Origin: Anaerolineales bacterium
GTDB taxonomy: Bacteria; Chloroflexota; Anaerolineae; Aggregatilineales; J027
Assembly: GCA_020634155.1 (NCBI GenBank)
Contig: JACKCI010000001.1
Location: 907,768-971,767 of the forward strand
Length of the DNA stretch: 64,000 nucleotides
Direction of reading: 5' to 3'
Shown here: positions 1 to 64,000 of the stretch, in pieces
Numbering within the stretch: the stretch's first letter is position 1
How the letters are laid out: each line of letters begins with the position of its first letter
Made by a program: the position numbers and the translations under genes
The notes under the pieces: generated by a model
The model's database searches: none
What the model was told of the DNA's origin: nothing
The model's input: the letters and a program-made list of their open reading frames with translations, nothing else

Positions 1-955
1 AGGCCTTGGCACGGTCACGCGGCAACCCGCTACTGATGCTATCAGCAACGGTATGAGCAGGGTGTGGCACCATCTCTGGAGCTGTCAAGCCTCGTTCCCA
101 CGCATCCACCAGCGCATCACTTCCCGCCGCTTGAACACCAATCAGGCGAGGCAGTTTATCAACCCATCCCAAATTGTATAACTCTCGACAGCCTTTGTGA
201 ACCCCGCCAATAATACTACCATCCCCCACAGAGACGACTATCACATCAGGGAGGTTCCAGTTCAGTTGTTCAGCAATCTCAAAAGCGACCGTTTTCTTGC
301 CCTCAGTGGTCATCGGATTAATGCCTGTACTGCGGTTGTACCAGCCAAATTCTTGACAGGCTTCAGTACACAAATCAAAAGCTGTATCATAATCCCCATC
401 AACCAAAATCACCCGCGCCCCGAAAATAAGCATTTGAGCAACCTTGGCTTCTGGTGCTGAAGCAGGCACAAAGATAACCGCTTCCGCATCTGGCACGGCG
501 GCACAACAGCCCGCCAAAGCTGCCGCGGCATTGCCAGTGCTGGCGGTGGCAATTACGCGACGACCCAACGTTTGAACCGCGTAATTGACCACCATCGCGC
601 TGGCACGGTCTTTGAGCGAACCCGTTAGGTTAAGACCGTCATTTTTTATACACACTTCCCCGACATCTAGCGCAGTCGCCAGATTTTGGAGGGCGTCATA
701 GCCAATTAAGGGGGTGCCACCTAAAGCAGCCAGACCCGCCACAGGCACGCCCTTCACGGGCAACAAATCGCGTTGACGCCAAAAGGTCAGTGGCCCCTCC
801 GCAGGTTGACGCTGGGTAGTATCGGCATAGAGGACATCCAAGGCCCCAACTTCCCCACAGCGCGGGCAAGCATAGAGTGTGTCGGCAAGGGCATAACGCT
901 CCCCACAGACCACACACTCCAAACCAATGATATGCTCTAACCCGGTAAAATCCAT
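1..955 (-). CDS. Threonine-synthase-like fold-type II PLP enzyme with N-terminal zinc ribbon (5' partial: start at 955, C-terminus beyond window edge)
   Basis: My own translation of the minus strand from ATG (rc of cat 953-955): MDFTGLEHIIGLECVVCGERYALADTLYACPRCGEVGALDV...LNLTGSLKDRAS...IATASTGNAAAALA. It has a CxxC...CxxC ribbon followed by the TGS(F/L)KDR PLP-lysine motif typical of threonine synthase. The ORF track shows no entry because the ORF runs off the edge. The gene overlaps the carbamate kinase stop by 19 nt. Confidence 0.6.
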   Translation of the reverse strand, partial: MDFTGLEHIIGLECVVCGERYALADTLYACPRCGEVGALDVLYADTTQRQPAEGPLTFWRQRDLLPVKGVPVAGLAALGGTPLIGYDALQNLATALDVGEVCIKNDGLNLTGSLKDRASAMVVNYAVQTLGRRVIATASTGNAAAALAGCCAAVPDAEAVIFVPASAPEAKVAQMLIFGARVILVDGDYDTAFDLCTEACQEFGWYNRSTGINPMTTEGKKTVAFEIAEQLNWNLPDVIVVSVGDGSIIGGVHKGCRELYNLGWVDKLPRLIGVQAAGSDALVDAWERGLTAPEMVPHPAHTVADSISSGLPRDRAKA

Positions 956-1881
956 GTTCCGGTCTCCCCATGCAAAGCGCGGCGGATATTGGGCGGGTTG
1001 GTGATTAAGGCACGCGGGCCACCTCGTTCCATAAAGCGAATGACCGCCTCAATTTTAGGCTGCATACTGCCTGCCGCAAAATGCCCCTCTTCCAAAAATT
1101 GACGCGCTTCTGAAAGCGTGATGCTGTCGAGGTCACGCTGTTGGGGGGTGTTGAAGTTCAAGGCTACTTTTTCAACACCTGTCGAGATGATGAACAAGTC
1201 CGCCATCAGTATTTGGGAGAGAAGGCTAGAAGCGCGGTCTTTGTCAATCACTGCCGCAATCCCTCGTAATTCACCCTTGGGGTTGCGAAACACAGGGATA
1301 CCCCCGCCCCCACAAGCGATAACGATATAGTTAGCACGAATCATGGTGCGGATAGCACCTTGTTCGATAATCTCAAGCGGTTCAGGGGAAGCCACAACCC
1401 GCCGCCAACCCCGTCCAGCGTCTTCCATAATCTGCCAGCCTTCGGTCTCAAATTGACGGGCTTGTTCTTCGGTCAGAAAGCTGCCAATCGGCTTGGTCGG
1501 GTTTTCAAATGCAGTATCATTGCGATCTACCAACACTTGGGTGACCATCGTAATTACACTGCGATTAATCCCCCGTAGCCGCAACTCGTTGTTGAGAGCC
1601 TGTTGGAGCATGTAACCAATCGCGCCTTGGGTGTCGGCCCCTATTAAATCAAGCGGGGTGGTATGCACCTCATGGGCAGCCAATTCATTGCGGCGCAAAA
1701 TAAAGCCGACTTGAGGGCCGTTGCCGTGAGTGACCACGACATTCCAGCCCTCCTCGACCATATCGGCAATATGTTGGCAGGTTTCACGCACCGCGTCCCA
1801 CTGGTGAGACACCGCCGTCTTTGATTTTTCAGTGATAAGCGAATTGCCACCGATGGCAATCACGGCTGTTTTCTCTGCCAT
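937..1881 (-). CDS. arcC: Carbamate kinase
   Basis: 314 aa; N-terminal AVIAIGGNSL, HGNGPQVG and internal GGGGIPV motifs of the amino-acid kinase/carbamate kinase family; start codon confirmed at 1879-1881. Confidence 0.85.
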   Translation of the reverse strand: MAEKTAVIAIGGNSLITEKSKTAVSHQWDAVRETCQHIADMVEEGWNVVVTHGNGPQVGFILRRNELAAHEVHTTPLDLIGADTQGAIGYMLQQALNNELRLRGINRSVITMVTQVLVDRNDTAFENPTKPIGSFLTEEQARQFETEGWQIMEDAGRGWRRVVASPEPLEIIEQGAIRTMIRANYIVIACGGGGIPVFRNPKGELRGIAAVIDKDRASSLLSQILMADLFIISTGVEKVALNFNTPQQRDLDSITLSEARQFLEEGHFAAGSMQPKIEAVIRFMERGGPRALITNPPNIRRALHGETGTWILPG

Positions 1882-1890
1882 TGTATTATC

Positions 1891-2874
1891 CTAGCTCATT
1901 GTTAATGCCATAACCGCTTTTTGAACGTGCAGGCGGTTCTCGGCTTCGTCATAAACAATACTTTGCGGGCCATCAATAACCTCGTCGGTTACTTCGATGT
2001 TGCGGTCAGCGGGCAGGCAATGCATATACACGGCGTCTTCGTGGGCCATGCCCATACGACGGCTGTCCGTAATCCAGTCAGTATATTGCTTGCCAATATT
2101 GGCGCTTTCGGTATTGTCCGAGGTGGTCAACATGGCTCCCCAACTCTTGGGATAGACCACATCAGCATCCTTGAAGCCTGCATCGAAGTCATCCAAAATC
2201 TCAAAGCTACCGCGACTCTTGCGGGCATTTTCCTTGGCCTGCTCCAAAATGTCGGGCATCAGCTTATATTCCGGTGGATGGGTCAGGCGCACATTCATGC
2301 CGAAGCGCGTCATCAGCAGAATCAGGCTTTGCGGAACGCTAATCGGCTTTTGGTAACTAGAGGCATAGGCCCAACTGACATTGATGGTCTTACCACGCAG
2401 TCCCTCGCGCCCAAAGCGTTCTTGAATGGTCATCAAGTCCGCCATAATTTGGAAGGGATGGTAAACATCGCATTGCATATTGAGGACTGGTACACGACTA
2501 GCTGCTGCTACATCGCGGATGTATTGGTTGCCAAAGTCCCAATCGCATTGGCGGATAGCAATACCATCGGTATAGCGCCCGATAATCTCGCCAATTTCTT
2601 TGGCAGTATCGCCATGTGAAATCTGAGTGGTGGTACTTTCAATGAATTGAGCATGCCCGCCCAATTGCGCCATACCCGCCTCGAAACTGACACGGGTGCG
2701 GGTGCTGCTGAAGAAGAAAAGCATCCCCAAGACTTTATCGCGCAGATAGGCATGGGGTTCGCCCACCGCCCGCTTGCGTTTGAGGTCAAAGGCGACATCC
2801 ATCACAGTATCAATTTCCGAGCGTGTCCACTCTTGGGTGGTAATCATATCACGCCCACGTAGATGCGTTTGCAT
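1891..2874 (-). CDS. ygeW: YgeW-type (knotted) carbamoyltransferase of the ATCase/OTCase superfamily
   Basis: 327 aa; STRTR carbamoyl-phosphate binding motif and HCLP motif; overall similarity to E. coli YgeW rather than ArgF/PyrB. An alternative start is the internal Met (MITTQEW...). Confidence 0.8.
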   Translation of the reverse strand: MQTHLRGRDMITTQEWTRSEIDTVMDVAFDLKRKRAVGEPHAYLRDKVLGMLFFFSSTRTRVSFEAGMAQLGGHAQFIESTTTQISHGDTAKEIGEIIGRYTDGIAIRQCDWDFGNQYIRDVAAASRVPVLNMQCDVYHPFQIMADLMTIQERFGREGLRGKTINVSWAYASSYQKPISVPQSLILLMTRFGMNVRLTHPPEYKLMPDILEQAKENARKSRGSFEILDDFDAGFKDADVVYPKSWGAMLTTSDNTESANIGKQYTDWITDSRRMGMAHEDAVYMHCLPADRNIEVTDEVIDGPQSIVYDEAENRLHVQKAVMALTMS

Positions 2875-2965
2875 AGGAACTATAATCTCCTGAAATCTAG
2901 TTGATAATCGAGAGTTTCGTCTTGTTATGTCGCATTGTCAAGGGGAATCCGCATAGTATCCCCGT

Positions 2966-4159
2966 CTAGCCAATCATCTTCGGCAGCAACGCATAGAAGG
3001 CCGTCGCCCGCACCACATCATCCAGCGACACACGGTCAAGCACCGTATGAGCATCGACCTCATCACCGGGGCCATAACCAATGCTGGGAATGCCTGCACG
3101 CCCTGCCCAATAGGTGCCATTGGTCGAGAAAGCCCACGTTCCCGTTTGCGGTGCATCTTCGCCCAACGCCTTGAGGGTATTCAACCCCGCCGCTACCAGT
3201 GGGTCGTTTTCCTCATAAAGCCAAGGTGGATAGATTTTGTCCGTCTCAAAGACAAAGCCCGTGTAGCTGGGGTCGTTGTACTTCAAAATCTCGGCTTTCA
3301 CATCATCACGCTTGCCAATGATGGCTTGGATTTGAGCAATAGCGCTCTCAGGAGTCTCGCCAAAGGTGATACGACGGTCAATGTACATCGTGGCTTCATT
3401 CGGCACCGCGTTGAGGCTCGGCGTGGTGACTTCCATGTGTGTTACGGTAATGCGCCCCTGCCCCAACACCTCATGATAGGCCAAGTCAGGTCGCTCCATT
3501 TTGCTGATGGCTTCAATGATAGGCAGCAGTTTATAAATGGCATTGTCGCCGAGATAGTTACTGGCGGCATGGGCGCTCTTGCCCTTGGCGACCACCTTCA
3601 TCTCCACCCGCCCAATATGACCGCGATAGACCTTCATCTTGGTTGGCTCGCCAATCACCACAAAGTCAGGGCGGATACCTTCGACCTCCACAAAAGCTTG
3701 GGGGGCGCTGCCATCATTCCATTCTTCCATATTGCCAAAGTAATAAGCAGTATAGCCTTCCAGCAAGCCAAGGTCACGGGCAATCGCCAGTCCGTAAATC
3801 ATGCCGGGGGTGCTGCCTTTCTCATCACAGGCTCCACGTGCATAAAAGATACCGTCCTCAACCTTGCCTTGGAAGGGGTCCCATTGCCACTCGGCAGGGT
3901 CGCCGACACCGACGGTATCAATGTGGCTATCATAGAGCAGTTTCTTGGGGCCATCGCCAATCTCGCCTACGATATTACCCATTTGGTCAAACCAGACTTT
4001 GTTGAAGCCAAGTTTTCGCATTTCCTCAGCCGCACGTTCCCCGACTTCCTTAATCTGGCTCTCCATACTGGGAATAGCGCACAATTCACGCAGAAAGCGA
4101 ATGATGTCTTCGCGGTGGGCCTCGACACGTTGTTGGATTTGAGATGCTACATCCGACAT
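2966..4159 (-). CDS. ygeY: M20-family metallopeptidase/amidohydrolase, YgeY-like
   Basis: 397 aa; HIDTV...GACDEKG...G(E)EE M20 metal-binding pattern; placed between ygeW-like and HAD genes as in ygeW-ygeY clusters. Confidence 0.8.
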   Translation of the reverse strand: MSDVASQIQQRVEAHREDIIRFLRELCAIPSMESQIKEVGERAAEEMRKLGFNKVWFDQMGNIVGEIGDGPKKLLYDSHIDTVGVGDPAEWQWDPFQGKVEDGIFYARGACDEKGSTPGMIYGLAIARDLGLLEGYTAYYFGNMEEWNDGSAPQAFVEVEGIRPDFVVIGEPTKMKVYRGHIGRVEMKVVAKGKSAHAASNYLGDNAIYKLLPIIEAISKMERPDLAYHEVLGQGRITVTHMEVTTPSLNAVPNEATMYIDRRITFGETPESAIAQIQAIIGKRDDVKAEILKYNDPSYTGFVFETDKIYPPWLYEENDPLVAAGLNTLKALGEDAPQTGTWAFSTNGTYWAGRAGIPSIGYGPGDEVDAHTVLDRVSLDDVVRATAFYALLPKMIG

Positions 4160-4162
4160 GGG

Positions 4163-4813
4163 TTACTCCTTAAAAATAGTTGGTAAATGATCTAATGAAG
4201 GTAAGACCCAATCAGCAATGCTCAAGCGTGGGTCACCATGCAATGAGGGGTCAGGCACCGCCACACAGCGCATTTCAGCGGCCTTTGCTGCCAATATGCC
4301 GCGCATAGAATCCTCAATGACAAGGCAATCAGTGGGCGCGATACCCAACTTGGCAGCCGCCGTCAGGTAAACACCGGGGTGAGGTTTGCCGTAGGGTTCA
4401 AACTCTGCTGAATATAACAGATGAAAATAATCCTGAATAGCCAGCTTTGCCACCACAGCTTCAATCATCGACAGGTCAGATGATGAAGCAATCGCTATGG
4501 GTAACTGACGTTGGCGAATCCACGCAAGGGCCTCCCCCACCCCTGTCATCGGCTGGCCCTGCTCACCGATTAACTCAGTTACACGGTCAACAATCTGCTG
4601 GCGGATGTCGTCAATGGTGGGAGGCATCGACCAAGGCTGGCGCTGATACCAGTATTCAACGGCCTTATCAATTCGCATACCCATCGTCTGCATACAATCG
4701 GCGTGGGTCAAGTGTAGGCCCACTGTGGGATAGATTTCCACCTCAGCTTGTTTCCAATATGGTTCGGAGTCAATCAGTACCCCGTCCATGTCAAAGATGA
4801 CTGCTTTAATCAT
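4163..4813 (-). CDS. HAD-superfamily hydrolase (beta-phosphoglucomutase-like subfamily IA)
   Basis: Motif I IFDMDGVLIDSE at the N-terminus when started at the internal Met (cat 4811-4813), and a C-terminal GD motif. The ORF track extends the start to 4858. The 8-nt overlap with the upstream gene stop (4806) suggests translational coupling. Confidence 0.75.
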   Translation of the reverse strand: MIKAVIFDMDGVLIDSEPYWKQAEVEIYPTVGLHLTHADCMQTMGMRIDKAVEYWYQRQPWSMPPTIDDIRQQIVDRVTELIGEQGQPMTGVGEALAWIRQRQLPIAIASSSDLSMIEAVVAKLAIQDYFHLLYSAEFEPYGKPHPGVYLTAAAKLGIAPTDCLVIEDSMRGILAAKAAEMRCVAVPDPSLHGDPRLSIADWVLPSLDHLPTIFKE

Positions 4814-5456
4814 GTTGCTCCAGTTTCCGGTCGTTCTCTTCTGAAAAGCTAAACGCATCTAGCTCCGCATAGGCCGACTCGACATCGTTCAAAAAGTCGG
4901 TTAAGTTCTCTAGCCTTCCCGTCAAACGGGCTGCTTGGCGCTGGGTGCGGGTGGTATACAACGACTCAAGGTGGGCAGGTATAGCAGCTTGTCGCGCCAA
5001 ATTCGTCTCTAACTGCTCACGTAGATTCTCTCGACGTGCATAAAGTTGGTGGGCCACAGGTGAGCTAGGGTCTCGGAATTGCGCCAAAGACTGCTCTACA
5101 ACCTGATATTCATCAATCAGCGCCGCAATACGGTCCCCCAGTTGTTGGGTCTGGTATAATAGCTCATCAGCTTGGGTACCACGCGGTAGTTGATGACTAG
5201 TCTGATAAACGATGCGCTCAACAGACAACAGGCGCTCATAATACGCACGGTACCGCTTCTCGACATGACCATGTAAAATATCGCGTATCCGCCCATGCTC
5301 AACCGTCAGGGTAGGATTGTGATAGTATAGGCGACGCAAGCGACGCAAACGACCCTCAAGGTCACTAGTCAGCGTGGGCAAGTTGAAAATCATGAATAGT
5401 TGGTCGAGAAAATTTAACAGTGCTGAACGTATGCGGTGCCAAACACTCCGACGCAT
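4806..5456 (-). CDS. Hypothetical helical protein (no recognisable domain)
   Basis: 216-aa ORF in operon position between the PNP-divergent promoter region and the HAD gene; Arg/Leu-rich, predicted alpha-helical. Confidence 0.45.
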   Translation of the reverse strand: MRRSVWHRIRSALLNFLDQLFMIFNLPTLTSDLEGRLRRLRRLYYHNPTLTVEHGRIRDILHGHVEKRYRAYYERLLSVERIVYQTSHQLPRGTQADELLYQTQQLGDRIAALIDEYQVVEQSLAQFRDPSSPVAHQLYARRENLREQLETNLARQAAIPAHLESLYTTRTQRQAARLTGRLENLTDFLNDVESAYAELDAFSFSEENDRKLEQHD

Positions 5457-5510
5457 GGCTTCACCCTCCGTGAAACAATGTTAAAATAAAATGCCATAAT
5501 TACGCAAAAT

Positions 5511-6359
5511 TTGGAGCATGCAATGATTTTTACCTACGACGATTACGCAGCTACGGCTGAGTTCATCCGGTCTCATCTAGAGTTTACCCCACGTATCGGG
5601 ATTATACTTGGCTCTGGTTTGGGACCACTGGCCGACAACATCGACAACCCCACCATCATCCCCTATCATGACATCCCCAACTGGCCCCAATCAACCGTGT
5701 GGGGACACTCTGGGCGCTTGGTGATTGGCACCCTTGAAGACCAGCCCGTGCTGGTGATGCAAGGACGGGTACATTTTTACGAGGGCTATAGCATGCAACA
5801 AGTCACCTTTCCGGTGCGGGTCATGCAGCTATTGGGCATTGAGGTCTTGATACTTACCAACGCGGCAGGCGGCATCAACACCAGTTTCAGCGCGGGTGAC
5901 CTGATGCTGATTGAAGACCACATCAATCTACTCGGTCACATGGGACAAAATGCACTGATGGGGCCAAACGATGAGCGCCTCGGTGAGCGCTTCCCCATCT
6001 TCACCTATGCCTACGACCCCGACCTGCGCCGCCAAGTCATTGCACTAGCCGAGCATGAGAATATCCCCCTCCAACGCGGCATCTATCTATGTCTATCTGG
6101 CCCTGCCTTTGAAACACCAGCCGAAATCCGCATGTTTCGGGCATGGGGAGCCGATGCGGTGGGCATGTCTACTGCCCCCGAAGCCACCGTTGCCGTTCAC
6201 GGCGGGATGCGAGTCATTGGTGTTTCCACCATCACCAATATCGCCATCGACCACCAAGCCGTGCGGCGCGAAGTCAGCCACGAGGAAGTCCTCAAGATCG
6301 GAGCCAAGGCGGTGCCGCGTCTCATGAAGCTGCTCCGAGGGGTCGTCCGCGAATTGTAA
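5511..6359 (+). CDS. punA: Purine nucleoside phosphorylase (trimeric PNP/MTAP family, inosine-guanosine type)
   Basis: 282 aa; GIILGSGLG phosphate loop, LTNAAGG and E...TPAE...GAD motifs of the PNP family I/II. Confidence 0.85.
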   Translation: MEHAMIFTYDDYAATAEFIRSHLEFTPRIGIILGSGLGPLADNIDNPTIIPYHDIPNWPQSTVWGHSGRLVIGTLEDQPVLVMQGRVHFYEGYSMQQVTFPVRVMQLLGIEVLILTNAAGGINTSFSAGDLMLIEDHINLLGHMGQNALMGPNDERLGERFPIFTYAYDPDLRRQVIALAEHENIPLQRGIYLCLSGPAFETPAEIRMFRAWGADAVGMSTAPEATVAVHGGMRVIGVSTITNIAIDHQAVRREVSHEEVLKIGAKAVPRLMKLLRGVVREL

Positions 6360-6385
6360 ACATCAGTTGAAAGGCCAGCGCACCA

Positions 6386-7165
6386 ATGGGAGCTTTTTTC
6401 TCACTCATTGAAAATCTATCCACAGGCCTCTATTTTATTTGTGGAGTTCTGCTCATCTGGAACCTACGGAGCTTGATGCAAGCCCGCCATGAACTGCAAT
6501 TGGCCCAATATGGCTTAGAGCGTGAAATGGCCGAGCGACATGGGGGACGCGCCCTAACCACCGTACTCCTCATGGCGGAATTCATCATTGTCGTGTGGGG
6601 TATCAGTAACTACGCCTCTCCTGCATGGAGCGAGGGCTTGCCCGATAGTGATGCCGAGTCCAACATCGACTCGCCCTTCATTACCAATACACCAGCGGGT
6701 GATGGGAGCTTTGATATTCAGGTACGCACCCTAGCCCCAACCGATGTACTGGCAACAGCAGCAGCCCCCAGCACACCTGTCGGCACCATTGGCCCGCGTA
6801 GCCAGCGCACCGGATGTGATCCTAACCAAGCGTGGATTGAGTACCCCGCCAATGGCATGTATGTTTTTGAAGAAGTTCCGGTCATGGGGACAGCCAACAT
6901 TGAAAACTTCGCCAAATACCGCTTTGAAATCCGCAAAGCCACCGATGTAGACTTCAGCCTCTATAGCAAAGGGGACTACAACCAGCCTGTAGTTGATGGG
7001 GAATTGGGTAGCTTTCTGCCTTCCGTCCTATTACCGGGTGAATACCGCTTTCGCCTGACCGTCTTTGATACCACCAACAACATCCGTGCCAGTTGCGAAA
7101 TCACCATCAACATCATTGAGCCAGTGCCAACCGCAACTCAACTGGGAGCAGTAGGCGTACAATAG
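6386..7165 (+). CDS. Hypothetical membrane protein (two N-terminal TM helices plus about 170-aa extracytoplasmic domain)
   Basis: 259 aa; TM segments LYFICGVLLIWNL and LLMAEFIIVVWGI; stop TAG 7163-7165 overlaps the GTG start of the next gene. Confidence 0.5.
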   Translation: MGAFFSLIENLSTGLYFICGVLLIWNLRSLMQARHELQLAQYGLEREMAERHGGRALTTVLLMAEFIIVVWGISNYASPAWSEGLPDSDAESNIDSPFITNTPAGDGSFDIQVRTLAPTDVLATAAAPSTPVGTIGPRSQRTGCDPNQAWIEYPANGMYVFEEVPVMGTANIENFAKYRFEIRKATDVDFSLYSKGDYNQPVVDGELGSFLPSVLLPGEYRFRLTVFDTTNNIRASCEITINIIEPVPTATQLGAVGVQ

Positions 7166-7515
7166 TGGGTCAACTAGATGCGCTTTTGCAGGTAGATGGT
7201 AGTGAATTTCTGGCGGCTGTTATCGTCGGACCTCAACAGACCATACTGGGTAGCTATGCACAAGTTGGCCTAGATACCACCACCGCCCAAGCGCCACTTG
7301 TGACGACCCAACGCATTTTCAGCAGCCCCGAAAGCCTCACAGCCTTGGCAGAAATGCAAGAGAGTGTATTCTATGACCTAGATGGGCGGCGTTTGGTGTG
7401 CCGCCCAATCATCGTGCGCGGGAAAATCTATGTCTTGATTGTGCTGACATCTGCTGAGAGTACCTATCGACGCACCCTCAATAAGCTAGTGAAAGCCATC
7501 GAAAAGACGCTCTAA
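7165..7515 (+). CDS. Roadblock/LC7-domain protein (MglB-like)
   Basis: 116 aa; pattern LxxLLxVxGxxxAAVIVxxxxTILGSY ... DLDGRRLVxR ... IYVLIVLT aligns with the Roadblock/LC7 profile as I recall it; GTG start overlapping the upstream stop. Confidence 0.45.
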   Translation: MGQLDALLQVDGSEFLAAVIVGPQQTILGSYAQVGLDTTTAQAPLVTTQRIFSSPESLTALAEMQESVFYDLDGRRLVCRPIIVRGKIYVLIVLTSAESTYRRTLNKLVKAIEKTL

Positions 7516-8651
7516 TCAAAGCGCTGCCCGTCAAAGATACCCGCATGGGTGCCATAGAGCAGATGGTCAACCGCCCGCTCGGCAATACCCGCCCCCAACG
7601 AGAGACCATGCCCATTCAAGCCCACCGCGTAGCCAATGCGTGCATCACGCGGCAGTGAGCCAACCATCGGCAAACCATCATCCGTAAAGCCCATAATCCC
7701 TGCCCACCGCCGCACAATCGGGGCCGTTACATCAGGAAAGCGGGTCTTGAGATAAGCCTCAAGAATAGCCTGAACGGGGTCGGTGGTACGGTCTTCGGTG
7801 GTATCCCCCTCAAGGGCCTTGTTCTGCTTACGTCCACCGCCAATGAGCAGACCCCCATCGGGTAAATCGCGGTAATACATATAGCCATAGTCAGAATAGC
7901 CCACCGCGTTGATAACGCGCTCTGGCAAGGGAGCCGTTGCCAAGCATTGAGCGCGATTGGGGGTGACTTTGCCCACAAAATAGGGGTCGAGATAGGGGCT
8001 ATAGGCATTGGTGCAAATCAGCACTTTTTGGGCGCGGACAATCGCCAGCCGTGAATAGACCACCACCTCAGTGGCCTCCGACTCAATGGCATACACCTCT
8101 GAGTTAGCTATCAACTTGGCTTCACTTGCTTGGAAGATAGCATTCAGCAACTGCACAGGATGGATACCCCCGTCCGTCGCTTGGCGAATGGCGGCATAAT
8201 AACCCCGCTGGAGGGGGTCGCTGGATAGGTATTCGCAATCGAAGCCATTGGCCTGCATCCGACGGGTGGATTGCTCCAATTCAAGACGTTCTTCGGGTGT
8301 CTCAGCCAATAGCAGCGAGCTACTCTGTTCCATCCAGACCCCGTGCTGACGAGCCGTGTCTTGCCAAAAGGCCAAAGAGCGCCGCGAAAGTTCCCATATC
8401 TCACGGGTAGCGGCCTCCCCGTAGACCATCTCGGCTTGGTGGTAGTATTTATCGAGACCTGTAATCATAAAGCCAGCGTTGCGGCTGCTGGCTCCCAAAC
8501 CCACATCACGAGCCTCAATGATGGTGGTAGTATATCCAGTTTGATGCAGATACAGGGCCGCCGTGCATCCTAGCAATCCTGCTCCAATAATCACCACATC
8601 GGTTGATTCGACGGGCTGTTCCCCGTTGGCCTGCCACACCGAGACGGTCAT
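7512..8651 (-). CDS. FAD-dependent oxidoreductase (DAO/glycine-oxidase-like)
   Basis: 379 aa; N-terminal VVIIGAGLLGCTAALYL dinucleotide-binding motif and C-terminal G..GHG..G signature of the DAO family. Confidence 0.75.
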   Translation of the reverse strand: MTVSVWQANGEQPVESTDVVIIGAGLLGCTAALYLHQTGYTTTIIEARDVGLGASSRNAGFMITGLDKYYHQAEMVYGEAATREIWELSRRSLAFWQDTARQHGVWMEQSSSLLLAETPEERLELEQSTRRMQANGFDCEYLSSDPLQRGYYAAIRQATDGGIHPVQLLNAIFQASEAKLIANSEVYAIESEATEVVVYSRLAIVRAQKVLICTNAYSPYLDPYFVGKVTPNRAQCLATAPLPERVINAVGYSDYGYMYYRDLPDGGLLIGGGRKQNKALEGDTTEDRTTDPVQAILEAYLKTRFPDVTAPIVRRWAGIMGFTDDGLPMVGSLPRDARIGYAVGLNGHGLSLGAGIAERAVDHLLYGTHAGIFDGQRFD

Positions 8652-10000
8652 TCTAGACCTGCCAACTTCTTCTCAAAGGCATATTGTTCGGGCGTGTCAA
8701 TATCGCGTAGGATGCTGTCGGTATCAACATTGACCGCTGTGATGGGATGCTGATTGATAACATCACGCGGCGCACCATGCCGCAAGCGTAGGAGAGCCTT
8801 CCAATAGCGTTGAGGGATTAAAATCGGATGTCCGCGACGCCCCATATAATAGGGTGCCACTATCGACTCCGGCCCTTGAGCCGCCGTCGTCAATACTCGA
8901 TGCACAATCCGTACTGAGATTTGGGGTTGGTCGCCCATCACCACCAAGGCCGCACTGATGTTGTCATCTAAGGCGCGTAAACCGACCCGTAATGATGATA
9001 ACATCTCACCCTTAGAGTACATGGTGTTAAAGACCGTGCGGACGGGGTAACGCTTGAGTTGGGCGCTAATCTCGCCCGCCTTGTAACCCGTCACCACCAC
9101 CACATCCGCTAAATGAAACGCCACCAGCTTCTGTGCAACAGCCTCAATTACGGTACGGTCACCCCACGGCAAAAGCATCTTAGAGCTACCCATCCGCGCC
9201 GAAAGCCCACCCGCCAAAACAATGGCCCCTATTCGGCGCTGCACCTCAGCGACAGGATTTTGCTCATTGTGCATCGAACCCAACACAACACTATGGACAC
9301 GCGGCTCCTTGAGTATCATCTGGGCAATTTTTCTGGCACGCGACATGCTCAAGCCGGGTCGGTCAATCTTGTTGAGCAAAGGTACCACCCGCGCAGTAGC
9401 GGGGACATCTTTCAATCCCAAGGTCTCATCCCGCACAATTTGGGCCACCCATGCAGGTTGAATCGGGTCGCCTTCATGGAAGCCATAGCGCTCAATGATA
9501 GGGTCAGGGTTGTATACCACATTTGAATCAAGTGGCTGCCCTAGCGCATCCAATCCCGCCACAGGCACCGCCACTGTAGTATCGGTCGGCCAAACAGGTT
9601 CATAGGTGCGGGGAGCCTTCAATGGCAAGCGCCGTGAGCCGTCAGCCTCCACCAATAGCACATCGGCATTCATTTCATCCACAAGGCGGGATACACGCTC
9701 AATCGGAATACCGCTGACCTTTTCACCGCGAATCTCTTGATAGACAAAGACCAATCCATAGTCATCTAAAAGCGGTTCAAGTTCACGGGCACCTTGCAGT
9801 AGATTCCATTGCCACTTGGCGGCATGGGGAAACAAGTCAAGTTCTTTGCGGGCAATGCGCGTGGTGGTGGTCGCCAATACCCGCCACCCCATCTCACGCA
9901 ATTCATAGCCAAGCCGCACCAGTGCCGAGGTCTTCCCCCCACCCCCGCTAAAGGATACGACATCACCCCGCTGTATATCTAGCGCCTCACAAAGCCGCAT
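8648..10000 (-). CDS. yqeC: SDMH accessory protein YqeC fused to a MobA/MocA-like molybdenum-cofactor nucleotidyltransferase
   Basis: 450 aa; the N-terminal part (FSGGGGKTS P-loop-like motif, about 240 aa) matches the YqeC family; the C-terminal part (AIVLAGGLSARMG...K) matches the MobA-like NTP-transferase fold. Confidence 0.7.
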   Translation of the reverse strand: MRLCEALDIQRGDVVSFSGGGGKTSALVRLGYELREMGWRVLATTTTRIARKELDLFPHAAKWQWNLLQGARELEPLLDDYGLVFVYQEIRGEKVSGIPIERVSRLVDEMNADVLLVEADGSRRLPLKAPRTYEPVWPTDTTVAVPVAGLDALGQPLDSNVVYNPDPIIERYGFHEGDPIQPAWVAQIVRDETLGLKDVPATARVVPLLNKIDRPGLSMSRARKIAQMILKEPRVHSVVLGSMHNEQNPVAEVQRRIGAIVLAGGLSARMGSSKMLLPWGDRTVIEAVAQKLVAFHLADVVVVTGYKAGEISAQLKRYPVRTVFNTMYSKGEMLSSLRVGLRALDDNISAALVVMGDQPQISVRIVHRVLTTAAQGPESIVAPYYMGRRGHPILIPQRYWKALLRLRHGAPRDVINQHPITAVNVDTDSILRDIDTPEQYAFEKKLAGLE

Positions 10001-10016
10001 TCTCGCTTCCTATCAC

Positions 10017-10829
10017 TCACTCCGTTGGTATGAGTGGGGTAATCCCACAACTCAAAATCGCCTCTAATACCCCACCCCCAATTGCCAGCGATTTCTCGGA
10101 AATAGTGAAACAATGTGCATAAACGCAGCGGGGGTCTAAATCACCTATTTTCATCCCTTGCGTGACGTGTACACTAGGATGAATAAGCCCGCGTAGTCGT
10201 CCCGTAAAAGCCGCTATTACTGGATGACCATTGACTATTGCAATGGTTGCTCCAGCTTCGATTTCATCCCCTATCATAGCATAGGGTTCGACAAAACCCG
10301 CAACAGGCGCTCGCAACACACGGTCACCCGTCATCCCCATCATGTTACCCGGAACATTGGTGTTCGGTTCAGCCGCCCCCTGCCAAATCACACGCCCTAA
10401 GTAATGTCCGCGATTGGTTTCTATCACGGCGTGGCAATCCTCCCCCGCGCTGAAGCCCGGCCCCAAGGCAATCACCAATTCCGCGTCTTGCATAGCTGTA
10501 TCAATGTTGCGTTTGGCGACACGGGCATCAATCACCACTCGTGGGGAGAGGTTACGCCATTCATGGTCATCAATCACGGGAATCTCAGCGGCTTGCAAAG
10601 CCAACCACGCTGCCGATGATGCCTCGATGCAGCGGGCGGTGATGCCCTCTACCTGCACAGTACCCTCAAACATAGCGCTGCCAAAACTCACGGTACGGCG
10701 GACAAGGGTTGGGGCCTCCAACTCGGTCATGACCACCGGATAATGTGCCTTGAATAAACGATAGGCGACCCCAGAACCGAGGTCACCCGCGCCACGAATG
10801 AGGATAAGCGGCAGATTAGATGACACCAA
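10017..10829 (-). CDS. yqeB: SDMH system protein, YqeB/EF2563 family (XdhC-like Rossmann maturation factor)
   Basis: 270 aa; N-terminal LILIRGAGDLGSGVAYRL Rossmann motif; immediately downstream of the Mo-subunit gene with a 14-nt overlap. Confidence 0.6.
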   Translation of the reverse strand: MVSSNLPLILIRGAGDLGSGVAYRLFKAHYPVVMTELEAPTLVRRTVSFGSAMFEGTVQVEGITARCIEASSAAWLALQAAEIPVIDDHEWRNLSPRVVIDARVAKRNIDTAMQDAELVIALGPGFSAGEDCHAVIETNRGHYLGRVIWQGAAEPNTNVPGNMMGMTGDRVLRAPVAGFVEPYAMIGDEIEAGATIAIVNGHPVIAAFTGRLRGLIHPSVHVTQGMKIGDLDPRCVYAHCFTISEKSLAIGGGVLEAILSCGITPLIPTE

Positions 10830-13029
10830 GGCCCTCCTTACGCAAGGCAGCCACCACGCGGTCAGGCGTTAGTGGAATTTCATCCATCCAAACGCCAGTG
10901 GCATCATGCACCGCCGCCGTAATAGCTGGAGCCAGTGGCAAGAACGGCATTTCAGCCATGCCACGCCCGCCCCAAGGCCCAATCGGTGTCGGTATCTCAA
11001 TGATAATAGATTTGACCTCACGGGGGATGTCATAAACCGTCGGTATCAGATAGCTAGAGAGATAGGGGTTGAGGATACGCCCCTCGTGCGAGATGAGGTG
11101 CTCCATCAACGCATACCCTTGGGCTTGGACTACCGCGCCCTCTATCTGACCTTCAATCGCCAAGCGATTCATGGCCTTGCCCACATCGTTGGCACAGACC
11201 ACCCGCTCTAACTTGATAATGCCCGTTTCAATATCAACCTCGACCTCAACCACTTCCGCGACATAGCCATAGGCAAAATTCGGTGTGCCATAACCTGTTT
11301 CGGGGTCAAGCGGTGTGGTGGCAGGTGGACGATATTGATAAGTGGCTTTGGCGGGGCGCTCTTCATCTTGCCATTTTTGCAGCGCTTGTTCAGCGGCCCC
11401 ACGAATGGCATTGCCCGTCATAAAGGTCAAGCGCGACGCCGAGGCACTACCCGAATTTTGGGTCTCAGAGGTATCATGAGAAATGAGGCGCACCTGTTCA
11501 ACAGGCACCCCAACGGCCTCAGCCGTCATTTGAACAAAAGCCGTGTGCGACCCCTGCCCAACCTCGGCACCCGCCGTCCGGACAATCACCTCCTCAATCG
11601 CGGTCCCGCCATAGAGTTCGATGGTTGCCCAGCAATTTTCAGGGGCACCAAAGCTAAAACCGATGTTTTTGAAAGCACACGCAAAACCAATTCCGCGCCG
11701 CTTAGAAGGGTCAGACGGCTGTGTAATGGCTTTCCGCTCCCACGTAACATCCTTCTGCCAATAGCCACTCTCGGCTGCACAGGTTTCAACTACTTCGGGA
11801 ATGGTGACGCCGGGTGGGGCAACTGTTCCCGTTGTCATCATCGACCCCTCGTGTAACAGATTCCGCATCCGCACCTCAACAGGGTCAAGCCCGAGTGCCG
11901 CCGCCAGCTTATTCATCTGGTTCTCAGCAGCAAAGGCTCCTTGTGGGCCACCAAAGCCGCGAAAAGCCCCGCATGGGATATTGTTGGTGCAGACGGCATA
12001 GGTATCGACTGCCACATTTGTCAGTTCATAGGGGCCTGTTACCATCAAGTGGGCATTCCCCATCACTTTATTGGAGGTGTAGTTATAGGCCCCACCGTCG
12101 CCAATGACCTTAGCTTCTACCGCAACCACTTTGCCTTCGCGGGTAGCACCCCAGCGCGTATAAATCCGCACTGGATGGCGCTTATGGTGGTATTGAATCG
12201 ATTCCTCACGGCTCCAAACTGTTTTGATAGGACGTTGCAGCTTCCATGCCGCAAGGGCGAGGACAATCTGCACGCTCATGTCTTCACGACCACCAAAAGC
12301 TCCACCAATGGCTGGATAGATGATACGTACTTGTTCTGGTGGAAGATTCAAAGCGTGGTAGATTTGCTCTTGGTCTTCATGCACCCACTGACCCGATACC
12401 ACAACTGTCACCCGCCCGGCCTCATCAATATAGCTGAGTCCAGCTTCAGGTTGCAGAAATGCATGCTCTTGGTAGCCCGTTTGATAAACACCTTCCACCA
12501 CCACATCGGCTTGCTGCCATGCCGCCTCAAGGTCACCTTGGCGAATACGGTAGTGCGTGATGGTGTTGTTAAGATAGCGGGTATGTAATTGAGGAGCGCC
12601 ATCCGCGAGGGCCACCTCGGGGTCAAATACGGCGGGCAAATCCTCATATTCAACAATGATGAGTTGGGCTGCCGCTTCTGCTGCTTCTGCTGATTCAGCG
12701 ACCACGATGGCGATATTATCCATTAGACAGCGCACAATGTCGGCCCCTTCAATTGTACTGCCGGGGCCACATAATACTGGCTGGTCTTTGATAGTCAGGC
12801 CATATTCATTCACCGGAACATCTTTAGCAGTGAAGACCGCCACCACACCGGGGTAAGCCTCCGCTGGGGTGGTATCCATTGCCACTACGCGGGCATGTAC
12901 TCGATCAGAATAGCGGATTTTGAGCCACAGTTGACCTTCAATATCAATATCGGCGGGATAGAGGGTCTCGCCTGTCACCTTGCCAACCCCATCCAAGCGG
13001 GGTATACGAGTTCCTATCATACTGGTCAT
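10816..13029 (-). CDS. Xanthine-dehydrogenase-family molybdopterin-binding large subunit
   Basis: 737 aa; aldehyde oxidase/xanthine dehydrogenase a/b hammerhead and MoCo-binding signatures (GGAFGGRE/GGGFGG-type motif, C-terminal E...PE...G). Confidence 0.85.
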   Translation of the reverse strand: MTSMIGTRIPRLDGVGKVTGETLYPADIDIEGQLWLKIRYSDRVHARVVAMDTTPAEAYPGVVAVFTAKDVPVNEYGLTIKDQPVLCGPGSTIEGADIVRCLMDNIAIVVAESAEAAEAAAQLIIVEYEDLPAVFDPEVALADGAPQLHTRYLNNTITHYRIRQGDLEAAWQQADVVVEGVYQTGYQEHAFLQPEAGLSYIDEAGRVTVVVSGQWVHEDQEQIYHALNLPPEQVRIIYPAIGGAFGGREDMSVQIVLALAAWKLQRPIKTVWSREESIQYHHKRHPVRIYTRWGATREGKVVAVEAKVIGDGGAYNYTSNKVMGNAHLMVTGPYELTNVAVDTYAVCTNNIPCGAFRGFGGPQGAFAAENQMNKLAAALGLDPVEVRMRNLLHEGSMMTTGTVAPPGVTIPEVVETCAAESGYWQKDVTWERKAITQPSDPSKRRGIGFACAFKNIGFSFGAPENCWATIELYGGTAIEEVIVRTAGAEVGQGSHTAFVQMTAEAVGVPVEQVRLISHDTSETQNSGSASASRLTFMTGNAIRGAAEQALQKWQDEERPAKATYQYRPPATTPLDPETGYGTPNFAYGYVAEVVEVEVDIETGIIKLERVVCANDVGKAMNRLAIEGQIEGAVVQAQGYALMEHLISHEGRILNPYLSSYLIPTVYDIPREVKSIIIEIPTPIGPWGGRGMAEMPFLPLAPAITAAVHDATGVWMDEIPLTPDRVVAALRKEGLGVI

Positions 13030-13475
13030 GAATCCGCCTTCTTTTCTTTGGCTTTGCGGTCAATCGCTTCTTGTTTATCGCGCATACGTTTGAGTGCCTT
13101 GATTTTTTGAGCGCGTTGATGGGCGATTTTGGCCTCATAGCGACGAATCTTGCGAGGAGTAAGATCTTTTTCTTTAAGGCGCACCGTTTTCGATTCTTGA
13201 TCGATGAGTGTATCGCGCCCTTGGATTAGCGACACAAACATCACGATAAGCGCGAGGCTGATAAACCACATCATAATCCCTATCATCAAGTAAAGGTCTC
13301 GGTCTTGAATATCCGCAATCTGCTCAGACACACGGTCATTTTCTCTCAAGAAATCCCCTATCGCGGGAGCCGTCGCATAGCAAATCGCCGCTGTACACAA
13401 CGCCAAAACAAGGCCCATCGCGGGCAAAAGCGCACTTGGCTTGTTTTCTTCAGTGACTTTCTTGAACTCTGTCAT
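13026..13475 (-). CDS. Small membrane protein with highly basic coiled-coil C-terminal tail, embedded between the XDH subunit genes
   Basis: 149 aa; two hydrophobic helices and a Lys/Arg-rich tail (KEKDLTPRKIRRYEAKIAHQRAQKIKALKRMRDKQEAIDRKAKEKKADS); 4-nt overlaps with both neighbours. Confidence 0.45.
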   Translation of the reverse strand: MTEFKKVTEENKPSALLPAMGLVLALCTAAICYATAPAIGDFLRENDRVSEQIADIQDRDLYLMIGIMMWFISLALIVMFVSLIQGRDTLIDQESKTVRLKEKDLTPRKIRRYEAKIAHQRAQKIKALKRMRDKQEAIDRKAKEKKADS

Positions 13476-13477
13476 GG

Positions 13478-14896
13478 TTAGCTTCCTTTGACCGCCTTAT
13501 GAAACGCTTCTATTATTTTATAATATCCTGTGCAACGGCATAAATTGCCGGAGATACTTTGAGCAACCTGTTCATCAGTCGGGTGCGGGTACTCCTCAAG
13601 AAGTTTGGCACCAGACATCAGAAAGCCCGGAATACAATACCCGCACTGCACCGCACCTGTATCCAAGAATGCTTGTTGCAAGGGGTGAAGGTTGCCATCA
13701 CTCGCTAAACCTTCAATGGTGATAATTTCAGCACCATGAGCACGGGGCGCAGGCACCATACAGGCCATCACCGCTACCCCATCCAAAAATACCGTACAGG
13801 CTCCACACTCGCCCTCTGCACAGCCCTCTTTGGTACCCGTTAGGCCTACATAGTCACGCAGAAAGTCCAGTAGATTCAACTGTACACCGCCCGTCACCGT
13901 TACTGTGCGTCCATTCACAGTCGTTGTAATGGTCTCCGCAGCATCACGCTCATGTCGTAAAGTAACGGGCAGTGGTGCAATCGCTGGTGGTTCACCCCCA
14001 CCCCATAGCATGGCGGGGTCAGTTGGGACATGCGTTTTGTAAGAGCCATCCCGAATCGAACGCAAGACCCTTGCTATCAGCACCTTTACCATCTCGGTGC
14101 GATATGACGCAGATGCCCGCACATCATCAATAGGGCGCGGCACACTAGCTGTCAAACGTGCGGTTTCAGCGATAACCGCATCCGTCAATGTTTTCCCAGC
14201 CAGATACTCCTCAGCAAGGGGTACACGAATAATGGTTGGGGCTACCGCTCCCAGCGTGATTTTTGCAGACTGAATACGGTCAGCCTCGAAGGCGAGGATA
14301 GCGGTTACGCTAACGACAGAAATGGCCTGTGCTTGCCGTAACTCAAGGCGCAGAAATGTTCCAACTTGGTTAGGCTGCATTATGGGGATATGAATAGCGG
14401 TTAGCAACTCATCAGGTTGCATCACAGTCTTTCGCACCCCCGTATAGAATTCCACCAGAGGGATCGTGCGATCACCCTTAACAGAACGCAGCGTGACGCT
14501 GGCTCCTAGCGCCATCAGCGGCACAATGGTATCGTTGGCAGGGCTGGCCGTAATGAGATTGCCTGCAATAGTACCCCGATTACGAATTTGGGGAGCGCCC
14601 ACCTTCCAGCAAGCCGCCGCTAGGGGAAAGGCCCATGCGCGGATTAAGGGATTAGCGACTGCTTGATTGTGGTTGACCGTCGGCCCTAGCACTAAGGTTT
14701 GGCCTTCCTGCCGAATACAGTCAAGCTCAGGCACGCGGCTGACGTCAATCAGCGTGTCCACCCCCGCCCGCTGACCACGCTCTAGCTCTATCAAGATATC
14801 GGTTCCACCAGCTACAATTCGCGCTCGTTCTCGGTATTTAGCGAGGAGTTCAAGTGCATCTTCAACAGATGTGACTGAAAAGTAGTTTTTCCACAT
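13478..14896 (-). CDS. Xanthine-dehydrogenase-family FAD-binding subunit fused to a [2Fe-2S] ferredoxin subunit (CoxM-CoxS-like fusion)
   Basis: 472 aa; the N-terminus is an FAD-binding PCMH domain (VAGGTD..IELE); the C-terminus carries the ferredoxin-type C..C..C and CGxC motifs (GCAEGECGACTVFLDG ... CGYCIPG ... LCRCTGY). Confidence 0.85.
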   Translation of the reverse strand: MWKNYFSVTSVEDALELLAKYRERARIVAGGTDILIELERGQRAGVDTLIDVSRVPELDCIRQEGQTLVLGPTVNHNQAVANPLIRAWAFPLAAACWKVGAPQIRNRGTIAGNLITASPANDTIVPLMALGASVTLRSVKGDRTIPLVEFYTGVRKTVMQPDELLTAIHIPIMQPNQVGTFLRLELRQAQAISVVSVTAILAFEADRIQSAKITLGAVAPTIIRVPLAEEYLAGKTLTDAVIAETARLTASVPRPIDDVRASASYRTEMVKVLIARVLRSIRDGSYKTHVPTDPAMLWGGGEPPAIAPLPVTLRHERDAAETITTTVNGRTVTVTGGVQLNLLDFLRDYVGLTGTKEGCAEGECGACTVFLDGVAVMACMVPAPRAHGAEIITIEGLASDGNLHPLQQAFLDTGAVQCGYCIPGFLMSGAKLLEEYPHPTDEQVAQSISGNLCRCTGYYKIIEAFHKAVKGS

Positions 14897-14908
14897 ATCG
14901 GTACTCTC

Positions 14909-16036
14909 TCATTCATACCACCACAGAAACAAACTAGGCGAAAACACAGCGGATGAAAACAGGGCCTGTGGCTCACTTGTCCCATCCACTGGCATCACAT
15001 AAATTGCACTACTAAAGGTCTGGGTGGGTTGATCAAAATAGCTGCCAATAAAATACACCTCATCACCCATCCAACGGGCATCATTCTCAATCAGATTGGG
15101 TGAAAAGGTAAGTTGTTGAGGGTCGATTGCCCCAGTCAAGTCTACCATCCAGAGATCGGTCTGGGGCACCTCATCTACAAGGTCTTGAATGCTGACAATC
15201 GTGTGTTCAGCTTCTGCATCAATGGCTGACCATAATTCAATACTACTGGTGGAAGGAAAAACAGCCAATGGTTCGGACTGGCATGGATCGCCCGGCCCAA
15301 TTACGCAGGCCGTCGGCAGTAATGCCAATGCTAGGCCATTCTCCATATAGTAGGCAATCAGCAACCCCTTATCGCTACTCACCCAGCGATAGTCTGCTAA
15401 GATACCTTGCCCCAAAGCCCATGCAAGACGCGGCAAGACACCACCTTCACGGGGAAGACTATATAGCTGAGGAAAAGGCATACTCGCATCCGTCACATAG
15501 TACACCAGTGCACCCCCTCCCGGAGACCATTCCACATCATAGATTGCTGTGTGGCTAACCAAATCTAGGCTTGTCTCAAGTACAGGGTCTGTTAAGACAA
15601 GCGTGGTTTGTTTCATTGTCCGCTCGTCTTCCGTAGATACTAGATCGGTACGTAACCACGCGATTGAGCCACCATCAGGTGCAATGATCGGGCACGTAAG
15701 GGGATTTTCTCCTACAGGTATCAGCAGCCGTTCACTGGTTGCAATTTCCACTTGATAAGCGTAAGCCTGTTGAATACCCGCAATCGATTGATAAAGAATT
15801 CGCTCCCCACCGGGAAAGGTACTAGGCGGGCAAACTGGACGATTAGCAAAGGTTGCCAGTGTATAAGAGGTGCCTGAATCAAGGTCAATCATAACAAGTG
15901 GAAACCCTTGCCCGTTCACATCGACACCAGATACCAATACATGAGGGCGCGGGTCAGGCGGGTCTTGTGCGACGCTGCTCATGACCACCCCCAAGCTACT
16001 CAATAGAAGCAAAAGTATTACCAGATAACGCATCAT
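14909..16036 (-). CDS. Secreted hypothetical protein, probable beta-propeller (TolB/PD40-like)
   Basis: 375 aa; cleavable-looking signal peptide MMRYLVILLLLLSSLGVVMSSVA; repeated WSPGGG/DG.. strand-like segments; start overlaps the upstream stop (ATGA 16033-16036). Confidence 0.5.
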   Translation of the reverse strand: MMRYLVILLLLLSSLGVVMSSVAQDPPDPRPHVLVSGVDVNGQGFPLVMIDLDSGTSYTLATFANRPVCPPSTFPGGERILYQSIAGIQQAYAYQVEIATSERLLIPVGENPLTCPIIAPDGGSIAWLRTDLVSTEDERTMKQTTLVLTDPVLETSLDLVSHTAIYDVEWSPGGGALVYYVTDASMPFPQLYSLPREGGVLPRLAWALGQGILADYRWVSSDKGLLIAYYMENGLALALLPTACVIGPGDPCQSEPLAVFPSTSSIELWSAIDAEAEHTIVSIQDLVDEVPQTDLWMVDLTGAIDPQQLTFSPNLIENDARWMGDEVYFIGSYFDQPTQTFSSAIYVMPVDGTSEPQALFSSAVFSPSLFLWWYE

Positions 16037-18627
16037 GGCTGCTCTCGAATGGGTTCTAGTTCTAGGCGTTTGGTCGCCTGCTCACGAATAGCATTGGCTC
16101 CCCACTGGACATCATGATATTCAATGGTACGCCAAGGAACAATCATATCTTTATAATGGTCACTGGCAGGATGCCCACTCTGCCCAGTGGTATGCATCGC
16201 ACGACTATTGCCAAAGTCGTCCAAGTCTACAATCAAGCGATAGGCAGGCAAGGTTCTGACCAAAAATTGGGCGTCCTCTGTCAACTGATAAGCGGTCGCG
16301 TTGATAATTCCCGTTCCTCCACTCATCTCATAAGGCCCATGATTGAGGGCAAAAGGGCCACTATTGACAATCAAGCTATTGTTCTCGTAGCCAATAACGC
16401 GGCTGACAAAAGTACCTTGATGGAGCAGCCCCCACCGCCATTCGGTGCGATCTTCACCCATATTTTCCATCATCCACTCATAGGCATTGACGAATGCCGT
16501 TTGTAGGAGGTTGTCACGGGTTTCGTAGGTGAACGGCGTCGTTGCATCATCCCACCAAGGATGCTGAGGCTGGTCAAGAATAGCCAAAACCGTTGCCATC
16601 TCACGCTCGCCTCCGGTATTAGGCATCAGGAGTTGGTCATCAAACGTCAAGTGTGCCAGTTCAGACCAAAACACCGCAAATAGAGCCGCTTGGGGGTTAT
16701 CCATGTGGTTTTGTAAATCCCATTCTTTAAACCATGCCAGCGCGTCTTGGTCTTCAATCGGCAGGTCAAATAGATATGGCATCAATCGCTGGGCAAAGAC
16801 ATTGAAGTTATCCCCTTGAATCTGGGTAAAACTATCCACTGTATGCAGATCAACAGCATGTAGCAGATTGACAAGCCGTGTGGCACGGGTATCCAGCGCC
16901 CACTGGCGTGAGAGAGCCACCCACACGCCACCCACTTGCTCAGGGTATAAATTGCCGAGCAACTGTTGGGTTGAATCGCTGTATGTTGCCGCAATCAGGT
17001 TATTAGCATCAACAATCATGCCAGATGGTGGATTGTATAGGCTCGGCAACAACTCAAAAGGAATAGTTCCAAGCCATTGAGGGTCGTCATTGAGGCTATC
17101 TACAGGCACATGACGCGATTGGCCCGCTGTACGAATAGGTAATTGTCCAGCAACCTGATAGCCAATATTGTTCGATGTATCTGCATAAGCAAAGGCAAAG
17201 GGTGTCCATTGCCAACCCTGCACAGCATCACGAAATTCATCCCAGTTGGTCGCACGGTTAAGGTTCAGAAGCGCTGTCACTGGCTCCCCCACTTGCTCCC
17301 ATTGCAAAGCCAATGCCGTATCTCCCGCCAAGTCTGTTAGAACAGGGCCATAACGACTGCGGTTGATGGTGTAGATAGGGGCTTCTTCATCATCAGGAAA
17401 AAAGTTAATGCTCTCCTGTTGAAAGGATACCCATGTTCCATCGACCACATATTGGGTTGGGTCATTGGGGTTGAGATGCAACACAACCCAATCCAATATG
17501 TCCGCCCGTAATGGATTAATTCCCCATGCAATCTGCTCGTTATGCCCAACCACGATTCCGGGTATACCGGGTAGACTGAACCCTGTTAATGTATAGGGAC
17601 AAGCCAAATCCACGCAATACAATCCCATCTCATACCATGTCGAGGGGATTTCTATCGGCATATGGTAATCGTTACCCAATAAGGGTTTGCCGCTTTCGGT
17701 ATGCTCACCGCTCACCACCCATAGGTTGCCCCCCACTGATGGCTCAAGACCAAGCATTGCTATCAATTCAGGAGTTAAACCATCCAGCAAACGTGCGCGT
17801 AGGTCAGCAATATCATAGGTGGAAGCCGAGACCATTGGTGTGCCAGTACCATGAGTTGCTGCTTCGCCCCAAACCGTCAAACCCGACATAGGTGGCTGAT
17901 AAACCGAAAGCAACTCGGCATCTAGGTACTCGTTCAATGCTGCTTGATCCAGTTCAGCCCAAAGGTCACCATCATTCATCCAGCCAAAAAGCTTGGCAAT
18001 CAACAGAGTATGATAGGGTTCCCACGGCTCAACAGGCGCATCACGACCTAAATAAACCAACAGGTTATCCAAACGTCCTGATAATCCAACCAGTCCATAC
18101 TCAGAGGCCAATGATTCCATATCCCGCTCAAGGATATAGGCATTCACACCATCACTGTAGGCTTGTAGGATGTCGCGGGTGGCGGGTGGCGTTTGCTGCC
18201 ATTCGGCGCGGGCAATCTCATCCCAATCAAGAGAAAGCATCAAGCGGTCTGCTGTGATAATTGAGTCGTCGGGGGCAAAAATCTCATGTAAGCGCCCCAT
18301 TGCCATAAACCGCCCCAGTTCCATCTGCCACCAACGGTCCTGAGCATGAACATAGCCTTGCACAAAGAACAGGTCGTGAGTATTGGTAGCAAAAATTTGA
18401 GGAATAGCCCAGCTATCTCGATAGACCGAAGCCGTATCGTTCAGACCTAGAATAGCGTTAGTGCCACTGGTTTTGGGTAATGGGCGAAAGTAAACCGAAT
18501 AGGCAACATAACCAGCAATTCCACCTGAACCAAGCAGGAGAATAGCAATAAGAATAATGGCAAATCGAAGAACCCGTCGTGCTATCATAGTCCCCTGATG
18601 ATACCCCAAAACAAGGGACAATAACAT
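16033..18627 (-). CDS. Penicillin-acylase (S45 Ntn-hydrolase) family protein, N-terminally membrane-anchored
   Basis: 864 aa; N-terminal TM helix, then conserved blocks of the penicillin amidase family (FVQGYVHAQDRWWQME, the nucleophile region SNxWVV...) as I recognise them. Confidence 0.8.
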   Translation of the reverse strand: MLLSLVLGYHQGTMIARRVLRFAIILIAILLLGSGGIAGYVAYSVYFRPLPKTSGTNAILGLNDTASVYRDSWAIPQIFATNTHDLFFVQGYVHAQDRWWQMELGRFMAMGRLHEIFAPDDSIITADRLMLSLDWDEIARAEWQQTPPATRDILQAYSDGVNAYILERDMESLASEYGLVGLSGRLDNLLVYLGRDAPVEPWEPYHTLLIAKLFGWMNDGDLWAELDQAALNEYLDAELLSVYQPPMSGLTVWGEAATHGTGTPMVSASTYDIADLRARLLDGLTPELIAMLGLEPSVGGNLWVVSGEHTESGKPLLGNDYHMPIEIPSTWYEMGLYCVDLACPYTLTGFSLPGIPGIVVGHNEQIAWGINPLRADILDWVVLHLNPNDPTQYVVDGTWVSFQQESINFFPDDEEAPIYTINRSRYGPVLTDLAGDTALALQWEQVGEPVTALLNLNRATNWDEFRDAVQGWQWTPFAFAYADTSNNIGYQVAGQLPIRTAGQSRHVPVDSLNDDPQWLGTIPFELLPSLYNPPSGMIVDANNLIAATYSDSTQQLLGNLYPEQVGGVWVALSRQWALDTRATRLVNLLHAVDLHTVDSFTQIQGDNFNVFAQRLMPYLFDLPIEDQDALAWFKEWDLQNHMDNPQAALFAVFWSELAHLTFDDQLLMPNTGGEREMATVLAILDQPQHPWWDDATTPFTYETRDNLLQTAFVNAYEWMMENMGEDRTEWRWGLLHQGTFVSRVIGYENNSLIVNSGPFALNHGPYEMSGGTGIINATAYQLTEDAQFLVRTLPAYRLIVDLDDFGNSRAMHTTGQSGHPASDHYKDMIVPWRTIEYHDVQWGANAIREQATKRLELEPIREQP

Positions 18628-18635
18628 AAACAGGA

Positions 18636-19754
18636 CTAGGTTGTTCGCAATTGGCGCTCGGCATATCCAACTAAATCACGGTGCGAAATCACCCCAAGGG
18701 GCTGTTCATCGGAGGTCACTAACAAATAGGGTTGACGCTTCAAGTCAAGACTTTGCAAGATTTCATATAGGTCACTGGCAGCATCAACTGTTTGGATTCT
18801 ACCAATCGGTGTCATAGCAGTTTCCACTGTGACATTCCCCCACATGGCATGAGACATCAAACGCAGATTCTCAATGGTCAAGATGCCAACAATCTCACCA
18901 TTGTCAACAACGGTTGCAGCCGAGGCTCCCCCCCCAAGCGACATCATATCCAACGCATAGCCGAGGGGCCAATGGGGTTGGACATTGGTACGCGGACGCA
19001 CCAAATGGCCTACGGAAATCCCGCTCAAGCCATCTCGCACATGAGCGCTCTGCAGGTGTGTTTTCGCCGCATTCATTAAAAACATCCCTAGCAAAATTGT
19101 CCACAGACCACTACCGAATAGTGCATTTTGGAAGAAGAGTGAACCGAAACCGCTCAAAATCATCAAGCCCGCAAAGCCCTGTCCGGTATAGCTGGCCCAG
19201 CGGGTAGCCCACAGATACTTACCACTAATCCACCATAGCAACGCCCGCAAAACCCGCCCGCCATCAAGGGGAAAGCCGGGGGTCATGTTGAACACAGCTA
19301 AAATCACATTGATGATGCCAAGCCAGTAAAACACCTCAACAATAACTGGATGGTTATCCCAAATATAGGACACGCCCATGAAGATACCACCCAACACCAA
19401 ACTGCTCAGAGGTCCAACAATCGCAATCCAGAATTCTTGATGCGCCCGACGTGGTTCACGCTCAATTTCTGCAACTCCACCAAGGAAAAACAACACAATG
19501 CGGCGGACAGGTATGCCATAAAAACGGGCCATCAGTGCATGCGCCAGTTCGTGCCACAGGATAGAGCCAAAAAACAGCACCGCACCGACAAGGCTGGCTA
19601 TAAGATACACTTGGCTGGACTGGTCAGGAGCGCGGGTGGGCAGAACCAATGACGCCAATTGGTAGGTTACCAATAAAGCAATCAACAAAAGACTATAGTT
19701 AATGCCAATCTCAATACCCGCAATGCGCCCCAAACGTATGGAAGACCCTAGCAT
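18636..19754 (-). CDS. Site-2 protease (M50 zinc metalloprotease) with tandem CBS domains
   Basis: 372 aa; HELAHAL HExxH motif inside a TM helix; multiple TM segments; C-terminal CBS pair (ILTIENL..., YLLVTSDEQPLGVISHRDLV). Confidence 0.8.
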   Translation of the reverse strand: MLGSSIRLGRIAGIEIGINYSLLLIALLVTYQLASLVLPTRAPDQSSQVYLIASLVGAVLFFGSILWHELAHALMARFYGIPVRRIVLFFLGGVAEIEREPRRAHQEFWIAIVGPLSSLVLGGIFMGVSYIWDNHPVIVEVFYWLGIINVILAVFNMTPGFPLDGGRVLRALLWWISGKYLWATRWASYTGQGFAGLMILSGFGSLFFQNALFGSGLWTILLGMFLMNAAKTHLQSAHVRDGLSGISVGHLVRPRTNVQPHWPLGYALDMMSLGGGASAATVVDNGEIVGILTIENLRLMSHAMWGNVTVETAMTPIGRIQTVDAASDLYEILQSLDLKRQPYLLVTSDEQPLGVISHRDLVGYAERQLRTT

Positions 19755-19760
19755 GTGTGC

Positions 19761-19916
19761 TTATTCCTTTTTCTTCTGCCCAAAGAACGTATGCCACATC
19801 TGGCGCAGAATACCCAACTCCTTATCATCGGAAATCCATGCGGTAATCAACAACACCGCCGCTAGACACAACCCGAAGACAAGCACTACCAGTATGGCAA
19901 ATAATCCTGTGTCCAT
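19761..19916 (-). CDS. Possible 51-aa single-pass membrane peptide (start coupled TGATG to upstream stop)
   Basis: Internal Met of track ORF 19761..20003 begins exactly at the stop of the 19916..20311 gene; hydrophobic helix LFAILVVLVFGLCLAAVLLITAWI; weakly supported. Confidence 0.25.
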   Translation of the reverse strand: MDTGLFAILVVLVFGLCLAAVLLITAWISDDKELGILRQMWHTFFGQKKKE

Positions 19917-20311
19917 CAGAGACCTGTGGCTATCCCTATTACTATCATCGCTAGCATGACCACAAACAGCAGTGCCAAAATAACCACCACTCCACCAACC
20001 CAAAAGCCTTCATCCGTATCAAAAACATCTGGAATGCGCTTGGTTTTACCACCAACCACTACCACCCGATGTGGATAAGGCACTTGGCCCAAGTCCTGTA
20101 GGATACGCTTGGCTTGTCGATGGGTTGGCCTCAAATCTAAGACATGGTAAGCAGCAGCAGCAGCCTCCGCAGGGTCGGGTGAATACTCAGCCAACGTCAA
20201 CCATGCCAATAGGTCAGTTGGATTAGCTTCAGTCAATTCATGCAACAATGCCACCGCCTTGTCAATGTGGCCTTGCTTTGCTAAGAGAATAGCGCGTTTT
20301 AAGGTGGACAT
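19916..20311 (-). CDS. TPR-like helical protein with C-terminal membrane anchor
   Basis: 131 aa; N-terminal helical repeat region (LAKQGHIDKAVALLHEL...AWLTLAEY) and C-terminal TM helix VVVILALLFVVMLAMIVIGIA. Confidence 0.45.
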   Translation of the reverse strand: MSTLKRAILLAKQGHIDKAVALLHELTEANPTDLLAWLTLAEYSPDPAEAAAAAYHVLDLRPTHRQAKRILQDLGQVPYPHRVVVVGGKTKRIPDVFDTDEGFWVGGVVVILALLFVVMLAMIVIGIATGL

Positions 20312-20370
20312 TTTACGGTTACCCCACCCTCATCATATCATAAGAATAGCGGGCGCTTGGCACCCAAAGA

Positions 20371-21855
20371 TTAGGGTTTCATCCAAGCTCGCTTTTTACT
20401 CACGGCCTGCTCATAAAGCTTTAGATACTCGTGGGCGCTTTTGTCCCAACTCCAATCCTTTCGCATCCCCCGCTCCTGCATCCGTTCAAAGGCCTCATGT
20501 CGGTTGTGATACGTGTCAAACGCCCAGCGCAGAGTACCCACAATAGCGTCGGGCGATTCCCATAGGAAGCTAAACCCGGTACCGACCTCAGCCGCCCCTC
20601 CATCATAATTCTCAACGGTATCCGACAATCCACCTGTTTCACGTACCACAGGCAGGGCACCGTAGCGTTGAGCAATAAGCTGTGTCATACCGCACGGCTC
20701 ATAGCGGCTCGGCACCATGATAAAATCACTACCCGCATAAATGCGGTTTGCCAGAATAGGGTCATAGTAGGTTTTGGCACGTACCTTCCACCAGAAATCA
20801 TGCCCCATTTGCCAGACCATGTGTTCGAGGTCTTGCTCACCCGATCCTAGAATCACCACCTGTATATCGGTATCAACACACAGCCAACGCAGGGCATCAA
20901 CCAACATATCAATACCCTTTTGCTCGACCAGCCGCGAGACCACTCCAATCAATGGCACATCATCACGAATGGGCAAATCCAGCAATTCCTGTAAAGCGCG
21001 TTTGTTGGCGGGGCGCTCGGTGCGGAAGTTATCCACTGTGTAGTTGTTAAAGAGATGGCGATCAGTCGCGGGGTTGAAGCCTTCCATATCAATGCCGTTG
21101 AGGATGCCGCTAAAATCCATGTCCCGCGCCCATATCAGTGGCTCTAGCCCTTCCCCAAAGCGCGGGTAGTGCAGTTCTACCGCATGATTAGGGCTGACAG
21201 TGTTCAGCTTATCGGCATAAGCCAAGCCAATCGCCAAGAGGTCGCCTGTGAAGCCTGTTGCCAACAGCATCGGATGGTCGCGGGGTTGAATGTCGAGTTG
21301 GTCGAGCCACCCGCCCGCAAAGCGCCCTTGATAGGCCATGTTGTGAATGGTCATCACCGAGGCCACTTGATTCCATTTATCCTCAAAGCGGGTCAGGTGC
21401 AGCAAAAATGGCACCAGTCCTGTATGCCAGTCATGCACATGGATGACATCCGGCCACCAAGGGCCAGACTCATTATCGGCTCCCATTTGCAGGTGCCAAG
21501 CTGCTCCTAGGGCTGCCTGTGCAAAAAAGATAAAGCGCTGGTTATCCCAGTTGTAATCCGTATAGAGATAGGGTTGATCGAAAAAAGGCCAGCTTCGTAA
21601 AAAATAAAATGGCACGCCGCGATGCACGGTCTTGCTCACATGCACATCGGCTGTACCCACTTTTCGCTGTTGCTGAAAACTAAAATTGTAGGTGAGTTCA
21701 AAAGCGCGGTCATGAATGGTGCCATAGTGCGGCAAGATAACCCGCGCATCAATATCCATTCGTTGCAAGGCGCGGGGCAAGCTCCCGACTACATCACCCA
21801 GACCACCTGTTTTAGCAAAAGGCTCGGCTTCCGCTGCAATAAAGAGTACCTTCAT
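20371..21855 (-). CDS. glgA: Glycogen (starch) synthase, ADP-glucose type
   Basis: 494 aa; N-terminal KVLFIAAEAEPFAKTGGLGDV signature of GT5 GlgA and C-terminal GT-B motifs. Confidence 0.9.
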   Translation of the reverse strand: MKVLFIAAEAEPFAKTGGLGDVVGSLPRALQRMDIDARVILPHYGTIHDRAFELTYNFSFQQQRKVGTADVHVSKTVHRGVPFYFLRSWPFFDQPYLYTDYNWDNQRFIFFAQAALGAAWHLQMGADNESGPWWPDVIHVHDWHTGLVPFLLHLTRFEDKWNQVASVMTIHNMAYQGRFAGGWLDQLDIQPRDHPMLLATGFTGDLLAIGLAYADKLNTVSPNHAVELHYPRFGEGLEPLIWARDMDFSGILNGIDMEGFNPATDRHLFNNYTVDNFRTERPANKRALQELLDLPIRDDVPLIGVVSRLVEQKGIDMLVDALRWLCVDTDIQVVILGSGEQDLEHMVWQMGHDFWWKVRAKTYYDPILANRIYAGSDFIMVPSRYEPCGMTQLIAQRYGALPVVRETGGLSDTVENYDGGAAEVGTGFSFLWESPDAIVGTLRWAFDTYHNRHEAFERMQERGMRKDWSWDKSAHEYLKLYEQAVSKKRAWMKP

Positions 21856-21917
21856 GTGTTCCCAACTCCTTGTTGTGCTTTAACTATGACCCAAGCGGGC
21901 GGGCGATGCAACTCAAT

Positions 21918-22844
21918 TTAGACCGTTTCACGAACCCGCGCCATGACTTCATGAATACGCGCTTGGTCAATGGGTGCATAGGTATCGAAGTTGACGGGTG
22001 GCTCACTGTAGTCAAGTAGCAGTGATGGGCGACGGTCATCCTCAAAAGTAGTTTGATACACCGCCCCAAAATCAACCCCCACAGCATCCGTACCCATCAG
22101 TGGAATCGCTAGAGTCGGCAATCCTTCATCCACCTGCAAACAATAAAAACGTGTGATACCGCTAGGGCTGGCAGGCGTTGGCGATGGATCGGCAATCACG
22201 ATTGAATAGGGGTAGGCATCGGGTTCATGACGGCTATAGTCTGGCAAGAGTGGCGTATAGAGATTAGGCGTCTCATGCAAATAGTCGATTTCAACCAGTC
22301 GAAGTCCCGCATTTAGGGTTTTGCGTCGCATGGCAAGATAGTGGTTGCGGTCGCTCGTCTTGTTGCTGGGTGAAAGCAGTTCAAGGCGCGTCACAGGCTG
22401 GTCATCGGCATAGATAACCACCGCGGTTAGCTCATCCTCATCAATCAAGATTTCCTCGGTAGCGACCTCCAAGGTTGGGATCATTGCAGGCTGGGTCGCT
22501 TCTGCTGGGTGAGATAATGGCCCGCGCTGCATAATTGCAATATCAGGACGTGTACGGGTAAGTTCGGTTCCGCTTACCAAAATCTGGAGCGATTGCTCGG
22601 ATACAGCATAATAGCCTTCGGGGAGAATCCGATTCAACGCGCTTTTGAGATGGGTAATATGGTCGCTATGAAACGTCACCCACCCACCTTCGCCCTGTTG
22701 CAGCCAACTATGAAAGTGGGCGTTGATACCTCGATAAGGGTTGTAGTCTAGTCGTAGCGGCATTTGTCGAAAACCTGAACTTATGCTATGGTTTGCCCCG
22801 ATTCTAACATACTGAGGTGAGAATAAATATGAAGCTACTCTCAT
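21918..22844 (-). CDS. Uma2-family (DUF820-like) PD-(D/E)xK putative endonuclease
   Basis: 308 aa; LELLSPSNKTSDR...Y...K...AGLRLVEIDYL matches the E-(V/L)-LSPSN...D...K...EYW core of Uma2 proteins; the N-terminal extension may be over-called, the true start may be an internal Met. Confidence 0.5.
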   Translation of the reverse strand: MRVASYLFSPQYVRIGANHSISSGFRQMPLRLDYNPYRGINAHFHSWLQQGEGGWVTFHSDHITHLKSALNRILPEGYYAVSEQSLQILVSGTELTRTRPDIAIMQRGPLSHPAEATQPAMIPTLEVATEEILIDEDELTAVVIYADDQPVTRLELLSPSNKTSDRNHYLAMRRKTLNAGLRLVEIDYLHETPNLYTPLLPDYSRHEPDAYPYSIVIADPSPTPASPSGITRFYCLQVDEGLPTLAIPLMGTDAVGVDFGAVYQTTFEDDRRPSLLLDYSEPPVNFDTYAPIDQARIHEVMARVRETV

Positions 22845-23608
22845 GGAACGTCAATGGCATACGGTCTGTGCAGCGCAAAGGGTTTCTGGACTGGCTACGC
22901 GAAGCCAATCCCGACATTCTGGCGGTGCAAGAAGTCCGCGCCCTGCCTGAGCAAATGGACGCTGAACTGCGTGAACCCGACGGCTACCATACCTATTGGT
23001 ACCCCGCCGAGAAAAAAGGCTATAGCGGCGTTGGGCTATACACTAAGCAAGCACCCTTGAGCGTCCACTATGGCCTCGGCATTGAGGAATTTGATAGCGA
23101 AGGCCGTACCCTGATTGCTGAGTTTCCGCAGTTCACCCTCATCAATGCCTATTTCCCCAGCGGCACACGCGGCCTGACCCGTGTTGATTTTAAGATGGCC
23201 TATAACGATGCTTTCCTAGAGGCATGTGAACGGATACGTGGCAAGAACCGCACCACACCGCTCATCTTCTGTGGGGATATCAACACGGCCCATAAGGAAA
23301 TTGACCTCACCCACCCCAAGACTAACGAGAACACATCAGGATTTATGCCCATTGAACGGGCATGGCTCGACAAAATCTTCGGCATGGGCTATCTCGATAC
23401 CTTCCGCCACTTCTATCCCGATGCCGCCGAGCGTTATTCGTGGTGGACGACCCGCGCCAACGCCCGTGAGCGCAACATCGGCTGGCGTATTGATTATGTG
23501 ATTGTCACCCAAGACTTGGTACCGAATCTAAAAGACGCCTACATCCTGTCGGATGTGATGGGGTCAGACCATTGTCCGGTGGGGATTGATTTGCACTTTC
23601 CAGATTAA
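22829..23608 (+). CDS. xthA: Exodeoxyribonuclease III (AP endonuclease)
   Basis: Start at ATG 22829 (MKLLSWNVNGIRS) with GAGGTGA RBS 9 nt upstream; EEP-family catalytic motifs LQEV, GDIN, SDHCPV. Confidence 0.9.
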   Translation: MKLLSWNVNGIRSVQRKGFLDWLREANPDILAVQEVRALPEQMDAELREPDGYHTYWYPAEKKGYSGVGLYTKQAPLSVHYGLGIEEFDSEGRTLIAEFPQFTLINAYFPSGTRGLTRVDFKMAYNDAFLEACERIRGKNRTTPLIFCGDINTAHKEIDLTHPKTNENTSGFMPIERAWLDKIFGMGYLDTFRHFYPDAAERYSWWTTRANARERNIGWRIDYVIVTQDLVPNLKDAYILSDVMGSDHCPVGIDLHFPD

Positions 23609-24273
23609 TCACCCTCAAAAGGGAGTGGGGGTTGGCCTACCGGACGAAAGGTATAGCGGTGATACGGCGTACCTCCCAGACGCCGCACGGCTTCGATATG
23701 GGCAGGGGTACCATAACCGACATTTGAGTCCAATTGATAATCGGGGTGACAGCTTTCCGCTAACTGGCGCACCAGACGGTCATGCTCACTTTTGGCAAGG
23801 ATGGCAGCACAGGCAATCGAGAGGCATTGTGCATCACCCCTAATCAATGAACGTTTGTGAGACTCATCGAGGCCTGTCGGAGTCGGCATGGTGCTATCGG
23901 TCAGTAAAAAATCAACTGAGCATCCGAGTTGGGCCTGCACCATCCCCAGCGCTTGCTCCTCGGCCCGACGGATGGCACCCATAATCCCGTATTGGTCAAC
24001 CTCTTTCGCTGAACTGACACCCACCGCCCACGCGAGGGCTACCGCTTGGACATCCGCCGCCAGCCGATACACTTTTTTGCGATAAAGCGCCTTTGAATCG
24101 CGGACTTGGGCAAGGCTTTCTTTGAGTGATTCGGGATTATCCAATGGCAAAACGACCATCCCGACACACACTGGCCCAAAGATGCTGCCCCGTCCGGCTT
24201 CATCCACGCCCGCAATCAAGCGATAACCTTGCTTCAGCAATTCTTGTTCATAATCCAAATGGGGTATCTGCAT
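23605..24273 (-). CDS. rnhB: Ribonuclease HII
   Basis: 222 aa; AGVDEAGRGSIFGPV catalytic DEAGRG motif; overlaps the xth stop by 4 nt (convergent). Confidence 0.9.
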   Translation of the reverse strand: MQIPHLDYEQELLKQGYRLIAGVDEAGRGSIFGPVCVGMVVLPLDNPESLKESLAQVRDSKALYRKKVYRLAADVQAVALAWAVGVSSAKEVDQYGIMGAIRRAEEQALGMVQAQLGCSVDFLLTDSTMPTPTGLDESHKRSLIRGDAQCLSIACAAILAKSEHDRLVRQLAESCHPDYQLDSNVGYGTPAHIEAVRRLGGTPYHRYTFRPVGQPPLPFEGD

Positions 24274-24347
24274 TAGTCGGATTCCCTGTGAAAAAACACA
24301 TGAGGCCTAGTATACTAAGGAACCTAATGGAGACAAGGAGGGAGACC

Positions 24348-25511
24348 ATGACTCGTGAAGTTGTTATTATTGAAGGAGTACGCACGCCAGTTGGCAAGCG
24401 CAACGGTGGATTAAGCCGTGTGCATGCCCTTGACCTCGCCAGCGTTCCCCTCAAAGCCTTGATTACCCGCACAGGTATTGACCCGACCAGCATCGACTAC
24501 GTACTATGGGGGTGTGTGTCACAGGTTGGGGAGCAGTCTATCAACGTCGGACGCCAAGCATGGCTACACGCAGGGCTACCCCTTGAGGTACCTGCCAGCA
24601 CCATCGACACCCAATGCGGCTCCAGCCAGCAAGCCCTCAATATCGCCTTTGGCATGATTGCCAGCGGGCAGGTCGAGTGCATGATTGTCGGCGGCGTGGA
24701 GAGCATGTCACGGATACCGATGGGCAGCAATTTTATGCAGGGGCCGGGGACACCCTATCCGCCGCGCTTTTTGGAGCAATACCCCGTCACCAATCAAGGT
24801 GATTCGGCAGAGATGATGGCAAGTCGCTGGGCTGTCAGCCGTGAGGAGGCCGATACCTTCAGCCTTGAGAGCCACCGCCGCGCCCACCAAGCCACCTTAA
24901 ACGGTTGGTTTGCAGATGAGATTATTCCAGTCGAGACGGTTGATGAAGCGGGCAATCCTGTCACCATTTCGCGTGATGAAGGTATCCGCCCCACCACCAC
25001 CCCTGAAAAGATGGCCTCGCTTGCGCCCGCCTTCCAAGCCAACGGCATTGTTACTGCGGGTAATTCCAGTCAAATTTCAGACGGCGCGGCGGCCTTGCTG
25101 GTGATGTCTGCTGATAAAGCCAAGGCACTAGGGCTAAAGCCCCGTGCTCGGATTGTGGCCCAGACCCTTGTTGGTGTAGACCCCGTATTGATGTTAAGTG
25201 GCCCTATCCCCGCCACCGCTAAAGTATTGTCTATTGCCGGACTGAAACTAGACGATATAGATTTGGTTGAAATTAATGAGGCTTTTGCATCCGTTGTGCT
25301 GGCTTGGCAACATGAATACCAGCCTGATATGAGCCGCGTGAATGTGCATGGTGGAGCCGTCGCTCTTGGGCACCCATTGGGAGCTTCCGGTGCCCGTTTG
25401 ATGGTCACACTACTCCACGCTCTAGAAACGCACGGCAAGCGCTACGGCTTGCAAACGATGTGTTGCGGTGGCGGCTTAGGTACAGGGACGATTATCGAAT
25501 GGCTGGGGTAG
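24348..25511 (+). CDS. Acetyl-CoA acetyltransferase (thiolase II)
   Basis: Start at ATG 24348 (MTREVVIIEGVRTPVGK) with AGGAGGGAG RBS; thiolase active-site blocks (CGSSQQAL..., NVHGGAVALGHPLGASG, C-terminal MCCGGGLGTG). Track ORF 24126 is an upstream over-extension. Confidence 0.9.
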   Translation: MTREVVIIEGVRTPVGKRNGGLSRVHALDLASVPLKALITRTGIDPTSIDYVLWGCVSQVGEQSINVGRQAWLHAGLPLEVPASTIDTQCGSSQQALNIAFGMIASGQVECMIVGGVESMSRIPMGSNFMQGPGTPYPPRFLEQYPVTNQGDSAEMMASRWAVSREEADTFSLESHRRAHQATLNGWFADEIIPVETVDEAGNPVTISRDEGIRPTTTPEKMASLAPAFQANGIVTAGNSSQISDGAAALLVMSADKAKALGLKPRARIVAQTLVGVDPVLMLSGPIPATAKVLSIAGLKLDDIDLVEINEAFASVVLAWQHEYQPDMSRVNVHGGAVALGHPLGASGARLMVTLLHALETHGKRYGLQTMCCGGGLGTGTIIEWLG

Positions 25512-25945
25512 AAAACCAAGTAGAACGTATTGGAGCCTATTGCCAAGAAGGGTTAATCACCGAGCGCTTGACGAGCGGCATTTTCATCTATCGGGCAAGT
25601 GACATGAAGCGAGCCACAATTGATGTATGGTACGCAGCAGTTAGCGCCCATGATAAGGCTGCCTATGCTAATCAGGTGCATATCTGTAGCATTATTGATA
25701 TACGGCAGGCAGGGTGGCCCACACCTTATGCTATAACAATGGCGAACAAAAGCGCCCAAAACACCCCACCTGATTTAGAGGAATCAATGGTCGTTCTGGT
25801 GGCTGATACGATTGGGTTTCGTATGGTTGAAATCATGGTTCGCAAACTGACCAGCAAAGCCCGCCATGCTACCCGCATCATGCGAGACGAAACCGATGCT
25901 ATTGAATGGCTACAAGAACGTATTGAGCTGCTCAAACACGACTAA
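25499..25945 (+). CDS. Hypothetical protein translationally coupled to thiolase
   Basis: ATG 25499 lies 13 nt inside the thiolase 3' end in another frame; 148-aa product MAGVENQVERIGAYCQEG... with no motif I can assign (possibly STAS-like; unverified). Confidence 0.4.
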   Translation: MAGVENQVERIGAYCQEGLITERLTSGIFIYRASDMKRATIDVWYAAVSAHDKAAYANQVHICSIIDIRQAGWPTPYAITMANKSAQNTPPDLEESMVVLVADTIGFRMVEIMVRKLTSKARHATRIMRDETDAIEWLQERIELLKHD

Positions 25946-26003
25946 CAAAAATGCCGCCCTTGGGTATATTCAAGGACGGCACATTTCATGGATTGCTGTA
26001 ACC

Positions 26004-27725
26004 TCAACGAATAGCCTCATACGTCAGACCATGACCCAAAGGATAGCCACGAATCGGCATAGGCAGCCGTCCATTGGCAGGAACAGCTCCTGCAATCACC
26101 CGACACAGCGCAATCTGGGCTTCCTCCAGTGTTGAGTAAGCCGAGACAAAACCCGCAATAGACGAGTTAACCGCTTCCCAGTCGTAGGGCTTCCAGAGCG
26201 AGACAAAGATGGTCTTCTCTGGTGGTAAAGCCGCTACCAACGCCCCCTGTGGCTGATTCCATGCCACATTCTCAGCAATGACAATCACCTTGTCGGCTGC
26301 TTGGGCCTTGGCTTGTGACGCGCCCACTTCCCATTCGGCTGGCACAAAGCTATAACCTTGATACGCCGCATTTGGCAGATAGGTACTGCATTCTTGATAG
26401 ATGAGCGGCTTGCCAATGGGATAGATGATGGCGACATTATCCTCTGGGCGTAATGGGAGCATATTATACTCATCGCGCACCACCGTCGTTCCCATCTCGA
26501 ACATGTGAATCAGAGCCTCCCGCGAGAAGCCTGTATCCAAACGATTATAGGTATCATCGGCCTTCAGAATTTGCCAATCCAGCAAGCCATGTTTAGCCTT
26601 TAATGTCAAGATACGTCGGGCAGCTTCATCAATACGGCTTTCGGGTATATCACCCGCCACCACCGCATTATAGACCGCATCCATCGCCGCAATTTGGTCA
26701 ACAAAAGCGGCATTAGTACCAAAGGCCATCATGTCAATACCCGCCTTAACCGCCATGACTGCCGCGTCAGGAATGGTGAACTGGGTAACAATCCCACCCA
26801 TCTCCATTGCATCCGTCATCAGCACGCCATCAAAATGGGCATCATTACGGAGCAGGCCAATCATGGTTGGCGACAAGGAAGCCGGGAGATTTGGGACAGG
26901 CTCAATGGCAGGGTAATAGAGATGGCCCACCATGATAGCCTCAGCTCCATCCTCGATCGCCAATTGAAAGGCGCGGAAGTTATTGTCCATGAAGGTCTGG
27001 CGGTCAATATCAACCGTGGCAAGGCTGCGGTGGCTATCAGTTGAGGTGGGGTTATGACCGGGGTAGTGCTTGACTACCGCCACCACCCCCTCTGAGGCCA
27101 TCCCCTGTGCCATCGCGCCCGCAACCATACCGACGACCCCGGCATCTTGGCTAATGGTGCGGTGATGCATGACCCGATATTGATTCATGTCATCTTCACG
27201 GGTATGCAGGTCTGCCACAGGTGCGAGGTTCATCGTAAACCCAACCGCCCGTAGCTCTTGAGCCATCGCCTGCCCAATGCCATAGGCGACATCATAATCC
27301 GCCGCTGCGCCAAGTATCACGGGGTCGGGAAAATTGGTGAAGCCTTCGGTCAAGCGTCGCACCCGCCCCCCCTCTTGGTCAACGGCTACAAACATCGGCA
27401 CCCCATCCGCCTCAACCGCATATTGCTGGAAGGTGTTGATATAGCGGGTGATATAGTCTGGCGTCGTACCATCGACATTCGAGCCAAATAGAACAAGGGC
27501 ACCGGGGAAATAGGTCTGAATGAAATCCACTTGATTAAACGTCGGTTGGGTACCATAGATGCTCACCATGAACATCTGCCCAACCTTTTGCCGTAGCGTC
27601 ATGGCTTCCAGCAACGCATCAACGCGCTCTGGGCTATCGTCGGCATGGCTATGCGGGGGTGCGGGCATGGGTGCCAGAACCAAACCTACTATCAGCAAAA
27701 CAAGCACGCTACGGCGTATTCTCAT
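26004..27725 (-). CDS. Secreted glycoside hydrolase family 3 (beta-N-acetylhexosaminidase/beta-glucosidase-like)
   Basis: 573 aa; signal peptide; KHYPGHN and GVLMTDAMEMGGI blocks of the GH3 N-terminal domain, plus a C-terminal alpha/beta domain. Confidence 0.8.
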   Translation of the reverse strand: MRIRRSVLVLLIVGLVLAPMPAPPHSHADDSPERVDALLEAMTLRQKVGQMFMVSIYGTQPTFNQVDFIQTYFPGALVLFGSNVDGTTPDYITRYINTFQQYAVEADGVPMFVAVDQEGGRVRRLTEGFTNFPDPVILGAAADYDVAYGIGQAMAQELRAVGFTMNLAPVADLHTREDDMNQYRVMHHRTISQDAGVVGMVAGAMAQGMASEGVVAVVKHYPGHNPTSTDSHRSLATVDIDRQTFMDNNFRAFQLAIEDGAEAIMVGHLYYPAIEPVPNLPASLSPTMIGLLRNDAHFDGVLMTDAMEMGGIVTQFTIPDAAVMAVKAGIDMMAFGTNAAFVDQIAAMDAVYNAVVAGDIPESRIDEAARRILTLKAKHGLLDWQILKADDTYNRLDTGFSREALIHMFEMGTTVVRDEYNMLPLRPEDNVAIIYPIGKPLIYQECSTYLPNAAYQGYSFVPAEWEVGASQAKAQAADKVIVIAENVAWNQPQGALVAALPPEKTIFVSLWKPYDWEAVNSSIAGFVSAYSTLEEAQIALCRVIAGAVPANGRLPMPIRGYPLGHGLTYEAIR

Positions 27726-28984
27726 GGGCCTTCATATCCTACTCTTGCGTTATCAGGAACCTCGCCATCGGGGTAAGTCTCGGTAATCACGGTAGGCATC
27801 ACTTCGCTACCAATAATCACATTGGCCCCAATGACATAATTGGCGGGAATGCGGGTACTCTTACCGATGGTGGTAATTTTAACCTCGCCATCATGGTCAT
27901 TCCGACCCACGCGGGCATTTTCGCCAATCACGACCTGCTTGTCAATGACGCAATGTTCCACAACCGCCCCGGCCTCAATGTAGGTATCGGTCAAGATGAT
28001 GCTTTCCCGCACCACCGCGCCCGGCCCCACATAGACACCCGGTGACAAGACCGAATGCTCAACGGTTGCACCTGCTGCCACCACTGAGCCATCGGTAACC
28101 ATGCTATCAATAAAATGAGCACCATGTTCAAGTTTGACGGGCGGGCGCTCCTCAGAACGGGTATGGATGACCCATGAACGGTCATTGAGGTCAAGCGGGG
28201 GCGGTGATTTGAGTAAGTCCATGTGGGCTTCCCAGTAGGCATCCAGCGTCCCCACATCGACCCAATACCCATTATAGGGATAGGCCAACACCCGCAGCTT
28301 ATCGGCAATCATCTTGGGGATAATATCCTTACCAAAGTCGTGCGAGGAGTCGTGGTCTTCAGCATCAGTGCCAAGATAATAATCCAAAATGGGGGTCTTA
28401 AAAACATAAATCCCCATGTTAGCGAGGGTGCCGGGTGGGTCTTTGGGCTTCTCGTAGAACTTGAGGACGTTCATCTTGTCGTCAGTAAACATGATGCCAT
28501 AGCGGCTGGCCTCATGCAAGGGAACGTCAATCACACAGATAGTAAGGTCAGCGTCCTGTTCCTCATGGTATTTGATGAGGGCGGCATAATCCATTTCGTA
28601 GATATGGTCACCCGACAGAATCAAGGTCTGTTCGGGAGAGCCACGCCGCACAAAATTAAAGTTTTGGGCAACAGCATCGGCAGTTCCCCGATACCAGTCG
28701 GTGTCATGGCGGCCCTTATAGGGTTGCAGCAGTTGCACCCCGCCTGAGAATGAGCGGTCTAAATCCCAAGGTCGCCCGCGTGCAATATGCTCATTAAGTG
28801 AGTGGGGACGATATTGGGTCAATACCAAAACATCAAAAATACCGGAGTTGACACAGTTAGACAGCACGAAGTCGATAATACGGTATTTTCCGGCAAAGGG
28901 GACAGCAGGCTTGGCTCGTTTGGCGGTCAGTACACCCAAACGGGTGCCTTCACCCCCAGCTAGAATGACGGCACGAGTAGGCAT
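27722..28984 (-). CDS. glgC: Glucose-1-phosphate adenylyltransferase
   Basis: 420 aa; [12 protein letters not shown]...[15 protein letters not shown]-terminal signature and a C-terminal left-handed beta-helix region; 4-nt overlap with the GH3 gene. Confidence 0.85.
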
Positions 28985-28998
28985 AAAAATATCCTTTA

Positions 28999-29877
28999 CT
29001 AAAATTCTAGGGTTACATAAACGGGACGATGGTCAGAACCACCAATAAAGCGGTTTTGCACCACATGGACGGAACCAGCCACAATCCGTTGGGCAAGGGC
29101 TGGCGACAGCAATAAATAATCAATTTGGCTACGCTCATCTTGAGCCTTCCAGTAATGCGTCCAACGGTCATTGGAGTCGGTCAACAGTTGGAGAGCATCA
29201 AATAAGCGCAGGTATTGATTCTGCAACAAGGGAGATAGGGTTTGAGCATCGGGGGTATCATTCAAATCCCCAGCAATCATAAACAGGTCATTGGGGCCCC
29301 GAAAACGCCCATAGACAATCCGCGCAATCATATAGGCTTGCTTATAGCGTAGTTTATCGGCATCAGCGCGGGCCTTTTCTTGAGCGGCTTGACTGCCCGT
29401 TGGCTCCACATACTTACTTTTGAGGTGGGTCACAAACAAGGTGAACAAGCGCTGGCTGGGGTTGTCAGGATGCAAAATCTCGACCTCCAGCAAATCCCGC
29501 GAGAATATCTTGCGCCCATTATCTGGGTCACGAATAAACTGATAAGAGACCACTTGTCCCAATGGCCCGGTGCTGGCAACCGCCACATCAATATTGCGTG
29601 GGTCATTGGCTGGCACCAAGGCAATATCCCGAAAGTGCCGCCCCAACTGCGAGACATTGAACTCATACAAAACCCCTTTGTTCTCAACCTCTTGCAAGGC
29701 AAGGACATCTGGTTTATCCTCGCGCAGGCGTGTGCCTAATTGGTACACTTGGTCAAGGTCTTTGGGTTTGGTGCTGCGGGCGTTCCAGCGGTCATCGCTC
29801 CATGTATACGGGTCATCAAAACGGTCAAACAGATTATTGACATTATAGGTACCGACTTTGAGTTGCAAGATCGCCAC
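28999..29877 (-). CDS. Endonuclease/exonuclease/phosphatase (EEP) family protein
   Basis: 292 aa; N-terminal [20 protein letters not shown], and C-terminal GSDHRPV EEP catalytic motifs. Confidence 0.7.
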
Positions 29878-29952
29878 TCCCCCAATTCACTAAATCTATG
29901 CTACAAGTATGCGGGTAGCCTTCACTTTTGACAACCGATTGACAAAAACTCT

Positions 29953-31011
29953 ATGCAACGATTTAGAAATCAAGTCTTACTTGGAATGGCATTTATGGCG
30001 GCGGTACTGATTGCAGTGGTGCTGCTCAGTAACGCCCGTGAACTCGCCCACAAGTTGGGTAGCTTTCCCCTATGGCTCTTTGTTCCCATTATTGGCCTCA
30101 AGGTGGTCAATTGGATCTTGCGCTATCTGGAATGGCACTACTTCCTGCACATTATTGATGTCTACCCCGTCATTCGCGGCGAAACACGCCCCCCACTCTC
30201 GCCTAACCAACCCGCCACCATACGAGTTAGCGATAGCTTTATCCTATGGATGGCAAGCCTACCGTTTGCCCTGAGTCCCGGCAAAATTGCCGAAGTCCTC
30301 AAAGCACTGATTCTCAAGAGCATGACCCACACCCCTGTTGTACGTAGTGCCCCGATCATCTTTGCCGAGCGTTTGGTGGATGGTATCGCGGTTATTTTGC
30401 TGGTGGGTCTCTCGGCATTGGTGGCTGGTGATGCGATCTTCCAGACTGACGATGCTCAATACATTCGCGGGGTGTTGATTGGCACTGTACTATTTCTGTT
30501 CGTGTTGATAGGTGTTATCCAGTTTCGTCCTATAGCTCAAGTTTTGATTAATTCGTTGGGTTGTCTACCCTTGCTGCGGCGCTTCCAAGACAGCATCCAA
30601 ACCTTGTATGAAAGCAGCTACGACCTCGCCAAAATTCGCCACCTAACCCCCACCACCCTCTTTGGCGTGGGTGCCTATTTCACGGATTGCATCGGCTTTT
30701 ATCTGATACTAACGGGCTTAGGCGAAACCCCCTCCCCTGATCTCTTCGCACAAGCCGTGTTTATCCTTGGATTCTCGGTGGTCATCTCGGCTCTCAGCGC
30801 CATGCCGGGGGGTGCAGGCGGGCGTGAATTAACCATTGGGGCCTTGCTCAAAGCCTTGGTGGGCATGAGTACCGCTTCGACAGGGGCGGCTGTTCTCATG
30901 ATTGGCATTTTGCAGGTCTGGTTTGGGGCACTGATTGGCGTGGTGTTGGCGCTCGTCTTCCGCAAGCGATTATTTCCGCCCAGCCTCAAAGAAGAGATTA
31001 AGGCGATTTAA
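29953..31011 (+). CDS. Flippase-like/lysylphosphatidylglycerol-synthase TM-region (UPF0104) family membrane protein
   Basis: 352 aa with about 8 predicted TM helices; general architecture of LPG_synthase_TM-type proteins; the start could be a downstream Met (29986 or 29995). Confidence 0.55.
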   Translation: MQRFRNQVLLGMAFMAAVLIAVVLLSNARELAHKLGSFPLWLFVPIIGLKVVNWILRYLEWHYFLHIIDVYPVIRGETRPPLSPNQPATIRVSDSFILWMASLPFALSPGKIAEVLKALILKSMTHTPVVRSAPIIFAERLVDGIAVILLVGLSALVAGDAIFQTDDAQYIRGVLIGTVLFLFVLIGVIQFRPIAQVLINSLGCLPLLRRFQDSIQTLYESSYDLAKIRHLTPTTLFGVGAYFTDCIGFYLILTGLGETPSPDLFAQAVFILGFSVVISALSAMPGGAGGRELTIGALLKALVGMSTASTGAAVLMIGILQVWFGALIGVVLALVFRKRLFPPSLKEEIKAI

Positions 31012-31032
31012 CCTTCAGTAGACCGATTTCTA

Positions 31033-31061
31033 TTGACACCCATCCTAAACGGGTATACGGT
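31033..31061 (+). promoter_or_regulatory. Candidate sigma-70-type promoter upstream of the SPFH gene
   Basis: TTGACA (31033-31038), 17-nt spacer, TACGGT (or TATACG with a 15-nt spacer); lies in the 128-bp intergenic region 80-100 nt upstream of ATG 31140; the -10 match is weak. Confidence 0.3.
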
Positions 31062-31139
31062 TAGTCGCGTTTGGCTTCTCAGGGCGCAGAAACTAAACAC
31101 TTCCATATCCCTATGTGCCCGGTGGTTGGAGGATTTACA

Positions 31140-32861
31140 ATGGCATTCTTGCCTGTTATCGTTCTCGCGCTTATTGCGATTGCAGCCTTCTCAAGTGGTC
31201 TTGTGGTCATTCGGGCGGATGAGGTCGGTATCATCATCCGCAAATTTGGCAAGCCACTCCCTCCCGGTAAGCTTATCGCACTCCATAAAGAAGCTGGCTA
31301 TCAGGCCGACACCTTACCCCCCGGCTGGCATTTCGGCTATTGGTTTTGGCAATACCAGATCCAACGTCGGCATGTTATCACAGTTCCCCAAGGTCAAATC
31401 GCGCTGATTGTTGCCGCCGATGGTCAACCAATCCCACCAGAACGTATTATGGGGCGTGTCGTGGACTGTGATAACTACCAAGATGCTCGCAAGTTCCTTG
31501 AAAACGACGGCGAGAAAGGCCGCCAGATGGGGATATTAACGGCAGGCGTCTATCGGATTAACACGGCGCTCTTTACGGTCATCACCGCCCAACGTGCTGA
31601 GGAAAACGGCATGGCCCCTGCCGATTTACTGGTGCATGCCATCAGTCCTGATCGGGTTGGGATTGTCACCACCCTTGATGGTAAGCCAATGGACGAAAGC
31701 GAAATCGCTGGGCCAATCATCCCCGACCATGAAAACTTCCAAAATGGGCAAATCTTCCTTGACAACGGCGGACGGCGTGGCTTGCAAGAGCAGGTCATCC
31801 TCTCTGGCACATGGAACCTTAATCCTTGGTTTGTGCGGGTCGAGCAAGTGCCAATGACGGAAATCCCCATTGGGCATGTTGGCATCGTCATCTCCTATGT
31901 CGGCAAAGCCCATGAGGATGTCAGCGGGGCATCGTTCAAGCACGGCAACTTAGTGGAAATGGGGCATAAGGGTGTCTGGGTCACCCCGCTCTATCCCGGC
32001 AAGCACCCCATCAACCCGCGCATTATGAAGGTCGAGTTAGTGCCGACCACCAATATCGTGTTGAATTGGGCATCCCGTACTGAATCGCACAAATACGATG
32101 CCAACTTGTCGCCCATTACCGTGCGCTCTAAAGATGGCTTTGCCTTCAATTTGGATGTCTCGCAGATTATCCACATCGGCGCGTTGGATGCCCCCAAGGT
32201 CATATCACGGGTGGGGTCGGTGCAAAATCTAGTTGACCATGTCCTTCAGCCGATTGTAGGCAATTACTTCCGCAACTCAGCCCAATACTACACGGTGCTG
32301 GATTTCTTGAGTGCCCGTAGTGACCGCCAAACCGAGGCAGCCCAACATATCCAATCCGCTATCAATGCCTACGATGTGCAGGCCATTGATACGCTCATTG
32401 GTGACATCAAGCCTCCGGATGACCTGATGTTAACTCAAACCGATCGTAAGATTGCCGAGGAACAACGTAAGACCTATGAGGTACAACGCTTGGCCCAAGA
32501 GCAACGCCAACAACTTGTGCGCGAAACAGCCCTTGCCGATATTCAGCAAGAGATGGTCAAGTCTGAGCAAGGCGTTACTATCGCTGAGTTGATGGCAAAG
32601 TCGGAAGTGGAACGCGCTAAAGGTGAAGCTGAAGCCATCCGCGCCACGGGTGAAGCCAAGGCCAAGGCCTACCATGCGGGTGTAGAGGCCCTTGGTGAAA
32701 ATGGCTATGTGGTGCTGCAATTGATGCAAGTCATTGGTGAACGCAATGTGCGGATTGTGCCAGATGTAGCGGTCAGTGGTCAGGGTAATGCAGGATTAAC
32801 CGATGGATTACTCGGTTTGCTGCTCCGATCTGAGGTCAAAAAAGGGAATGAGGCCAGCTAG
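31140..32861 (+). CDS. SPFH/band-7 (flotillin-like) membrane protein with long coiled-coil C-terminus
   Basis: N-terminal TM helix (FLPVIVLALIAIAAF) when started at ATG 31140; band-7 domain region; C-terminal EA/Q-rich coiled coil (AEEQRKTYEVQRLAQEQRQQLVRE...KAKGEAEAIRATGEAKAKA). Track start 31071 is probably too far upstream. Confidence 0.75.
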   Translation: MAFLPVIVLALIAIAAFSSGLVVIRADEVGIIIRKFGKPLPPGKLIALHKEAGYQADTLPPGWHFGYWFWQYQIQRRHVITVPQGQIALIVAADGQPIPPERIMGRVVDCDNYQDARKFLENDGEKGRQMGILTAGVYRINTALFTVITAQRAEENGMAPADLLVHAISPDRVGIVTTLDGKPMDESEIAGPIIPDHENFQNGQIFLDNGGRRGLQEQVILSGTWNLNPWFVRVEQVPMTEIPIGHVGIVISYVGKAHEDVSGASFKHGNLVEMGHKGVWVTPLYPGKHPINPRIMKVELVPTTNIVLNWASRTESHKYDANLSPITVRSKDGFAFNLDVSQIIHIGALDAPKVISRVGSVQNLVDHVLQPIVGNYFRNSAQYYTVLDFLSARSDRQTEAAQHIQSAINAYDVQAIDTLIGDIKPPDDLMLTQTDRKIAEEQRKTYEVQRLAQEQRQQLVRETALADIQQEMVKSEQGVTIAELMAKSEVERAKGEAEAIRATGEAKAKAYHAGVEALGENGYVVLQLMQVIGERNVRIVPDVAVSGQGNAGLTDGLLGLLLRSEVKKGNEAS

Positions 32862-32909
32862 ATAAGCCCTTGCAGGCCATTAGTCGGCGTGCTAGAATGG
32901 CCTTGTTCT

Positions 32910-32981
32910 TGCGGGATAGTTTAATCGGCAGAACAGCGGACTCTGGATCCGTCAGTCCTGGTTCGAGCCCAGGTCCCGCAG
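32910..32981 (+). tRNA. tRNA-Gln (anticodon CTG)
   Basis: Manual cloverleaf: acceptor TGCGGGA/TCCCGCA (U1:A72 as in bacterial tRNA-Gln); D-stem GTTT/GAAC; anticodon stem GCGGA/TCCGT with loop CTCTGGA (anticodon CTG at 32943-32945); T-stem CCTGG/CCAGG with TTCGAGC loop; discriminator G; CCA not encoded. Confidence 0.85.
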
Positions 32982-32985
32982 CTAC

Positions 32986-33018
32986 AAGGCCACCAATGCG
33001 CTAGTGGCCTTTTTTGTT
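32986..33018 (+). terminator. Rho-independent terminator after tRNA-Gln
   Basis: AAGGCCAC-(11-nt loop)-GTGGCCTT hairpin followed by TTTTTTGTTG. Confidence 0.6.
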
Positions 33019-33020
33019 GC

Positions 33021-33701
33021 CTAGCGTCCCATCAGATTATCCAGAATCCCACCCGTTGCATCCTCAATAGCGTCTTCACCAAGGCCGCCGAAATCTAGCA
33101 TTCGAATCGCAATGGACAGTAGCACCACAATCCCACTCATGCCAATACAACAGGAGACTGTACCAAGCCCGCCCAATGCAGTAGCAAAATTACTACCGAT
33201 GGTCTTCTCGCCATAGAGGTAAATCGACCCAATAATGAGGAAGATGCCGCCTAGATTCAGTCCCAATGTATTGATACAGCCTCGGCTCGGCATACACCCA
33301 CGCTGGTCATTGCGATCACTCCCACGCCGAAAGCCACCCCGCATCGCTGCTAGGAATAACGCCCCGAAAAATACCATATCCATTGTGGAAAGGTTACCGA
33401 AAAAAGAGCGTACTGAGGAACGAGACTGCCCCTGCAATTCATCACCTTCAAAATCGTCCGCCCGTTGTCGTTGAGTACGAGCTTTCTGATAGGCTTGAGA
33501 ACGCTGGCGCAGGTCAGGCGCACGCACCCCACCTAAATCGCGGGAGTCTTGCTCGGTATAGCGGGGGTCATCACTTTGGCGCGAAGACGAGCCACGTAAG
33601 TTGCGGCGCAAATCAGGAGCTTGATAATCATCATCCAATGACCGTCGGTCTGGACGTTGACGGTGTGGGTCTTGGTCTGGTGGGTAGTAGTCAGACATCA
33701 A
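33021..33701 (-). CDS. Hypothetical membrane protein: about 100-aa Arg/Asp/Gln-rich disordered N-terminus plus Gly-zipper TM segments (GlsB/YeaQ/YmgE-like?)
   Basis: 226 aa; low-complexity N-terminus (RQRPDRRSLDDDYQAPDLRRNLRGSSSRQSDDPRY...); C-terminal helices rich in small residues (LGLNLGGIFLIIGSIYLYG, ALGGLGTVSCCIGMSGIVVLLSIAI). Confidence 0.4.
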   Translation of the reverse strand: MMSDYYPPDQDPHRQRPDRRSLDDDYQAPDLRRNLRGSSSRQSDDPRYTEQDSRDLGGVRAPDLRQRSQAYQKARTQRQRADDFEGDELQGQSRSSVRSFFGNLSTMDMVFFGALFLAAMRGGFRRGSDRNDQRGCMPSRGCINTLGLNLGGIFLIIGSIYLYGEKTIGSNFATALGGLGTVSCCIGMSGIVVLLSIAIRMLDFGGLGEDAIEDATGGILDNLMGR

Positions 33702-33717
33702 TCAGTTCCTTTCTCAG

Positions 33718-34815
33718 TCACTCACGGACGGCATACGCAAACAAGCGATCGAAGACCGCCACAATCTCATCCAGTTCAAATTCAAGGTTGGCTTCACCAA
33801 TCGAAAACTCAATGATGCCGCTATCGGATACTCCCCATGAAATTTCAATGCCCTCATTGTCGCGCAGGTTTGCTAATGCTTGGCGCAACACCTCTACATC
33901 CATATCAAATTGAACATGCATCATGTTTGTTTGCGGAGGGTTGGGAGAAATCTGGGCAATCTGGGGGAAATGCTGGATAGCCGCTGCAAAATCTTTCGCC
34001 CGCGCCACATACTCTGGTATACGAGGGAAATGTTGCTGCATACCCATCTTCGCGGAGAGGACATAGGGATAAAGCATCACCAAATTGCCCCCATGCCGTC
34101 GCTGCCAAATCCGCGCCTCATCAATGAAGTCCTGCGGGCCAGCCAAGACTGCTCCAGCGATTCCCTGCATAATCTTATAAAACGAGACATAGACGCTATC
34201 AAAAAGGGCGGCGATCTCAGCATAAGAGCGTTGATAAAAGGGTTGGCACTCCCATAGTCGTGCGCCGTCCATATGCAACCTAACTCCCTGCTCTCTAGCG
34301 TAACCCGTAATGGCCTCTAGCTCCGCCCATGTCGGCAATTGCCCGCCAATCTCACGTTGGGGCAATTCGATGAGCAGTGTGGCTAAGGGTTGCTCAATCT
34401 GCTGCACATCATCCAAAGTCATTAAGCGGTCAGATTCACCGACCAAAGTCGCTTGTAAGCCATGCAGCTTTTCATAGGCCATCTGCTCATGAATTTGGAG
34501 ATGCGCTAAGGGGTGGAACGCAATGTGATTCGAGTCTTGACGGTCACACCAGATTCGCAGGGCAATCTGCTGGGCCATGGTGCCACTCGGCATGAACACT
34601 GCGGCGTCTTTGCCAAGCAATTCCGCGATTTCAACCTCAAACGTGCTGATAAGGTCACCTTGACCATAACGATCAGCATCAAGGTCAGCGTCCGTCCATT
34701 CGGCAAGTTGGGTCAACATTGTTTTCGGAGATAGACGCTTATGGTGGCTAAAATGGCGCATAGGTGATTCCTTCCTTGGCAAATAAAAAAGTGGTGCTGG
34801 AGTTCCCAACACCAC
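33718..34815 (-). CDS. Threonine-aldolase-like PLP-dependent enzyme (beta-eliminating lyase family)
   Basis: 365 aa; MDGARLW motif and overall fold-type I PLP aldolase pattern; the true start is probably an internal Met (MRHFS... or MLTQLAEW...). Confidence 0.6.
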   Translation of the reverse strand: MVLGTPAPLFYLPRKESPMRHFSHHKRLSPKTMLTQLAEWTDADLDADRYGQGDLISTFEVEIAELLGKDAAVFMPSGTMAQQIALRIWCDRQDSNHIAFHPLAHLQIHEQMAYEKLHGLQATLVGESDRLMTLDDVQQIEQPLATLLIELPQREIGGQLPTWAELEAITGYAREQGVRLHMDGARLWECQPFYQRSYAEIAALFDSVYVSFYKIMQGIAGAVLAGPQDFIDEARIWQRRHGGNLVMLYPYVLSAKMGMQQHFPRIPEYVARAKDFAAAIQHFPQIAQISPNPPQTNMMHVQFDMDVEVLRQALANLRDNEGIEISWGVSDSGIIEFSIGEANLEFELDEIVAVFDRLFAYAVRE

Positions 34816-34838
34816 TTAATGATACCGCTAGGTTCGGT

Positions 34839-37082
<2,244 letters not shown>

Positions 37083-37251
37083 AGACTTGTTACACTTTCT
37101 ACAAAAACAACGCCATTGTGGATTCAGCAACGGCGTGATTATCGTCGGTTAGCCTTTCTTCGTTACTATAACACAGTGGAGGGGTATCAGTTATGCCCGA
37201 TGTCCATAATTCGTGGTGCCAAAACACACAACTTGGCCTATAATTCATACT

Positions 37252-39453
37252 ATGACTAGTAACGCATCCCCACGCTATGTATCTCTCCGGTGGCGGTTGT
37301 TGTTTCCGCTAGTGGCGGTCATTTTGAGTATCGCTATTGTTGGAGCCTATATTCTCTCAATCACCCTCGGCCTTCACTACACCCAACAAGAGACCAATAC
37401 TCTCCTCACCATGACCGACACCACCCGCACCCAACTCCTCGCCTTGGGAGAACACCATACCCGCGAAATCTTCCGTCTAGCCAATACCAGTGGCCTGCGC
37501 GAAAACATGGCGGCACGCAATACAGCAACTCTATTAGCTCTGGTAGAACCCAATGCCAGCCTCGCAGAACTGGAGACAGTGCTAGTGGTCGCCAACAACG
37601 GTGATGCGTTAGTCGCTATTGAAGGGGACGAAAACGGCTATCATCCCTTACCTCAAACCGATACTGCATGGATTACCCCGCTTGCATCGGTCTTGAATGG
37701 CGAAGTCACCACTGCCCACTTCATCGCGCAGCCCAGCCAAGCACCACTTATCTTCACTGTAATGCCCATCTATACCCCTGCCGATACTGTAATGGGGGCT
37801 ATTGTAATTGGCACTCGTTTAGAGCGTGTTATGGCTGACTTGGAGGCCGCCACTGCCTTCTTCGCTACAAATGGGCAGGTGTGGCTAAGTAACTTGCCTG
37901 ATACAGAAAGGCTGGACAAAAAGACCCGTCAAGCAGTACAGCGCGGGCAGATGGTCACTGAGACACAACGCCTGCATAATGGCCGCTACCATATCGCCTA
38001 TGTGCCACTCGCACTGGACAATAGCCCTGCGCTGGGTACAGTAGCTGTCTACCTGTTGTCAGATACTATCTTCACCAACACTAGTGCCCAACAGATGTTT
38101 AGCTTCCTTGCCACAACTGCCGCCGCTGCCCTTGTCATCACGGCGTACCTTGGCATCGGAAAAATGCTAGAGCGTTTAGAGCATATCCGCAGCACCGCCG
38201 AGGCCCTTCATCACGGCAACATCAGCGCCCGTGCTAACCTCAAGACCAGTGATGAAATCGGTCAATTGGCCTATGCCCTTGACCAATACGCCGACAAGAT
38301 GCAGATTGAGCTAGAGAATTTCCAGCGCTACCGCCGCGAAAGCGCCCGCCTCATCTCTATCATCGAAAGCCTACCCGATGGCCTCGTCATCACCGACCTC
38401 GATGGACGGGTCTTGATGATGAACACCCAAGCCCGTGAACTCATCGGCGGGATTAGTACATGGAAGGCTGGACAATTCGCCCAACTCGCGGCTGAGTTTA
38501 CCGATAGCTTAGGGCCAGCTTTAGCCCCCGGTATCTTTGCTTATGGCAAGGCCACCCGTATCCCCCACCAAGACCATATCCTACAGGTGCAGTCAGCGGT
38601 GGTCATGTCCCGCACTGGTAAGAAGCTTGGTTTGTTGTTCAGTCTACGGGATGTTGGCACAGAGGTAAAACGTGAACAACGCTTTGATAGCCTCTTGGAT
38701 GAGCTTGCTCAAGATGTCCACCTCCCTATTGCCCATCTTGCCCAAAATGCCGCCCTTAACGCCATCAACACCAGCGCCACCCCCAACACCTTGTTAGCCT
38801 TTGCACGCGACATCGCCCGTAACGCCCGTTCCATGCAACGCATCATTAGCGAATTACGTGACCTCAACACCTTCAATCCTGAAGATGTGCGCCAAGGTCA
38901 ACGCCCTATCTTGGTTAATGAACTGCTGTGGCAAGTTGCCGCTCAATGGAAACCGAGCGCCAATGCTGCTCGCCTTCAACTTGAAATCCAAACCCCACCG
39001 ACGGCCTGTTATGTCCTTGGTGATGACCGCCGTTTACGTTGGGCCTTGGGCAATATCTTAGATAACGCCATCAAGTATTCCCTACAACAGCGTGTGGTGC
39101 GTGTCATTGGTACCGAGGTTGAAGATGGCACAATCGCCCATATCCGAATCCAAGATGAGGGGGTTGGTATTTCTGTTGATAACCTTAACCACTTGTTTGA
39201 GCGTTTCTATCGTGGTCAACCCACGCGCCCCGATGGCAGCCTCATTGAACAGCCGGGATCAGGCCAAGGTCTGTACCTCACCCGCAAAGTGATTGAGGCG
39301 CATGGTGGCAAAATTGAAATTGAAAGCACGGTTGGGATGGGGACAACTGTCCATGTTTACCTGCCGATGACATCACCGCTGCCATTGGAGATGCCAATGA
39401 TGTTTGACGTTAGCGAACAACAGCAACCTGTTGATCGACTTTCCACCCGTTAA
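37252..39453 (+). CDS. Sensor histidine kinase (periplasmic sensor, HAMP, PAS, HisKA, HATPase_c); no adjacent response regulator
   Basis: TM, extracytoplasmic region, TM, then HAMP (EALHHGNISARANLKTSDEIGQLAYALDQY), a PAS-like region, and the G-boxes DEGVGI and GSGQGLYL; the start could alternatively be GTG 37213. Confidence 0.8.
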   Translation: MTSNASPRYVSLRWRLLFPLVAVILSIAIVGAYILSITLGLHYTQQETNTLLTMTDTTRTQLLALGEHHTREIFRLANTSGLRENMAARNTATLLALVEPNASLAELETVLVVANNGDALVAIEGDENGYHPLPQTDTAWITPLASVLNGEVTTAHFIAQPSQAPLIFTVMPIYTPADTVMGAIVIGTRLERVMADLEAATAFFATNGQVWLSNLPDTERLDKKTRQAVQRGQMVTETQRLHNGRYHIAYVPLALDNSPALGTVAVYLLSDTIFTNTSAQQMFSFLATTAAAALVITAYLGIGKMLERLEHIRSTAEALHHGNISARANLKTSDEIGQLAYALDQYADKMQIELENFQRYRRESARLISIIESLPDGLVITDLDGRVLMMNTQARELIGGISTWKAGQFAQLAAEFTDSLGPALAPGIFAYGKATRIPHQDHILQVQSAVVMSRTGKKLGLLFSLRDVGTEVKREQRFDSLLDELAQDVHLPIAHLAQNAALNAINTSATPNTLLAFARDIARNARSMQRIISELRDLNTFNPEDVRQGQRPILVNELLWQVAAQWKPSANAARLQLEIQTPPTACYVLGDDRRLRWALGNILDNAIKYSLQQRVVRVIGTEVEDGTIAHIRIQDEGVGISVDNLNHLFERFYRGQPTRPDGSLIEQPGSGQGLYLTRKVIEAHGGKIEIESTVGMGTTVHVYLPMTSPLPLEMPMMFDVSEQQQPVDRLSTR

Positions 39454-39464
39454 CCCTCTGATAT

Positions 39465-40973
39465 ATGGCACGCCTCATTAATCTTCTTGCAAGCCTGTTG
39501 CTCATCATTTTCATGCTAATATATGCGCGAGAACTGGATAGCTCATGGGTCTATTTTGGTATTCCCTATACACTGGGTCTATTGATAGCCTTCATAGCAG
39601 CAGCCGTACACCCCATCAGCGTCACCAACCGTATGAACCTCGCCTTACTCGCAGGCTTGTGGGCAGGCATGGCCCTCTATCCCTATGCCCTTAACTATAG
39701 CTTCGATTCATCGCCTGCGATTGCCGTCATCATGATTGGTCTGCTGGGGTGGTTCAGTCTATGGTGGATACGCCCTCATCTTAAAGCATTGCTACACAGT
39801 CGTCCATTCACCCTCAATCTTTTGGTGATGAACATCTCAGTTGTATCCATGGTTTTGCTCACCTTCATGCTTGAACTGTACGTCATCCGTTACCCGCCAC
39901 AGAATGCACAACGCATTGGCATTATCTATACCCCACATTCAACGCTCGAACACCAAACGGTAGAATTCACCTACGCGGCCCATATCAATAACTATGGCTT
40001 TCGTGGGGCTGATGTAAAGGCACACTTTGCGGGTGATTGCCGCGTGATGCTAGTCGGTGATTCGTATACTTATGGATGGGGAGTTGAGTATCCCAATACA
40101 TGGGGCGCACAATTAGAAACTGCGCTTGATAAGGAGATAGAGGCCGAAATACTCAATCTGGGCTATCCGGGAGTTGGCCCCCAAACCTATGCCGCCGTGG
40201 TTGCACAAGCAGCACCAATCTTTGAGCCAGATATTATTGTGGTTAGCCTATTACAGGGTGACGACCTCATGCAAGCCGAAGATGTCGCCCAGCGCTTACC
40301 TGCCCTACTCTCAGGCGGGGGACAAATCAATCAATTTCTCCATAGACACTACCCAAACATCACCCGTTACCTTTTCATCACCCCACAGTATGTCTCCCAA
40401 GCAGCCTACCGAGATACATGGATTGAGGTAGCAGAAGACGCCCTCCAGCAGTATCCTTACGCCTTTGATCATATTGATAGTTTCATACAAAGCCTATACA
40501 AGACAGGGCAACTGAATCCTTACATGATTGCGGTCAGCCAAAATACCGACTATTTCACCGCATTGCTCAACCCCGAACAATCTAAGATTCAGGCCCAAAT
40601 AAGCGCAATGGGCAAAGCACTCAATAGCATTAATGAATATGCTCCGCAATTGATTGTTGCCAGTATCCCCTACCGTGCCTATGTTTCAGATGAAGAACAA
40701 GCACTTCTTGGCGAATTGGGAATCCATACCGTGCCAGAGATGGTCACCACAACAACAATGGATGATGTTGTGCAGCTTGCCTTGGATACTGTCGCAGATA
40801 AACAGAATATCCGTTTTTTTGAGGCCACCCAAGTCTTCCGTGAGGCTTCCGAAATACTCTATTTTCGTTATGATGGTCACTTCACTATCGCTGGCAATCG
40901 CCTATTCGCAGAACAGATTTATCCTGTTGTACAAGAGGCCTGTCTGCAAGTGCGTGACTCATATGCAAATTAA
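39465..40973 (+). CDS. Membrane-anchored SGNH/GDSL-family hydrolase
   Basis: 502 aa; N-terminal about 130 aa with 4 TM helices, then a GDSL block LVGDSYTYGWG and the SGNH fold. Confidence 0.65.
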   Translation: MARLINLLASLLLIIFMLIYARELDSSWVYFGIPYTLGLLIAFIAAAVHPISVTNRMNLALLAGLWAGMALYPYALNYSFDSSPAIAVIMIGLLGWFSLWWIRPHLKALLHSRPFTLNLLVMNISVVSMVLLTFMLELYVIRYPPQNAQRIGIIYTPHSTLEHQTVEFTYAAHINNYGFRGADVKAHFAGDCRVMLVGDSYTYGWGVEYPNTWGAQLETALDKEIEAEILNLGYPGVGPQTYAAVVAQAAPIFEPDIIVVSLLQGDDLMQAEDVAQRLPALLSGGGQINQFLHRHYPNITRYLFITPQYVSQAAYRDTWIEVAEDALQQYPYAFDHIDSFIQSLYKTGQLNPYMIAVSQNTDYFTALLNPEQSKIQAQISAMGKALNSINEYAPQLIVASIPYRAYVSDEEQALLGELGIHTVPEMVTTTTMDDVVQLALDTVADKQNIRFFEATQVFREASEILYFRYDGHFTIAGNRLFAEQIYPVVQEACLQVRDSYAN

Positions 40974-41000
40974 AAGGGGAGGTCGGCCCTCCCCTAATCA
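40974..41000 (-). terminator. Intrinsic terminator for glgP (hairpin shared with the convergent SGNH gene)
   Basis: GGGGAGG-TCGGC-CCTCCCC hairpin (40976-40994); on the minus strand it is followed by TTTTAATTTG. Confidence 0.5.
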
Positions 41001-41009
41001 TAGGTTAGC

Positions 41010-43580
41010 TTATTTCTTGGTTGCCCACCGAATCAACCCCGTTAGGATAGGATTGGGTAGGTTAACGTGGTTTGGCAAGACCCGCACGGATATACCGCTT
41101 GCACCCGTTTGGTGATAGCGCATCTCAGCCGTAAAAGTATAAACGCTCCCCGCTTGCTTGGTTGGAGACATGGTAATGGCCGAACCATTGATTAGGTTGC
41201 CATCGGTGTCTAATGACCCAACATAGAGTTGAACAAGAACATCGCTTGGCGTCAAATCACCGAGTGAAACCACTGCATCAACTTGGAAATCATCGCCAAC
41301 CTCTACATGCTCACTGGAGATTTTGACCTCACGCACTTCGACCTTGGGCCATGCTTTGTGAACATTAATCAGCCAATCCGCAAATTCACGACCTTGCTCG
41401 ATATTCCCACCCGTCAATGACTCAAATCGGTTCTTGGAGGGCATATAGTAACGCTCGGCATATTCAATCACCATCCGGTCAGAACTGAAGAAAGCCGACA
41501 GTTTCTGCATACTGGTTTTCATCTTCTGCACCCACCGAGTAGGCGTATTGTCCCGCCGACGGTCATAGAACAACGGCACCACATCTTGCTCTAAAAGATT
41601 GTAGAGTGCTTGACTTTCAATGAAGTCTTGCAGTTCCTGCTCTTCAGGTGTGTACATCTCGCCACTACCAATCGCCCAACCGAGTTCTGGCTCATAGGCT
41701 TCATCCCACCAGCCATCCAAAACACTCAAGTTAAGGCCGCCATTGTAGATAACTTTCATCCCGCTAGTACCACTGGCTTCTTGGGGACGGCGTGGGTTAT
41801 TAAGCCAAATATCCACCCCTTGCACCAGATAGCGAGCAATGGTCATATCATAGTTTTCCAAGAACACAATGGCATGACGGAATTCAGGCATACGCGAATA
41901 ATGTACAATTTCGCGGATGAATTCTTTGCCGGGGTGGTCATGGGGATGGGCCTTACCCGCAAAAATAAACTGAATTGGAAAATCAGGGTTGTTCACCAAA
42001 CGGCTCAAACGCTCTGGGTCACGGAACAACAGGTTAGCGCGTTTGTAGGTCGCAAAGCGCCGCGCAAAGCCAATCGACAGGGCTTCGGGGTTCAAGACCT
42101 CCTCGGCGTTCTCAATTTCGGCTTGCGAGGCACCTCGTCGCACCAATTGCTTCCGCAAACGAGTGCGGGTAAAAGCTACCAAACGCGCCCGACGGCGCTC
42201 ATGCACACGCCATAATTCAGTATCAGGAATACGCTCAATGTCCTGCCAAATCTGCTCATTGGAGGTATCCAAACGCCATGAGGGGTTTAGATAGCGGTCA
42301 TACAGATTCATAATTTCTTGGCTGACCCATGTTTGGACATGAACACCATTGGTAACGGCCTCAATCGGAACCTCAGCTTCTGGGACTTCCTTAAACATAG
42401 ATTGCCACATCCGACGTGACACCACCCCGTGCAATTGGCTGACAGCGTTGGTAGCGGTGGACATCTTGAGTGCCATTACAGGCAATGAGAATAAGTCGTA
42501 GCCGCCCATTTGCTCCCGACCCAAATCATGGAATTGGTCGCGGGTCAGGCCAAGCGCCTTCCAAAGCCAAGGTAGATGCTCATCAATCAGGTCATAACCA
42601 AAACGCTCCAGCCCAGCGGGTACTGGGGTATGGATGGTATAGACACTACTGGTGGCTAAGATATTTTGAGCCTCTTGAAAGGTAAATCCGGGGTTTTCTT
42701 CCATAAACATGCGGGTACGCTCAAGGGCGCTAAAGGCACTATGACCCTCATTCATGTGAACCACATTGAAGGGAATATCAAGGGCCTTGAGCAAACGAAC
42801 CCCGCCAATCCCTAACAGAATTTCTTGGCGGATACGGGTACGGCGATCTCCTCCATAGAGGCGGTCGGTCAAATTGCGTAAGTCATCTGCGTTGTTGGGA
42901 TGATTGGCATCGAGCAGATACAAAGATACCCGACCCACATCGACCTTCCATACCCACGCATGGAGTGTCTTGCTGGCGCATGGCACCGTAATGACCAATC
43001 GCTCCCCATTCGCCTTATACACAGGCCGAATAGGAAGATTAGAATAATCATTGAGGGGGTAAGATTCTTGTTGATAGCCATCTTGATTGAGGTATTGCTG
43101 GAAATAACCCTCTTGGTAGAGTAGCCCAACTCCAACAAGTGGCAAACCAAGGTCAGAAGCACTCTTGAGATGGTCACCAGAAAGCACTCCAAGGCCACCT
43201 GAATAGTTTTGGAAACAGGTAGTTAAGCCAAACTCCATACTGAAATAGGCGATATTCGGCTGATTAAAAGCGTCATAATGACGACGATACCATGTGTTTT
43301 CGGATTGCATGTAGGCATCGAAGCTATCGACAACTTGTTTAAAATGGGCCATAAACGCGTTATCTTTGACAGCAGCTTCAAGCGTTTCTTGGTTTACCAA
43401 ACCCAACAACCACACCGGATTGTAATTTGTCTTGATCCAAATATCGGTATCTAACCGACGGAAGAGCGTCACTGCATCTGGATCCCATGCCCAATGTAGG
43501 TTATAGGCTACGTCTAACAGCCGCTTAAGTTCAGGCGGCAGTTTCGGGCTTACGTCAACGGTTGCAACGGGACGAATCAT
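41010..43580 (-). CDS. glgP: Alpha-glucan (glycogen/maltodextrin) phosphorylase, GT35
   Basis: 856 aa; alpha-glucan phosphorylase family architecture; PLP-binding Lys region (...EASGTSGMK...) in the C-terminal half. Confidence 0.9.
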   Translation of the reverse strand: MIRPVATVDVSPKLPPELKRLLDVAYNLHWAWDPDAVTLFRRLDTDIWIKTNYNPVWLLGLVNQETLEAAVKDNAFMAHFKQVVDSFDAYMQSENTWYRRHYDAFNQPNIAYFSMEFGLTTCFQNYSGGLGVLSGDHLKSASDLGLPLVGVGLLYQEGYFQQYLNQDGYQQESYPLNDYSNLPIRPVYKANGERLVITVPCASKTLHAWVWKVDVGRVSLYLLDANHPNNADDLRNLTDRLYGGDRRTRIRQEILLGIGGVRLLKALDIPFNVVHMNEGHSAFSALERTRMFMEENPGFTFQEAQNILATSSVYTIHTPVPAGLERFGYDLIDEHLPWLWKALGLTRDQFHDLGREQMGGYDLFSLPVMALKMSTATNAVSQLHGVVSRRMWQSMFKEVPEAEVPIEAVTNGVHVQTWVSQEIMNLYDRYLNPSWRLDTSNEQIWQDIERIPDTELWRVHERRRARLVAFTRTRLRKQLVRRGASQAEIENAEEVLNPEALSIGFARRFATYKRANLLFRDPERLSRLVNNPDFPIQFIFAGKAHPHDHPGKEFIREIVHYSRMPEFRHAIVFLENYDMTIARYLVQGVDIWLNNPRRPQEASGTSGMKVIYNGGLNLSVLDGWWDEAYEPELGWAIGSGEMYTPEEQELQDFIESQALYNLLEQDVVPLFYDRRRDNTPTRWVQKMKTSMQKLSAFFSSDRMVIEYAERYYMPSKNRFESLTGGNIEQGREFADWLINVHKAWPKVEVREVKISSEHVEVGDDFQVDAVVSLGDLTPSDVLVQLYVGSLDTDGNLINGSAITMSPTKQAGSVYTFTAEMRYHQTGASGISVRVLPNHVNLPNPILTGLIRWATKK

Positions 43581-43634
43581 GGGTAATAAAACTCCTTCCT
43601 TCTAAGGCAGAAGGATAAACCGTTTAACTCAAAC

Positions 43635-44282
43635 TTGCCAACGACAAAATGCACAAACCTACGGTATACTCCCTTTATGAAAGTCTACCGTCAACTCACC
43701 TATGCACTACAACTCATCGCCTCCCTCAATGTGTTGGTGGCGCTGTTCTTGCCTTGGCATACTGAGCATGGCAACGCCCTTGAATTGATGCAACGCCCCC
43801 TTGAAGGCACTCTGCCTTATAGTCTCGTTTCGCCTTGGGTTCTGTTATGGGGTCTACCATTAATTGGTCTGGTAAGCTTGCTGCGAGGAGCTAGTGGCAT
43901 CTTTGACGCACATGCGCCGGGACGTACATGGGCGATTCGCACAAGTCTTTTAGCTGCCATTGTCATGGGTTGGTACTATCTTATCTTTGGCTCAGAAGCC
44001 GATAGCCTCAACATCATCGGTGAAATTCGCTTCGGCTATTGGCTGACGGTTAGTTCTTTGCTCCTTCTGACCTTGTTAATTTTGACTGAATGGCTGCTGC
44101 CAGAATACGACCCTCACCTTGCCCATTTGGCAAAATTGACCCATGATGACCCAGAACGCATCTGGGAAGGCCACTATCGTGTGTGTCCCTATTGTGGCAG
44201 CCCTAATGACCCTGAAAACCGTCGTTGCTCATTCTGTGGCATCACACTCTTTCATGATGAAAGGAAACCCAAACATCGATGA
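43635..44282 (+). CDS. Hypothetical polytopic membrane protein with C-terminal double-CxxC zinc ribbon
   Basis: 215 aa; 4-5 TM helices; C-terminus RVCPYCGSPNDPENRRCSFCG. Confidence 0.45.
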   Translation: MPTTKCTNLRYTPFMKVYRQLTYALQLIASLNVLVALFLPWHTEHGNALELMQRPLEGTLPYSLVSPWVLLWGLPLIGLVSLLRGASGIFDAHAPGRTWAIRTSLLAAIVMGWYYLIFGSEADSLNIIGEIRFGYWLTVSSLLLLTLLILTEWLLPEYDPHLAHLAKLTHDDPERIWEGHYRVCPYCGSPNDPENRRCSFCGITLFHDERKPKHR

Positions 44283-44527
44283 GTAATTCACCCCAACCAC
44301 CCCAACTCCTAACCGCCAAAACATTGACTAAAGCGAACCTTTTGGGTGGTGTGTTGTTTATTCTATTGATTCTCACCGCCACAGGCCTTTACTTCCTGCT
44401 TGGATTAATTGGCTGGGACGCAGGGTCAGCAGGCCGTATTCTGGTAGCACTCGTCGTGAGTCCGCTGGTGGTAGGAATCGGTTTTGCCCTTGTATGGATG
44501 TTGATGCTCAAGAAGACCAATGGATAA
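44279..44527 (+). CDS. Small two-TM membrane protein
   Basis: 82 aa; ATGA start/stop overlap with the upstream gene; two hydrophobic helices. Confidence 0.35.
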   Translation: MSNSPQPPQLLTAKTLTKANLLGGVLFILLILTATGLYFLLGLIGWDAGSAGRILVALVVSPLVVGIGFALVWMLMLKKTNG

Positions 44528-45389
44528 CGATAAACACTACCAACTCCTGAGCCAAAAACTAAGCAAACGCGGTCACCAATTTTTGCCCCTGCTACGCTGT
44601 CCGGTGACGGGTAGTTCGCTCGAAGATCATCATACTCATTTTCAAACCCCTGACGGCTCTCATATTTATCAATTTGAGGCTGGCATTCTGCGTCTATTGA
44701 CGCCCGAACAAAAACGGGCCTTTGCCGCTGAGGAACTGTCCATCTCAACCGAGAATCAAAGTAACGACTGGCAAAGCCCCACTCCTGACGATTTTCGCCA
44801 ACTACCGCAAACTGGCTTAGATGGCTGGCCGCTTGGTTACTGGCAACGACGCGCCGAGATTACCGCCGAGATGTGGCGCGTGATTGAGCATATTCGGGTT
44901 GATGAAGAACGGTTGCCAATTGGCCCAATGGGAAACGCGGTAGATTTTACAGATGACATGGGCTGGATTGCCTATGGTCTCGATATGTCCGGCTATACCA
45001 CCATTGCGGTCAGTCAAAGCATTGGTTCCTATGGATTAGGTGTCTTTGACCATTCGCGCTATCTGCGGGTACAGGCTGCCATCGATAATCCTCCCCTCAC
45101 CCCAGAACAGTTTGACCTTGTTGTCTTTAGCTTCAGCCTCAAAACACCACAACCTACACTGGACCATGCGGTGCGGTTGCTCAAAAAGGGTGGGCTATTA
45201 ATTGTGATGGCAGACAAGGGCAATGAGTCTATTCAGCAAGAGGCCGGAACCGCCCTGCAAAGCCTTGGCTTTGAGGCACGATTCCAGCGCGTGGGAGCAA
45301 TGGGTAATACCTTTAGCCGCACCCTCAAAAATCTGGTCGGCTACCGTCCCGATGTACCGCCTCTAGTGGTTGTACGTCGCCAACGCTAA
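44520..45389 (+). CDS. Hypothetical protein: Trm112-like zinc-ribbon-like N-terminus plus degenerate Rossmann methyltransferase-like domain
   Basis: 289 aa; N-terminal LLRCPVTGSSL (Trm112/DUF343-like); C-terminal DLVVFSFSL and LLKKGGLLIV resemble MTase motifs II/III, but motif I is degenerate. Confidence 0.4.
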   Translation: MDNDKHYQLLSQKLSKRGHQFLPLLRCPVTGSSLEDHHTHFQTPDGSHIYQFEAGILRLLTPEQKRAFAAEELSISTENQSNDWQSPTPDDFRQLPQTGLDGWPLGYWQRRAEITAEMWRVIEHIRVDEERLPIGPMGNAVDFTDDMGWIAYGLDMSGYTTIAVSQSIGSYGLGVFDHSRYLRVQAAIDNPPLTPEQFDLVVFSFSLKTPQPTLDHAVRLLKKGGLLIVMADKGNESIQQEAGTALQSLGFEARFQRVGAMGNTFSRTLKNLVGYRPDVPPLVVVRRQR

Positions 45390-45848
45390 AGACTCCCGCA
45401 ACACCTGTTCAAGCCGATTATGGGTCGGGAAGTCTTCGTCCATACCCACAAAACGCCAGACCACCTGTCGCTCATGGTTCAAGACATAGACACCCAAAGG
45501 CTGGGTTACTTTGGGTTTATCCGGTATACATACCAAATCATCGGTCAGGGTGCGCTGCTCATCTGCATGAAGCACAAAGGGAAGCGGCTCTAGGCTACTA
45601 ATCACAAAACTCCATACGCTGGTATGATTTTCCGGCACCACAAAAAGCGTATTCACACCCATCTTAGAATAGATTGAATGACGACGACGCATGGTGTGAA
45701 TTTGCCCCACGCAGAATGGGCACCACGTTCCACGCAGCACAATCATCATCAACCCATGCTCACCCATTTGCTGATCCAAGGTTATAGTTTGGTTTTGTGA
45801 GTCAATTACCGATAAATTTGGTAAAATATCTCCGATGTTATATCGCAT
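45363..45848 (-). CDS. Redoxin/peroxiredoxin-like thioredoxin-fold protein (AhpC/TSA family)
   Basis: 161 aa; WCPFC CxxC-type motif in the context MMIVLRGTWCPFCVGQIHTM; its 3' end overlaps the convergent upstream gene by 27 bp. Confidence 0.65.
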   Translation of the reverse strand: MRYNIGDILPNLSVIDSQNQTITLDQQMGEHGLMMIVLRGTWCPFCVGQIHTMRRRHSIYSKMGVNTLFVVPENHTSVWSFVISSLEPLPFVLHADEQRTLTDDLVCIPDKPKVTQPLGVYVLNHERQVVWRFVGMDEDFPTHNRLEQVLRESLALATYNH

Positions 45849-45906
45849 TTGCTAAACTCCTGTCTAATGATATAGACGAATTAGTGTTACTCGAGCCTTA
45901 CATCCG

Positions 45907-46938
45907 ATGAAAAAACTCTTTTTTATCTGTGCGCCAACTGATTACCCTTGGACTCGTAGCCTTGCCCATCAATTCTTCAGCATGGGATACCGCGTATACC
46001 TTGAACCACCCGACGAAGCTGATGACGAAAAAGTCCGTGAGCGTACCGCCCGCGCCCTATATAATGCTGAAATCATGATCGCTATTGTCTCCAAAGAAAG
46101 CGCCATTGGCAGTTCTGCTGAGGCATTTGAAGCATGGTGGCGGCCTTTTGTTGATTCGGGACGGCAGGTGATTGCTTGCATCACACCCGACTCACCCGCA
46201 GGCGCTGAAAACTGGATTCCTTACGACCTGATTCGCCGTCCACATGTGGATTTTCGGCGGGCAGGTGGAGCGGCGCGTTTAGCTGAACTGGTCAATAAAG
46301 ATGGCTCCACCACACAAGCACGCCCAGCACACACCAATCATGAGGATGATTACGAAGCCCAGTTTGAACCAGAGCCAGTCGCCGCTTATCCAACCCAACC
46401 CGTCACCCCTGTAAAAGATGAACCCGAGTCAGCATCAAAAACATCCATTATTCGTACTCTGATTGGCTTGGTGGTAGGGTTCATTATGGTATTGGTAATT
46501 TGGCAGGTGGCCCTACAGAGCGACAACGGTGATGCTCTCATTTGGGTAGGCGGATTAGCTATTATGGTGGTCGTAGTTTATTTGATTGGGCGGTGGCGTC
46601 CGCAATCTCGCAGCCAAGCAGCGAAAAAGCTGGTGGGCTATCTAGAGGTTATTTCGAGCGATGATGCCAAGACAAAAGGACGTGTTTATGGCCTCATGAA
46701 CACCTTACACATTGGCTCTGGACGGCGTGCCCAAATCCGCCTTAAGGTTGAGGGAATCGAAAAACAACACTGCACCATCTTTTATGATGGCAAAGCCTAC
46801 TACCTTGAAAACACCAGTGATAGCCGCACGATATTGTATGATCGGCAGCTAGACAGTGGTGAAGTGGTTGTATTGCAGCACGGTGATTTAATTACCGTTG
46901 GGCAAGCCGTAGTCTTGCAGTTCCGTACCCAGCTTTAG
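45907..46938 (+). CDS. TIR-like domain, 2 TM helices, C-terminal FHA domain signalling protein
   Basis: 343 aa. Residues 1-130 show the TIR_2-like pattern (KLFFICAPTDYPW...EIMIAIVSKESAIGSSAEAFEAWW). An acidic/Pro linker follows, then two TM helices (IIRTLIGLVVGFIMVLVIWQV and ALIWVGGLAIMVVVVYLIG). The C-terminus is an FHA fold (GSGRRAQIRL...HCTIFYDGKAYYLENTSDSRTILYDRQL...GDLITVGQ). Confidence 0.6.
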   Translation: MKKLFFICAPTDYPWTRSLAHQFFSMGYRVYLEPPDEADDEKVRERTARALYNAEIMIAIVSKESAIGSSAEAFEAWWRPFVDSGRQVIACITPDSPAGAENWIPYDLIRRPHVDFRRAGGAARLAELVNKDGSTTQARPAHTNHEDDYEAQFEPEPVAAYPTQPVTPVKDEPESASKTSIIRTLIGLVVGFIMVLVIWQVALQSDNGDALIWVGGLAIMVVVVYLIGRWRPQSRSQAAKKLVGYLEVISSDDAKTKGRVYGLMNTLHIGSGRRAQIRLKVEGIEKQHCTIFYDGKAYYLENTSDSRTILYDRQLDSGEVVVLQHGDLITVGQAVVLQFRTQL

Positions 46939-46955
46939 CTTGCGGCCTTCTGTTG

Positions 46956-46972
46956 AGAGGCTGTTTGAAAAG
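46956..46972 (+). repeat. IS left terminal inverted repeat (AGAGGCTGTTTGAAAAG)
   Basis: Matches the reverse complement of 47795-47811 at 16/17 positions. Confidence 0.75.
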
Positions 46973-46999
46973 TGGGGTAGGATAAGATAAAGTAAGGGC

Positions 47000-47356
47000 A
47001 TGAACGAGCGAAGAGTATACCCCAGTGATTTGACCGATCGAGAATGGGCGCTATTGGAGCCACACATTCCACCCCCCAAAGCAGGTGGAAGACCGCGCAG
47101 CAGTGACATGCGCGAGATCGTGAATGCCATTTTCTATGTGCTGAAAACGGGCTGTCAATGGCGTTGGCTACCGCATGGCTTTCCGCCAGCCGGGACGGTT
47201 TATCATTACTACAATACATGGCGCAAAGATGGAACATGGCGACGGATCAATGATGCGCTACGGGAAACATTGCGGGAGAAACTGGGTCGTGAAGCCACTC
47301 CGAGTGCGGGGAGCATTGATAGTCAGTCCATCAAAACGACCGAAAAAGGGGGGTAA
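47000..47356 (+). CDS. IS5-family transposase OrfA (N-terminal DNA-binding part)
   Basis: 118 aa; LTDREWALLEPHIPP...GRPR...REIVNAIFYVLKTGCQWRWLP, typical of IS427-group OrfA. Confidence 0.8.
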   Translation: MNERRVYPSDLTDREWALLEPHIPPPKAGGRPRSSDMREIVNAIFYVLKTGCQWRWLPHGFPPAGTVYHYYNTWRKDGTWRRINDALRETLREKLGREATPSAGSIDSQSIKTTEKGG

Positions 47357-47793
47357 GAGGCTATGATGGTGGCAAGCACATCAAAGGTCGCAAGCGCCAT
47401 TTGGTGGTCGATACGGAAGGGTTTGTGTTGCGAGCTTTCGTAACTGAGGCTAACTACCACGATGGTACTGTCGGTACGTGGCTCTTAGATGACTTGAGTA
47501 ATCGCTTTCCGCGTTTAGAAAAGTTATGGGCCGATGGCTCTTATCGTGGCACGTTTGTTGACCATGCTGCTGAACGTGGCATCACGGTTGAGATTACGAC
47601 CCGCTTGAGTGACCAACCCGGCTTTCAAGTCATTGCCCATCGTTGGGTGGTAGAACGCACCTTCGCATGGCTCAATACCTACCGTCGTCTCAGCAAAGAC
47701 TACGAGTATTGGGTCTACGCATCCGATGCCACTATCTACGCCTGTATGAGCCATCTTATGCTTCGCCGTTTGGCTCGTTTGGCTCCCACCTGA
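47350..47793 (+). CDS. IS5-family transposase OrfB (DDE catalytic part), expressed as OrfAB fusion by -1 frameshift
   Basis: The -1 frame relative to OrfA is open from about 47350 (…GVRGYDGGKHIKGRKRHLVVDTEGF…) through the DDE region (…HDGT…WADGSYRG…ERTFAWLNTYRRLSKDYE); the slippery run A5G6 lies at 47343-47353. Confidence 0.75.
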   Translation, partial: GVRGYDGGKHIKGRKRHLVVDTEGFVLRAFVTEANYHDGTVGTWLLDDLSNRFPRLEKLWADGSYRGTFVDHAAERGITVEITTRLSDQPGFQVIAHRWVVERTFAWLNTYRRLSKDYEYWVYASDATIYACMSHLMLRRLARLAPT

Positions 47794-48136
47794 CCTTTTC
47801 AAACGGCCTCTGAATATCAGGCGAGCTAGACTTAGTGGCGGGGGTAGCAGCAGTGCTATCGCCCTTGGCGCTGGTATCGGTGGTCTCGCTCTTAGCGCTG
47901 GTGTCCGTGGCATCACCGCCTTTGGTGGTGCTAGTCACACCCGCGCTGTTCTTGCCCCGGCTGTCGGTCACGTACCAACCAGACCCTTTGAACACCACGC
48001 CAGCAGGTTGAATGACTCGAAAAACCGTCCCCTCTGTCTCACACACGGCACAGGTCGTTAGGGGATCATCATTAAAACTCTGCTTGACCTCAAAGGAATT
48101 ATCACATGCACGACATTGATAGGCATAAACTGGCAT
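47756..48136 (-). CDS. FmdB-family zinc-ribbon protein with IS-altered C-terminus
   Basis: N-terminal MPVYAYQCRACDNSFEV...CAVCETEGTVFRVI zinc ribbon; low-complexity Thr/Ser/Asp tail; the last 17 codons (RPFEKVRWEPNEPNGEA) are encoded by the IS right end. Confidence 0.6.
   Translation of the reverse strand: MPVYAYQCRACDNSFEVKQSFNDDPLTTCAVCETEGTVFRVIQPAGVVFKGSGWYVTDSRGKNSAGVTSTTKGGDATDTSAKSETTDTSAKGDSTAATPATKSSSPDIQRPFEKVRWEPNEPNGEA
47795..47811 (-). repeat. IS right terminal inverted repeat (rc AGAGGCCGTTTGAAAAG)
   Basis: Reverse complement equals the left IR with one T/C mismatch. Confidence 0.75.
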
Positions 48137-48241
48137 CGCTCAAACACTCCCTTTTGCGGTATTTCCGTTAAAAATTCTACAGCGCATTGAGTTCGTATTC
48201 AAGCGATGCTTTGAATTTCTTGTGCAATTCTGATAGTTCTC

Positions 48242-51200
48242 TCATCCACCACCGGGGCGGAAGAAGCTCGGTTGCTCCTCAGCAGGTTGTTGACTACGGC
48301 AGATTTGCCAACTTTCACCCTGCTTAACCACATGCAGAGACGGATAGCCTGACGCGACCACTTCGCTTTGGGTTTCGGTACCGGGTTTGAAAACCATCAC
48401 CCCACCCCAATTAATTGTGCCTGAGTTACCTGCCAACTCGACGCTAATCTCTAGCTCGCGGAAATCCGCACCAAGATAGGGCTGGGCAACAAGGTTTTGG
48501 AAAGCTACAGCATCAATCGGGTAATCGGCTTGGGTTTTGTCTTCCGCACAGAATAACGCATTGTACAAATCAAAGTTGCCCGTTGTCAGAGCCTGCCAAT
48601 AGGCATAGCCTACTTCACGCACAACCCGCACATCAGTGGCATCCGTTTCAGCCGTAGACCCAATCTCGGTTCCATCATCCACATAGAGGGGGTCAGGAAT
48701 AGGGGCCAATCCACCACTAATACCCAAAGGCGGGAAAATGATAATGCGTGAGGTTTGCGGATCAGCCACATACACCTGCCCATCTTTTCCAAAAGCGATA
48801 CCACCGACAGTCTCCATACCTTGCGGGAAGCCATCCGGTGGCACCAGAGGTGTATTAAAGGACAAAACCGCCCCCCCCCGCAGGTCATAGGCCACTACTC
48901 GCGGGCCATTGTTACTTTCACTGGCATCCATATCTGATACCAATATCAATGTGCCATCTGGTGAGATAGACAGATAAGGACGATGCACAGAGTTCCGCGC
49001 ACCTGCCCACATATTGACATCCCAACTCATAACAAACGTACCATCACGGCGGAAGGCCGAGATTTTTTGATTCCACGTCTCGGCAACATAAAGCTCACCA
49101 GTAACCGGATGAATAGCCAACCCAACAGGTTCTGGCTCGGCTTGTAGGCCATTGCCTTGGGCAGTAATGTCGTATAGGTGCTGATAGTTGGCATCATAGA
49201 CACGAATGCGGTGCCCGCCTGTATCAGCTACAAAGATATTGCCTTCGTTATCAACTGCCACATCACGTGGGCCATAGAGGGACATCGGGCCACCATCATC
49301 TGGTGTACCAAAGGTGCCAAAGACCCCCACCATCTCGCCCGTCGGTGAATAGATAACAATACGGTGATTCCATGTATCCGCCACATAGATATTGCCATCA
49401 TGTGGACCAACCGCAATCCCCCAAGGTTCATTGAGGATTTCAGGGCCGCCAAAGACGTCAATGGAAGTGCCATCTGGGGCGAACTTCACAATACGATGAT
49501 TGCCCGTATCAGCAGCATAGACATAACCATCCGTATCAGATGCGAGGTCACGCGGGTTGAGTAACTCGCCGACGCCAAAAGCCGATTGAGCATTAATCTC
49601 TTGATAGACAGTATCTTCAGGATCAGGAATCAAGCGTTGGGCAACGCTCTGCCCACGCAAACCAGCATCCCAGATCTGAACGGCAAAGTCCTTCCGCACA
49701 TACATATACAACTCATCGGACACTGGCCAGCGCTCAATATTGAACTGCGGGTCATTGCGGCAACTATTGGTTATACGTTGCACACAGTTGGGGTCAAGGA
49801 CTCGTTCATCAGGGTCTGTTGAACCTTCGGGCTGGATATAGCACGCGGGCGTTTCACGCTCCACACATAGGGCCGTCGCATAAGAACCATAGTCGCGCTC
49901 CCACCAAATATCCCAAAGAGACTGTCGATAATACTTGGCTGAAGGGTTGACATCATCTGGCTCAAAGATATTGGTGATTCGGTCAGCATTGAGGTTGAAA
50001 TACTCCTGCATCGGCCACCACAAGCGAATCAGATCAAAGCGGTAGTAGTCCTTGCCGAGTATCCGCTCAATCTCCGTATTCTTGCGATTGCCCGCAATGA
50101 CGACCAACGCGCCCTCAATATTGCCTATTTGATTCTTGACATCCTCCCCAGTCCCCCACAGATAACGCTTGTCCGTGAAATCCCGCAAGTACCAGAGCAT
50201 GGGCCAACTGGAGTCATCATCATAGGCGACATGGATGTTCATGCCTTCGGGACTATGGTCAGCAAAATACATTAAGTCAGCCACCACATCCTTAACGGCG
50301 GGGCCAGCATGGGCATACACACCAAATTCGGTAGGATAGTCATAGTTAATGTAGGTAAATAGCCACGCTGCCCGCACCGTCAACATCGCCAGCAGTAAAG
50401 CAAACGCCCCTATGAACAAACGCCGCGCTTGGTCAAAACCGACATCCGCCGTTAAGCGCACACCAAAATACCCAGTGATTGCCAACGCAATAAGAGCCGA
50501 TATCCATCGCCCAGTAGCGTCAAGAGCCATCTGAGTTTGGCCTTGAAAAGGCAGATTATTACCTGTGGCATAGGGTAAGGCCAGTTGCGATAGGGCCACC
50601 AGAAACACAGGAACCACAAACAGCAGCAGTATCCACCCACTGCGTTTAAGCGCATCCCAGCGAATGCGCTCCACTACGCTCCCGATATACCAGCCACCAG
50701 CCAAGGTTAGCGGTAAGGAGAGATGGGTGGTCAACCAAGGCATTTTCTCACCAGCCATCGTCAAGGCCACTAAAATCAGAATGCCCCAGTAGCCAACTAA
50801 GGCCAAGAATGGCAAGCTACCGAGGTATTCATGATCGGTCTCGCTCATCAAGCGGTCTTGTTCAGGGTTATAGGCATAACGCGATACTCTGCCTTCACGC
50901 TGTCCCCATTCAGGCGATACCCACGCAGGACTGTCCTCACTGTCCACATTCGATTCATCTATTAGAACCTCGTCAGCTTCAATCAGAATGGGTTCATCAC
51001 CTACTACGATTTCCTCGCCCTCAGCCTGTTCACTTTGAGCAGCACGTGCTGCGGCAGCATTGAGCATAGCCTGTTGACGGCTACGGTAGCGGAAATCGAA
51101 GAAATGGGAGACTCCGGCAAAGCCCGCAAAAGCCGCCAAAATTGACGGCAAGAACTCATAGACGGGAAGTTGCACGAGTACATAATAGTATTGGGGTTGG

Positions 51201-53059
51201 CTTCCGCGCCGCACATCTTGTTGTTCGAGCCAATAGCCTAGCGACCCAATCAAGCCTGTGCCAATGCCGTTGCCATTGGTAAAAAAGGTTGTGAAAAAGA
51301 CAAGGAACAAGACGCCAAAGGCTGCCGCGGCAATCGGCCAAACTCGCCAATTCCACGCCAAACCCACCGCCGCACTCACCATCAGAAATGGAATCGCAGT
51401 GACAATCGCCGCTTGCACCGTTTCCAGCGGCAATGGTGCTTGGTCAAGGGTATAGCCTGCCCAAAATAAGGGGAAGGCCGCCAGCCAAGGAAAGACCATT
51501 GACCCCATAACAATCAATATGTCAAACGCTGGTTGGCGATTTAGCACATCCCACCAATTGGTGAGCAGCCGTGTAATCAATACACCCGTCACTGCCAGCG
51601 ATAGCACAACCCATGTGAGGAATATCGGGGCATTGTCATGTTCAAGGGTTTGGGAAACATCCTCAGCATTGGGGTCAATCGCTACAGGCCCCGTATTAGT
51701 CTCATCTGAGGGGTGGCTATGACGCTCCAAGACGAGCAAGATGCTCATAAACACAAACGCAATGACGAGCAGCGCCACAATGTCTTGCCATGTCGCCCGC
51801 TTGATAATGCCAATGAGGACAATACTAAAGACAAGGAACCCTAACGGAACAATCGTCCATTCCATAAAGATGTTCAGTTGGTTCTCAGCTAGTTTGGGTA
51901 TAAGCGCATTGGTTACCGGGTCATAAGCTTCAATGAAAATAGTGGCGGGCTTAACAATATCTAAGATGACCATACCCCATAACGCCATCACACTCCCAAC
52001 AATCGCCCCGGCAGCAACCAAGAGCATCGTTGACCGTGTGTTGTAGTAAATCGCGTTGGTGACCATGCGAACCGTGATAGGTAGCCCACCGCGCCGATTA
52101 AAAGCGATACGGATGAGGCCAAAAAACTCGACAATCGCCAACGCAATTAGCACACCATATAGTTGCAGAACGCGGTCTGGCCCTATCTCATGAGAGCCGA
52201 CATGAAAGCCTAAATCGCCAGAAATCAAACCGGAGTCTGTCTTATAGAACTCGTACCACACGCCGCCGATGGTGTATCCAAGTATCCCTACCCCAGCCAA
52301 AATAACTAGGTAGGCCAAAGGATAGAGCCACCAAGGAGGGGTCTCACGGCGTGGCGGTAACACTGCCGTAGCGTCCGCATCAACAGGCTGTCGGAAAGCT
52401 CCCCGCATAATGTCTTGTACCAAGCGCAGGAGCCAATACAGCGTCAAGAAGCTTCCGAAAATCGCCACATACATAAAGGAGACTTCTTTGGAGGCCAACA
52501 TCAACAGGAGCGCTCCGCTGAATACCGGAATCCAAATCGGGCGGCGCGGTTTCTCACCGTCTAGATATTGGAGCGTGGCATACAACATCACCATTGCAAA
52601 GAACATGGAGGGGATGTCGTGGCGAATGTAGCGGCTGTAGTACAAAATCATCGGGGAGATGAGAATGCCCACCGCTGCCAGCACCGCCCCTACCTTGCCC
52701 AACCAGCGCCGAAACAATAGGGGGAACATGACCAACGCCACCCCCAGCAACGCTGGGTAAATCCGCGCACTAAAATCGCTGGGGCCAAACAAGAAATAGA
52801 AGAATGCCGTTGCATGGAACAACAACGGCCCGTGCATCAAGGGGGTGTGGTCAAAACGCCCATATTCGTACAGTTCCCACGAATAATAGGTGTGCAAACT
52901 CTCGTCATGGCTCATCACCCGTAGGCCTAAATCCCAGAAGCGACTCAATACCGCCAAAATCAAAATGGCGGTATAGATGACAGCTTCCCAATTCAGGCTA
53001 TAGACACGGGCTAATACATGGTCGAAAGGCTGTTGACGGGTAGATGTTGTCGTTGCCAT
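48242..53059 (-). CDS. Giant integral membrane protein: N-terminal GT-C/PMT-like polytopic domain (companion family of Chlor_Arch_YYY, TIGR03663-like as I recall), 6-bladed NHL-repeat beta-propeller, then C-terminal about 150-aa domain
   Basis: 1605 aa; the N-terminal 500 aa has 12 or more TM helices with a DE-containing first loop (MSHDESLHTYYSWELYEYGRFDHTPLMHGPLLFH); more TM helices around residues 750-900; six NHL repeats ((Y/I)(V/F)AD(T)xNHRI(V/R)x(F/Y) recurring: YVYAADTGNHRIVKF, IYVADTWNHRIVIY, IFVADTGGHRIRVY, LYVAETWNQKISAF, VYVADPQTSRIIIF). Confidence 0.7.
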   Translation of the reverse strand: MATTTSTRQQPFDHVLARVYSLNWEAVIYTAILILAVLSRFWDLGLRVMSHDESLHTYYSWELYEYGRFDHTPLMHGPLLFHATAFFYFLFGPSDFSARIYPALLGVALVMFPLLFRRWLGKVGAVLAAVGILISPMILYYSRYIRHDIPSMFFAMVMLYATLQYLDGEKPRRPIWIPVFSGALLLMLASKEVSFMYVAIFGSFLTLYWLLRLVQDIMRGAFRQPVDADATAVLPPRRETPPWWLYPLAYLVILAGVGILGYTIGGVWYEFYKTDSGLISGDLGFHVGSHEIGPDRVLQLYGVLIALAIVEFFGLIRIAFNRRGGLPITVRMVTNAIYYNTRSTMLLVAAGAIVGSVMALWGMVILDIVKPATIFIEAYDPVTNALIPKLAENQLNIFMEWTIVPLGFLVFSIVLIGIIKRATWQDIVALLVIAFVFMSILLVLERHSHPSDETNTGPVAIDPNAEDVSQTLEHDNAPIFLTWVVLSLAVTGVLITRLLTNWWDVLNRQPAFDILIVMGSMVFPWLAAFPLFWAGYTLDQAPLPLETVQAAIVTAIPFLMVSAAVGLAWNWRVWPIAAAAFGVLFLVFFTTFFTNGNGIGTGLIGSLGYWLEQQDVRRGSQPQYYYVLVQLPVYEFLPSILAAFAGFAGVSHFFDFRYRSRQQAMLNAAAARAAQSEQAEGEEIVVGDEPILIEADEVLIDESNVDSEDSPAWVSPEWGQREGRVSRYAYNPEQDRLMSETDHEYLGSLPFLALVGYWGILILVALTMAGEKMPWLTTHLSLPLTLAGGWYIGSVVERIRWDALKRSGWILLLFVVPVFLVALSQLALPYATGNNLPFQGQTQMALDATGRWISALIALAITGYFGVRLTADVGFDQARRLFIGAFALLLAMLTVRAAWLFTYINYDYPTEFGVYAHAGPAVKDVVADLMYFADHSPEGMNIHVAYDDDSSWPMLWYLRDFTDKRYLWGTGEDVKNQIGNIEGALVVIAGNRKNTEIERILGKDYYRFDLIRLWWPMQEYFNLNADRITNIFEPDDVNPSAKYYRQSLWDIWWERDYGSYATALCVERETPACYIQPEGSTDPDERVLDPNCVQRITNSCRNDPQFNIERWPVSDELYMYVRKDFAVQIWDAGLRGQSVAQRLIPDPEDTVYQEINAQSAFGVGELLNPRDLASDTDGYVYAADTGNHRIVKFAPDGTSIDVFGGPEILNEPWGIAVGPHDGNIYVADTWNHRIVIYSPTGEMVGVFGTFGTPDDGGPMSLYGPRDVAVDNEGNIFVADTGGHRIRVYDANYQHLYDITAQGNGLQAEPEPVGLAIHPVTGELYVAETWNQKISAFRRDGTFVMSWDVNMWAGARNSVHRPYLSISPDGTLILVSDMDASESNNGPRVVAYDLRGGAVLSFNTPLVPPDGFPQGMETVGGIAFGKDGQVYVADPQTSRIIIFPPLGISGGLAPIPDPLYVDDGTEIGSTAETDATDVRVVREVGYAYWQALTTGNFDLYNALFCAEDKTQADYPIDAVAFQNLVAQPYLGADFRELEISVELAGNSGTINWGGVMVFKPGTETQSEVVASGYPSLHVVKQGESWQICRSQQPAEEQPSFFRPGGG

Positions 53060-53074
53060 ACATGCTCCAAAAAC

Positions 53075-53614
53075 TTAACGGTAACGCGCCTCGCGGCTGG
53101 GTTCAAGGGTAGCACCGGGCATCGGTGCTGGGCTGGCTGACCAGAGGATACTGGTAAGCTCATCGCGCTCGGTGGTTTCATTCGCCACCAACAATACGCT
53201 TTCAGCCTCTAAGGTACTATCTTGCACAACAGCGGTGCTGGTTTGCAGCGGTACATTGTGGGGCCAAGCGCCCGCCGCGTCAACCGCCGAATTGTGCAAA
53301 AAGAACGGTAACAGCACCAATAACACGGCCATGCTTCCCACCAAAATCATGGACTGAAAGTTAGTAGTAAGCAATGGGCGGCGCTTGGGGCGGGTAGCCT
53401 GTTCCAGAATCGACGGTAAAAGCGCCTTCAAACGGTCTGGGGCTGGCTCGCCAAACAGCGGCATCTCCCGCCGCAGTTCGGCCTGTGTCTGGCGAACCGC
53501 CTGATATTCACGTTGCCATGTGGCGGATTGTGCCAGATGGCGGGTAACTTTTACTCGTTGGTCAGGGGCCAATGTCCCCTCAAGATAGGCAATGAGTTGC
53601 TCCCGAATATCCAC
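53075..53614 (-). CDS. Anti-sigma factor (single-pass, small extracytoplasmic domain)
   Basis: 179 aa; N-terminal anti-sigma-like helices (MDIREQLIAYLEGTLAPDQRVKVTRHLAQSATWQREYQAV; no Zn-binding Cys/His); TM helix MILVGSMAVLLVLLPFFL; start 2 nt after the ECF sigma stop. Confidence 0.55.
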   Translation of the reverse strand: MDIREQLIAYLEGTLAPDQRVKVTRHLAQSATWQREYQAVRQTQAELRREMPLFGEPAPDRLKALLPSILEQATRPKRRPLLTTNFQSMILVGSMAVLLVLLPFFLHNSAVDAAGAWPHNVPLQTSTAVVQDSTLEAESVLLVANETTERDELTSILWSASPAPMPGATLEPSREARYR

Positions 53615-53616
53615 AG

Positions 53617-54201
53617 CTAACCAAATACCTCCTCCAACGCTAGTTTGGTTTCATCCATGACTTGTCGTAGAGATTGATGCGCCAGCCGCACCCGTGACTC
53701 GGCGGTTTTGGGTGGGATGTTAAGAATGTCCCCCATTTCTCGGTAGGTCAATCCCTGTCCATAGCGCAATGCGACAGCTTCGCGCAAGCGTGGCGAAAGC
53801 GTCTTGAGGGCTTCCCCCAACGCACGCTGGGCGTCTCGGCGGATGGTTGTCCGTTCTGGATTTTCGTCATCCGGCGCGGCAGGGTCTAGCCCATTCGCCA
53901 ATAAATCACTGAGTGCCACCATCGGCAACAGTTTGCGGCGGCGGGCATTGCGACAGCGGCTAATCGTGATGGTATATAGCCATGTACGGAATGCGCCCCG
54001 CTCTGGGTCATAGCGGGACAGGTTGCGAAACACGTACACAAAGACTTCTTGCACTACGTCTTCAGCATCTTGCTGATGCAACAACACACTATAGGCCAAA
54101 CGATAGACTTCTTTGGCATAGAGGTCATATAATGCAGTGCAGGCGCTTTGGTCGCCCATTAAACTACGCTGCAAAAGGTCAGAAAAAATTGGGTCGCTCA
54201 T
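53617..54201 (-). CDS. ECF-type RNA polymerase sigma-70 factor
   Basis: Start at internal Met (cat 54199-54201, MSDPIFSDLL), giving 194 aa; sigma-70 region 2 (YRLAYSVLLHQQDAEDVVQEVFVYVFRNLSRYDPERGAFRTWLYTI) and region 4 (LRYGQGLTYREMGDILNIPPKTAESRV). Confidence 0.8.
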   Translation of the reverse strand: MSDPIFSDLLQRSLMGDQSACTALYDLYAKEVYRLAYSVLLHQQDAEDVVQEVFVYVFRNLSRYDPERGAFRTWLYTITISRCRNARRRKLLPMVALSDLLANGLDPAAPDDENPERTTIRRDAQRALGEALKTLSPRLREAVALRYGQGLTYREMGDILNIPPKTAESRVRLAHQSLRQVMDETKLALEEVFG

Positions 54202-54226
54202 GTTAAACACTACACCCTTGCCTCGC

Positions 54227-56434
54227 CTATTGCGTAGTAACCGTCTGGACACCGTAGACATCGCTCCGAACCCACAACGTATAATGCAAATCAGGTGTTG
54301 GCTCAAAACGGGTCTGGCGGGTAAACAACCACGACCCGAAATCTGTCCAGTTCAATTCCGATAGTGACCACTGGGTATTCAATATAAAGTCCTGCCCCAC
54401 ATAATCTGCGCCCAACGCAACAGGCACTTGATCATAAGGCGTGATAACAGCAGCGGTAATGGTCTCAATACCCACACCCTCAACATAGGTTGTGTTGGGG
54501 AACTCACGCAGCAACCATGCCAACGCCCCATCGTCCGGCCCCTGCACTGTAATTGTCAGGCGGTCACGGGTGCCATTCTCAAAACGCGACATCTGCTCTA
54601 AGGTCTCAACCAGTCGGTGCGATTTTTCGAGCATCGGGGCTTGGTTCCAAAGCTCACGTGGGTCATCGCCAAAAGTATGACTCGCCTGCCACCCTAGCCC
54701 TAAGCCATAGACCATGCAATAGCCAAGTAGCCCTAGGCCCAAACCACGCCATGCGGCCCGTGTCCCCCACAGACTCCCCACTAGAAAATAGACTATCACC
54801 ATCAGCATCACCAAGAAAACCATTACCATCAGATTCAAAGGTGATTTGGCATAAGTTGAGACAAAACGGGTCAGAAGCCGAAACTCTGGAATATCAAGTT
54901 GGTAGCCGGGTAGGACATTGCCGATAATTCCGTGCTCCTCAACATCACCCGCATAAGGCAACACCATATATTGCCCGCGTTGGTCACCTGTCCCTGTAAT
55001 CTTAAGGAAATAACTACCAGCGCGGGGAAACGTGATTGGTTGCACCAAACCACGTCGCCCATCAGTATAGGTAAATGGCCCAGCGAGGAACCCATCGGGC
55101 GAATCAATCAACACAATAGGGTTAACACTGCTGTCAAGTTCTCGGATTTGAAAAACCAGCGTAGTGGGTTCGGGCACATACAACTCAAAGGTCGAAGTTG
55201 GATTGTTCAGGTCGTAGGTACCAATACGAGCGCTATTACTGAGGACAGTGGTATCTACAAAGTGGTTGTAAACCGGGCGGGTTTGGCCTTGCAGAATGCC
55301 AGAAATATTGGTGGCATTTATCGCCAAGGATGTAAGGAGTACCATCATCGTCACTGCATGGAGGGCTATCCCCCATGAGGGTACCACCCAATAGCCTGTC
55401 GATGGATTCCGCAGCATTTGAGCTGCCAGAAGCGCCGTTAAGCCCGCCGCAGGGATAACAACCCACAATGCTGCATCTGGTGTAGGATTGGCATACAAAA
55501 TGCTGACCACCAAACTCCACACGAACCAACCAACCAGCACATCTGCTAAGAAGTTGCGTTGCAGAGTGAATATCGCAATTAGCCCAAATAGTACCAGCCC
55601 AAAGTCATAGCGTAGCGCTACCCAAAAAGCATAGGCAAAGGGCGTTCCGTCAGGACGTTCAAACAGCCCTAGGAACAGCCAATAGAGGGTACTACCCGCT
55701 GACGTTAGACCCGATGGAGCCATCATAAAGCCTGTGCCGACAATTACAATCACGCCTAAAGCCGCCATCAAGCCTTCACCCCAAGGCCACTGTTTCAATA
55801 TGGCTCCAATCTTTACCGGGGGATTGGCCCGCCAGAGAGCCGTTGCTAATCCTACTATGATACCAAACAGAGTGATTGCGCCAGTAGGTTCGGTCAATAC
55901 CAAGATGACAGCGCCCGCGCAGGTGGCAGTAATGGCAAAGGCATTGCGTCCAGTCTCAGCATAGCGTCGAACAGCCCATACCATCACAAACACAATCGCC
56001 ATTGTCCACGTCACAGCCCCCATCATACGTGAGGCGGTCAACGCTACGGGGGAGATTGCCAGCAGGGTCGCCATGAGCAATGCCGATGTCTTACCCATTG
56101 ACTCACGCCATAGCAATGGCCCCAAGACCAACAGTGTTCCAACAATTGCGGTTGGGATACGGGCGTTGGTCGCACTCGGCGCAGAGATGAAAAACGTGAC
56201 TTGATTGGCAAAAGCCATCAAAGGGTTGTGTGCAACAGCCGATTCAACACCGCGCACCGATTGCAGCGCTGCTAGTGCTTCGGTCGCACTCCGTGCATCT
56301 AATGGCACATCACCCAATGAAATCACACGCATAGCAAAAGCCAATACCAATAACCCGATATAGGCTAAGGTCTCTACCCGAATACCCAGCCGAAAAGTGG
56401 GTGTTTCTTGGGCGTGTTCGTAAGCCATTTCCAT
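54227..56434 (-). CDS. Polytopic membrane protein, GT-C-like; homologous to the N-terminal domain of the 48242..53059 protein (TIGR03663-like companion family)
   Basis: 735 aa; its N-terminal 150 aa align with the giant protein (NPLMAFANQVTFFISAPSATNARIPTAIVGTLLVLGPLLWR versus HGPLLFHATAFFYFLFGPSDFSARIYPALLGVALVMFPLLFRR); about 14 TM helices; an extracytoplasmic beta-rich insert. Confidence 0.6.
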   Translation of the reverse strand: MEMAYEHAQETPTFRLGIRVETLAYIGLLVLAFAMRVISLGDVPLDARSATEALAALQSVRGVESAVAHNPLMAFANQVTFFISAPSATNARIPTAIVGTLLVLGPLLWRESMGKTSALLMATLLAISPVALTASRMMGAVTWTMAIVFVMVWAVRRYAETGRNAFAITATCAGAVILVLTEPTGAITLFGIIVGLATALWRANPPVKIGAILKQWPWGEGLMAALGVIVIVGTGFMMAPSGLTSAGSTLYWLFLGLFERPDGTPFAYAFWVALRYDFGLVLFGLIAIFTLQRNFLADVLVGWFVWSLVVSILYANPTPDAALWVVIPAAGLTALLAAQMLRNPSTGYWVVPSWGIALHAVTMMVLLTSLAINATNISGILQGQTRPVYNHFVDTTVLSNSARIGTYDLNNPTSTFELYVPEPTTLVFQIRELDSSVNPIVLIDSPDGFLAGPFTYTDGRRGLVQPITFPRAGSYFLKITGTGDQRGQYMVLPYAGDVEEHGIIGNVLPGYQLDIPEFRLLTRFVSTYAKSPLNLMVMVFLVMLMVIVYFLVGSLWGTRAAWRGLGLGLLGYCMVYGLGLGWQASHTFGDDPRELWNQAPMLEKSHRLVETLEQMSRFENGTRDRLTITVQGPDDGALAWLLREFPNTTYVEGVGIETITAAVITPYDQVPVALGADYVGQDFILNTQWSLSELNWTDFGSWLFTRQTRFEPTPDLHYTLWVRSDVYGVQTVTTQ

Positions 56435-56446
56435 GAAATTCGTCCT

Positions 56447-59400
56447 TTATTCAGGCCGGATACGATAAACAGCCACATCCCCATAATGACATACGGGGTC
56501 AAGCAGTTGGGCAAACTTACTGAGGCCGGGTGAGTCTAGACCATCGCTGCCACCATAACGCCGTATCTCGGAGACCCCCACTACGACATAATCCACCCCA
56601 TAAGGTGCGATTATTTGCTTGGCTTCGTTCCACTGATCAGCAGGCATACGATAAAACAAATCAATATCAGAAGCACGAGCATCGGCATGAATCACGGTAC
56701 TATAATCCTCACCACGCCATTGTCGCTCATGGTTATCCCAACCGAGCAAGGTCGGAATGCCTGTGTACATACTAAAACGGCCAAGTTCAGGGGTATAGGC
56801 TCCACCACTAGCCTCTACCAACACCGCATCCGATTTATACGGCTCCAAGTCAGCAAGGCACTGCATCGCCTTGAACTCATCTTCGCTAATCGGCCATGAC
56901 CGCCCAGCCCACACAAAAGTCGAGGAGCCATCGAGTGTAATGGGTGCCTCTTCACGGCACAACTCCCCTTCGCAAGCTCGCGCTTGGGGACGGCTCATCT
57001 CATACAGGAAGCGGCTAGGGATTGCATAGTAGGGATAGAGCAAAACACTAAACAAAACGATGGCCGCCAGTCCACCATAGGCGACATAGCCTACCCGCCA
57101 CTGGCGAGATGGTGGGGACACTTCACTATGGAGACGTTCAGGGCCACGCAATACCGCATAAACTGCATAGGCGGCGCTAATTGATAGCAATGACCACGCT
57201 TGATAATAGAGCTTGAACACGGTATTAATGCGGCTACTGAAGTTATCTCGCAAGTACATGAAATCTGGCATCAGGACGGCTAAGACGCCTGCCCCTATCA
57301 AAAGTAAAGCTGCACCTGTATTGGGGCTAAAGCCAACTGCTGAATCCTGCTGACGCCCCCCACGTGTAAACAGGCGCATCGCCACCACACCTGCCAATAA
57401 AAGCAATATCGCTTCGCTTCCAATAGCCGTCGTGCGCCGCATAATCACACGCCGCGCCATCGCTACCGACGATTCACCATCTAGCACGCCACCTAATAGC
57501 GATGATCGTGCAGTACAAGCCCATTCTGAGAAGCTATCGACCTGCCCCGGCTTCTCACCAAGGGCGGGGCATTGCCAGTTAATAAACACAGTAGAGATTG
57601 TTGGCACCAAGAACATCATCAATAAGCCAATCAGCACAATGCTAATGACCCCTGTCCAGTTGAGTCGGTGCCGTACTCGCCACGCTTGCCCCAGCACAAA
57701 AGGTGCAATCAAAAGGATAAAAGCGCCGAATTGCAGAAAAGCCTGCTGAGTACGGGTAGGATGAATGATATTGGGGAAAAAGCCATTGGCTTGGCTGGCA
57801 AAACTCTCTAACCATAAGAAGTAAAAGCCGTAGAACGTCAGGAAGAGGACAGCACCAAAGCGCCCAACGTGGCTCCAGTCAGTATCGTCCAAGAGCCAAT
57901 TGACCAACAACGTTGCGGGTATCGACACAAACAGCGCCAACACCATTTGCAACACAAAACGCACCAACGGCACAGTATCAAGGCCAGCAGGCAGGTTATT
58001 CGTCAAACTGAGGTCAATCCCACGCTGGCTCAGGAAAAACAAGACCACAATATATACAGGGCCGATTAGCCAGCGATTGAGGTCAGACCGCCGCCGCAAG
58101 GTGAGTGTATCAACAAACTCAGCCCATCCTGTCAGGCTACCTGTGCCGTTACGAGATAAGCGTCGCACTGCCTCTGCTGCAACCACCACCAACAGATATA
58201 CGGCATCCCACGCATTGGCAAAAATCATGCCACCGATAAAGATGCCATAGATAATCATCTCCCAATACTGGAGAGGTGTGGGGCGTAAGACCAATGCCAC
58301 GGCCAAGCCAATCACCAATACGGTGAAGGGTAAGCCAAGGACATGTGGGTGATTGTCCGACAGGATAAAACTAAACTGAGGGATTTCAGCAATTGGTTTC
58401 GGTTCAAAATGATTGCCAGACAGATCACGGTCACGCACAAGACGACTATGGGCGAACCACCACCAGTAATCCCAACCCAGTGGTTGGGGGTCATCATCCC
58501 AACTCGGAATTCCATCGTTATCCGGATCAGGCAAGGCTTGGTAATTTTCCATTAGGGGGCTATTAGGGTCAAGCCGTACAACCTCGTCGCTTTTATAAAT
58601 ATCCAGATTGCGCGTACCGTCAGCATTACGTCCCCCATCGGTATAAAAAGGGCCAGCCCGTCCATGCACATCCCAGAAGTTAAAATAATCGTCGCTGACA
58701 ATCTGATTCACAATTGGGATATTGGAGGTATAGCCACGAAATGGCAACTCAACTAATACTGTCCCCAGATGCCCACCCAGCGCCAAGAAAACCGCCGCTA
58801 ATAAGCCAATCCCTAGGCCAACTTCAATACCCCCTGTGCGCCAGCGTTGCAATGGGCCGGCAGAGCAAACAAGGTTATAGCCGACCCCGAAGGCCGTGGT
58901 CATCGTTAAGGCAAAAAGCAAAGCATCAATCAAATTGAAGGCCATACCAGTGGTGACATTGCTTAAGTCAGCCAAGCCTGCTGCCAACACATATCCAAAG
59001 TAGTAGTAACTGATGGCGTAACCCGAAAGCCAAGGGTCTTTAGGAGGAAAGGTCAACGAATTGCGAATGCCATTGATGAAGGCCATCTCCATTGGCTTCT
59101 CGGTGGAGGTCAATTCGGGATTATGAGCTTGCATATAAGCCCAAGCCACAAACGTCACGGCAAACAACAATTCCGTGACGATAATCAATGGGGACTGCTC
59201 AATCAGCCACTGGCGTAATTCCTTGAATGTTGGACGTTGCGACCAGCGTACCCAAACCCATAGGCTTGCAATCAGCACTAAGAACCACGCAAAGGCCATC
59301 GCGCCGGGGTCGTTTTGTAGCAAGCCAATACTGGCTAGGAGCCAGAAGACCGCCCCCACAAGCAGCAGCCCTGCCGCCCGTGCCATCGCATAGCCGCGAT

Positions 59401-59599
59401 CCGCCAAACCGGACAGCAACCGGAATAGCAGAGGCAACACAGCCCAACCAGCCATTGTGGTAAGCAACCACCATGAAAACACATAGCGGCCCTCGTTAGT
59501 CAACCACTCTCGCGCCAATTCAAGTGGAGAGAGTGAGAATATCGCCCCCCCAAAGCCGATTATCGGCACGACCCAAAGCAAACTTAACCATCGTCGCAT
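56447..59599 (-). CDS. Chlor_Arch_YYY (DUF2298) family integral membrane protein
   Basis: 1050 aa; hallmark YYYxGY motif in context KPMEMAFINGIRNSLTFPPKDPWLSGYAISYYYFGYVL; more than 20 TM helices; C-terminal extracytoplasmic domain of about 200 aa shared with the upstream paralog. Confidence 0.75.
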   Translation of the reverse strand: MRRWLSLLWVVPIIGFGGAIFSLSPLELAREWLTNEGRYVFSWWLLTTMAGWAVLPLLFRLLSGLADRGYAMARAAGLLLVGAVFWLLASIGLLQNDPGAMAFAWFLVLIASLWVWVRWSQRPTFKELRQWLIEQSPLIIVTELLFAVTFVAWAYMQAHNPELTSTEKPMEMAFINGIRNSLTFPPKDPWLSGYAISYYYFGYVLAAGLADLSNVTTGMAFNLIDALLFALTMTTAFGVGYNLVCSAGPLQRWRTGGIEVGLGIGLLAAVFLALGGHLGTVLVELPFRGYTSNIPIVNQIVSDDYFNFWDVHGRAGPFYTDGGRNADGTRNLDIYKSDEVVRLDPNSPLMENYQALPDPDNDGIPSWDDDPQPLGWDYWWWFAHSRLVRDRDLSGNHFEPKPIAEIPQFSFILSDNHPHVLGLPFTVLVIGLAVALVLRPTPLQYWEMIIYGIFIGGMIFANAWDAVYLLVVVAAEAVRRLSRNGTGSLTGWAEFVDTLTLRRRSDLNRWLIGPVYIVVLFFLSQRGIDLSLTNNLPAGLDTVPLVRFVLQMVLALFVSIPATLLVNWLLDDTDWSHVGRFGAVLFLTFYGFYFLWLESFASQANGFFPNIIHPTRTQQAFLQFGAFILLIAPFVLGQAWRVRHRLNWTGVISIVLIGLLMMFLVPTISTVFINWQCPALGEKPGQVDSFSEWACTARSSLLGGVLDGESSVAMARRVIMRRTTAIGSEAILLLLAGVVAMRLFTRGGRQQDSAVGFSPNTGAALLLIGAGVLAVLMPDFMYLRDNFSSRINTVFKLYYQAWSLLSISAAYAVYAVLRGPERLHSEVSPPSRQWRVGYVAYGGLAAIVLFSVLLYPYYAIPSRFLYEMSRPQARACEGELCREEAPITLDGSSTFVWAGRSWPISEDEFKAMQCLADLEPYKSDAVLVEASGGAYTPELGRFSMYTGIPTLLGWDNHERQWRGEDYSTVIHADARASDIDLFYRMPADQWNEAKQIIAPYGVDYVVVGVSEIRRYGGSDGLDSPGLSKFAQLLDPVCHYGDVAVYRIRPE

Positions 59600-59602
59600 A
59601 AG

Positions 59603-62600
59603 TTAGGGAACCTGTACTACTTGTTGTGGATAATCAACATTCGGCACCACCTGATAAATCACATCGGTACTGATGCGGTCTGGTGGGCAATCTTGCACGG
59701 TAAAGATATTGGGATGCACGCAGACCTGCTGTTCATAGGCTCGCGTCAATAGCCCCATCTCCACCATATCATCGAACTTCGCCAAGCCTGCTGACAGGTT
59801 TTGGCGGAAGACTGATGGGTCTGCGGCGGGGTCTGCCTCTTTAATATCCTCGTAAATAATACGCTCGAAGGTGCCAACAATGACATACTCGACATCGTAA
59901 TAGTCAATCATTGACCACGCCTCGGCAATATCAGGAGTGGTGTAGAAAGTACGGATATTTTGCAGACGATCATTCAACAGGCGGTCTAGCCCATCCAGAT
60001 TACGCTGCTGACTCTGATGGAAACGCCAACCAAGGATAGTTGGCAGGCCAGTTTGAATAGCAATCCGCGAACTCCATGAATATTCAGTGTGTTGGCCTTC
60101 AATAATGGTTGGTGTACCTTGCACATTATCCTCTAGCCAGTGAATCATCTGGTAATCGCCATTGAGGTTGAACCAAACACCCGGAGTCGGGCCACCACCG
60201 TCAGGGTCTTCACCATGCGGAGCCACTTGCATAAAAGCAGTGCCGTCCAGTGTCAGCGGTGTTTCAGCCTTATTGAAGCGGTCAACGAAACGACCTTGGG
60301 TGGCGGTAATGGGATAGAGCAAAGCGATACTGAGCAAAATAGCCAGCACCATCTGCCAAACCCCACTCAGGGCAGGTCGCCAGCGTGCCGCAGAACGCAA
60401 CATCCACGCCAAACTCACGCCACTGGCAATACTAAGAAGAAGCCACACTTGGATATAGAACTTGAAGACTGTGTTCTGACGCCCAATGTCGCCACGCAGC
60501 ACAAAGTATTCGACTGCCATTGATAGGCCCAAGGCCAGCCCCGCTAATATATACACCCAGCGCTCCACATGGCTTTGGTCAGGCAAGAGAAACAGAACCG
60601 CCAGCCAAATGAACATCGGCAGCGCCACCCAATACACCGGATAGTCTAGACCCAGCACAATCGTAATCAGCACCGTCGCAGGAATAAGGCCGACCACCGC
60701 CAAGAACGGCACCCCGTATGAGCGTATATCCGCAACACGATGCCGCCGCAACCAGCGGGCTGTCTGCCAAACCAGCATACTACCGATGATGAAGATAAAG
60801 ACACCATGTATGTCCAAATAGGCCCAAAGCGGAGTGCGGTCATTCTGCCATTTCAGAATCTCACCATAGGCGGTAGCAAAATAACTGCTAAAGGGCCATA
60901 TCGCCACAAAACTTATCACGCCAAAACCAAGCAGCCGTGCCACCCACGCAAGAATCGCCTCACGGTTGAAGCGATTACCCAAGAGCAACAAACCCGCAGC
61001 ATAGAGCGCAACCACCACGGCCAACAAACCAACACCCCACACCGTTGTTTCACCAATTGAGAAGTAGGGTTTGAGTTTACCTTCGCAAAGAGGGGATAAA
61101 GTTAGGGGATCAACCGTGCGGGCGTCAATCTCCGTGCAAAAGGCCGGAATCTGGCCCGCCGTGAGTTGGTTGTCATATTGGCGTGTTTCATATAAATACA
61201 ACCCACCGCGCAACATCATCCCCAAGGGCAACGCCAGCAGCAAAGGCCACAGCATCATGACATAACGTACATCAAGGAAGCGCAACAGGCGTTGATAGAG
61301 TGAAACAGGCGGCACATCTTGACGCAAGCGTCCCTGCCCGATCCATGCCGCATAGGTAAGCCCCACCACACTCAAAACCATGTAAGTGGGCCAATCCCAT
61401 GTATTGGTAGGGCGCAATAGGCCCGCGGTCATGCCACCAATCGCCAAAGCCAGCCCCGCAGCCCAAATAGGCCGTAGACGCCGCCCTGCCCCCAAAATCT
61501 CCGCTGTCAGCCACAAAATCACCAATAGAGTCAAGGGCATTGCCATCATGTGAGCATGCATATCACCATAAAGGAAGGTGAAGTAGGGCATCTCAGCAAT
61601 AGCATTATGCCCACGTCCATTATCGAGTTCCGCAATCACGCGTGTTGGTGCCCAATACCAACGGTGGGCTGGGACAGATAAAGGGCGTTCACCACTCACG
61701 ACTCGCTTAAAACCACGCGCCATTGCTGCGAACCATTCCCTCGACTGCGTAAAATATGAGACACCCGCATCGGCTTCAATTTGGGCTAGTTCGGTATCAC
61801 TCGGAAACCGCCCGTTCTCATTTTGAAAGACCCAAATTGCGGTATCAATGTTCGATTGGCGCAAAACGGAAGAGGGTGTGTAATCGCCCGCTTGGGCAAT
61901 CCCATTGGCAAAAACCCGCACGGTGTCTAAATTGCCTAAAACCGCCGCCAGCAGCAAGGCAATAATCCCCGCCACATAGGGACTAGCCGAAGGGCCGGGA
62001 TATTCGGTCTCACGCGCCGAAGATTGATGGGTCAAATGCCGACGCTCATTCGTCCATGCCACTAAGTTATAAGCGACACTAAAGGCTCCCATCCCTGTCA
62101 TCGAAAACAGGGTCGGCAATAACAAGTTATAGGCAAGGCTTGGCGGCACACCCAGCAGCTTGGTTGGCGCACCAACCAACACATATCCCCAATAGTAATA
62201 ATTGATATAGCCATTCGCATACCAAGGGTCGATAGGCGGGAAGATGGTACTCCGCAACACCCCATTAAAATAGGCCATATTCATAGGCTTTTCGCCACCA
62301 AAAGAGCCATGCCACAGATCAGGGTTACCCAAGCGCACCCCTAGAAAAAACAGGAACATGGCAAGGGCAATGCCTTCAATAATCAGCAAATGCCGCCACT
62401 TGGCTCGTATAAAAGCCATTAACTGCTGACGGCGTACAAAAGCGATGACACCATTGATCAATGTTAGGCCCAGCAGCAGACCAGTCAAGCCTTGTTGTGA
62501 CCATAATGGCAGGGTTAGCGTGCTGCCAAACCATGCCACCCATGCGACCAATAACCACGCCATCAGCTTACCCACCGCAAACCCTCGGTCAGGAAGGCCA

Positions 62601-64000
62601 ACAAAGATAACCTCCAGCAAAGGTAAGCACATCCACCCTGCCAGCACCATCAATCCCCACCAAATGATGACCGTCAGCACTTGGTTGCGTTCATAGAAAC
62701 GGCTAAAGAGGTCTGACCATGTACCACCATCGCGCTGGGTGGCAAGTTGTTCGTCTGTAAATTGCAGAGCAGTTTGGCTCTTGGAAGCTGTTGGAGCATC
62801 CCATTTAATGCGATTAATGGGTTCAATCACATAAGGATCAGGGGCATCGTCCGCTGACCGGATATTGACCCCATCCAGAATAGCCGCTGCTTTTTCAGGT
62901 GTATATTCGGCAGTCTTCCGCAATAGAAACACTGCTGGATGGTCATAAACATGGAAGGCTTCTTCGGCCTCTAGTTCGTTGCGCCAATCGGGTAAATCGT
63001 CAGTGGGCAGCACTTGGTCTTGCCAATGGAAGGGGCCAAACTCCGGTTCAGCTACAAAAGTTCGAACCACTTCAAAGCCCAATTCACCTGAAAACAGCGC
63101 CTCATAATAACGGTTGGTCATCGGCCAGCGGGTAGGGATACGCGACTGCGAATCATAGAAGCGGTTGCTGCCCACCACCAGATAATCCATCTGGTTGAGT
63201 TGATCAAGCAGTTGGTCACGCTTCGAGACCTCATCCGGCCAGAACATATTCATCGTGATGCCGATGTAGTAGCCTGTGTAGAGATTTACGGCGGGAATAT
63301 ATAGTGTACACATACCCGACGGCAAGTCGTCACGATAGGACATGCCGATGGGTACTGGACAAACAGGCGTCGGCAATGGGTCATCCCAAGGGCCTTCCCA
63401 TGCCACTGCTGCACCGCCAATCCCAACCCAGTCATCGGGTGCAAAGGTCAAGGTATAGCGCTCACCCGCCTCAACTGAAAACGGTTCATCTAACTCCAGC
63501 CTGACTTCAGGGCCAAACACCAAATGCCCATCATCAACCGCGTTGAAGTCCCCCGTTGCCACCGCTTCGGCTGAAAGGCCAGAGGCCCCAGTGCGTCGAT
63601 CATCCTTCAAGATAACGCGCACCGTCTCAGGTGTGGTATCGCTGAGAGCATCACTAACATGCGGTATCACAATCTGGCGAATCGCCCCAGTTGCATTGGC
63701 AACAAATTCATAATCAGATTGAACGCTACCGCTGAAATACGCAATATCGCCCGAAGTCGTGGGGAGGGGAAAGGTCAACTCTTCAATATAGGGTTCGTCT
63801 GTCTCTAGCGTGCGGTAGAACATCGTGATATGCGAAAATCCAATGCCGCTACCGTCATTGGTGGCTAGGGTGACAGGGCCACCTTCTAAAACCTCGACTT
63901 CTAGCCAATAGGAAGCAACTGAATCACCAATCTCAATCGGTGGCTCAAACAAGACTGTGTACTCGGTACCCAGCGGGCCACCACCCCCTGCATTCAAGTC
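59603..64000 (-). CDS. Chlor_Arch_YYY (DUF2298) family integral membrane protein, larger paralog with about 450-aa N-terminal extracytoplasmic domain (5' partial; continues past window end)
   Basis: At least 1464 aa. The track 'Met' is a TTG at the window edge, with an in-frame codon before it, so the true start is beyond 64000. YYY motif [39 protein letters not shown]. The C-terminal domain is homologous to that of the 56447..59599 protein (TLDG...LLGW...YVVVG/YVIVG). Confidence 0.75.
   Translation of the reverse strand, partial: [1465 protein letters not shown]

Follow-up and report, generated by a model that had tools for sequence, protein, structure and literature searches.

The window analysed here (the whole 64,000-nt stretch of Anaerolineales DNA) contains, at 48242..53059 on the minus strand, a TIGR03663-NHL fusion gene for a protein of 1605 aa plus stop, with TIGR03663/GT-C, NHL propeller and NTF2-like parts; all features and neighboring genes described below lie on this same strand. 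The ORF has an ATG start with GGAG ~9 nt 5' of it, and comprises 1605 codons with zero internal stops. From N- to C-terminus the order of parts is a 16-helix GT-C core, an acidic cytoplasmic loop, a five-helix bundle, an alpha/beta domain, the NHL propeller, a probable NTF2/SnoaL-like domain, and an FRPGGG end. The original prediction of an unbroken 4.8-kb ORF without a frameshift is borne out by the uninterrupted 1605 codons, and by the same architecture in homologues.

This architecture is present in >120 protein clusters (1300-2100 aa; 34-77% identity), and the single ORF is kept across >120 clusters and ~80 species genomes at 29-77% identity. Among 80 Anaerolineae species loci, drawn from at least 575 matching stretches, every complete ORF encodes both parts within 1100-1800 aa, bar two split versions. 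In these split versions (L072 and L078; 2/83 related loci) the propeller is in a separate or overlapping ORF, as might be expected if a mis-assembly or sequencing frameshift had joined two genes in the window. However, an identical 1605-aa protein, already deposited, is encoded on a 2.18-Mb contig, and the recurrence of the same single ORF in relatives effectively refutes an artefact; we reject this explanation, the probability of which is negligible.

Orthologues with the same fusion, which were proposed as a check at the outset, are widespread in Anaerolineae, occurring in hundreds of related species, with the propeller detached in the two split loci only. Cultured carriers of the fusion include Aggregatilinea lenta and Levilinea saccharolytica. 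The proteins are named 'TIGR03663 family protein' by NCBI and 'membrane-bound mannosyltransferase/beta-propeller fold protein' by JGI. The fusion is real and not rare: a whole bacterial class has this as its standard architecture, which databases already annotate, and it is hence less surprising than was suggested. Literature searches (TIGR03663, TIGR03662, and DUF2298; Chloroflexi with NHL and glycosyltransferase; GT-C with beta-propeller) found no description of the architecture, nor of an NHL propeller as a GT-C accessory domain.

The GT-C core (residues 1-656; 51092..53059) has 16 predicted transmembrane helices, from TM1 (24-41) to TM16 (636-656), with a cytoplasmic N-terminus. It scores 238.3 bits against TIGR03663 (curated NCBIfam cut-off 126.25) in two stretches, the best of which covers residues 28-228, and the Pfam scan of the target protein also gave a PMT_2 (PF13231) match of 34.8 bits (cut-off 26.1). 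By fold comparison of the model, the membrane domain is structurally similar to solved GT-C enzymes, and the N-terminal ~215 residues superpose on GT-C enzymes of the PMT/TMTC/TMEM260 type at 2.9-4.3 A. The first extracytoplasmic loop contains the acidic motif SHDESLH (residues 50-56; 52892..52912), which is invariant in 52 sequences and includes the putative catalytic pair D52-E53, and the invariant tripeptide HGP (residues 76-78; 52826..52834). In a profile of residues 1-232 (E 3.2e-8), SHDES aligns with PDEGR of ArnT (5ezm; SHDESLH with PDEGRY) such that D52-E53 corresponds to D55-E56, and HGP aligns with ArnT K85-P86-P87. R40, R143, and R146 are invariant in the same 52 sequences, as are D52-E53 and H76-G77-P78; we take an invariant N-terminal DE dipeptide, an HGP tripeptide, and arginines to be the marks of the TIGR03663 family, and the target has all of them. 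A further extracytoplasmic loop (residues 591-635; 51155..51289) is long and strongly conserved (GSLGYWLEQQ-VRRGSQPQYYY...P.YE), with invariant columns from G605 to E635.

The target is thus an integral-membrane GT-C-fold protein of the TIGR03663 (Agl23) family. The 'PMT-like' label first given to the membrane domain stands insofar as the domain is polytopic and GT-C/PMT-like, but a PMT/GT39 enzyme is rejected in favor of TIGR03663 (Agl23-family) membership, given that the Pfam scan of the target showed neither a MIR domain nor PF02366 above threshold. Membership of STT3/AglB/PglB (GT66) was also considered and rejected: there is no STT3 Pfam match, the outer domain carries R-x-WWPMQ as an invariant motif and not WWDYG, and the likeness is at fold level only.

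The core is followed by a poorly conserved cytoplasmic linker (residues 657-750; 50810..51091), in which a long helix precedes a disordered acidic stretch (21 D/E and 8 K/R; pLDDT below 50 at residues 684-722 in the AF2 model). A second transmembrane bundle, originally placed around residues 750-900, was recovered as five helices (TM17-21; residues 751-904; 50348..50809), in which GEKMPWL (770-776) is invariant and faces outward. The conserved extracytoplasmic alpha/beta domain (residues 905-1151; 49607..50347) carries the motifs YD..E..YAH, D..WP..WY.R, and R.WWPMQ, as well as a four-Cys insert (C1065, C1073, C1092, and C1100); these four cysteines are all together in 34 of the 52 sequences and all missing in the other 18/52.

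Based on the AF2 model, charge bias, and homology, the protein is predicted to have a cytoplasmic N-terminus and 21 transmembrane helices, with ~700 residues (the alpha/beta domain, propeller, and NTF2-like domain) projecting outside; this inferred topology agrees with the original placement of the propeller outside the membrane. Lysine and arginine make up 18 of 102 aa (17.6%) in the short 'inside' loops versus 10 of 208 aa (4.8%) in the 'outside' loops, all six cysteines of the target are in the predicted outer part, and some homologues have added C-terminal domains of extracellular type (FGE-sulfatase, fasciclin). Invariant columns fall outside the membrane or in the outer half of a transmembrane helix in 106 of 113 cases, and only one is in a cytoplasmic loop.

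These features bear on whether the membrane domain transfers sugars or translocates them. NCBI names TIGR03663 the 'flippase activity-associated protein Agl23', and in proteoliposomes M5GN2-PP-dolichol was moved by purified Haloarcula hispanica Agl23, which could also rescue yeast rft1-delta (PMC11182771). The target could accordingly be an Agl23-type translocator, flipping or scrambling polyprenyl-phosphate-linked sugars (or assisting in this) and performing no transfer, with the outer domains docking the enzymes that use the donor. We consider this unlikely: the membrane domain has a GT-C transferase fold, the invariant acidic pair in the first outer loop aligns with D55-E56 of ArnT, and the conserved residues cluster at the outer face and in the outer alpha/beta domain instead of tracing a path across the bilayer. 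To our knowledge, no translocator has a GT-C fold.

The NHL beta-propeller (residues 1152-1442; 48734..49606) is predicted to lie outside the membrane, and matches Pfam NHL at 114 bits (cut-off 20). The full protein was folded in two pieces, and the AF2 model of residues 1101-1605 (pLDDT 89; pTM 0.83), which covers most of the C-terminal region (1000-1605) for which a structure prediction had been recommended, shows a six-bladed propeller and a separate alpha+beta domain. The four-stranded blades (pLDDT ~95) span residues 1169-1204, 1212-1247, 1264-1298, 1311-1347, 1363-1402, and 1420-1442; the last has three strands of its own, and is read from the model as being completed by the N-terminal strands 1152-1161. 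All five NHL strings listed in the original prediction are present in the translation, and the probable sixth blade corresponds to the degenerate blade 5, TLILVSDMDASESNNGPRVVAY. Foldseek gave TM-scores of 0.81-0.85 between the propeller and the NHL domains of TRIM71, Thin, and TRIM2, and of 0.77 with the PknD sensor domain; phmmer against PDB gave an E-value of 7.8e-32.

The propeller might itself be catalytic, acting like a lactonase, a lyase, or PAL to modify or trim what the membrane domain produces, in keeping with a partial SGL (SMP-30/gluconolactonase) match (40.6 bits versus a cut-off of 26.3; residues 1214-1294), weak Vgb_lyase, phytase-like, and strictosidine-synthase-like matches, and the presence of PAL (3fvz) among its structural neighbors. 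A catalytic propeller is nevertheless very improbable: by far the best matches are non-enzymatic NHL domains (TRIM71, Thin, TRIM2, Brat, and PknD), and the residues conserved in the propeller are those of the usual structural NHL motif.

Beyond a linker of lower model confidence (residues 1443-1472; 48644..48733), an alpha+beta domain, probably NTF2/SnoaL-like, occupies residues 1473-1590 (48290..48643), where the last ~150 aa had been expected to form a separate alpha+beta domain. The order of its secondary structure in the AF2 model, helices and then five strands, fits an NTF2-like fold. The fold search of the C-terminal region was dominated by the propeller, and the NTF2-like assignment was therefore assessed by sequence: SnoaL_4 scores 17.2 bits on the target (below the cut-off of 24), whereas 7 of 13 orthologues match it over nearly the full profile, with a best E of 9.9e-6. 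The domain, in which C1504 and C1587 are invariant, is present in the closest sub-clade only. The C-terminal tail (residues 1591-1605; 48245..48289) ends in a conserved FRPGGG-COOH; when the remaining ORFs of the window and those of four related loci were searched, this end was found on the target protein alone, which indicates that it is not a sorting signal shared within these loci.

The fusion gene belongs to a cluster of six genes, a conserved context that did not feature in the original prediction. Directly upstream, after a 15-nt gap, is the gene for an anti-sigma factor (53075..53614; 179 aa), which has one transmembrane helix (88-106), no cysteines, and ~73 aa outside. It is followed by genes for an ECF sigma-70 family sigma factor (53617..54306), the true start of which is probably M36 at 54201; a 735-aa TIGR03663-like paralogue without NHL (54227..56434), with SATEA in place of SHDES and HNP in place of HGP; a 1050-aa DUF2298/TIGR03662 (Chlor_Arch_YYY) polytopic membrane protein (56447..59599); and a giant DUF2298/TIGR03662 protein of >1465 aa (59603..64000), which extends past the window end. 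The cluster of two DUF2298 giants, TIGR03663 paralogue, ECF sigma factor, anti-sigma factor, and TIGR03663-NHL gene is conserved at 36-57% identity, and recurs in about 40 loci (~half of 80). In the Anaerolineaceae-type half of the loci, tblastn of the available upstream flank gave no match to the DUF2298 or paralogue proteins of the window, and sigma-factor matches that were weak at most (43-84 bits); the partnership is therefore not universal. No polyprenyl-phosphate sugar synthase gene is in the conserved cluster, and Pfam scans of the ORFs at 26004-48136 identified neither such a synthase nor any other obviously linked glycosylation gene. A profile of the N-terminal GT-C module showed no relation to the 1050-aa DUF2298 neighbor (probability 1.6%), and sequence searches of PDB with the DUF2298 protein and the 735-aa paralogue yielded nothing useful.

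The conserved order of the ECF sigma and single-pass anti-sigma genes immediately upstream, together with the resemblance of the propeller to the extracellular NHL domain of PknD (itself a proposed ligand binder), raises the possibility of an envelope sensor, in which the propeller would bind an external ligand and report to the sigma/anti-sigma pair, the membrane domain serving mainly as an anchor or a regulated effector. We regard this as improbable: in roughly half of the loci the fusion is retained although a strong sigma-factor match is lacking nearby, the membrane and alpha/beta domains with their enzyme-like invariant motifs are better conserved than the propeller, and 21 helices would be excessive for an anchor.

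On balance, we somewhat favor a glycosyltransferase that acts outward and draws on a polyprenyl-phosphate-sugar donor, the propeller being a module on the acceptor side. By analogy with ArnT, PMT, and ALG12, such an enzyme would take sugar from a polyprenyl-phosphate donor in the outer leaflet and attach it to an extracytoplasmic acceptor. Completion of the acceptor site would fall to the conserved alpha/beta domain, and the NHL propeller would hold or select the acceptor, for which envelope proteins and glycan chains are both candidates. It is reasonable to regard the propeller as an acceptor-substrate recognition module, as first proposed, in a role that would parallel that of MIR in PMTs, TPR in TMTC/TMEM260, and the carbohydrate-binding modules of EmbC and AftD. 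In another Chloroflexi genome, a PMT_2 protein with a PA14 domain adjoins a DUF2298 gene (PMC8756737), which fits the notion of interchangeable acceptor-side modules. The target may function together with the TIGR03663 paralogue and both DUF2298 giants of its cluster, and the cluster, with the ECF sigma/anti-sigma pair at its center, could constitute a unit by which Anaerolineae assemble envelope glycans or glycoproteins. Against this reading, we know of no TIGR03663 protein with a known transferase activity, donor, or acceptor, the one characterized member is described as a putative flippase, a polyprenyl-phosphate sugar synthase gene is absent from the conserved cluster, and the neighboring genes do not accompany the fusion everywhere.

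More speculatively, and with a rather small likelihood, the six genes would encode an undescribed, Anaerolineae-specific machine for envelope-polymer synthesis or protein glycosylation, in which the propeller clamps the acceptor for the catalytic GT-C subunit and the sigma/anti-sigma pair monitors output; if true, this would give a first handle on envelope building in filamentous Chloroflexota, and the archaeal 'flippase' Agl23 family would be one of outward-acting glycosyltransferases. GT-C enzymes build surface polymers and glycoproteins across life, and their soluble accessory domains usually set what is glycosylated; here, an NHL-bearing fusion is fixed across a whole, mostly uncultured class with largely obscure envelope biochemistry. 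Three features argue for testing the Agl23 family for transferase activity: the GT-C fold, an acidic pair like that of ArnT, and outward conservation. The cultured carriers make the target clear and testable, although it does not represent a new principle.

The only characterized TIGR03663 member is Agl23 of H. hispanica, a putative hexose-P-dolichol flippase (PMC11182771). The target resembles this family in its HMM score well above the cut-off and in its N-terminal DE and HGP motifs; the family is tied to polyprenyl (dolichyl)-phosphate sugars, and its genes often have TIGR03662/DUF2298 genes as neighbors, as at the target locus. Compared with Agl23 at the level of family HMM and description, the target differs in being bacterial, in having 21 helices (including the extra five-helix bundle) and ~700 extracytoplasmic residues (including the NHL propeller and NTF2-like domain), and in the ECF sigma/anti-sigma pair embedded in its cluster. 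ArnT (GT83; PDB 5ezm, 5f15), to which identity is 12-14%, has 13 helices, a small periplasmic domain, and no propeller; it is an undecaprenyl-phosphate-L-Ara4N:lipid A transferase, the acceptor of which, lipid A, is not expected from monoderm Chloroflexota. Mycobacterial EmbA/B/C, AftA, AftB, and AftD have CBM-like accessory folds, unlike the NHL fold here, and belong to a different taxon and polymer; no sequence relation of the target to these arabinofuranosyltransferases is detectable beyond the fold. PknD of Mycobacterium tuberculosis (PDB 1rwi, 1rwl) likewise combines bacterial membrane anchoring with a six-bladed NHL propeller outside the cell (E 7.9e-16), but is a single-pass Ser/Thr kinase sensor, whereas the target is polytopic. 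PMT (GT39), TMTC1-4, and TMEM260 are, like the protein proposed here, GT-C enzymes that draw on a lipid-phosphate-monosaccharide donor and have soluble repeats (MIR beta-trefoil or TPR) facing the acceptor. The target has no MIR or TPR, is below threshold for PF02366, and carries its accessory domain at the C-terminus, whereas theirs is in a loop. As a guide to how the fusion may operate, these enzymes are the best analogy.

The fusion gene (48242..53059) reads without interruption on the minus strand from an ATG start, with a GGAG approximately 9 nt 5′ of it, through 1605 codons and a stop; the coordinates originally predicted were correct, and all NHL and C-terminal strings quoted with them were found in the translation. 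A database entry named "MAG: TIGR03663 family protein [Anaerolineales bacterium]", on a 2.18-Mb contig, has the identical sequence, and the PMT_2 plus NHL architecture is common to >120 protein clusters (1300–2100 aa, 34–77% identity). Thus, the ORF is not an assembly or frameshift artifact, as the original prediction had held in reporting no frameshift or seam. When one genome per GTDB species was scanned, at least 575 stretches matched, and the 80 best come exclusively from the class Anaerolineae (Anaerolineales, Aggregatilineales, Phototrophicaceae, Levilinea, Bellilinea, Leptolinea, Flexilinea, and Ca. Flexifilum). All loci with complete ORFs encode the membrane domain and NHL repeats in a single ORF of 1100–1800 aa, except for two in which one ORF encodes the membrane part (844 and 872 aa) and another the NHL part (L072, 7299–10683, where the two overlap; L078, 9896–13499); these splits may be genuine or may be MAG frameshifts.

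The protein belongs to TIGR03663 (NCBIfam "flippase activity-associated protein Agl23"; 238 bits vs. a cut-off of 126) and to the GT-C fold class, with a Pfam PMT_2 match at residues 76–205. It was folded as two overlapping pieces (1–1150 and 1101–1605) from 52-sequence alignments. The model of residues 1–1150 (pLDDT 85, pTM 0.88) comprises 16 TM helices (24–656), a long helix in the cytoplasm leading into a disordered acidic loop (657–750), five further TM helices forming a second bundle (751–904), and an alpha/beta domain (905–1150). From sequence alone, a profile of residues 1–232 matched ArnT (5ezm; E 3.2e-8), aligning the invariant SHDES with PDEGR of ArnT, such that D52-E53 corresponds to ArnT D55-E56, and the invariant HGP with ArnT K85-P-P. 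Two other assignments were ruled out: a PMT/GT39 enzyme (no MIR domain and no PF02366 match) and an STT3-type oligosaccharyltransferase (no STT3 match, and WWPMQ in place of WWDYG).

Taking the GT-C rule as the starting assumption (N-terminus inside, first loop outside), the 21 helices put residues 905–1605 on the outer side of the membrane, and the NHL propeller is predicted to be extracytoplasmic. Four independent observations agree with this orientation. Short loops contain 18 K/R in 102 residues "inside" vs. 10 in 208 "outside", with the opposite bias for acidic residues; all six cysteines fall in the predicted outer part; and the C-termini of homologs carry appended domains of extracellular type (e.g., FGE-sulfatase, fasciclin). 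Lastly, 106 of the 113 invariant alignment columns are either extracytoplasmic or in the outer half of a helix (background fraction 61%), with a single one in cytoplasmic loops; therefore, the conserved working surface, including the acidic pair and loops, faces outward, as in GT-C transferases.

On balance, we favor a transferase that would take a sugar off a polyprenyl-phosphate-linked donor and attach it to an acceptor on the outer side of the membrane; the acceptor site would be formed in part by the conserved alpha/beta domain, and the acceptor would be held or selected by the NHL propeller. The main rival is a flippase role, as proposed for Agl23, the source of the only experimental work on the TIGR03663 family: Haloarcula hispanica Agl23 has been described as a putative hexose-P-dolichol flippase; after purification it translocated M5GN2-PP-dolichol in liposomes, and it also rescued yeast rft1-delta (PMC11182771). 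For the Anaerolineae protein this role appears rather unlikely, because the GT-C fold and the outward conservation pattern favor a transferase.

In the model of residues 1101–1605 (pLDDT 89, pTM 0.83), the propeller consists of six blades of four strands each; in blade 6, three strands are its own, and the N-terminal strands 1152–1161 are read as completing it. The propeller resembles the NHL domains of TRIM71, Thin, TRIM2, and Brat (TM-score 0.81–0.85) and the extracellular sensor domain of PknD (0.77). That the propeller itself is catalytic is a minor, less well supported alternative. A 30-residue linker leads to a last domain of helices followed by five strands, with two invariant cysteines and consistent but sub-threshold SnoaL_4 (NTF2-like) matches in 7 of 13 orthologs (best E 9.9e-6). 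The alpha/beta domain contains a four-cysteine insert (residues 1065–1100; 49760–49867), present as a whole block in 34 of 52 homologs and deleted in the other 18. A conserved FRPGGG-COOH or close variant (residues 1591–1605; 48245–48289) ends 20 of the 21 closest protein clusters, while in more distant relatives the C-terminus is an acidic T/E/P-rich tail then (A/V)G-COOH, or is xxF-COOH; no FRPGGG C-terminus was found on any other ORF, either of the window or of four related loci.

The fusion gene often sits within a conserved DUF2298/ECF cluster. In the window it closes a run of six tightly spaced genes on the minus strand, preceded (53075–64000) by a giant DUF2298/TIGR03662 protein (>1465 aa, extending past the window edge), a second DUF2298/TIGR03662 protein (1050 aa), a TIGR03663-like paralog (735 aa; 54227–56434), an ECF sigma factor, and a single-pass anti-sigma factor (53075–53614). 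Aggregatilinea lenta and two MAGs share this order (36–57% identity) with different downstream genes, and it recurs in approximately 40 of 83 loci (L001–L008, L014–L039, L045, L050, and L077). Anaerolineaceae-type loci encode a shorter fusion that ends directly after blade 6; in the upstream flank examined, tblastn with the DUF2298 and paralog proteins of the window gave no matches, and sigma-factor matches were weak at most. In the paralog and approximately 35 orthologs, SHDES is replaced by x-(D/N)-x-E-A and HGP by x-S-P, the Asp of the DE pair being lost and the glutamate alone kept; the paralog may be a partner subunit that is non-catalytic or differently catalytic. A sensor role for the fusion protein, feeding the neighboring ECF system, is likewise a minor alternative, less well supported than a transferase.

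The anti-sigma factor has a weak zf-HC2 match and no cysteines, and its anti-sigma domain is zinc-free; one TM helix (88–106) precedes an outside tail of approximately 73 residues. Just downstream of the cluster, an IS5-family transposase C-terminal fragment (47401–47793, plus strand; model positions 132–257 of 258) overlaps an opposite-strand FmdB zinc-ribbon ORF (47756–48136). A 343-aa protein (45907–46938, plus strand) has a TIR domain at its N-terminus and an FHA domain at its C-terminus. Three further genes are of ordinary metabolic or envelope type and show no evident link to the fusion gene: a malic enzyme with a fused phosphotransacetylase-like domain (34839–37130, minus strand), a GDSL/AlgX-type SGNH protein (39465–40973, plus strand), and an alpha-glucan phosphorylase (41010–43580, minus strand).

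We rate the protein as a GT-C enzyme whose outer accessory domain is an NHL propeller, a combination fixed throughout a bacterial class. Automated annotations already show it, and literature searches found no paper describing the PMT_2/TIGR03663 plus NHL architecture. The protein is a good experimental target, and prompts a second look at the "flippase" label of the Agl23 family. The fusion is no surprise in kind. For the proposed role of the propeller toward the acceptor, analogs are the MIR domain in PMTs, the TPR repeats in TMTC/TMEM260, and the carbohydrate-binding modules in EmbC and AftD. A gene map published for another Chloroflexi genome places DUF2298 next to a PMT_2 protein that bears a PA14 domain (PMC8756737), an arrangement that, by analogy, fits interchangeable accessory modules.

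Follow-up and report, generated by a model that had tools for sequence, protein, structure and literature searches.

The window, by which we mean the whole 64,000-nt stretch of DNA that was analyzed, carries adjoining genes for an ECF sigma factor and a predicted anti-sigma factor, and the two likely constitute a conserved, autoregulated ECF switch within a lipid-linked-sugar or GT-C-type, glycosylation-like envelope cluster of Chloroflexota (Anaerolineae/Aggregatilineales). A sequence-only reading of this DNA had proposed that the pair controls the giant membrane-protein genes around it, and comparison across relatives, through synteny and a shared motif, lends support to this regulatory idea, with corrections. 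Gene identities, synteny, and the conservation and placement of the motif were observed directly. For the huge, widespread DUF2298 and bacterial Agl23-like proteins of Chloroflexota, such a conserved switch of their own, with its predicted promoter sequence, would provide a handle from which one could learn what induces their genes and which genes belong together.

The sigma–anti-sigma pair and its giant neighbors

The pair lies in a row of minus-strand genes, with intergenic gaps of 25 nt (735-aa gene to sigma gene), 2 nt (sigma to anti-sigma), and 15 nt (anti-sigma to 1605-aa gene). The features are as follows.

48242..53059, minus strand: Agl23-like/NHL membrane protein, 1605 aa, ATG at 53059
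53075..53614, minus strand: predicted single-pass class I anti-sigma factor, 179 aa, GTG at 53614, stop at 53075
53617..54201, minus strand: ECF sigma factor, 194 aa, ATG at 54201, stop at 53617; GTG at 54210 is an alternative start
54208..54238, minus strand: candidate internal promoter P3, −35 ACTACGCAAT at 54238–54229, 13-nt spacer, −10 GTGTAGTG at 54215–54208
54227..56434, minus strand: distantly Agl23/PMT_2-like membrane protein, 735 aa, stop at 54227
56447..59599, minus strand: DUF2298/Chlor_Arch_YYY membrane protein, 1050 aa
59603..64000 (listed as 59603–63997), minus strand: DUF2298/Chlor_Arch_YYY protein, C-terminal 1464 aa, running past the window edge

These coordinates agree with the earlier description of a pair co-oriented with the giant genes and 2–25 nt away from them. 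Four such genes had been counted, and all four neighbors are present, but 59603–63997 encodes only the C-terminal part of a protein of ∼2370 aa, the full-length orthologs of which span 2337–2410 aa (closest, 91% identical). In close relatives, four further genes lie upstream in the same-strand row, which then totals 10 genes. Neither sigma-70-type promoters nor intrinsic terminators rose above shuffled sequence between 47000 and 56500.

The product of 53617..54201 is an ECF (group IV) member of the sigma-70 family. ECF membership is defined by sigma regions 2 and 4 alone, in about 170–220 aa and without region 1.1 or 3; the 194-aa protein contains Sigma70_r2 (aa 24–90, 4.9e-20) and Sigma70_r4_2 (aa 126–174, 1.8e-11), no other domain, and scores 104.8 bits on the ECF superfamily model TIGR02937 (cut-off 42.9), as expected from the regions 2 and 4 recognized earlier. 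A longer reading frame starting at TTG 54306 was rejected, as it overlaps the upstream gene and the alignment of homologs speaks against it. Among solved structures, SigE of M. tuberculosis (1.5e-20) and SigW of B. subtilis (4.3e-19) come nearest, with SigH and SigK also among the best matches, and homologs of 60–79% identity are found across Anaerolineae; an exact-sequence look-up of the window sigma factor returned no record. Because all scores on the named ECF equivalogs of NCBIfam (SigW, SigE/RpoE, SigK, SigM, SigY, and others) fall far under their cut-offs (best ∼100 bits, compared to 190–265), the protein is not considered an ortholog of any named sigma factor. The main text of Casas-Pastor 2021 offers nothing relevant to an ECF group assignment.

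The product of 53075..53614 is predicted to be a class I anti-sigma factor with an N-terminal helical anti-sigma domain. It passes the zf-HC2 cut-off (23.9 versus 22.2 bits), and a profile of its orthologs matches the ChrR anti-sigma domain (1e-5), RslA (7.9e-4), DdvA (2e-3), and also RsiW, the closest solved structures on this side of the pair; a PDB sequence search with the anti-sigma factor alone gave no matches, and every NCBIfam anti-sigma model scored under its cut-off. Hydropathy analysis identifies a single hydrophobic segment (aa 88–106, Kyte-Doolittle mean 2.5, next best 0.83) with RPKRRP on its N-terminal side, suggesting one transmembrane helix with a cytoplasmic N terminus; the single-pass anti-sigma factor proposed earlier is thus borne out by both zf-HC2 and hydropathy. 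The resulting layout comprises the anti-sigma domain (aa 1 to about 75), the transmembrane segment, and a 73-aa extracytoplasmic tail that is rich in Ala/Ser/Thr/Pro, in which a T-x-T-P stretch is conserved and the motif SP(A/V)P(M)P is found at the C terminus. The zinc motif HxxxCxxC, present in 59 of 74 anti-sigma orthologs, reads RHLAQSATW in the window protein, in which H26 is kept and the two cysteines are replaced by S30 and W33. Both cysteines are likewise absent from the anti-sigma factors of the closest relatives (L001, L003–L012). With HxxxSxxW for HxxxCxxC, the window protein falls outside the zinc-binding anti-sigma (ZAS) subfamily. An orthologous reading frame of 150–230 aa lies directly 3′ of the sigma gene in 74 loci, and the 2-nt gap in the window, along with the same arrangement in these loci, points to a cognate anti-sigma factor that is co-transcribed with the sigma factor.

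The large neighbors fall into two model families. The 1605-aa protein (TIGR03663 [Agl23], 238 bits versus a cut-off of 126; PMT_2, 34.8 bits; NHL, 1.1e-33) consists of an Agl23-like/PMT_2 N-terminal domain, many transmembrane segments, and a C-terminal NHL beta-propeller (∼aa 1156–1350), the PDB matches of which include PknD. The 735-aa protein is regarded as a distant Agl23 relative because its TIGR03663 score of 66.6 bits is under the cut-off, as is its PMT_2 score (19.7 bits). The two DUF2298 proteins match PF10060 and exceed the TIGR03662 cut-off of 300 bits (1050-aa protein, 2.3e-83 and 366.8 bits; window-edge protein, 1.6e-97 and 494.2 bits). A PDB sequence search with the 1050-aa protein found no solved relative, and a literature search on DUF2298, TIGR03662/3, the YYY domain, and experiments on the bacterial proteins returned nothing relevant.

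We compared about 90 related genomes, with 80 Anaerolineae and Aggregatilineales loci. The order DUF2298–DUF2298–Agl23-like–sigma–anti-sigma–Agl23-like/NHL is found in most of the 80 loci. The triad of sigma, anti-sigma, and Agl23-like/NHL genes is intact in 64/65 loci, with the large gene less than 2 kb downstream of the sigma gene, whereas an ortholog of the 735-aa gene stands immediately 5′ of the sigma gene in 42/62; the 1605-aa Agl23-like/NHL gene is the neighbor most tightly linked to the pair. This linkage, together with motif copies before DUF2298 genes (see below), strengthens the earlier view that the pair is functionally tied to the giant genes.

A predicted promoter motif within the operon

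A position matrix was derived from only the 20 loci that have a true intergenic region before the sigma gene, and was scored on 57 others. The bipartite motif TGAGGAAT-N13/14-GTGTA, written out as xxTGAGGAAT-N13/14-GTGTA, occurs just 5′ of the sigma gene in 49 of these 57 independent loci (at least 15 bits, between −110 and −10), at a background rate of 0.0008 matches per 100 nt. When all loci with enough upstream sequence are considered, the motif accompanies the sigma gene in 78/79. In embedded loci, the motif mostly spans the end of the preceding gene, including its stop codon (38/46), and GTGTA mostly lies 8–12 nt before the start codon.

The tested loci contain 14 other matches, of which 10 are at the DUF2298-A/B junction and 2 precede the leading DUF2298 gene by ∼62 nt (L063 and L067). 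In one locus (L054), where a DUF2298 gene is inverted, a site of 22.7 bits is found 116 nt upstream of that gene, and in seven stand-alone loci the anti-sigma gene is preceded by a second site.

For the family, these comparisons strongly support an internal promoter just 5′ of the sigma gene, which would drive the sigma gene, the anti-sigma gene, and the 4.8-kb gene, much as the sequence-only reading had suggested for the window. The AAC-N16-CGT motif that it had in mind is replaced by TGAGGAAT-N13/14-GTGTA. Standard prediction of ECF promoters searches only upstream of the whole operon, according to the method text of PMC7826278; a conserved promoter lying across a stop codon within the operon would escape it.

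The sigma-proximal site of the window

At the homologous register, the window presents the candidate P3. Its −10, GTGTAG, places GTGTA at 54215–54211, 9 nt before the sigma ATG, and its −35, ACTACGCAAT, spans the last three codons of the 735-aa gene and the first base of its TAG stop. The 25-nt gap had been judged too short for a promoter, which consequently had to lie inside the 3′ end of 54227..56434; since the −35 overlaps the end of the upstream gene and the −10 fits within the gap, the gap is not too short, and only the −35 half of the site is located where it had been placed. The candidate site, at 54238–54208, is at the sigma-proximal end of the 54202–54400 span that had been recommended for a search, rather than buried in it. 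A transcript starting from this site would be nearly leaderless.

P3 deviates from the family consensus in its −35, the core of which reads ACGCAAT compared to GAGGAAT (3/7 positions differ). Because of this box, which alone scores 0.6 bits compared to 8–16 for canonical boxes, the whole site reaches just 9.0 bits on the family matrix, under the shuffle maxima of 12–18, and it would not be called as a promoter from the window genome alone. A family-matrix scan of the window gave a best score of 13.8 bits and no match above the shuffle maxima of 12.2–17.8, and TGAGGAA-N14-GTGTA with up to two mismatches matched the window four times (3.5 expected), never near the sigma gene. Viewed as an ECF autoregulatory promoter, the window site keeps GTGTA and the 13-nt spacing, deviates in the −35, and matches a pattern of its own clade.

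This clade form, CTNNGNANT-N13-GTGTA, has a single match in the window, at the sigma site (0.12 expected), and 13 matches in 507 kb strand-bases of close relatives (0.12 expected), all of them on the coding strand and at three conserved positions in the relatives' clusters. The two other predicted sites of the lineage lie past the end of the window. Three further hits were set aside as chance matches: two of the clade matrix in the window, at 676 (minus strand, within a PLP-enzyme-like coding sequence) and at 10197 (minus strand, inside an open reading frame), and a second exact clade-type site in L003, which falls within coding sequence, has the reverse orientation, and is not conserved in relatives. 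The shuffle maxima of the small clade-specific matrix reach 13–17 bits; the support for the −35 variant thus comes from positional conservation among five related genomes, two of them very close.

A site with so poor a −35 and an overall score at the level of shuffle noise could be a decayed, inactive relic, the pair being transcribed by read-through from upstream promoters outside the window. Every gap in the gene row is at most 25 nt and terminator-like sites are not above chance, as one long transcript would predict, and close relatives possess two other sites, one at the start of the cluster and a better one, GCTACGGAAT-13-GTGTAT, ahead of the leading DUF2298 gene. However, all members of the lineage retain GTGTA and the 13-nt register, in DNA that is non-coding and has variable flanking bases, and the deviating −35 is itself conserved among the closest relatives (as TACGCAGT or TACGCAAT), with the same deviations at two further sites in their clusters. 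We therefore consider a relic unlikely. Because the −35 departs from the family consensus, we infer rather than demonstrate the activity of P3; the site probably works as a promoter, although it may be weaker or differ in specificity. In the alignment of sigma region 4, no residue change cleanly accounts for an altered −35 specificity; Q176 (for E) characterizes the lineage of the window, yet L069 and L078 share this residue and their −35 is canonical.

Proposed mechanism and related systems

Three parts of the model that we favor are inferred: that the sigma factor recognizes the promoter, which signal induces the system, and what the giant proteins do biochemically. In the uninduced state, the membrane anti-sigma factor would hold the sigma factor through its cytoplasmic domain, in this lineage without a zinc site. 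An extracytoplasmic cue, not necessarily envelope stress, would then inactivate the anti-sigma factor, most likely by regulated proteolysis, and the freed sigma factor would steer RNA polymerase to (T)GAGGAAT-N13/14-GTGTA promoters. As one predicted promoter lies directly 5′ of the sigma gene, induction would raise sigma, anti-sigma, and the 1605-aa protein together, as a near-leaderless sub-operon transcript; depending on the clade, additional copies of the predicted promoter stand ahead of DUF2298 genes or of the gene that opens the cluster.

A more specific version, which we regard as speculative and rather improbable, makes the module a sensor of glycosylation homeostasis. The anti-sigma tail would be a substrate or binding partner of PMT/Agl23-like GT-C proteins, one candidate being the NHL propeller of the 1605-aa protein. 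If left unmodified or unbound, the tail would undergo cleavage, freeing the sigma factor to produce more of the machinery that modifies the tail. The zinc-less lineage of the window could have co-evolved a −35 preference of TACGNAAT for TGAGGAAT at all three cluster promoters.

The absence of the zinc-binding cysteines raises the question of whether the 179-aa protein still acts as an anti-sigma factor, or whether the sigma factor is constitutive or otherwise controlled. The change to HxxxSxxW extends to L001 and L003–L012, and the NCBIfam anti-sigma models all remain under their cut-offs, but the remainder of the domain, the transmembrane helix, and the tail motifs align with the cysteine-containing orthologs, zf-HC2 passes, and the 2-nt coupling to the sigma gene is kept. 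Zinc-free class I anti-sigma domains, for example that of E. coli RseA, are functional. Loss of anti-sigma function is thus very unlikely.

It is highly improbable that the bipartite motif is targeted by another factor (an ECF paralog, an AsnC-type regulator, or a response regulator) while the pair regulates elsewhere: AsnC-family and response-regulator genes are indeed conserved upstream of the relatives' clusters, and GTGTA is not the most frequent −10 element among ECF promoters, but the motif tracks the sigma gene in nearly every locus, whether the upstream sequence is coding or belongs to a divergent unrelated gene, and its distance to the start codon varies, as in promoters. Its fixed orientation, 13/14-nt spacing, and GGAAT-type −35 are typical of an autoregulated ECF promoter (PMC7826278).

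The autoregulated switch that we favor resembles known class I systems. M. tuberculosis SigE, SigK-RskA, and SigL-RslA, B. subtilis SigW-RsiW, and R. sphaeroides RpoE-ChrR have the same two-domain sigma factor of ∼190 aa; the four pairs among them share the adjoining, translationally coupled anti-sigma gene and the N-terminal anti-sigma domain, and RsiW, RskA, and RslA the single transmembrane helix. Class I pairs also have the same kind of bipartite promoter with a GGAA-type −35 before their own sigma gene. In contrast to these pairs, the −10 here is GTGTA at short spacing, the predicted promoter overlaps the preceding stop codon, the pair does not head its operon of ∼26 kb but is embedded midway, and the zinc site is absent in the lineage.

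The giant neighbors relate to Agl23 of Haloarcula hispanica (TIGR03663) and to the Chlor_Arch_YYY pair TIGR03662/TIGR03663, the cut-offs of which are passed by neighbors in the window. In PMC11182771, which cites Lu et al. 2020, Agl23 is described as a candidate hexose-P-dolichol flippase, the purified protein translocating a lipid-linked oligosaccharide. Compared to archaeal Agl23, the bacterial proteins are several times larger, with extra domains including the NHL propeller, and the relatives' clusters add GT4, LPG_synthase_TM, and methyltransferase genes. We know of no ECF control of archaeal Agl23-type genes, and Archaea lack sigma factors.

[quoted passage not shown] SigX belongs to another protein family and has a different regulon; unlike in that operon, the predicted internal promoter here has a defined sequence that dozens of genomes conserve.

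Gene order around the sigma/anti-sigma pair

From 48242 to the window end, the minus strand carries an unbroken row of genes in which an ECF sigma gene and its anti-sigma partner are embedded.

Genes of the row and its downstream border
59603-63997+, minus, DUF2298 gene, cut by the window edge
56447-59599, minus, DUF2298 gene, 1050 aa
54227-56434, minus, 735-aa gene
53617-54201, minus, sigma gene, 194 aa
53075-53614, minus, anti-sigma gene, 179 aa
48242-53059, minus, 1605-aa gene
47756-48136, minus, Zn_ribbon_8 gene beyond the operon
47401-47793, plus, DDE transposase fragment, 130 aa (DDE_Tnp_1, 1.1e-11)

Gaps of 25, 2, and 15 nt around the pair bear out the short spacing described in the sequence-only reading. 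Both large upstream genes belong to DUF2298/TIGR03662 (Chlor_Arch_YYY); the first ORF (59603-64000, minus) encodes just the last 1464 aa of a ~2370-aa protein, whose orthologues measure 2337-2410 aa. The 1605-aa gene matches TIGR03663 (Agl23) and PMT_2 and carries a C-terminal NHL propeller, and the 735-aa gene is a distant member of the same family. One study describes Haloarcula hispanica Agl23 as a candidate hexose-phosphodolichol flippase and reports that the purified protein translocated a lipid-linked oligosaccharide (PMC11182771). Given these family matches and this description, "glycosylation-like machinery," as the neighbors had been called, is a fair name. A literature search found no experimental papers on DUF2298 or on bacterial Agl23-like/DUF2298 proteins.

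The operon ends at 48242, and a 105-nt gap separates it from the Zn-ribbon gene. The DDE fragment overlaps the 3' end of the latter and looks like an insertion-sequence remnant bordering the operon downstream. Sigma-70-type promoters and terminators showed no excess in 47000-56500.

A tblastn search placed the six window proteins on 80 genome loci. Most loci retain the whole gene order, and the triad of sigma, an anti-sigma-sized ORF, and the Agl23-like/NHL gene stays together in 64 of the 65 loci with enough downstream sequence. A small Agl23-like gene lies immediately upstream of sigma in 42 of 62 loci; in ~20 loci the triad stands alone after a true intergenic region, often beside a divergent unrelated gene. 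In close relatives (91%, 83%, and 63% identity; e.g., locus L081, 4347-26731) the same-strand row starts four genes further upstream, with LPG_synthase_TM, a GT4 glycosyltransferase, a methyltransferase, and an ~880-aa protein, often preceded by AsnC-type regulator, response regulator, and PMT_2-like genes.

The sigma factor and its candidate promoter

The sigma factor contains Sigma70_r2 (4.9e-20) and Sigma70_r4_2 (1.8e-11) and no other domains. With 104.8 bits it exceeds the cut-off of 42.9 for TIGR02937, the ECF superfamily model, and it stays below the cut-off of every named ECF equivalog model; among proteins of solved structure, M. tuberculosis SigE and B. subtilis SigW come closest to it. 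Homologues with 60-79% identity occur across Anaerolineae, Aggregatilineales, and Thermoflexus. A longer ORF from TTG 54306 was rejected, as it overlaps the upstream gene and is unsupported by the N-termini of homologues.

Upstream of sigma, the stand-alone loci share a bipartite motif, xxTGAGGAA(A/T)-N13/14-GTGTA(T). A family matrix built from 20 stand-alone sites was applied to the remaining loci at a threshold of at least 15 bits, with a background of 0.0008 hits per 100 nt. The sequence-only reading had raised the possibility of an internal promoter upstream of sigma; for the family this is strongly supported, 49 of 57 other loci having a hit between -110 and -10 relative to the sigma start, whereas the window site keeps the -10 box and spacing, deviates in the -35 box, and scores at shuffle level. 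In embedded loci the final codons of the upstream gene contain the -35 box, typically as ACT GAG GAA TAG, and the upstream stop codon falls inside the motif in 38 of 46. There GTGTA mostly precedes the sigma start codon by 8-12 nt (9 nt in the window; 54202-54215, minus), and a transcript from this candidate promoter would have little or no leader and lack a Shine-Dalgarno sequence.

Nearly all remaining strong hits precede genes of the cluster. Ten lie at the junction between the two DUF2298 genes, one each in L063 and L067 ~62 nt ahead of the first DUF2298 gene, and one in L054 116 nt ahead of an inverted, divergently placed DUF2298 gene. Seven stand-alone loci (L022, L033, L036, L038, L041, L046, L050) carry a second copy between sigma and anti-sigma, CTTGAGGAAT-13-GTGTAT at ~+591 from the sigma start, which overlaps the last sigma codons ~40 nt ahead of the anti-sigma start and suggests that anti-sigma and the Agl23-like/NHL gene have a sigma-dependent promoter of their own. 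Such a distribution would be expected of an autoregulated ECF sigma with its own cluster as regulon; that the motif is the target of another factor is very improbable.

Over the 64-kb window, the family matrix found no site above shuffle level. In the homologous register, the minus strand reads ACTACGCAAT (54238-54229), 13 nt, GTGTAGTG (54215-54208), 9 nt, ATG, with a -35 core of ACGCAAT versus GAGGAAT in the family. The nearest relatives share this deviation (TACGCAGT or TACGCAAT), and the next clade retains GAGGGAT. A relaxed form, CTNNGNANT-N13-GTGTA, matches 12 times in five window-lineage genomes; the total, including the window match and one in L089 outside the lineage, is 13 versus 0.12 expected. 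The coding strand carries all 12, at three conserved places.

Places of the relaxed form in the window lineage
Before the LPG_synthase_TM gene: L081 4258-4288; same place in L083, L085, L086, L087
Inside the 3' end of the ~880-aa gene, 42-50 nt before the first DUF2298 gene: L081 9930-9960; also L083, L085, L086, L087
Before sigma

The LPG_synthase_TM-proximal site is followed by a conserved TATAATGGCGCGTCG, which looks like a housekeeping -10. The window itself holds exactly one match, the sigma site; the other two places are predicted to lie beyond its end. A second exact TACGCAGT-N13-GTGTA (L003 9637-9667, minus), which falls within the small Agl23-like gene on the other strand, is probably due to chance despite the low expectation, because it is not conserved in relatives.

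With moderate confidence, these comparisons point to a lineage-specific variant of the -35 box rather than decay. The clade matrix is small, with shuffle maxima of 13-17 bits, and the window site may be inactive, with expression by read-through only; its shuffle-level score is compatible with this, and the recurrence of the variant at three conserved places makes it rather unlikely. Q176, V181, and D183 of sigma (53653-53676, minus), within or just past the sigma-4 recognition helix, typify the lineage with the variant box; at these positions E, A, and S prevail among the other orthologues. Two loci whose -35 boxes are canonical also carry Q176, and none of the sigma-4 substitutions compared cleanly accounts for the -35 change.

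The anti-sigma factor

Judged from its sequence, a class I anti-sigma factor is encoded downstream of sigma. The protein narrowly passes zf-HC2 (23.9 bits, cut-off 22.2) and has a single hydrophobic segment (aa 88-106) preceded by RPKRRP, and its orthologue-alignment profile matches the anti-sigma domains of ChrR (1e-5), RslA (7.9e-4), and DdvA (2e-3).

The extracytoplasmic tail (aa 107-179; 53075-53296, minus) is 44% Ala/Ser/Thr/Pro. Two of its motifs recur in orthologues (alignment A2): T-x-T-P, which follows the TM helix, and SP(A/V)P(M)P at the C-terminus. The similarity of the tail to O-glycosylated regions of other bacteria is a lead only, and we regard as doubtful a feedback sensor of glycosylation state that would act through it and might be accompanied by promoter specificity co-evolved in the lineage. 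Both zinc-ligand cysteines are substituted in the window protein (HLAQSATW); 59 of 74 orthologous ORFs retain the complete motif. Loss of the anti-sigma role in the Cys-less protein is improbable.

A putative switch within the cluster

We consider it probable that the pair forms an autoregulated ECF switch that lies within a conserved envelope glycosylation-like cluster and controls it. The internal promoter would let sigma boost itself, anti-sigma, and the Agl23-like/NHL protein; the inducing signal and release mechanism would be those of known single-pass class I anti-sigma factors, by analogy.

ECF sigmas paired with class I anti-sigmas and equipped with an autoregulatory promoter are well known. 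Three features appear to be undescribed in the literature searched: the invariant link to DUF2298/Agl23-like giants in Chloroflexota, the defined promoter, and its placement across a stop codon within the operon. A published large-scale ECF promoter search examined only the DNA ahead of entire operons, delimited by gaps of <50 bp (PMC7826278), and would miss a stop-codon-spanning site inside an operon.

Elsewhere in the window, a 343-aa protein (45907-46938, plus) has a TIR_2 domain at its N-terminus (28.6 bits, cut-off 28) and an FHA domain at its C-terminus (4.2e-11), an unusual combination that may be linked to signaling or defense. Rfam models matched the window once, at a tRNA gene (32910-32981, plus).
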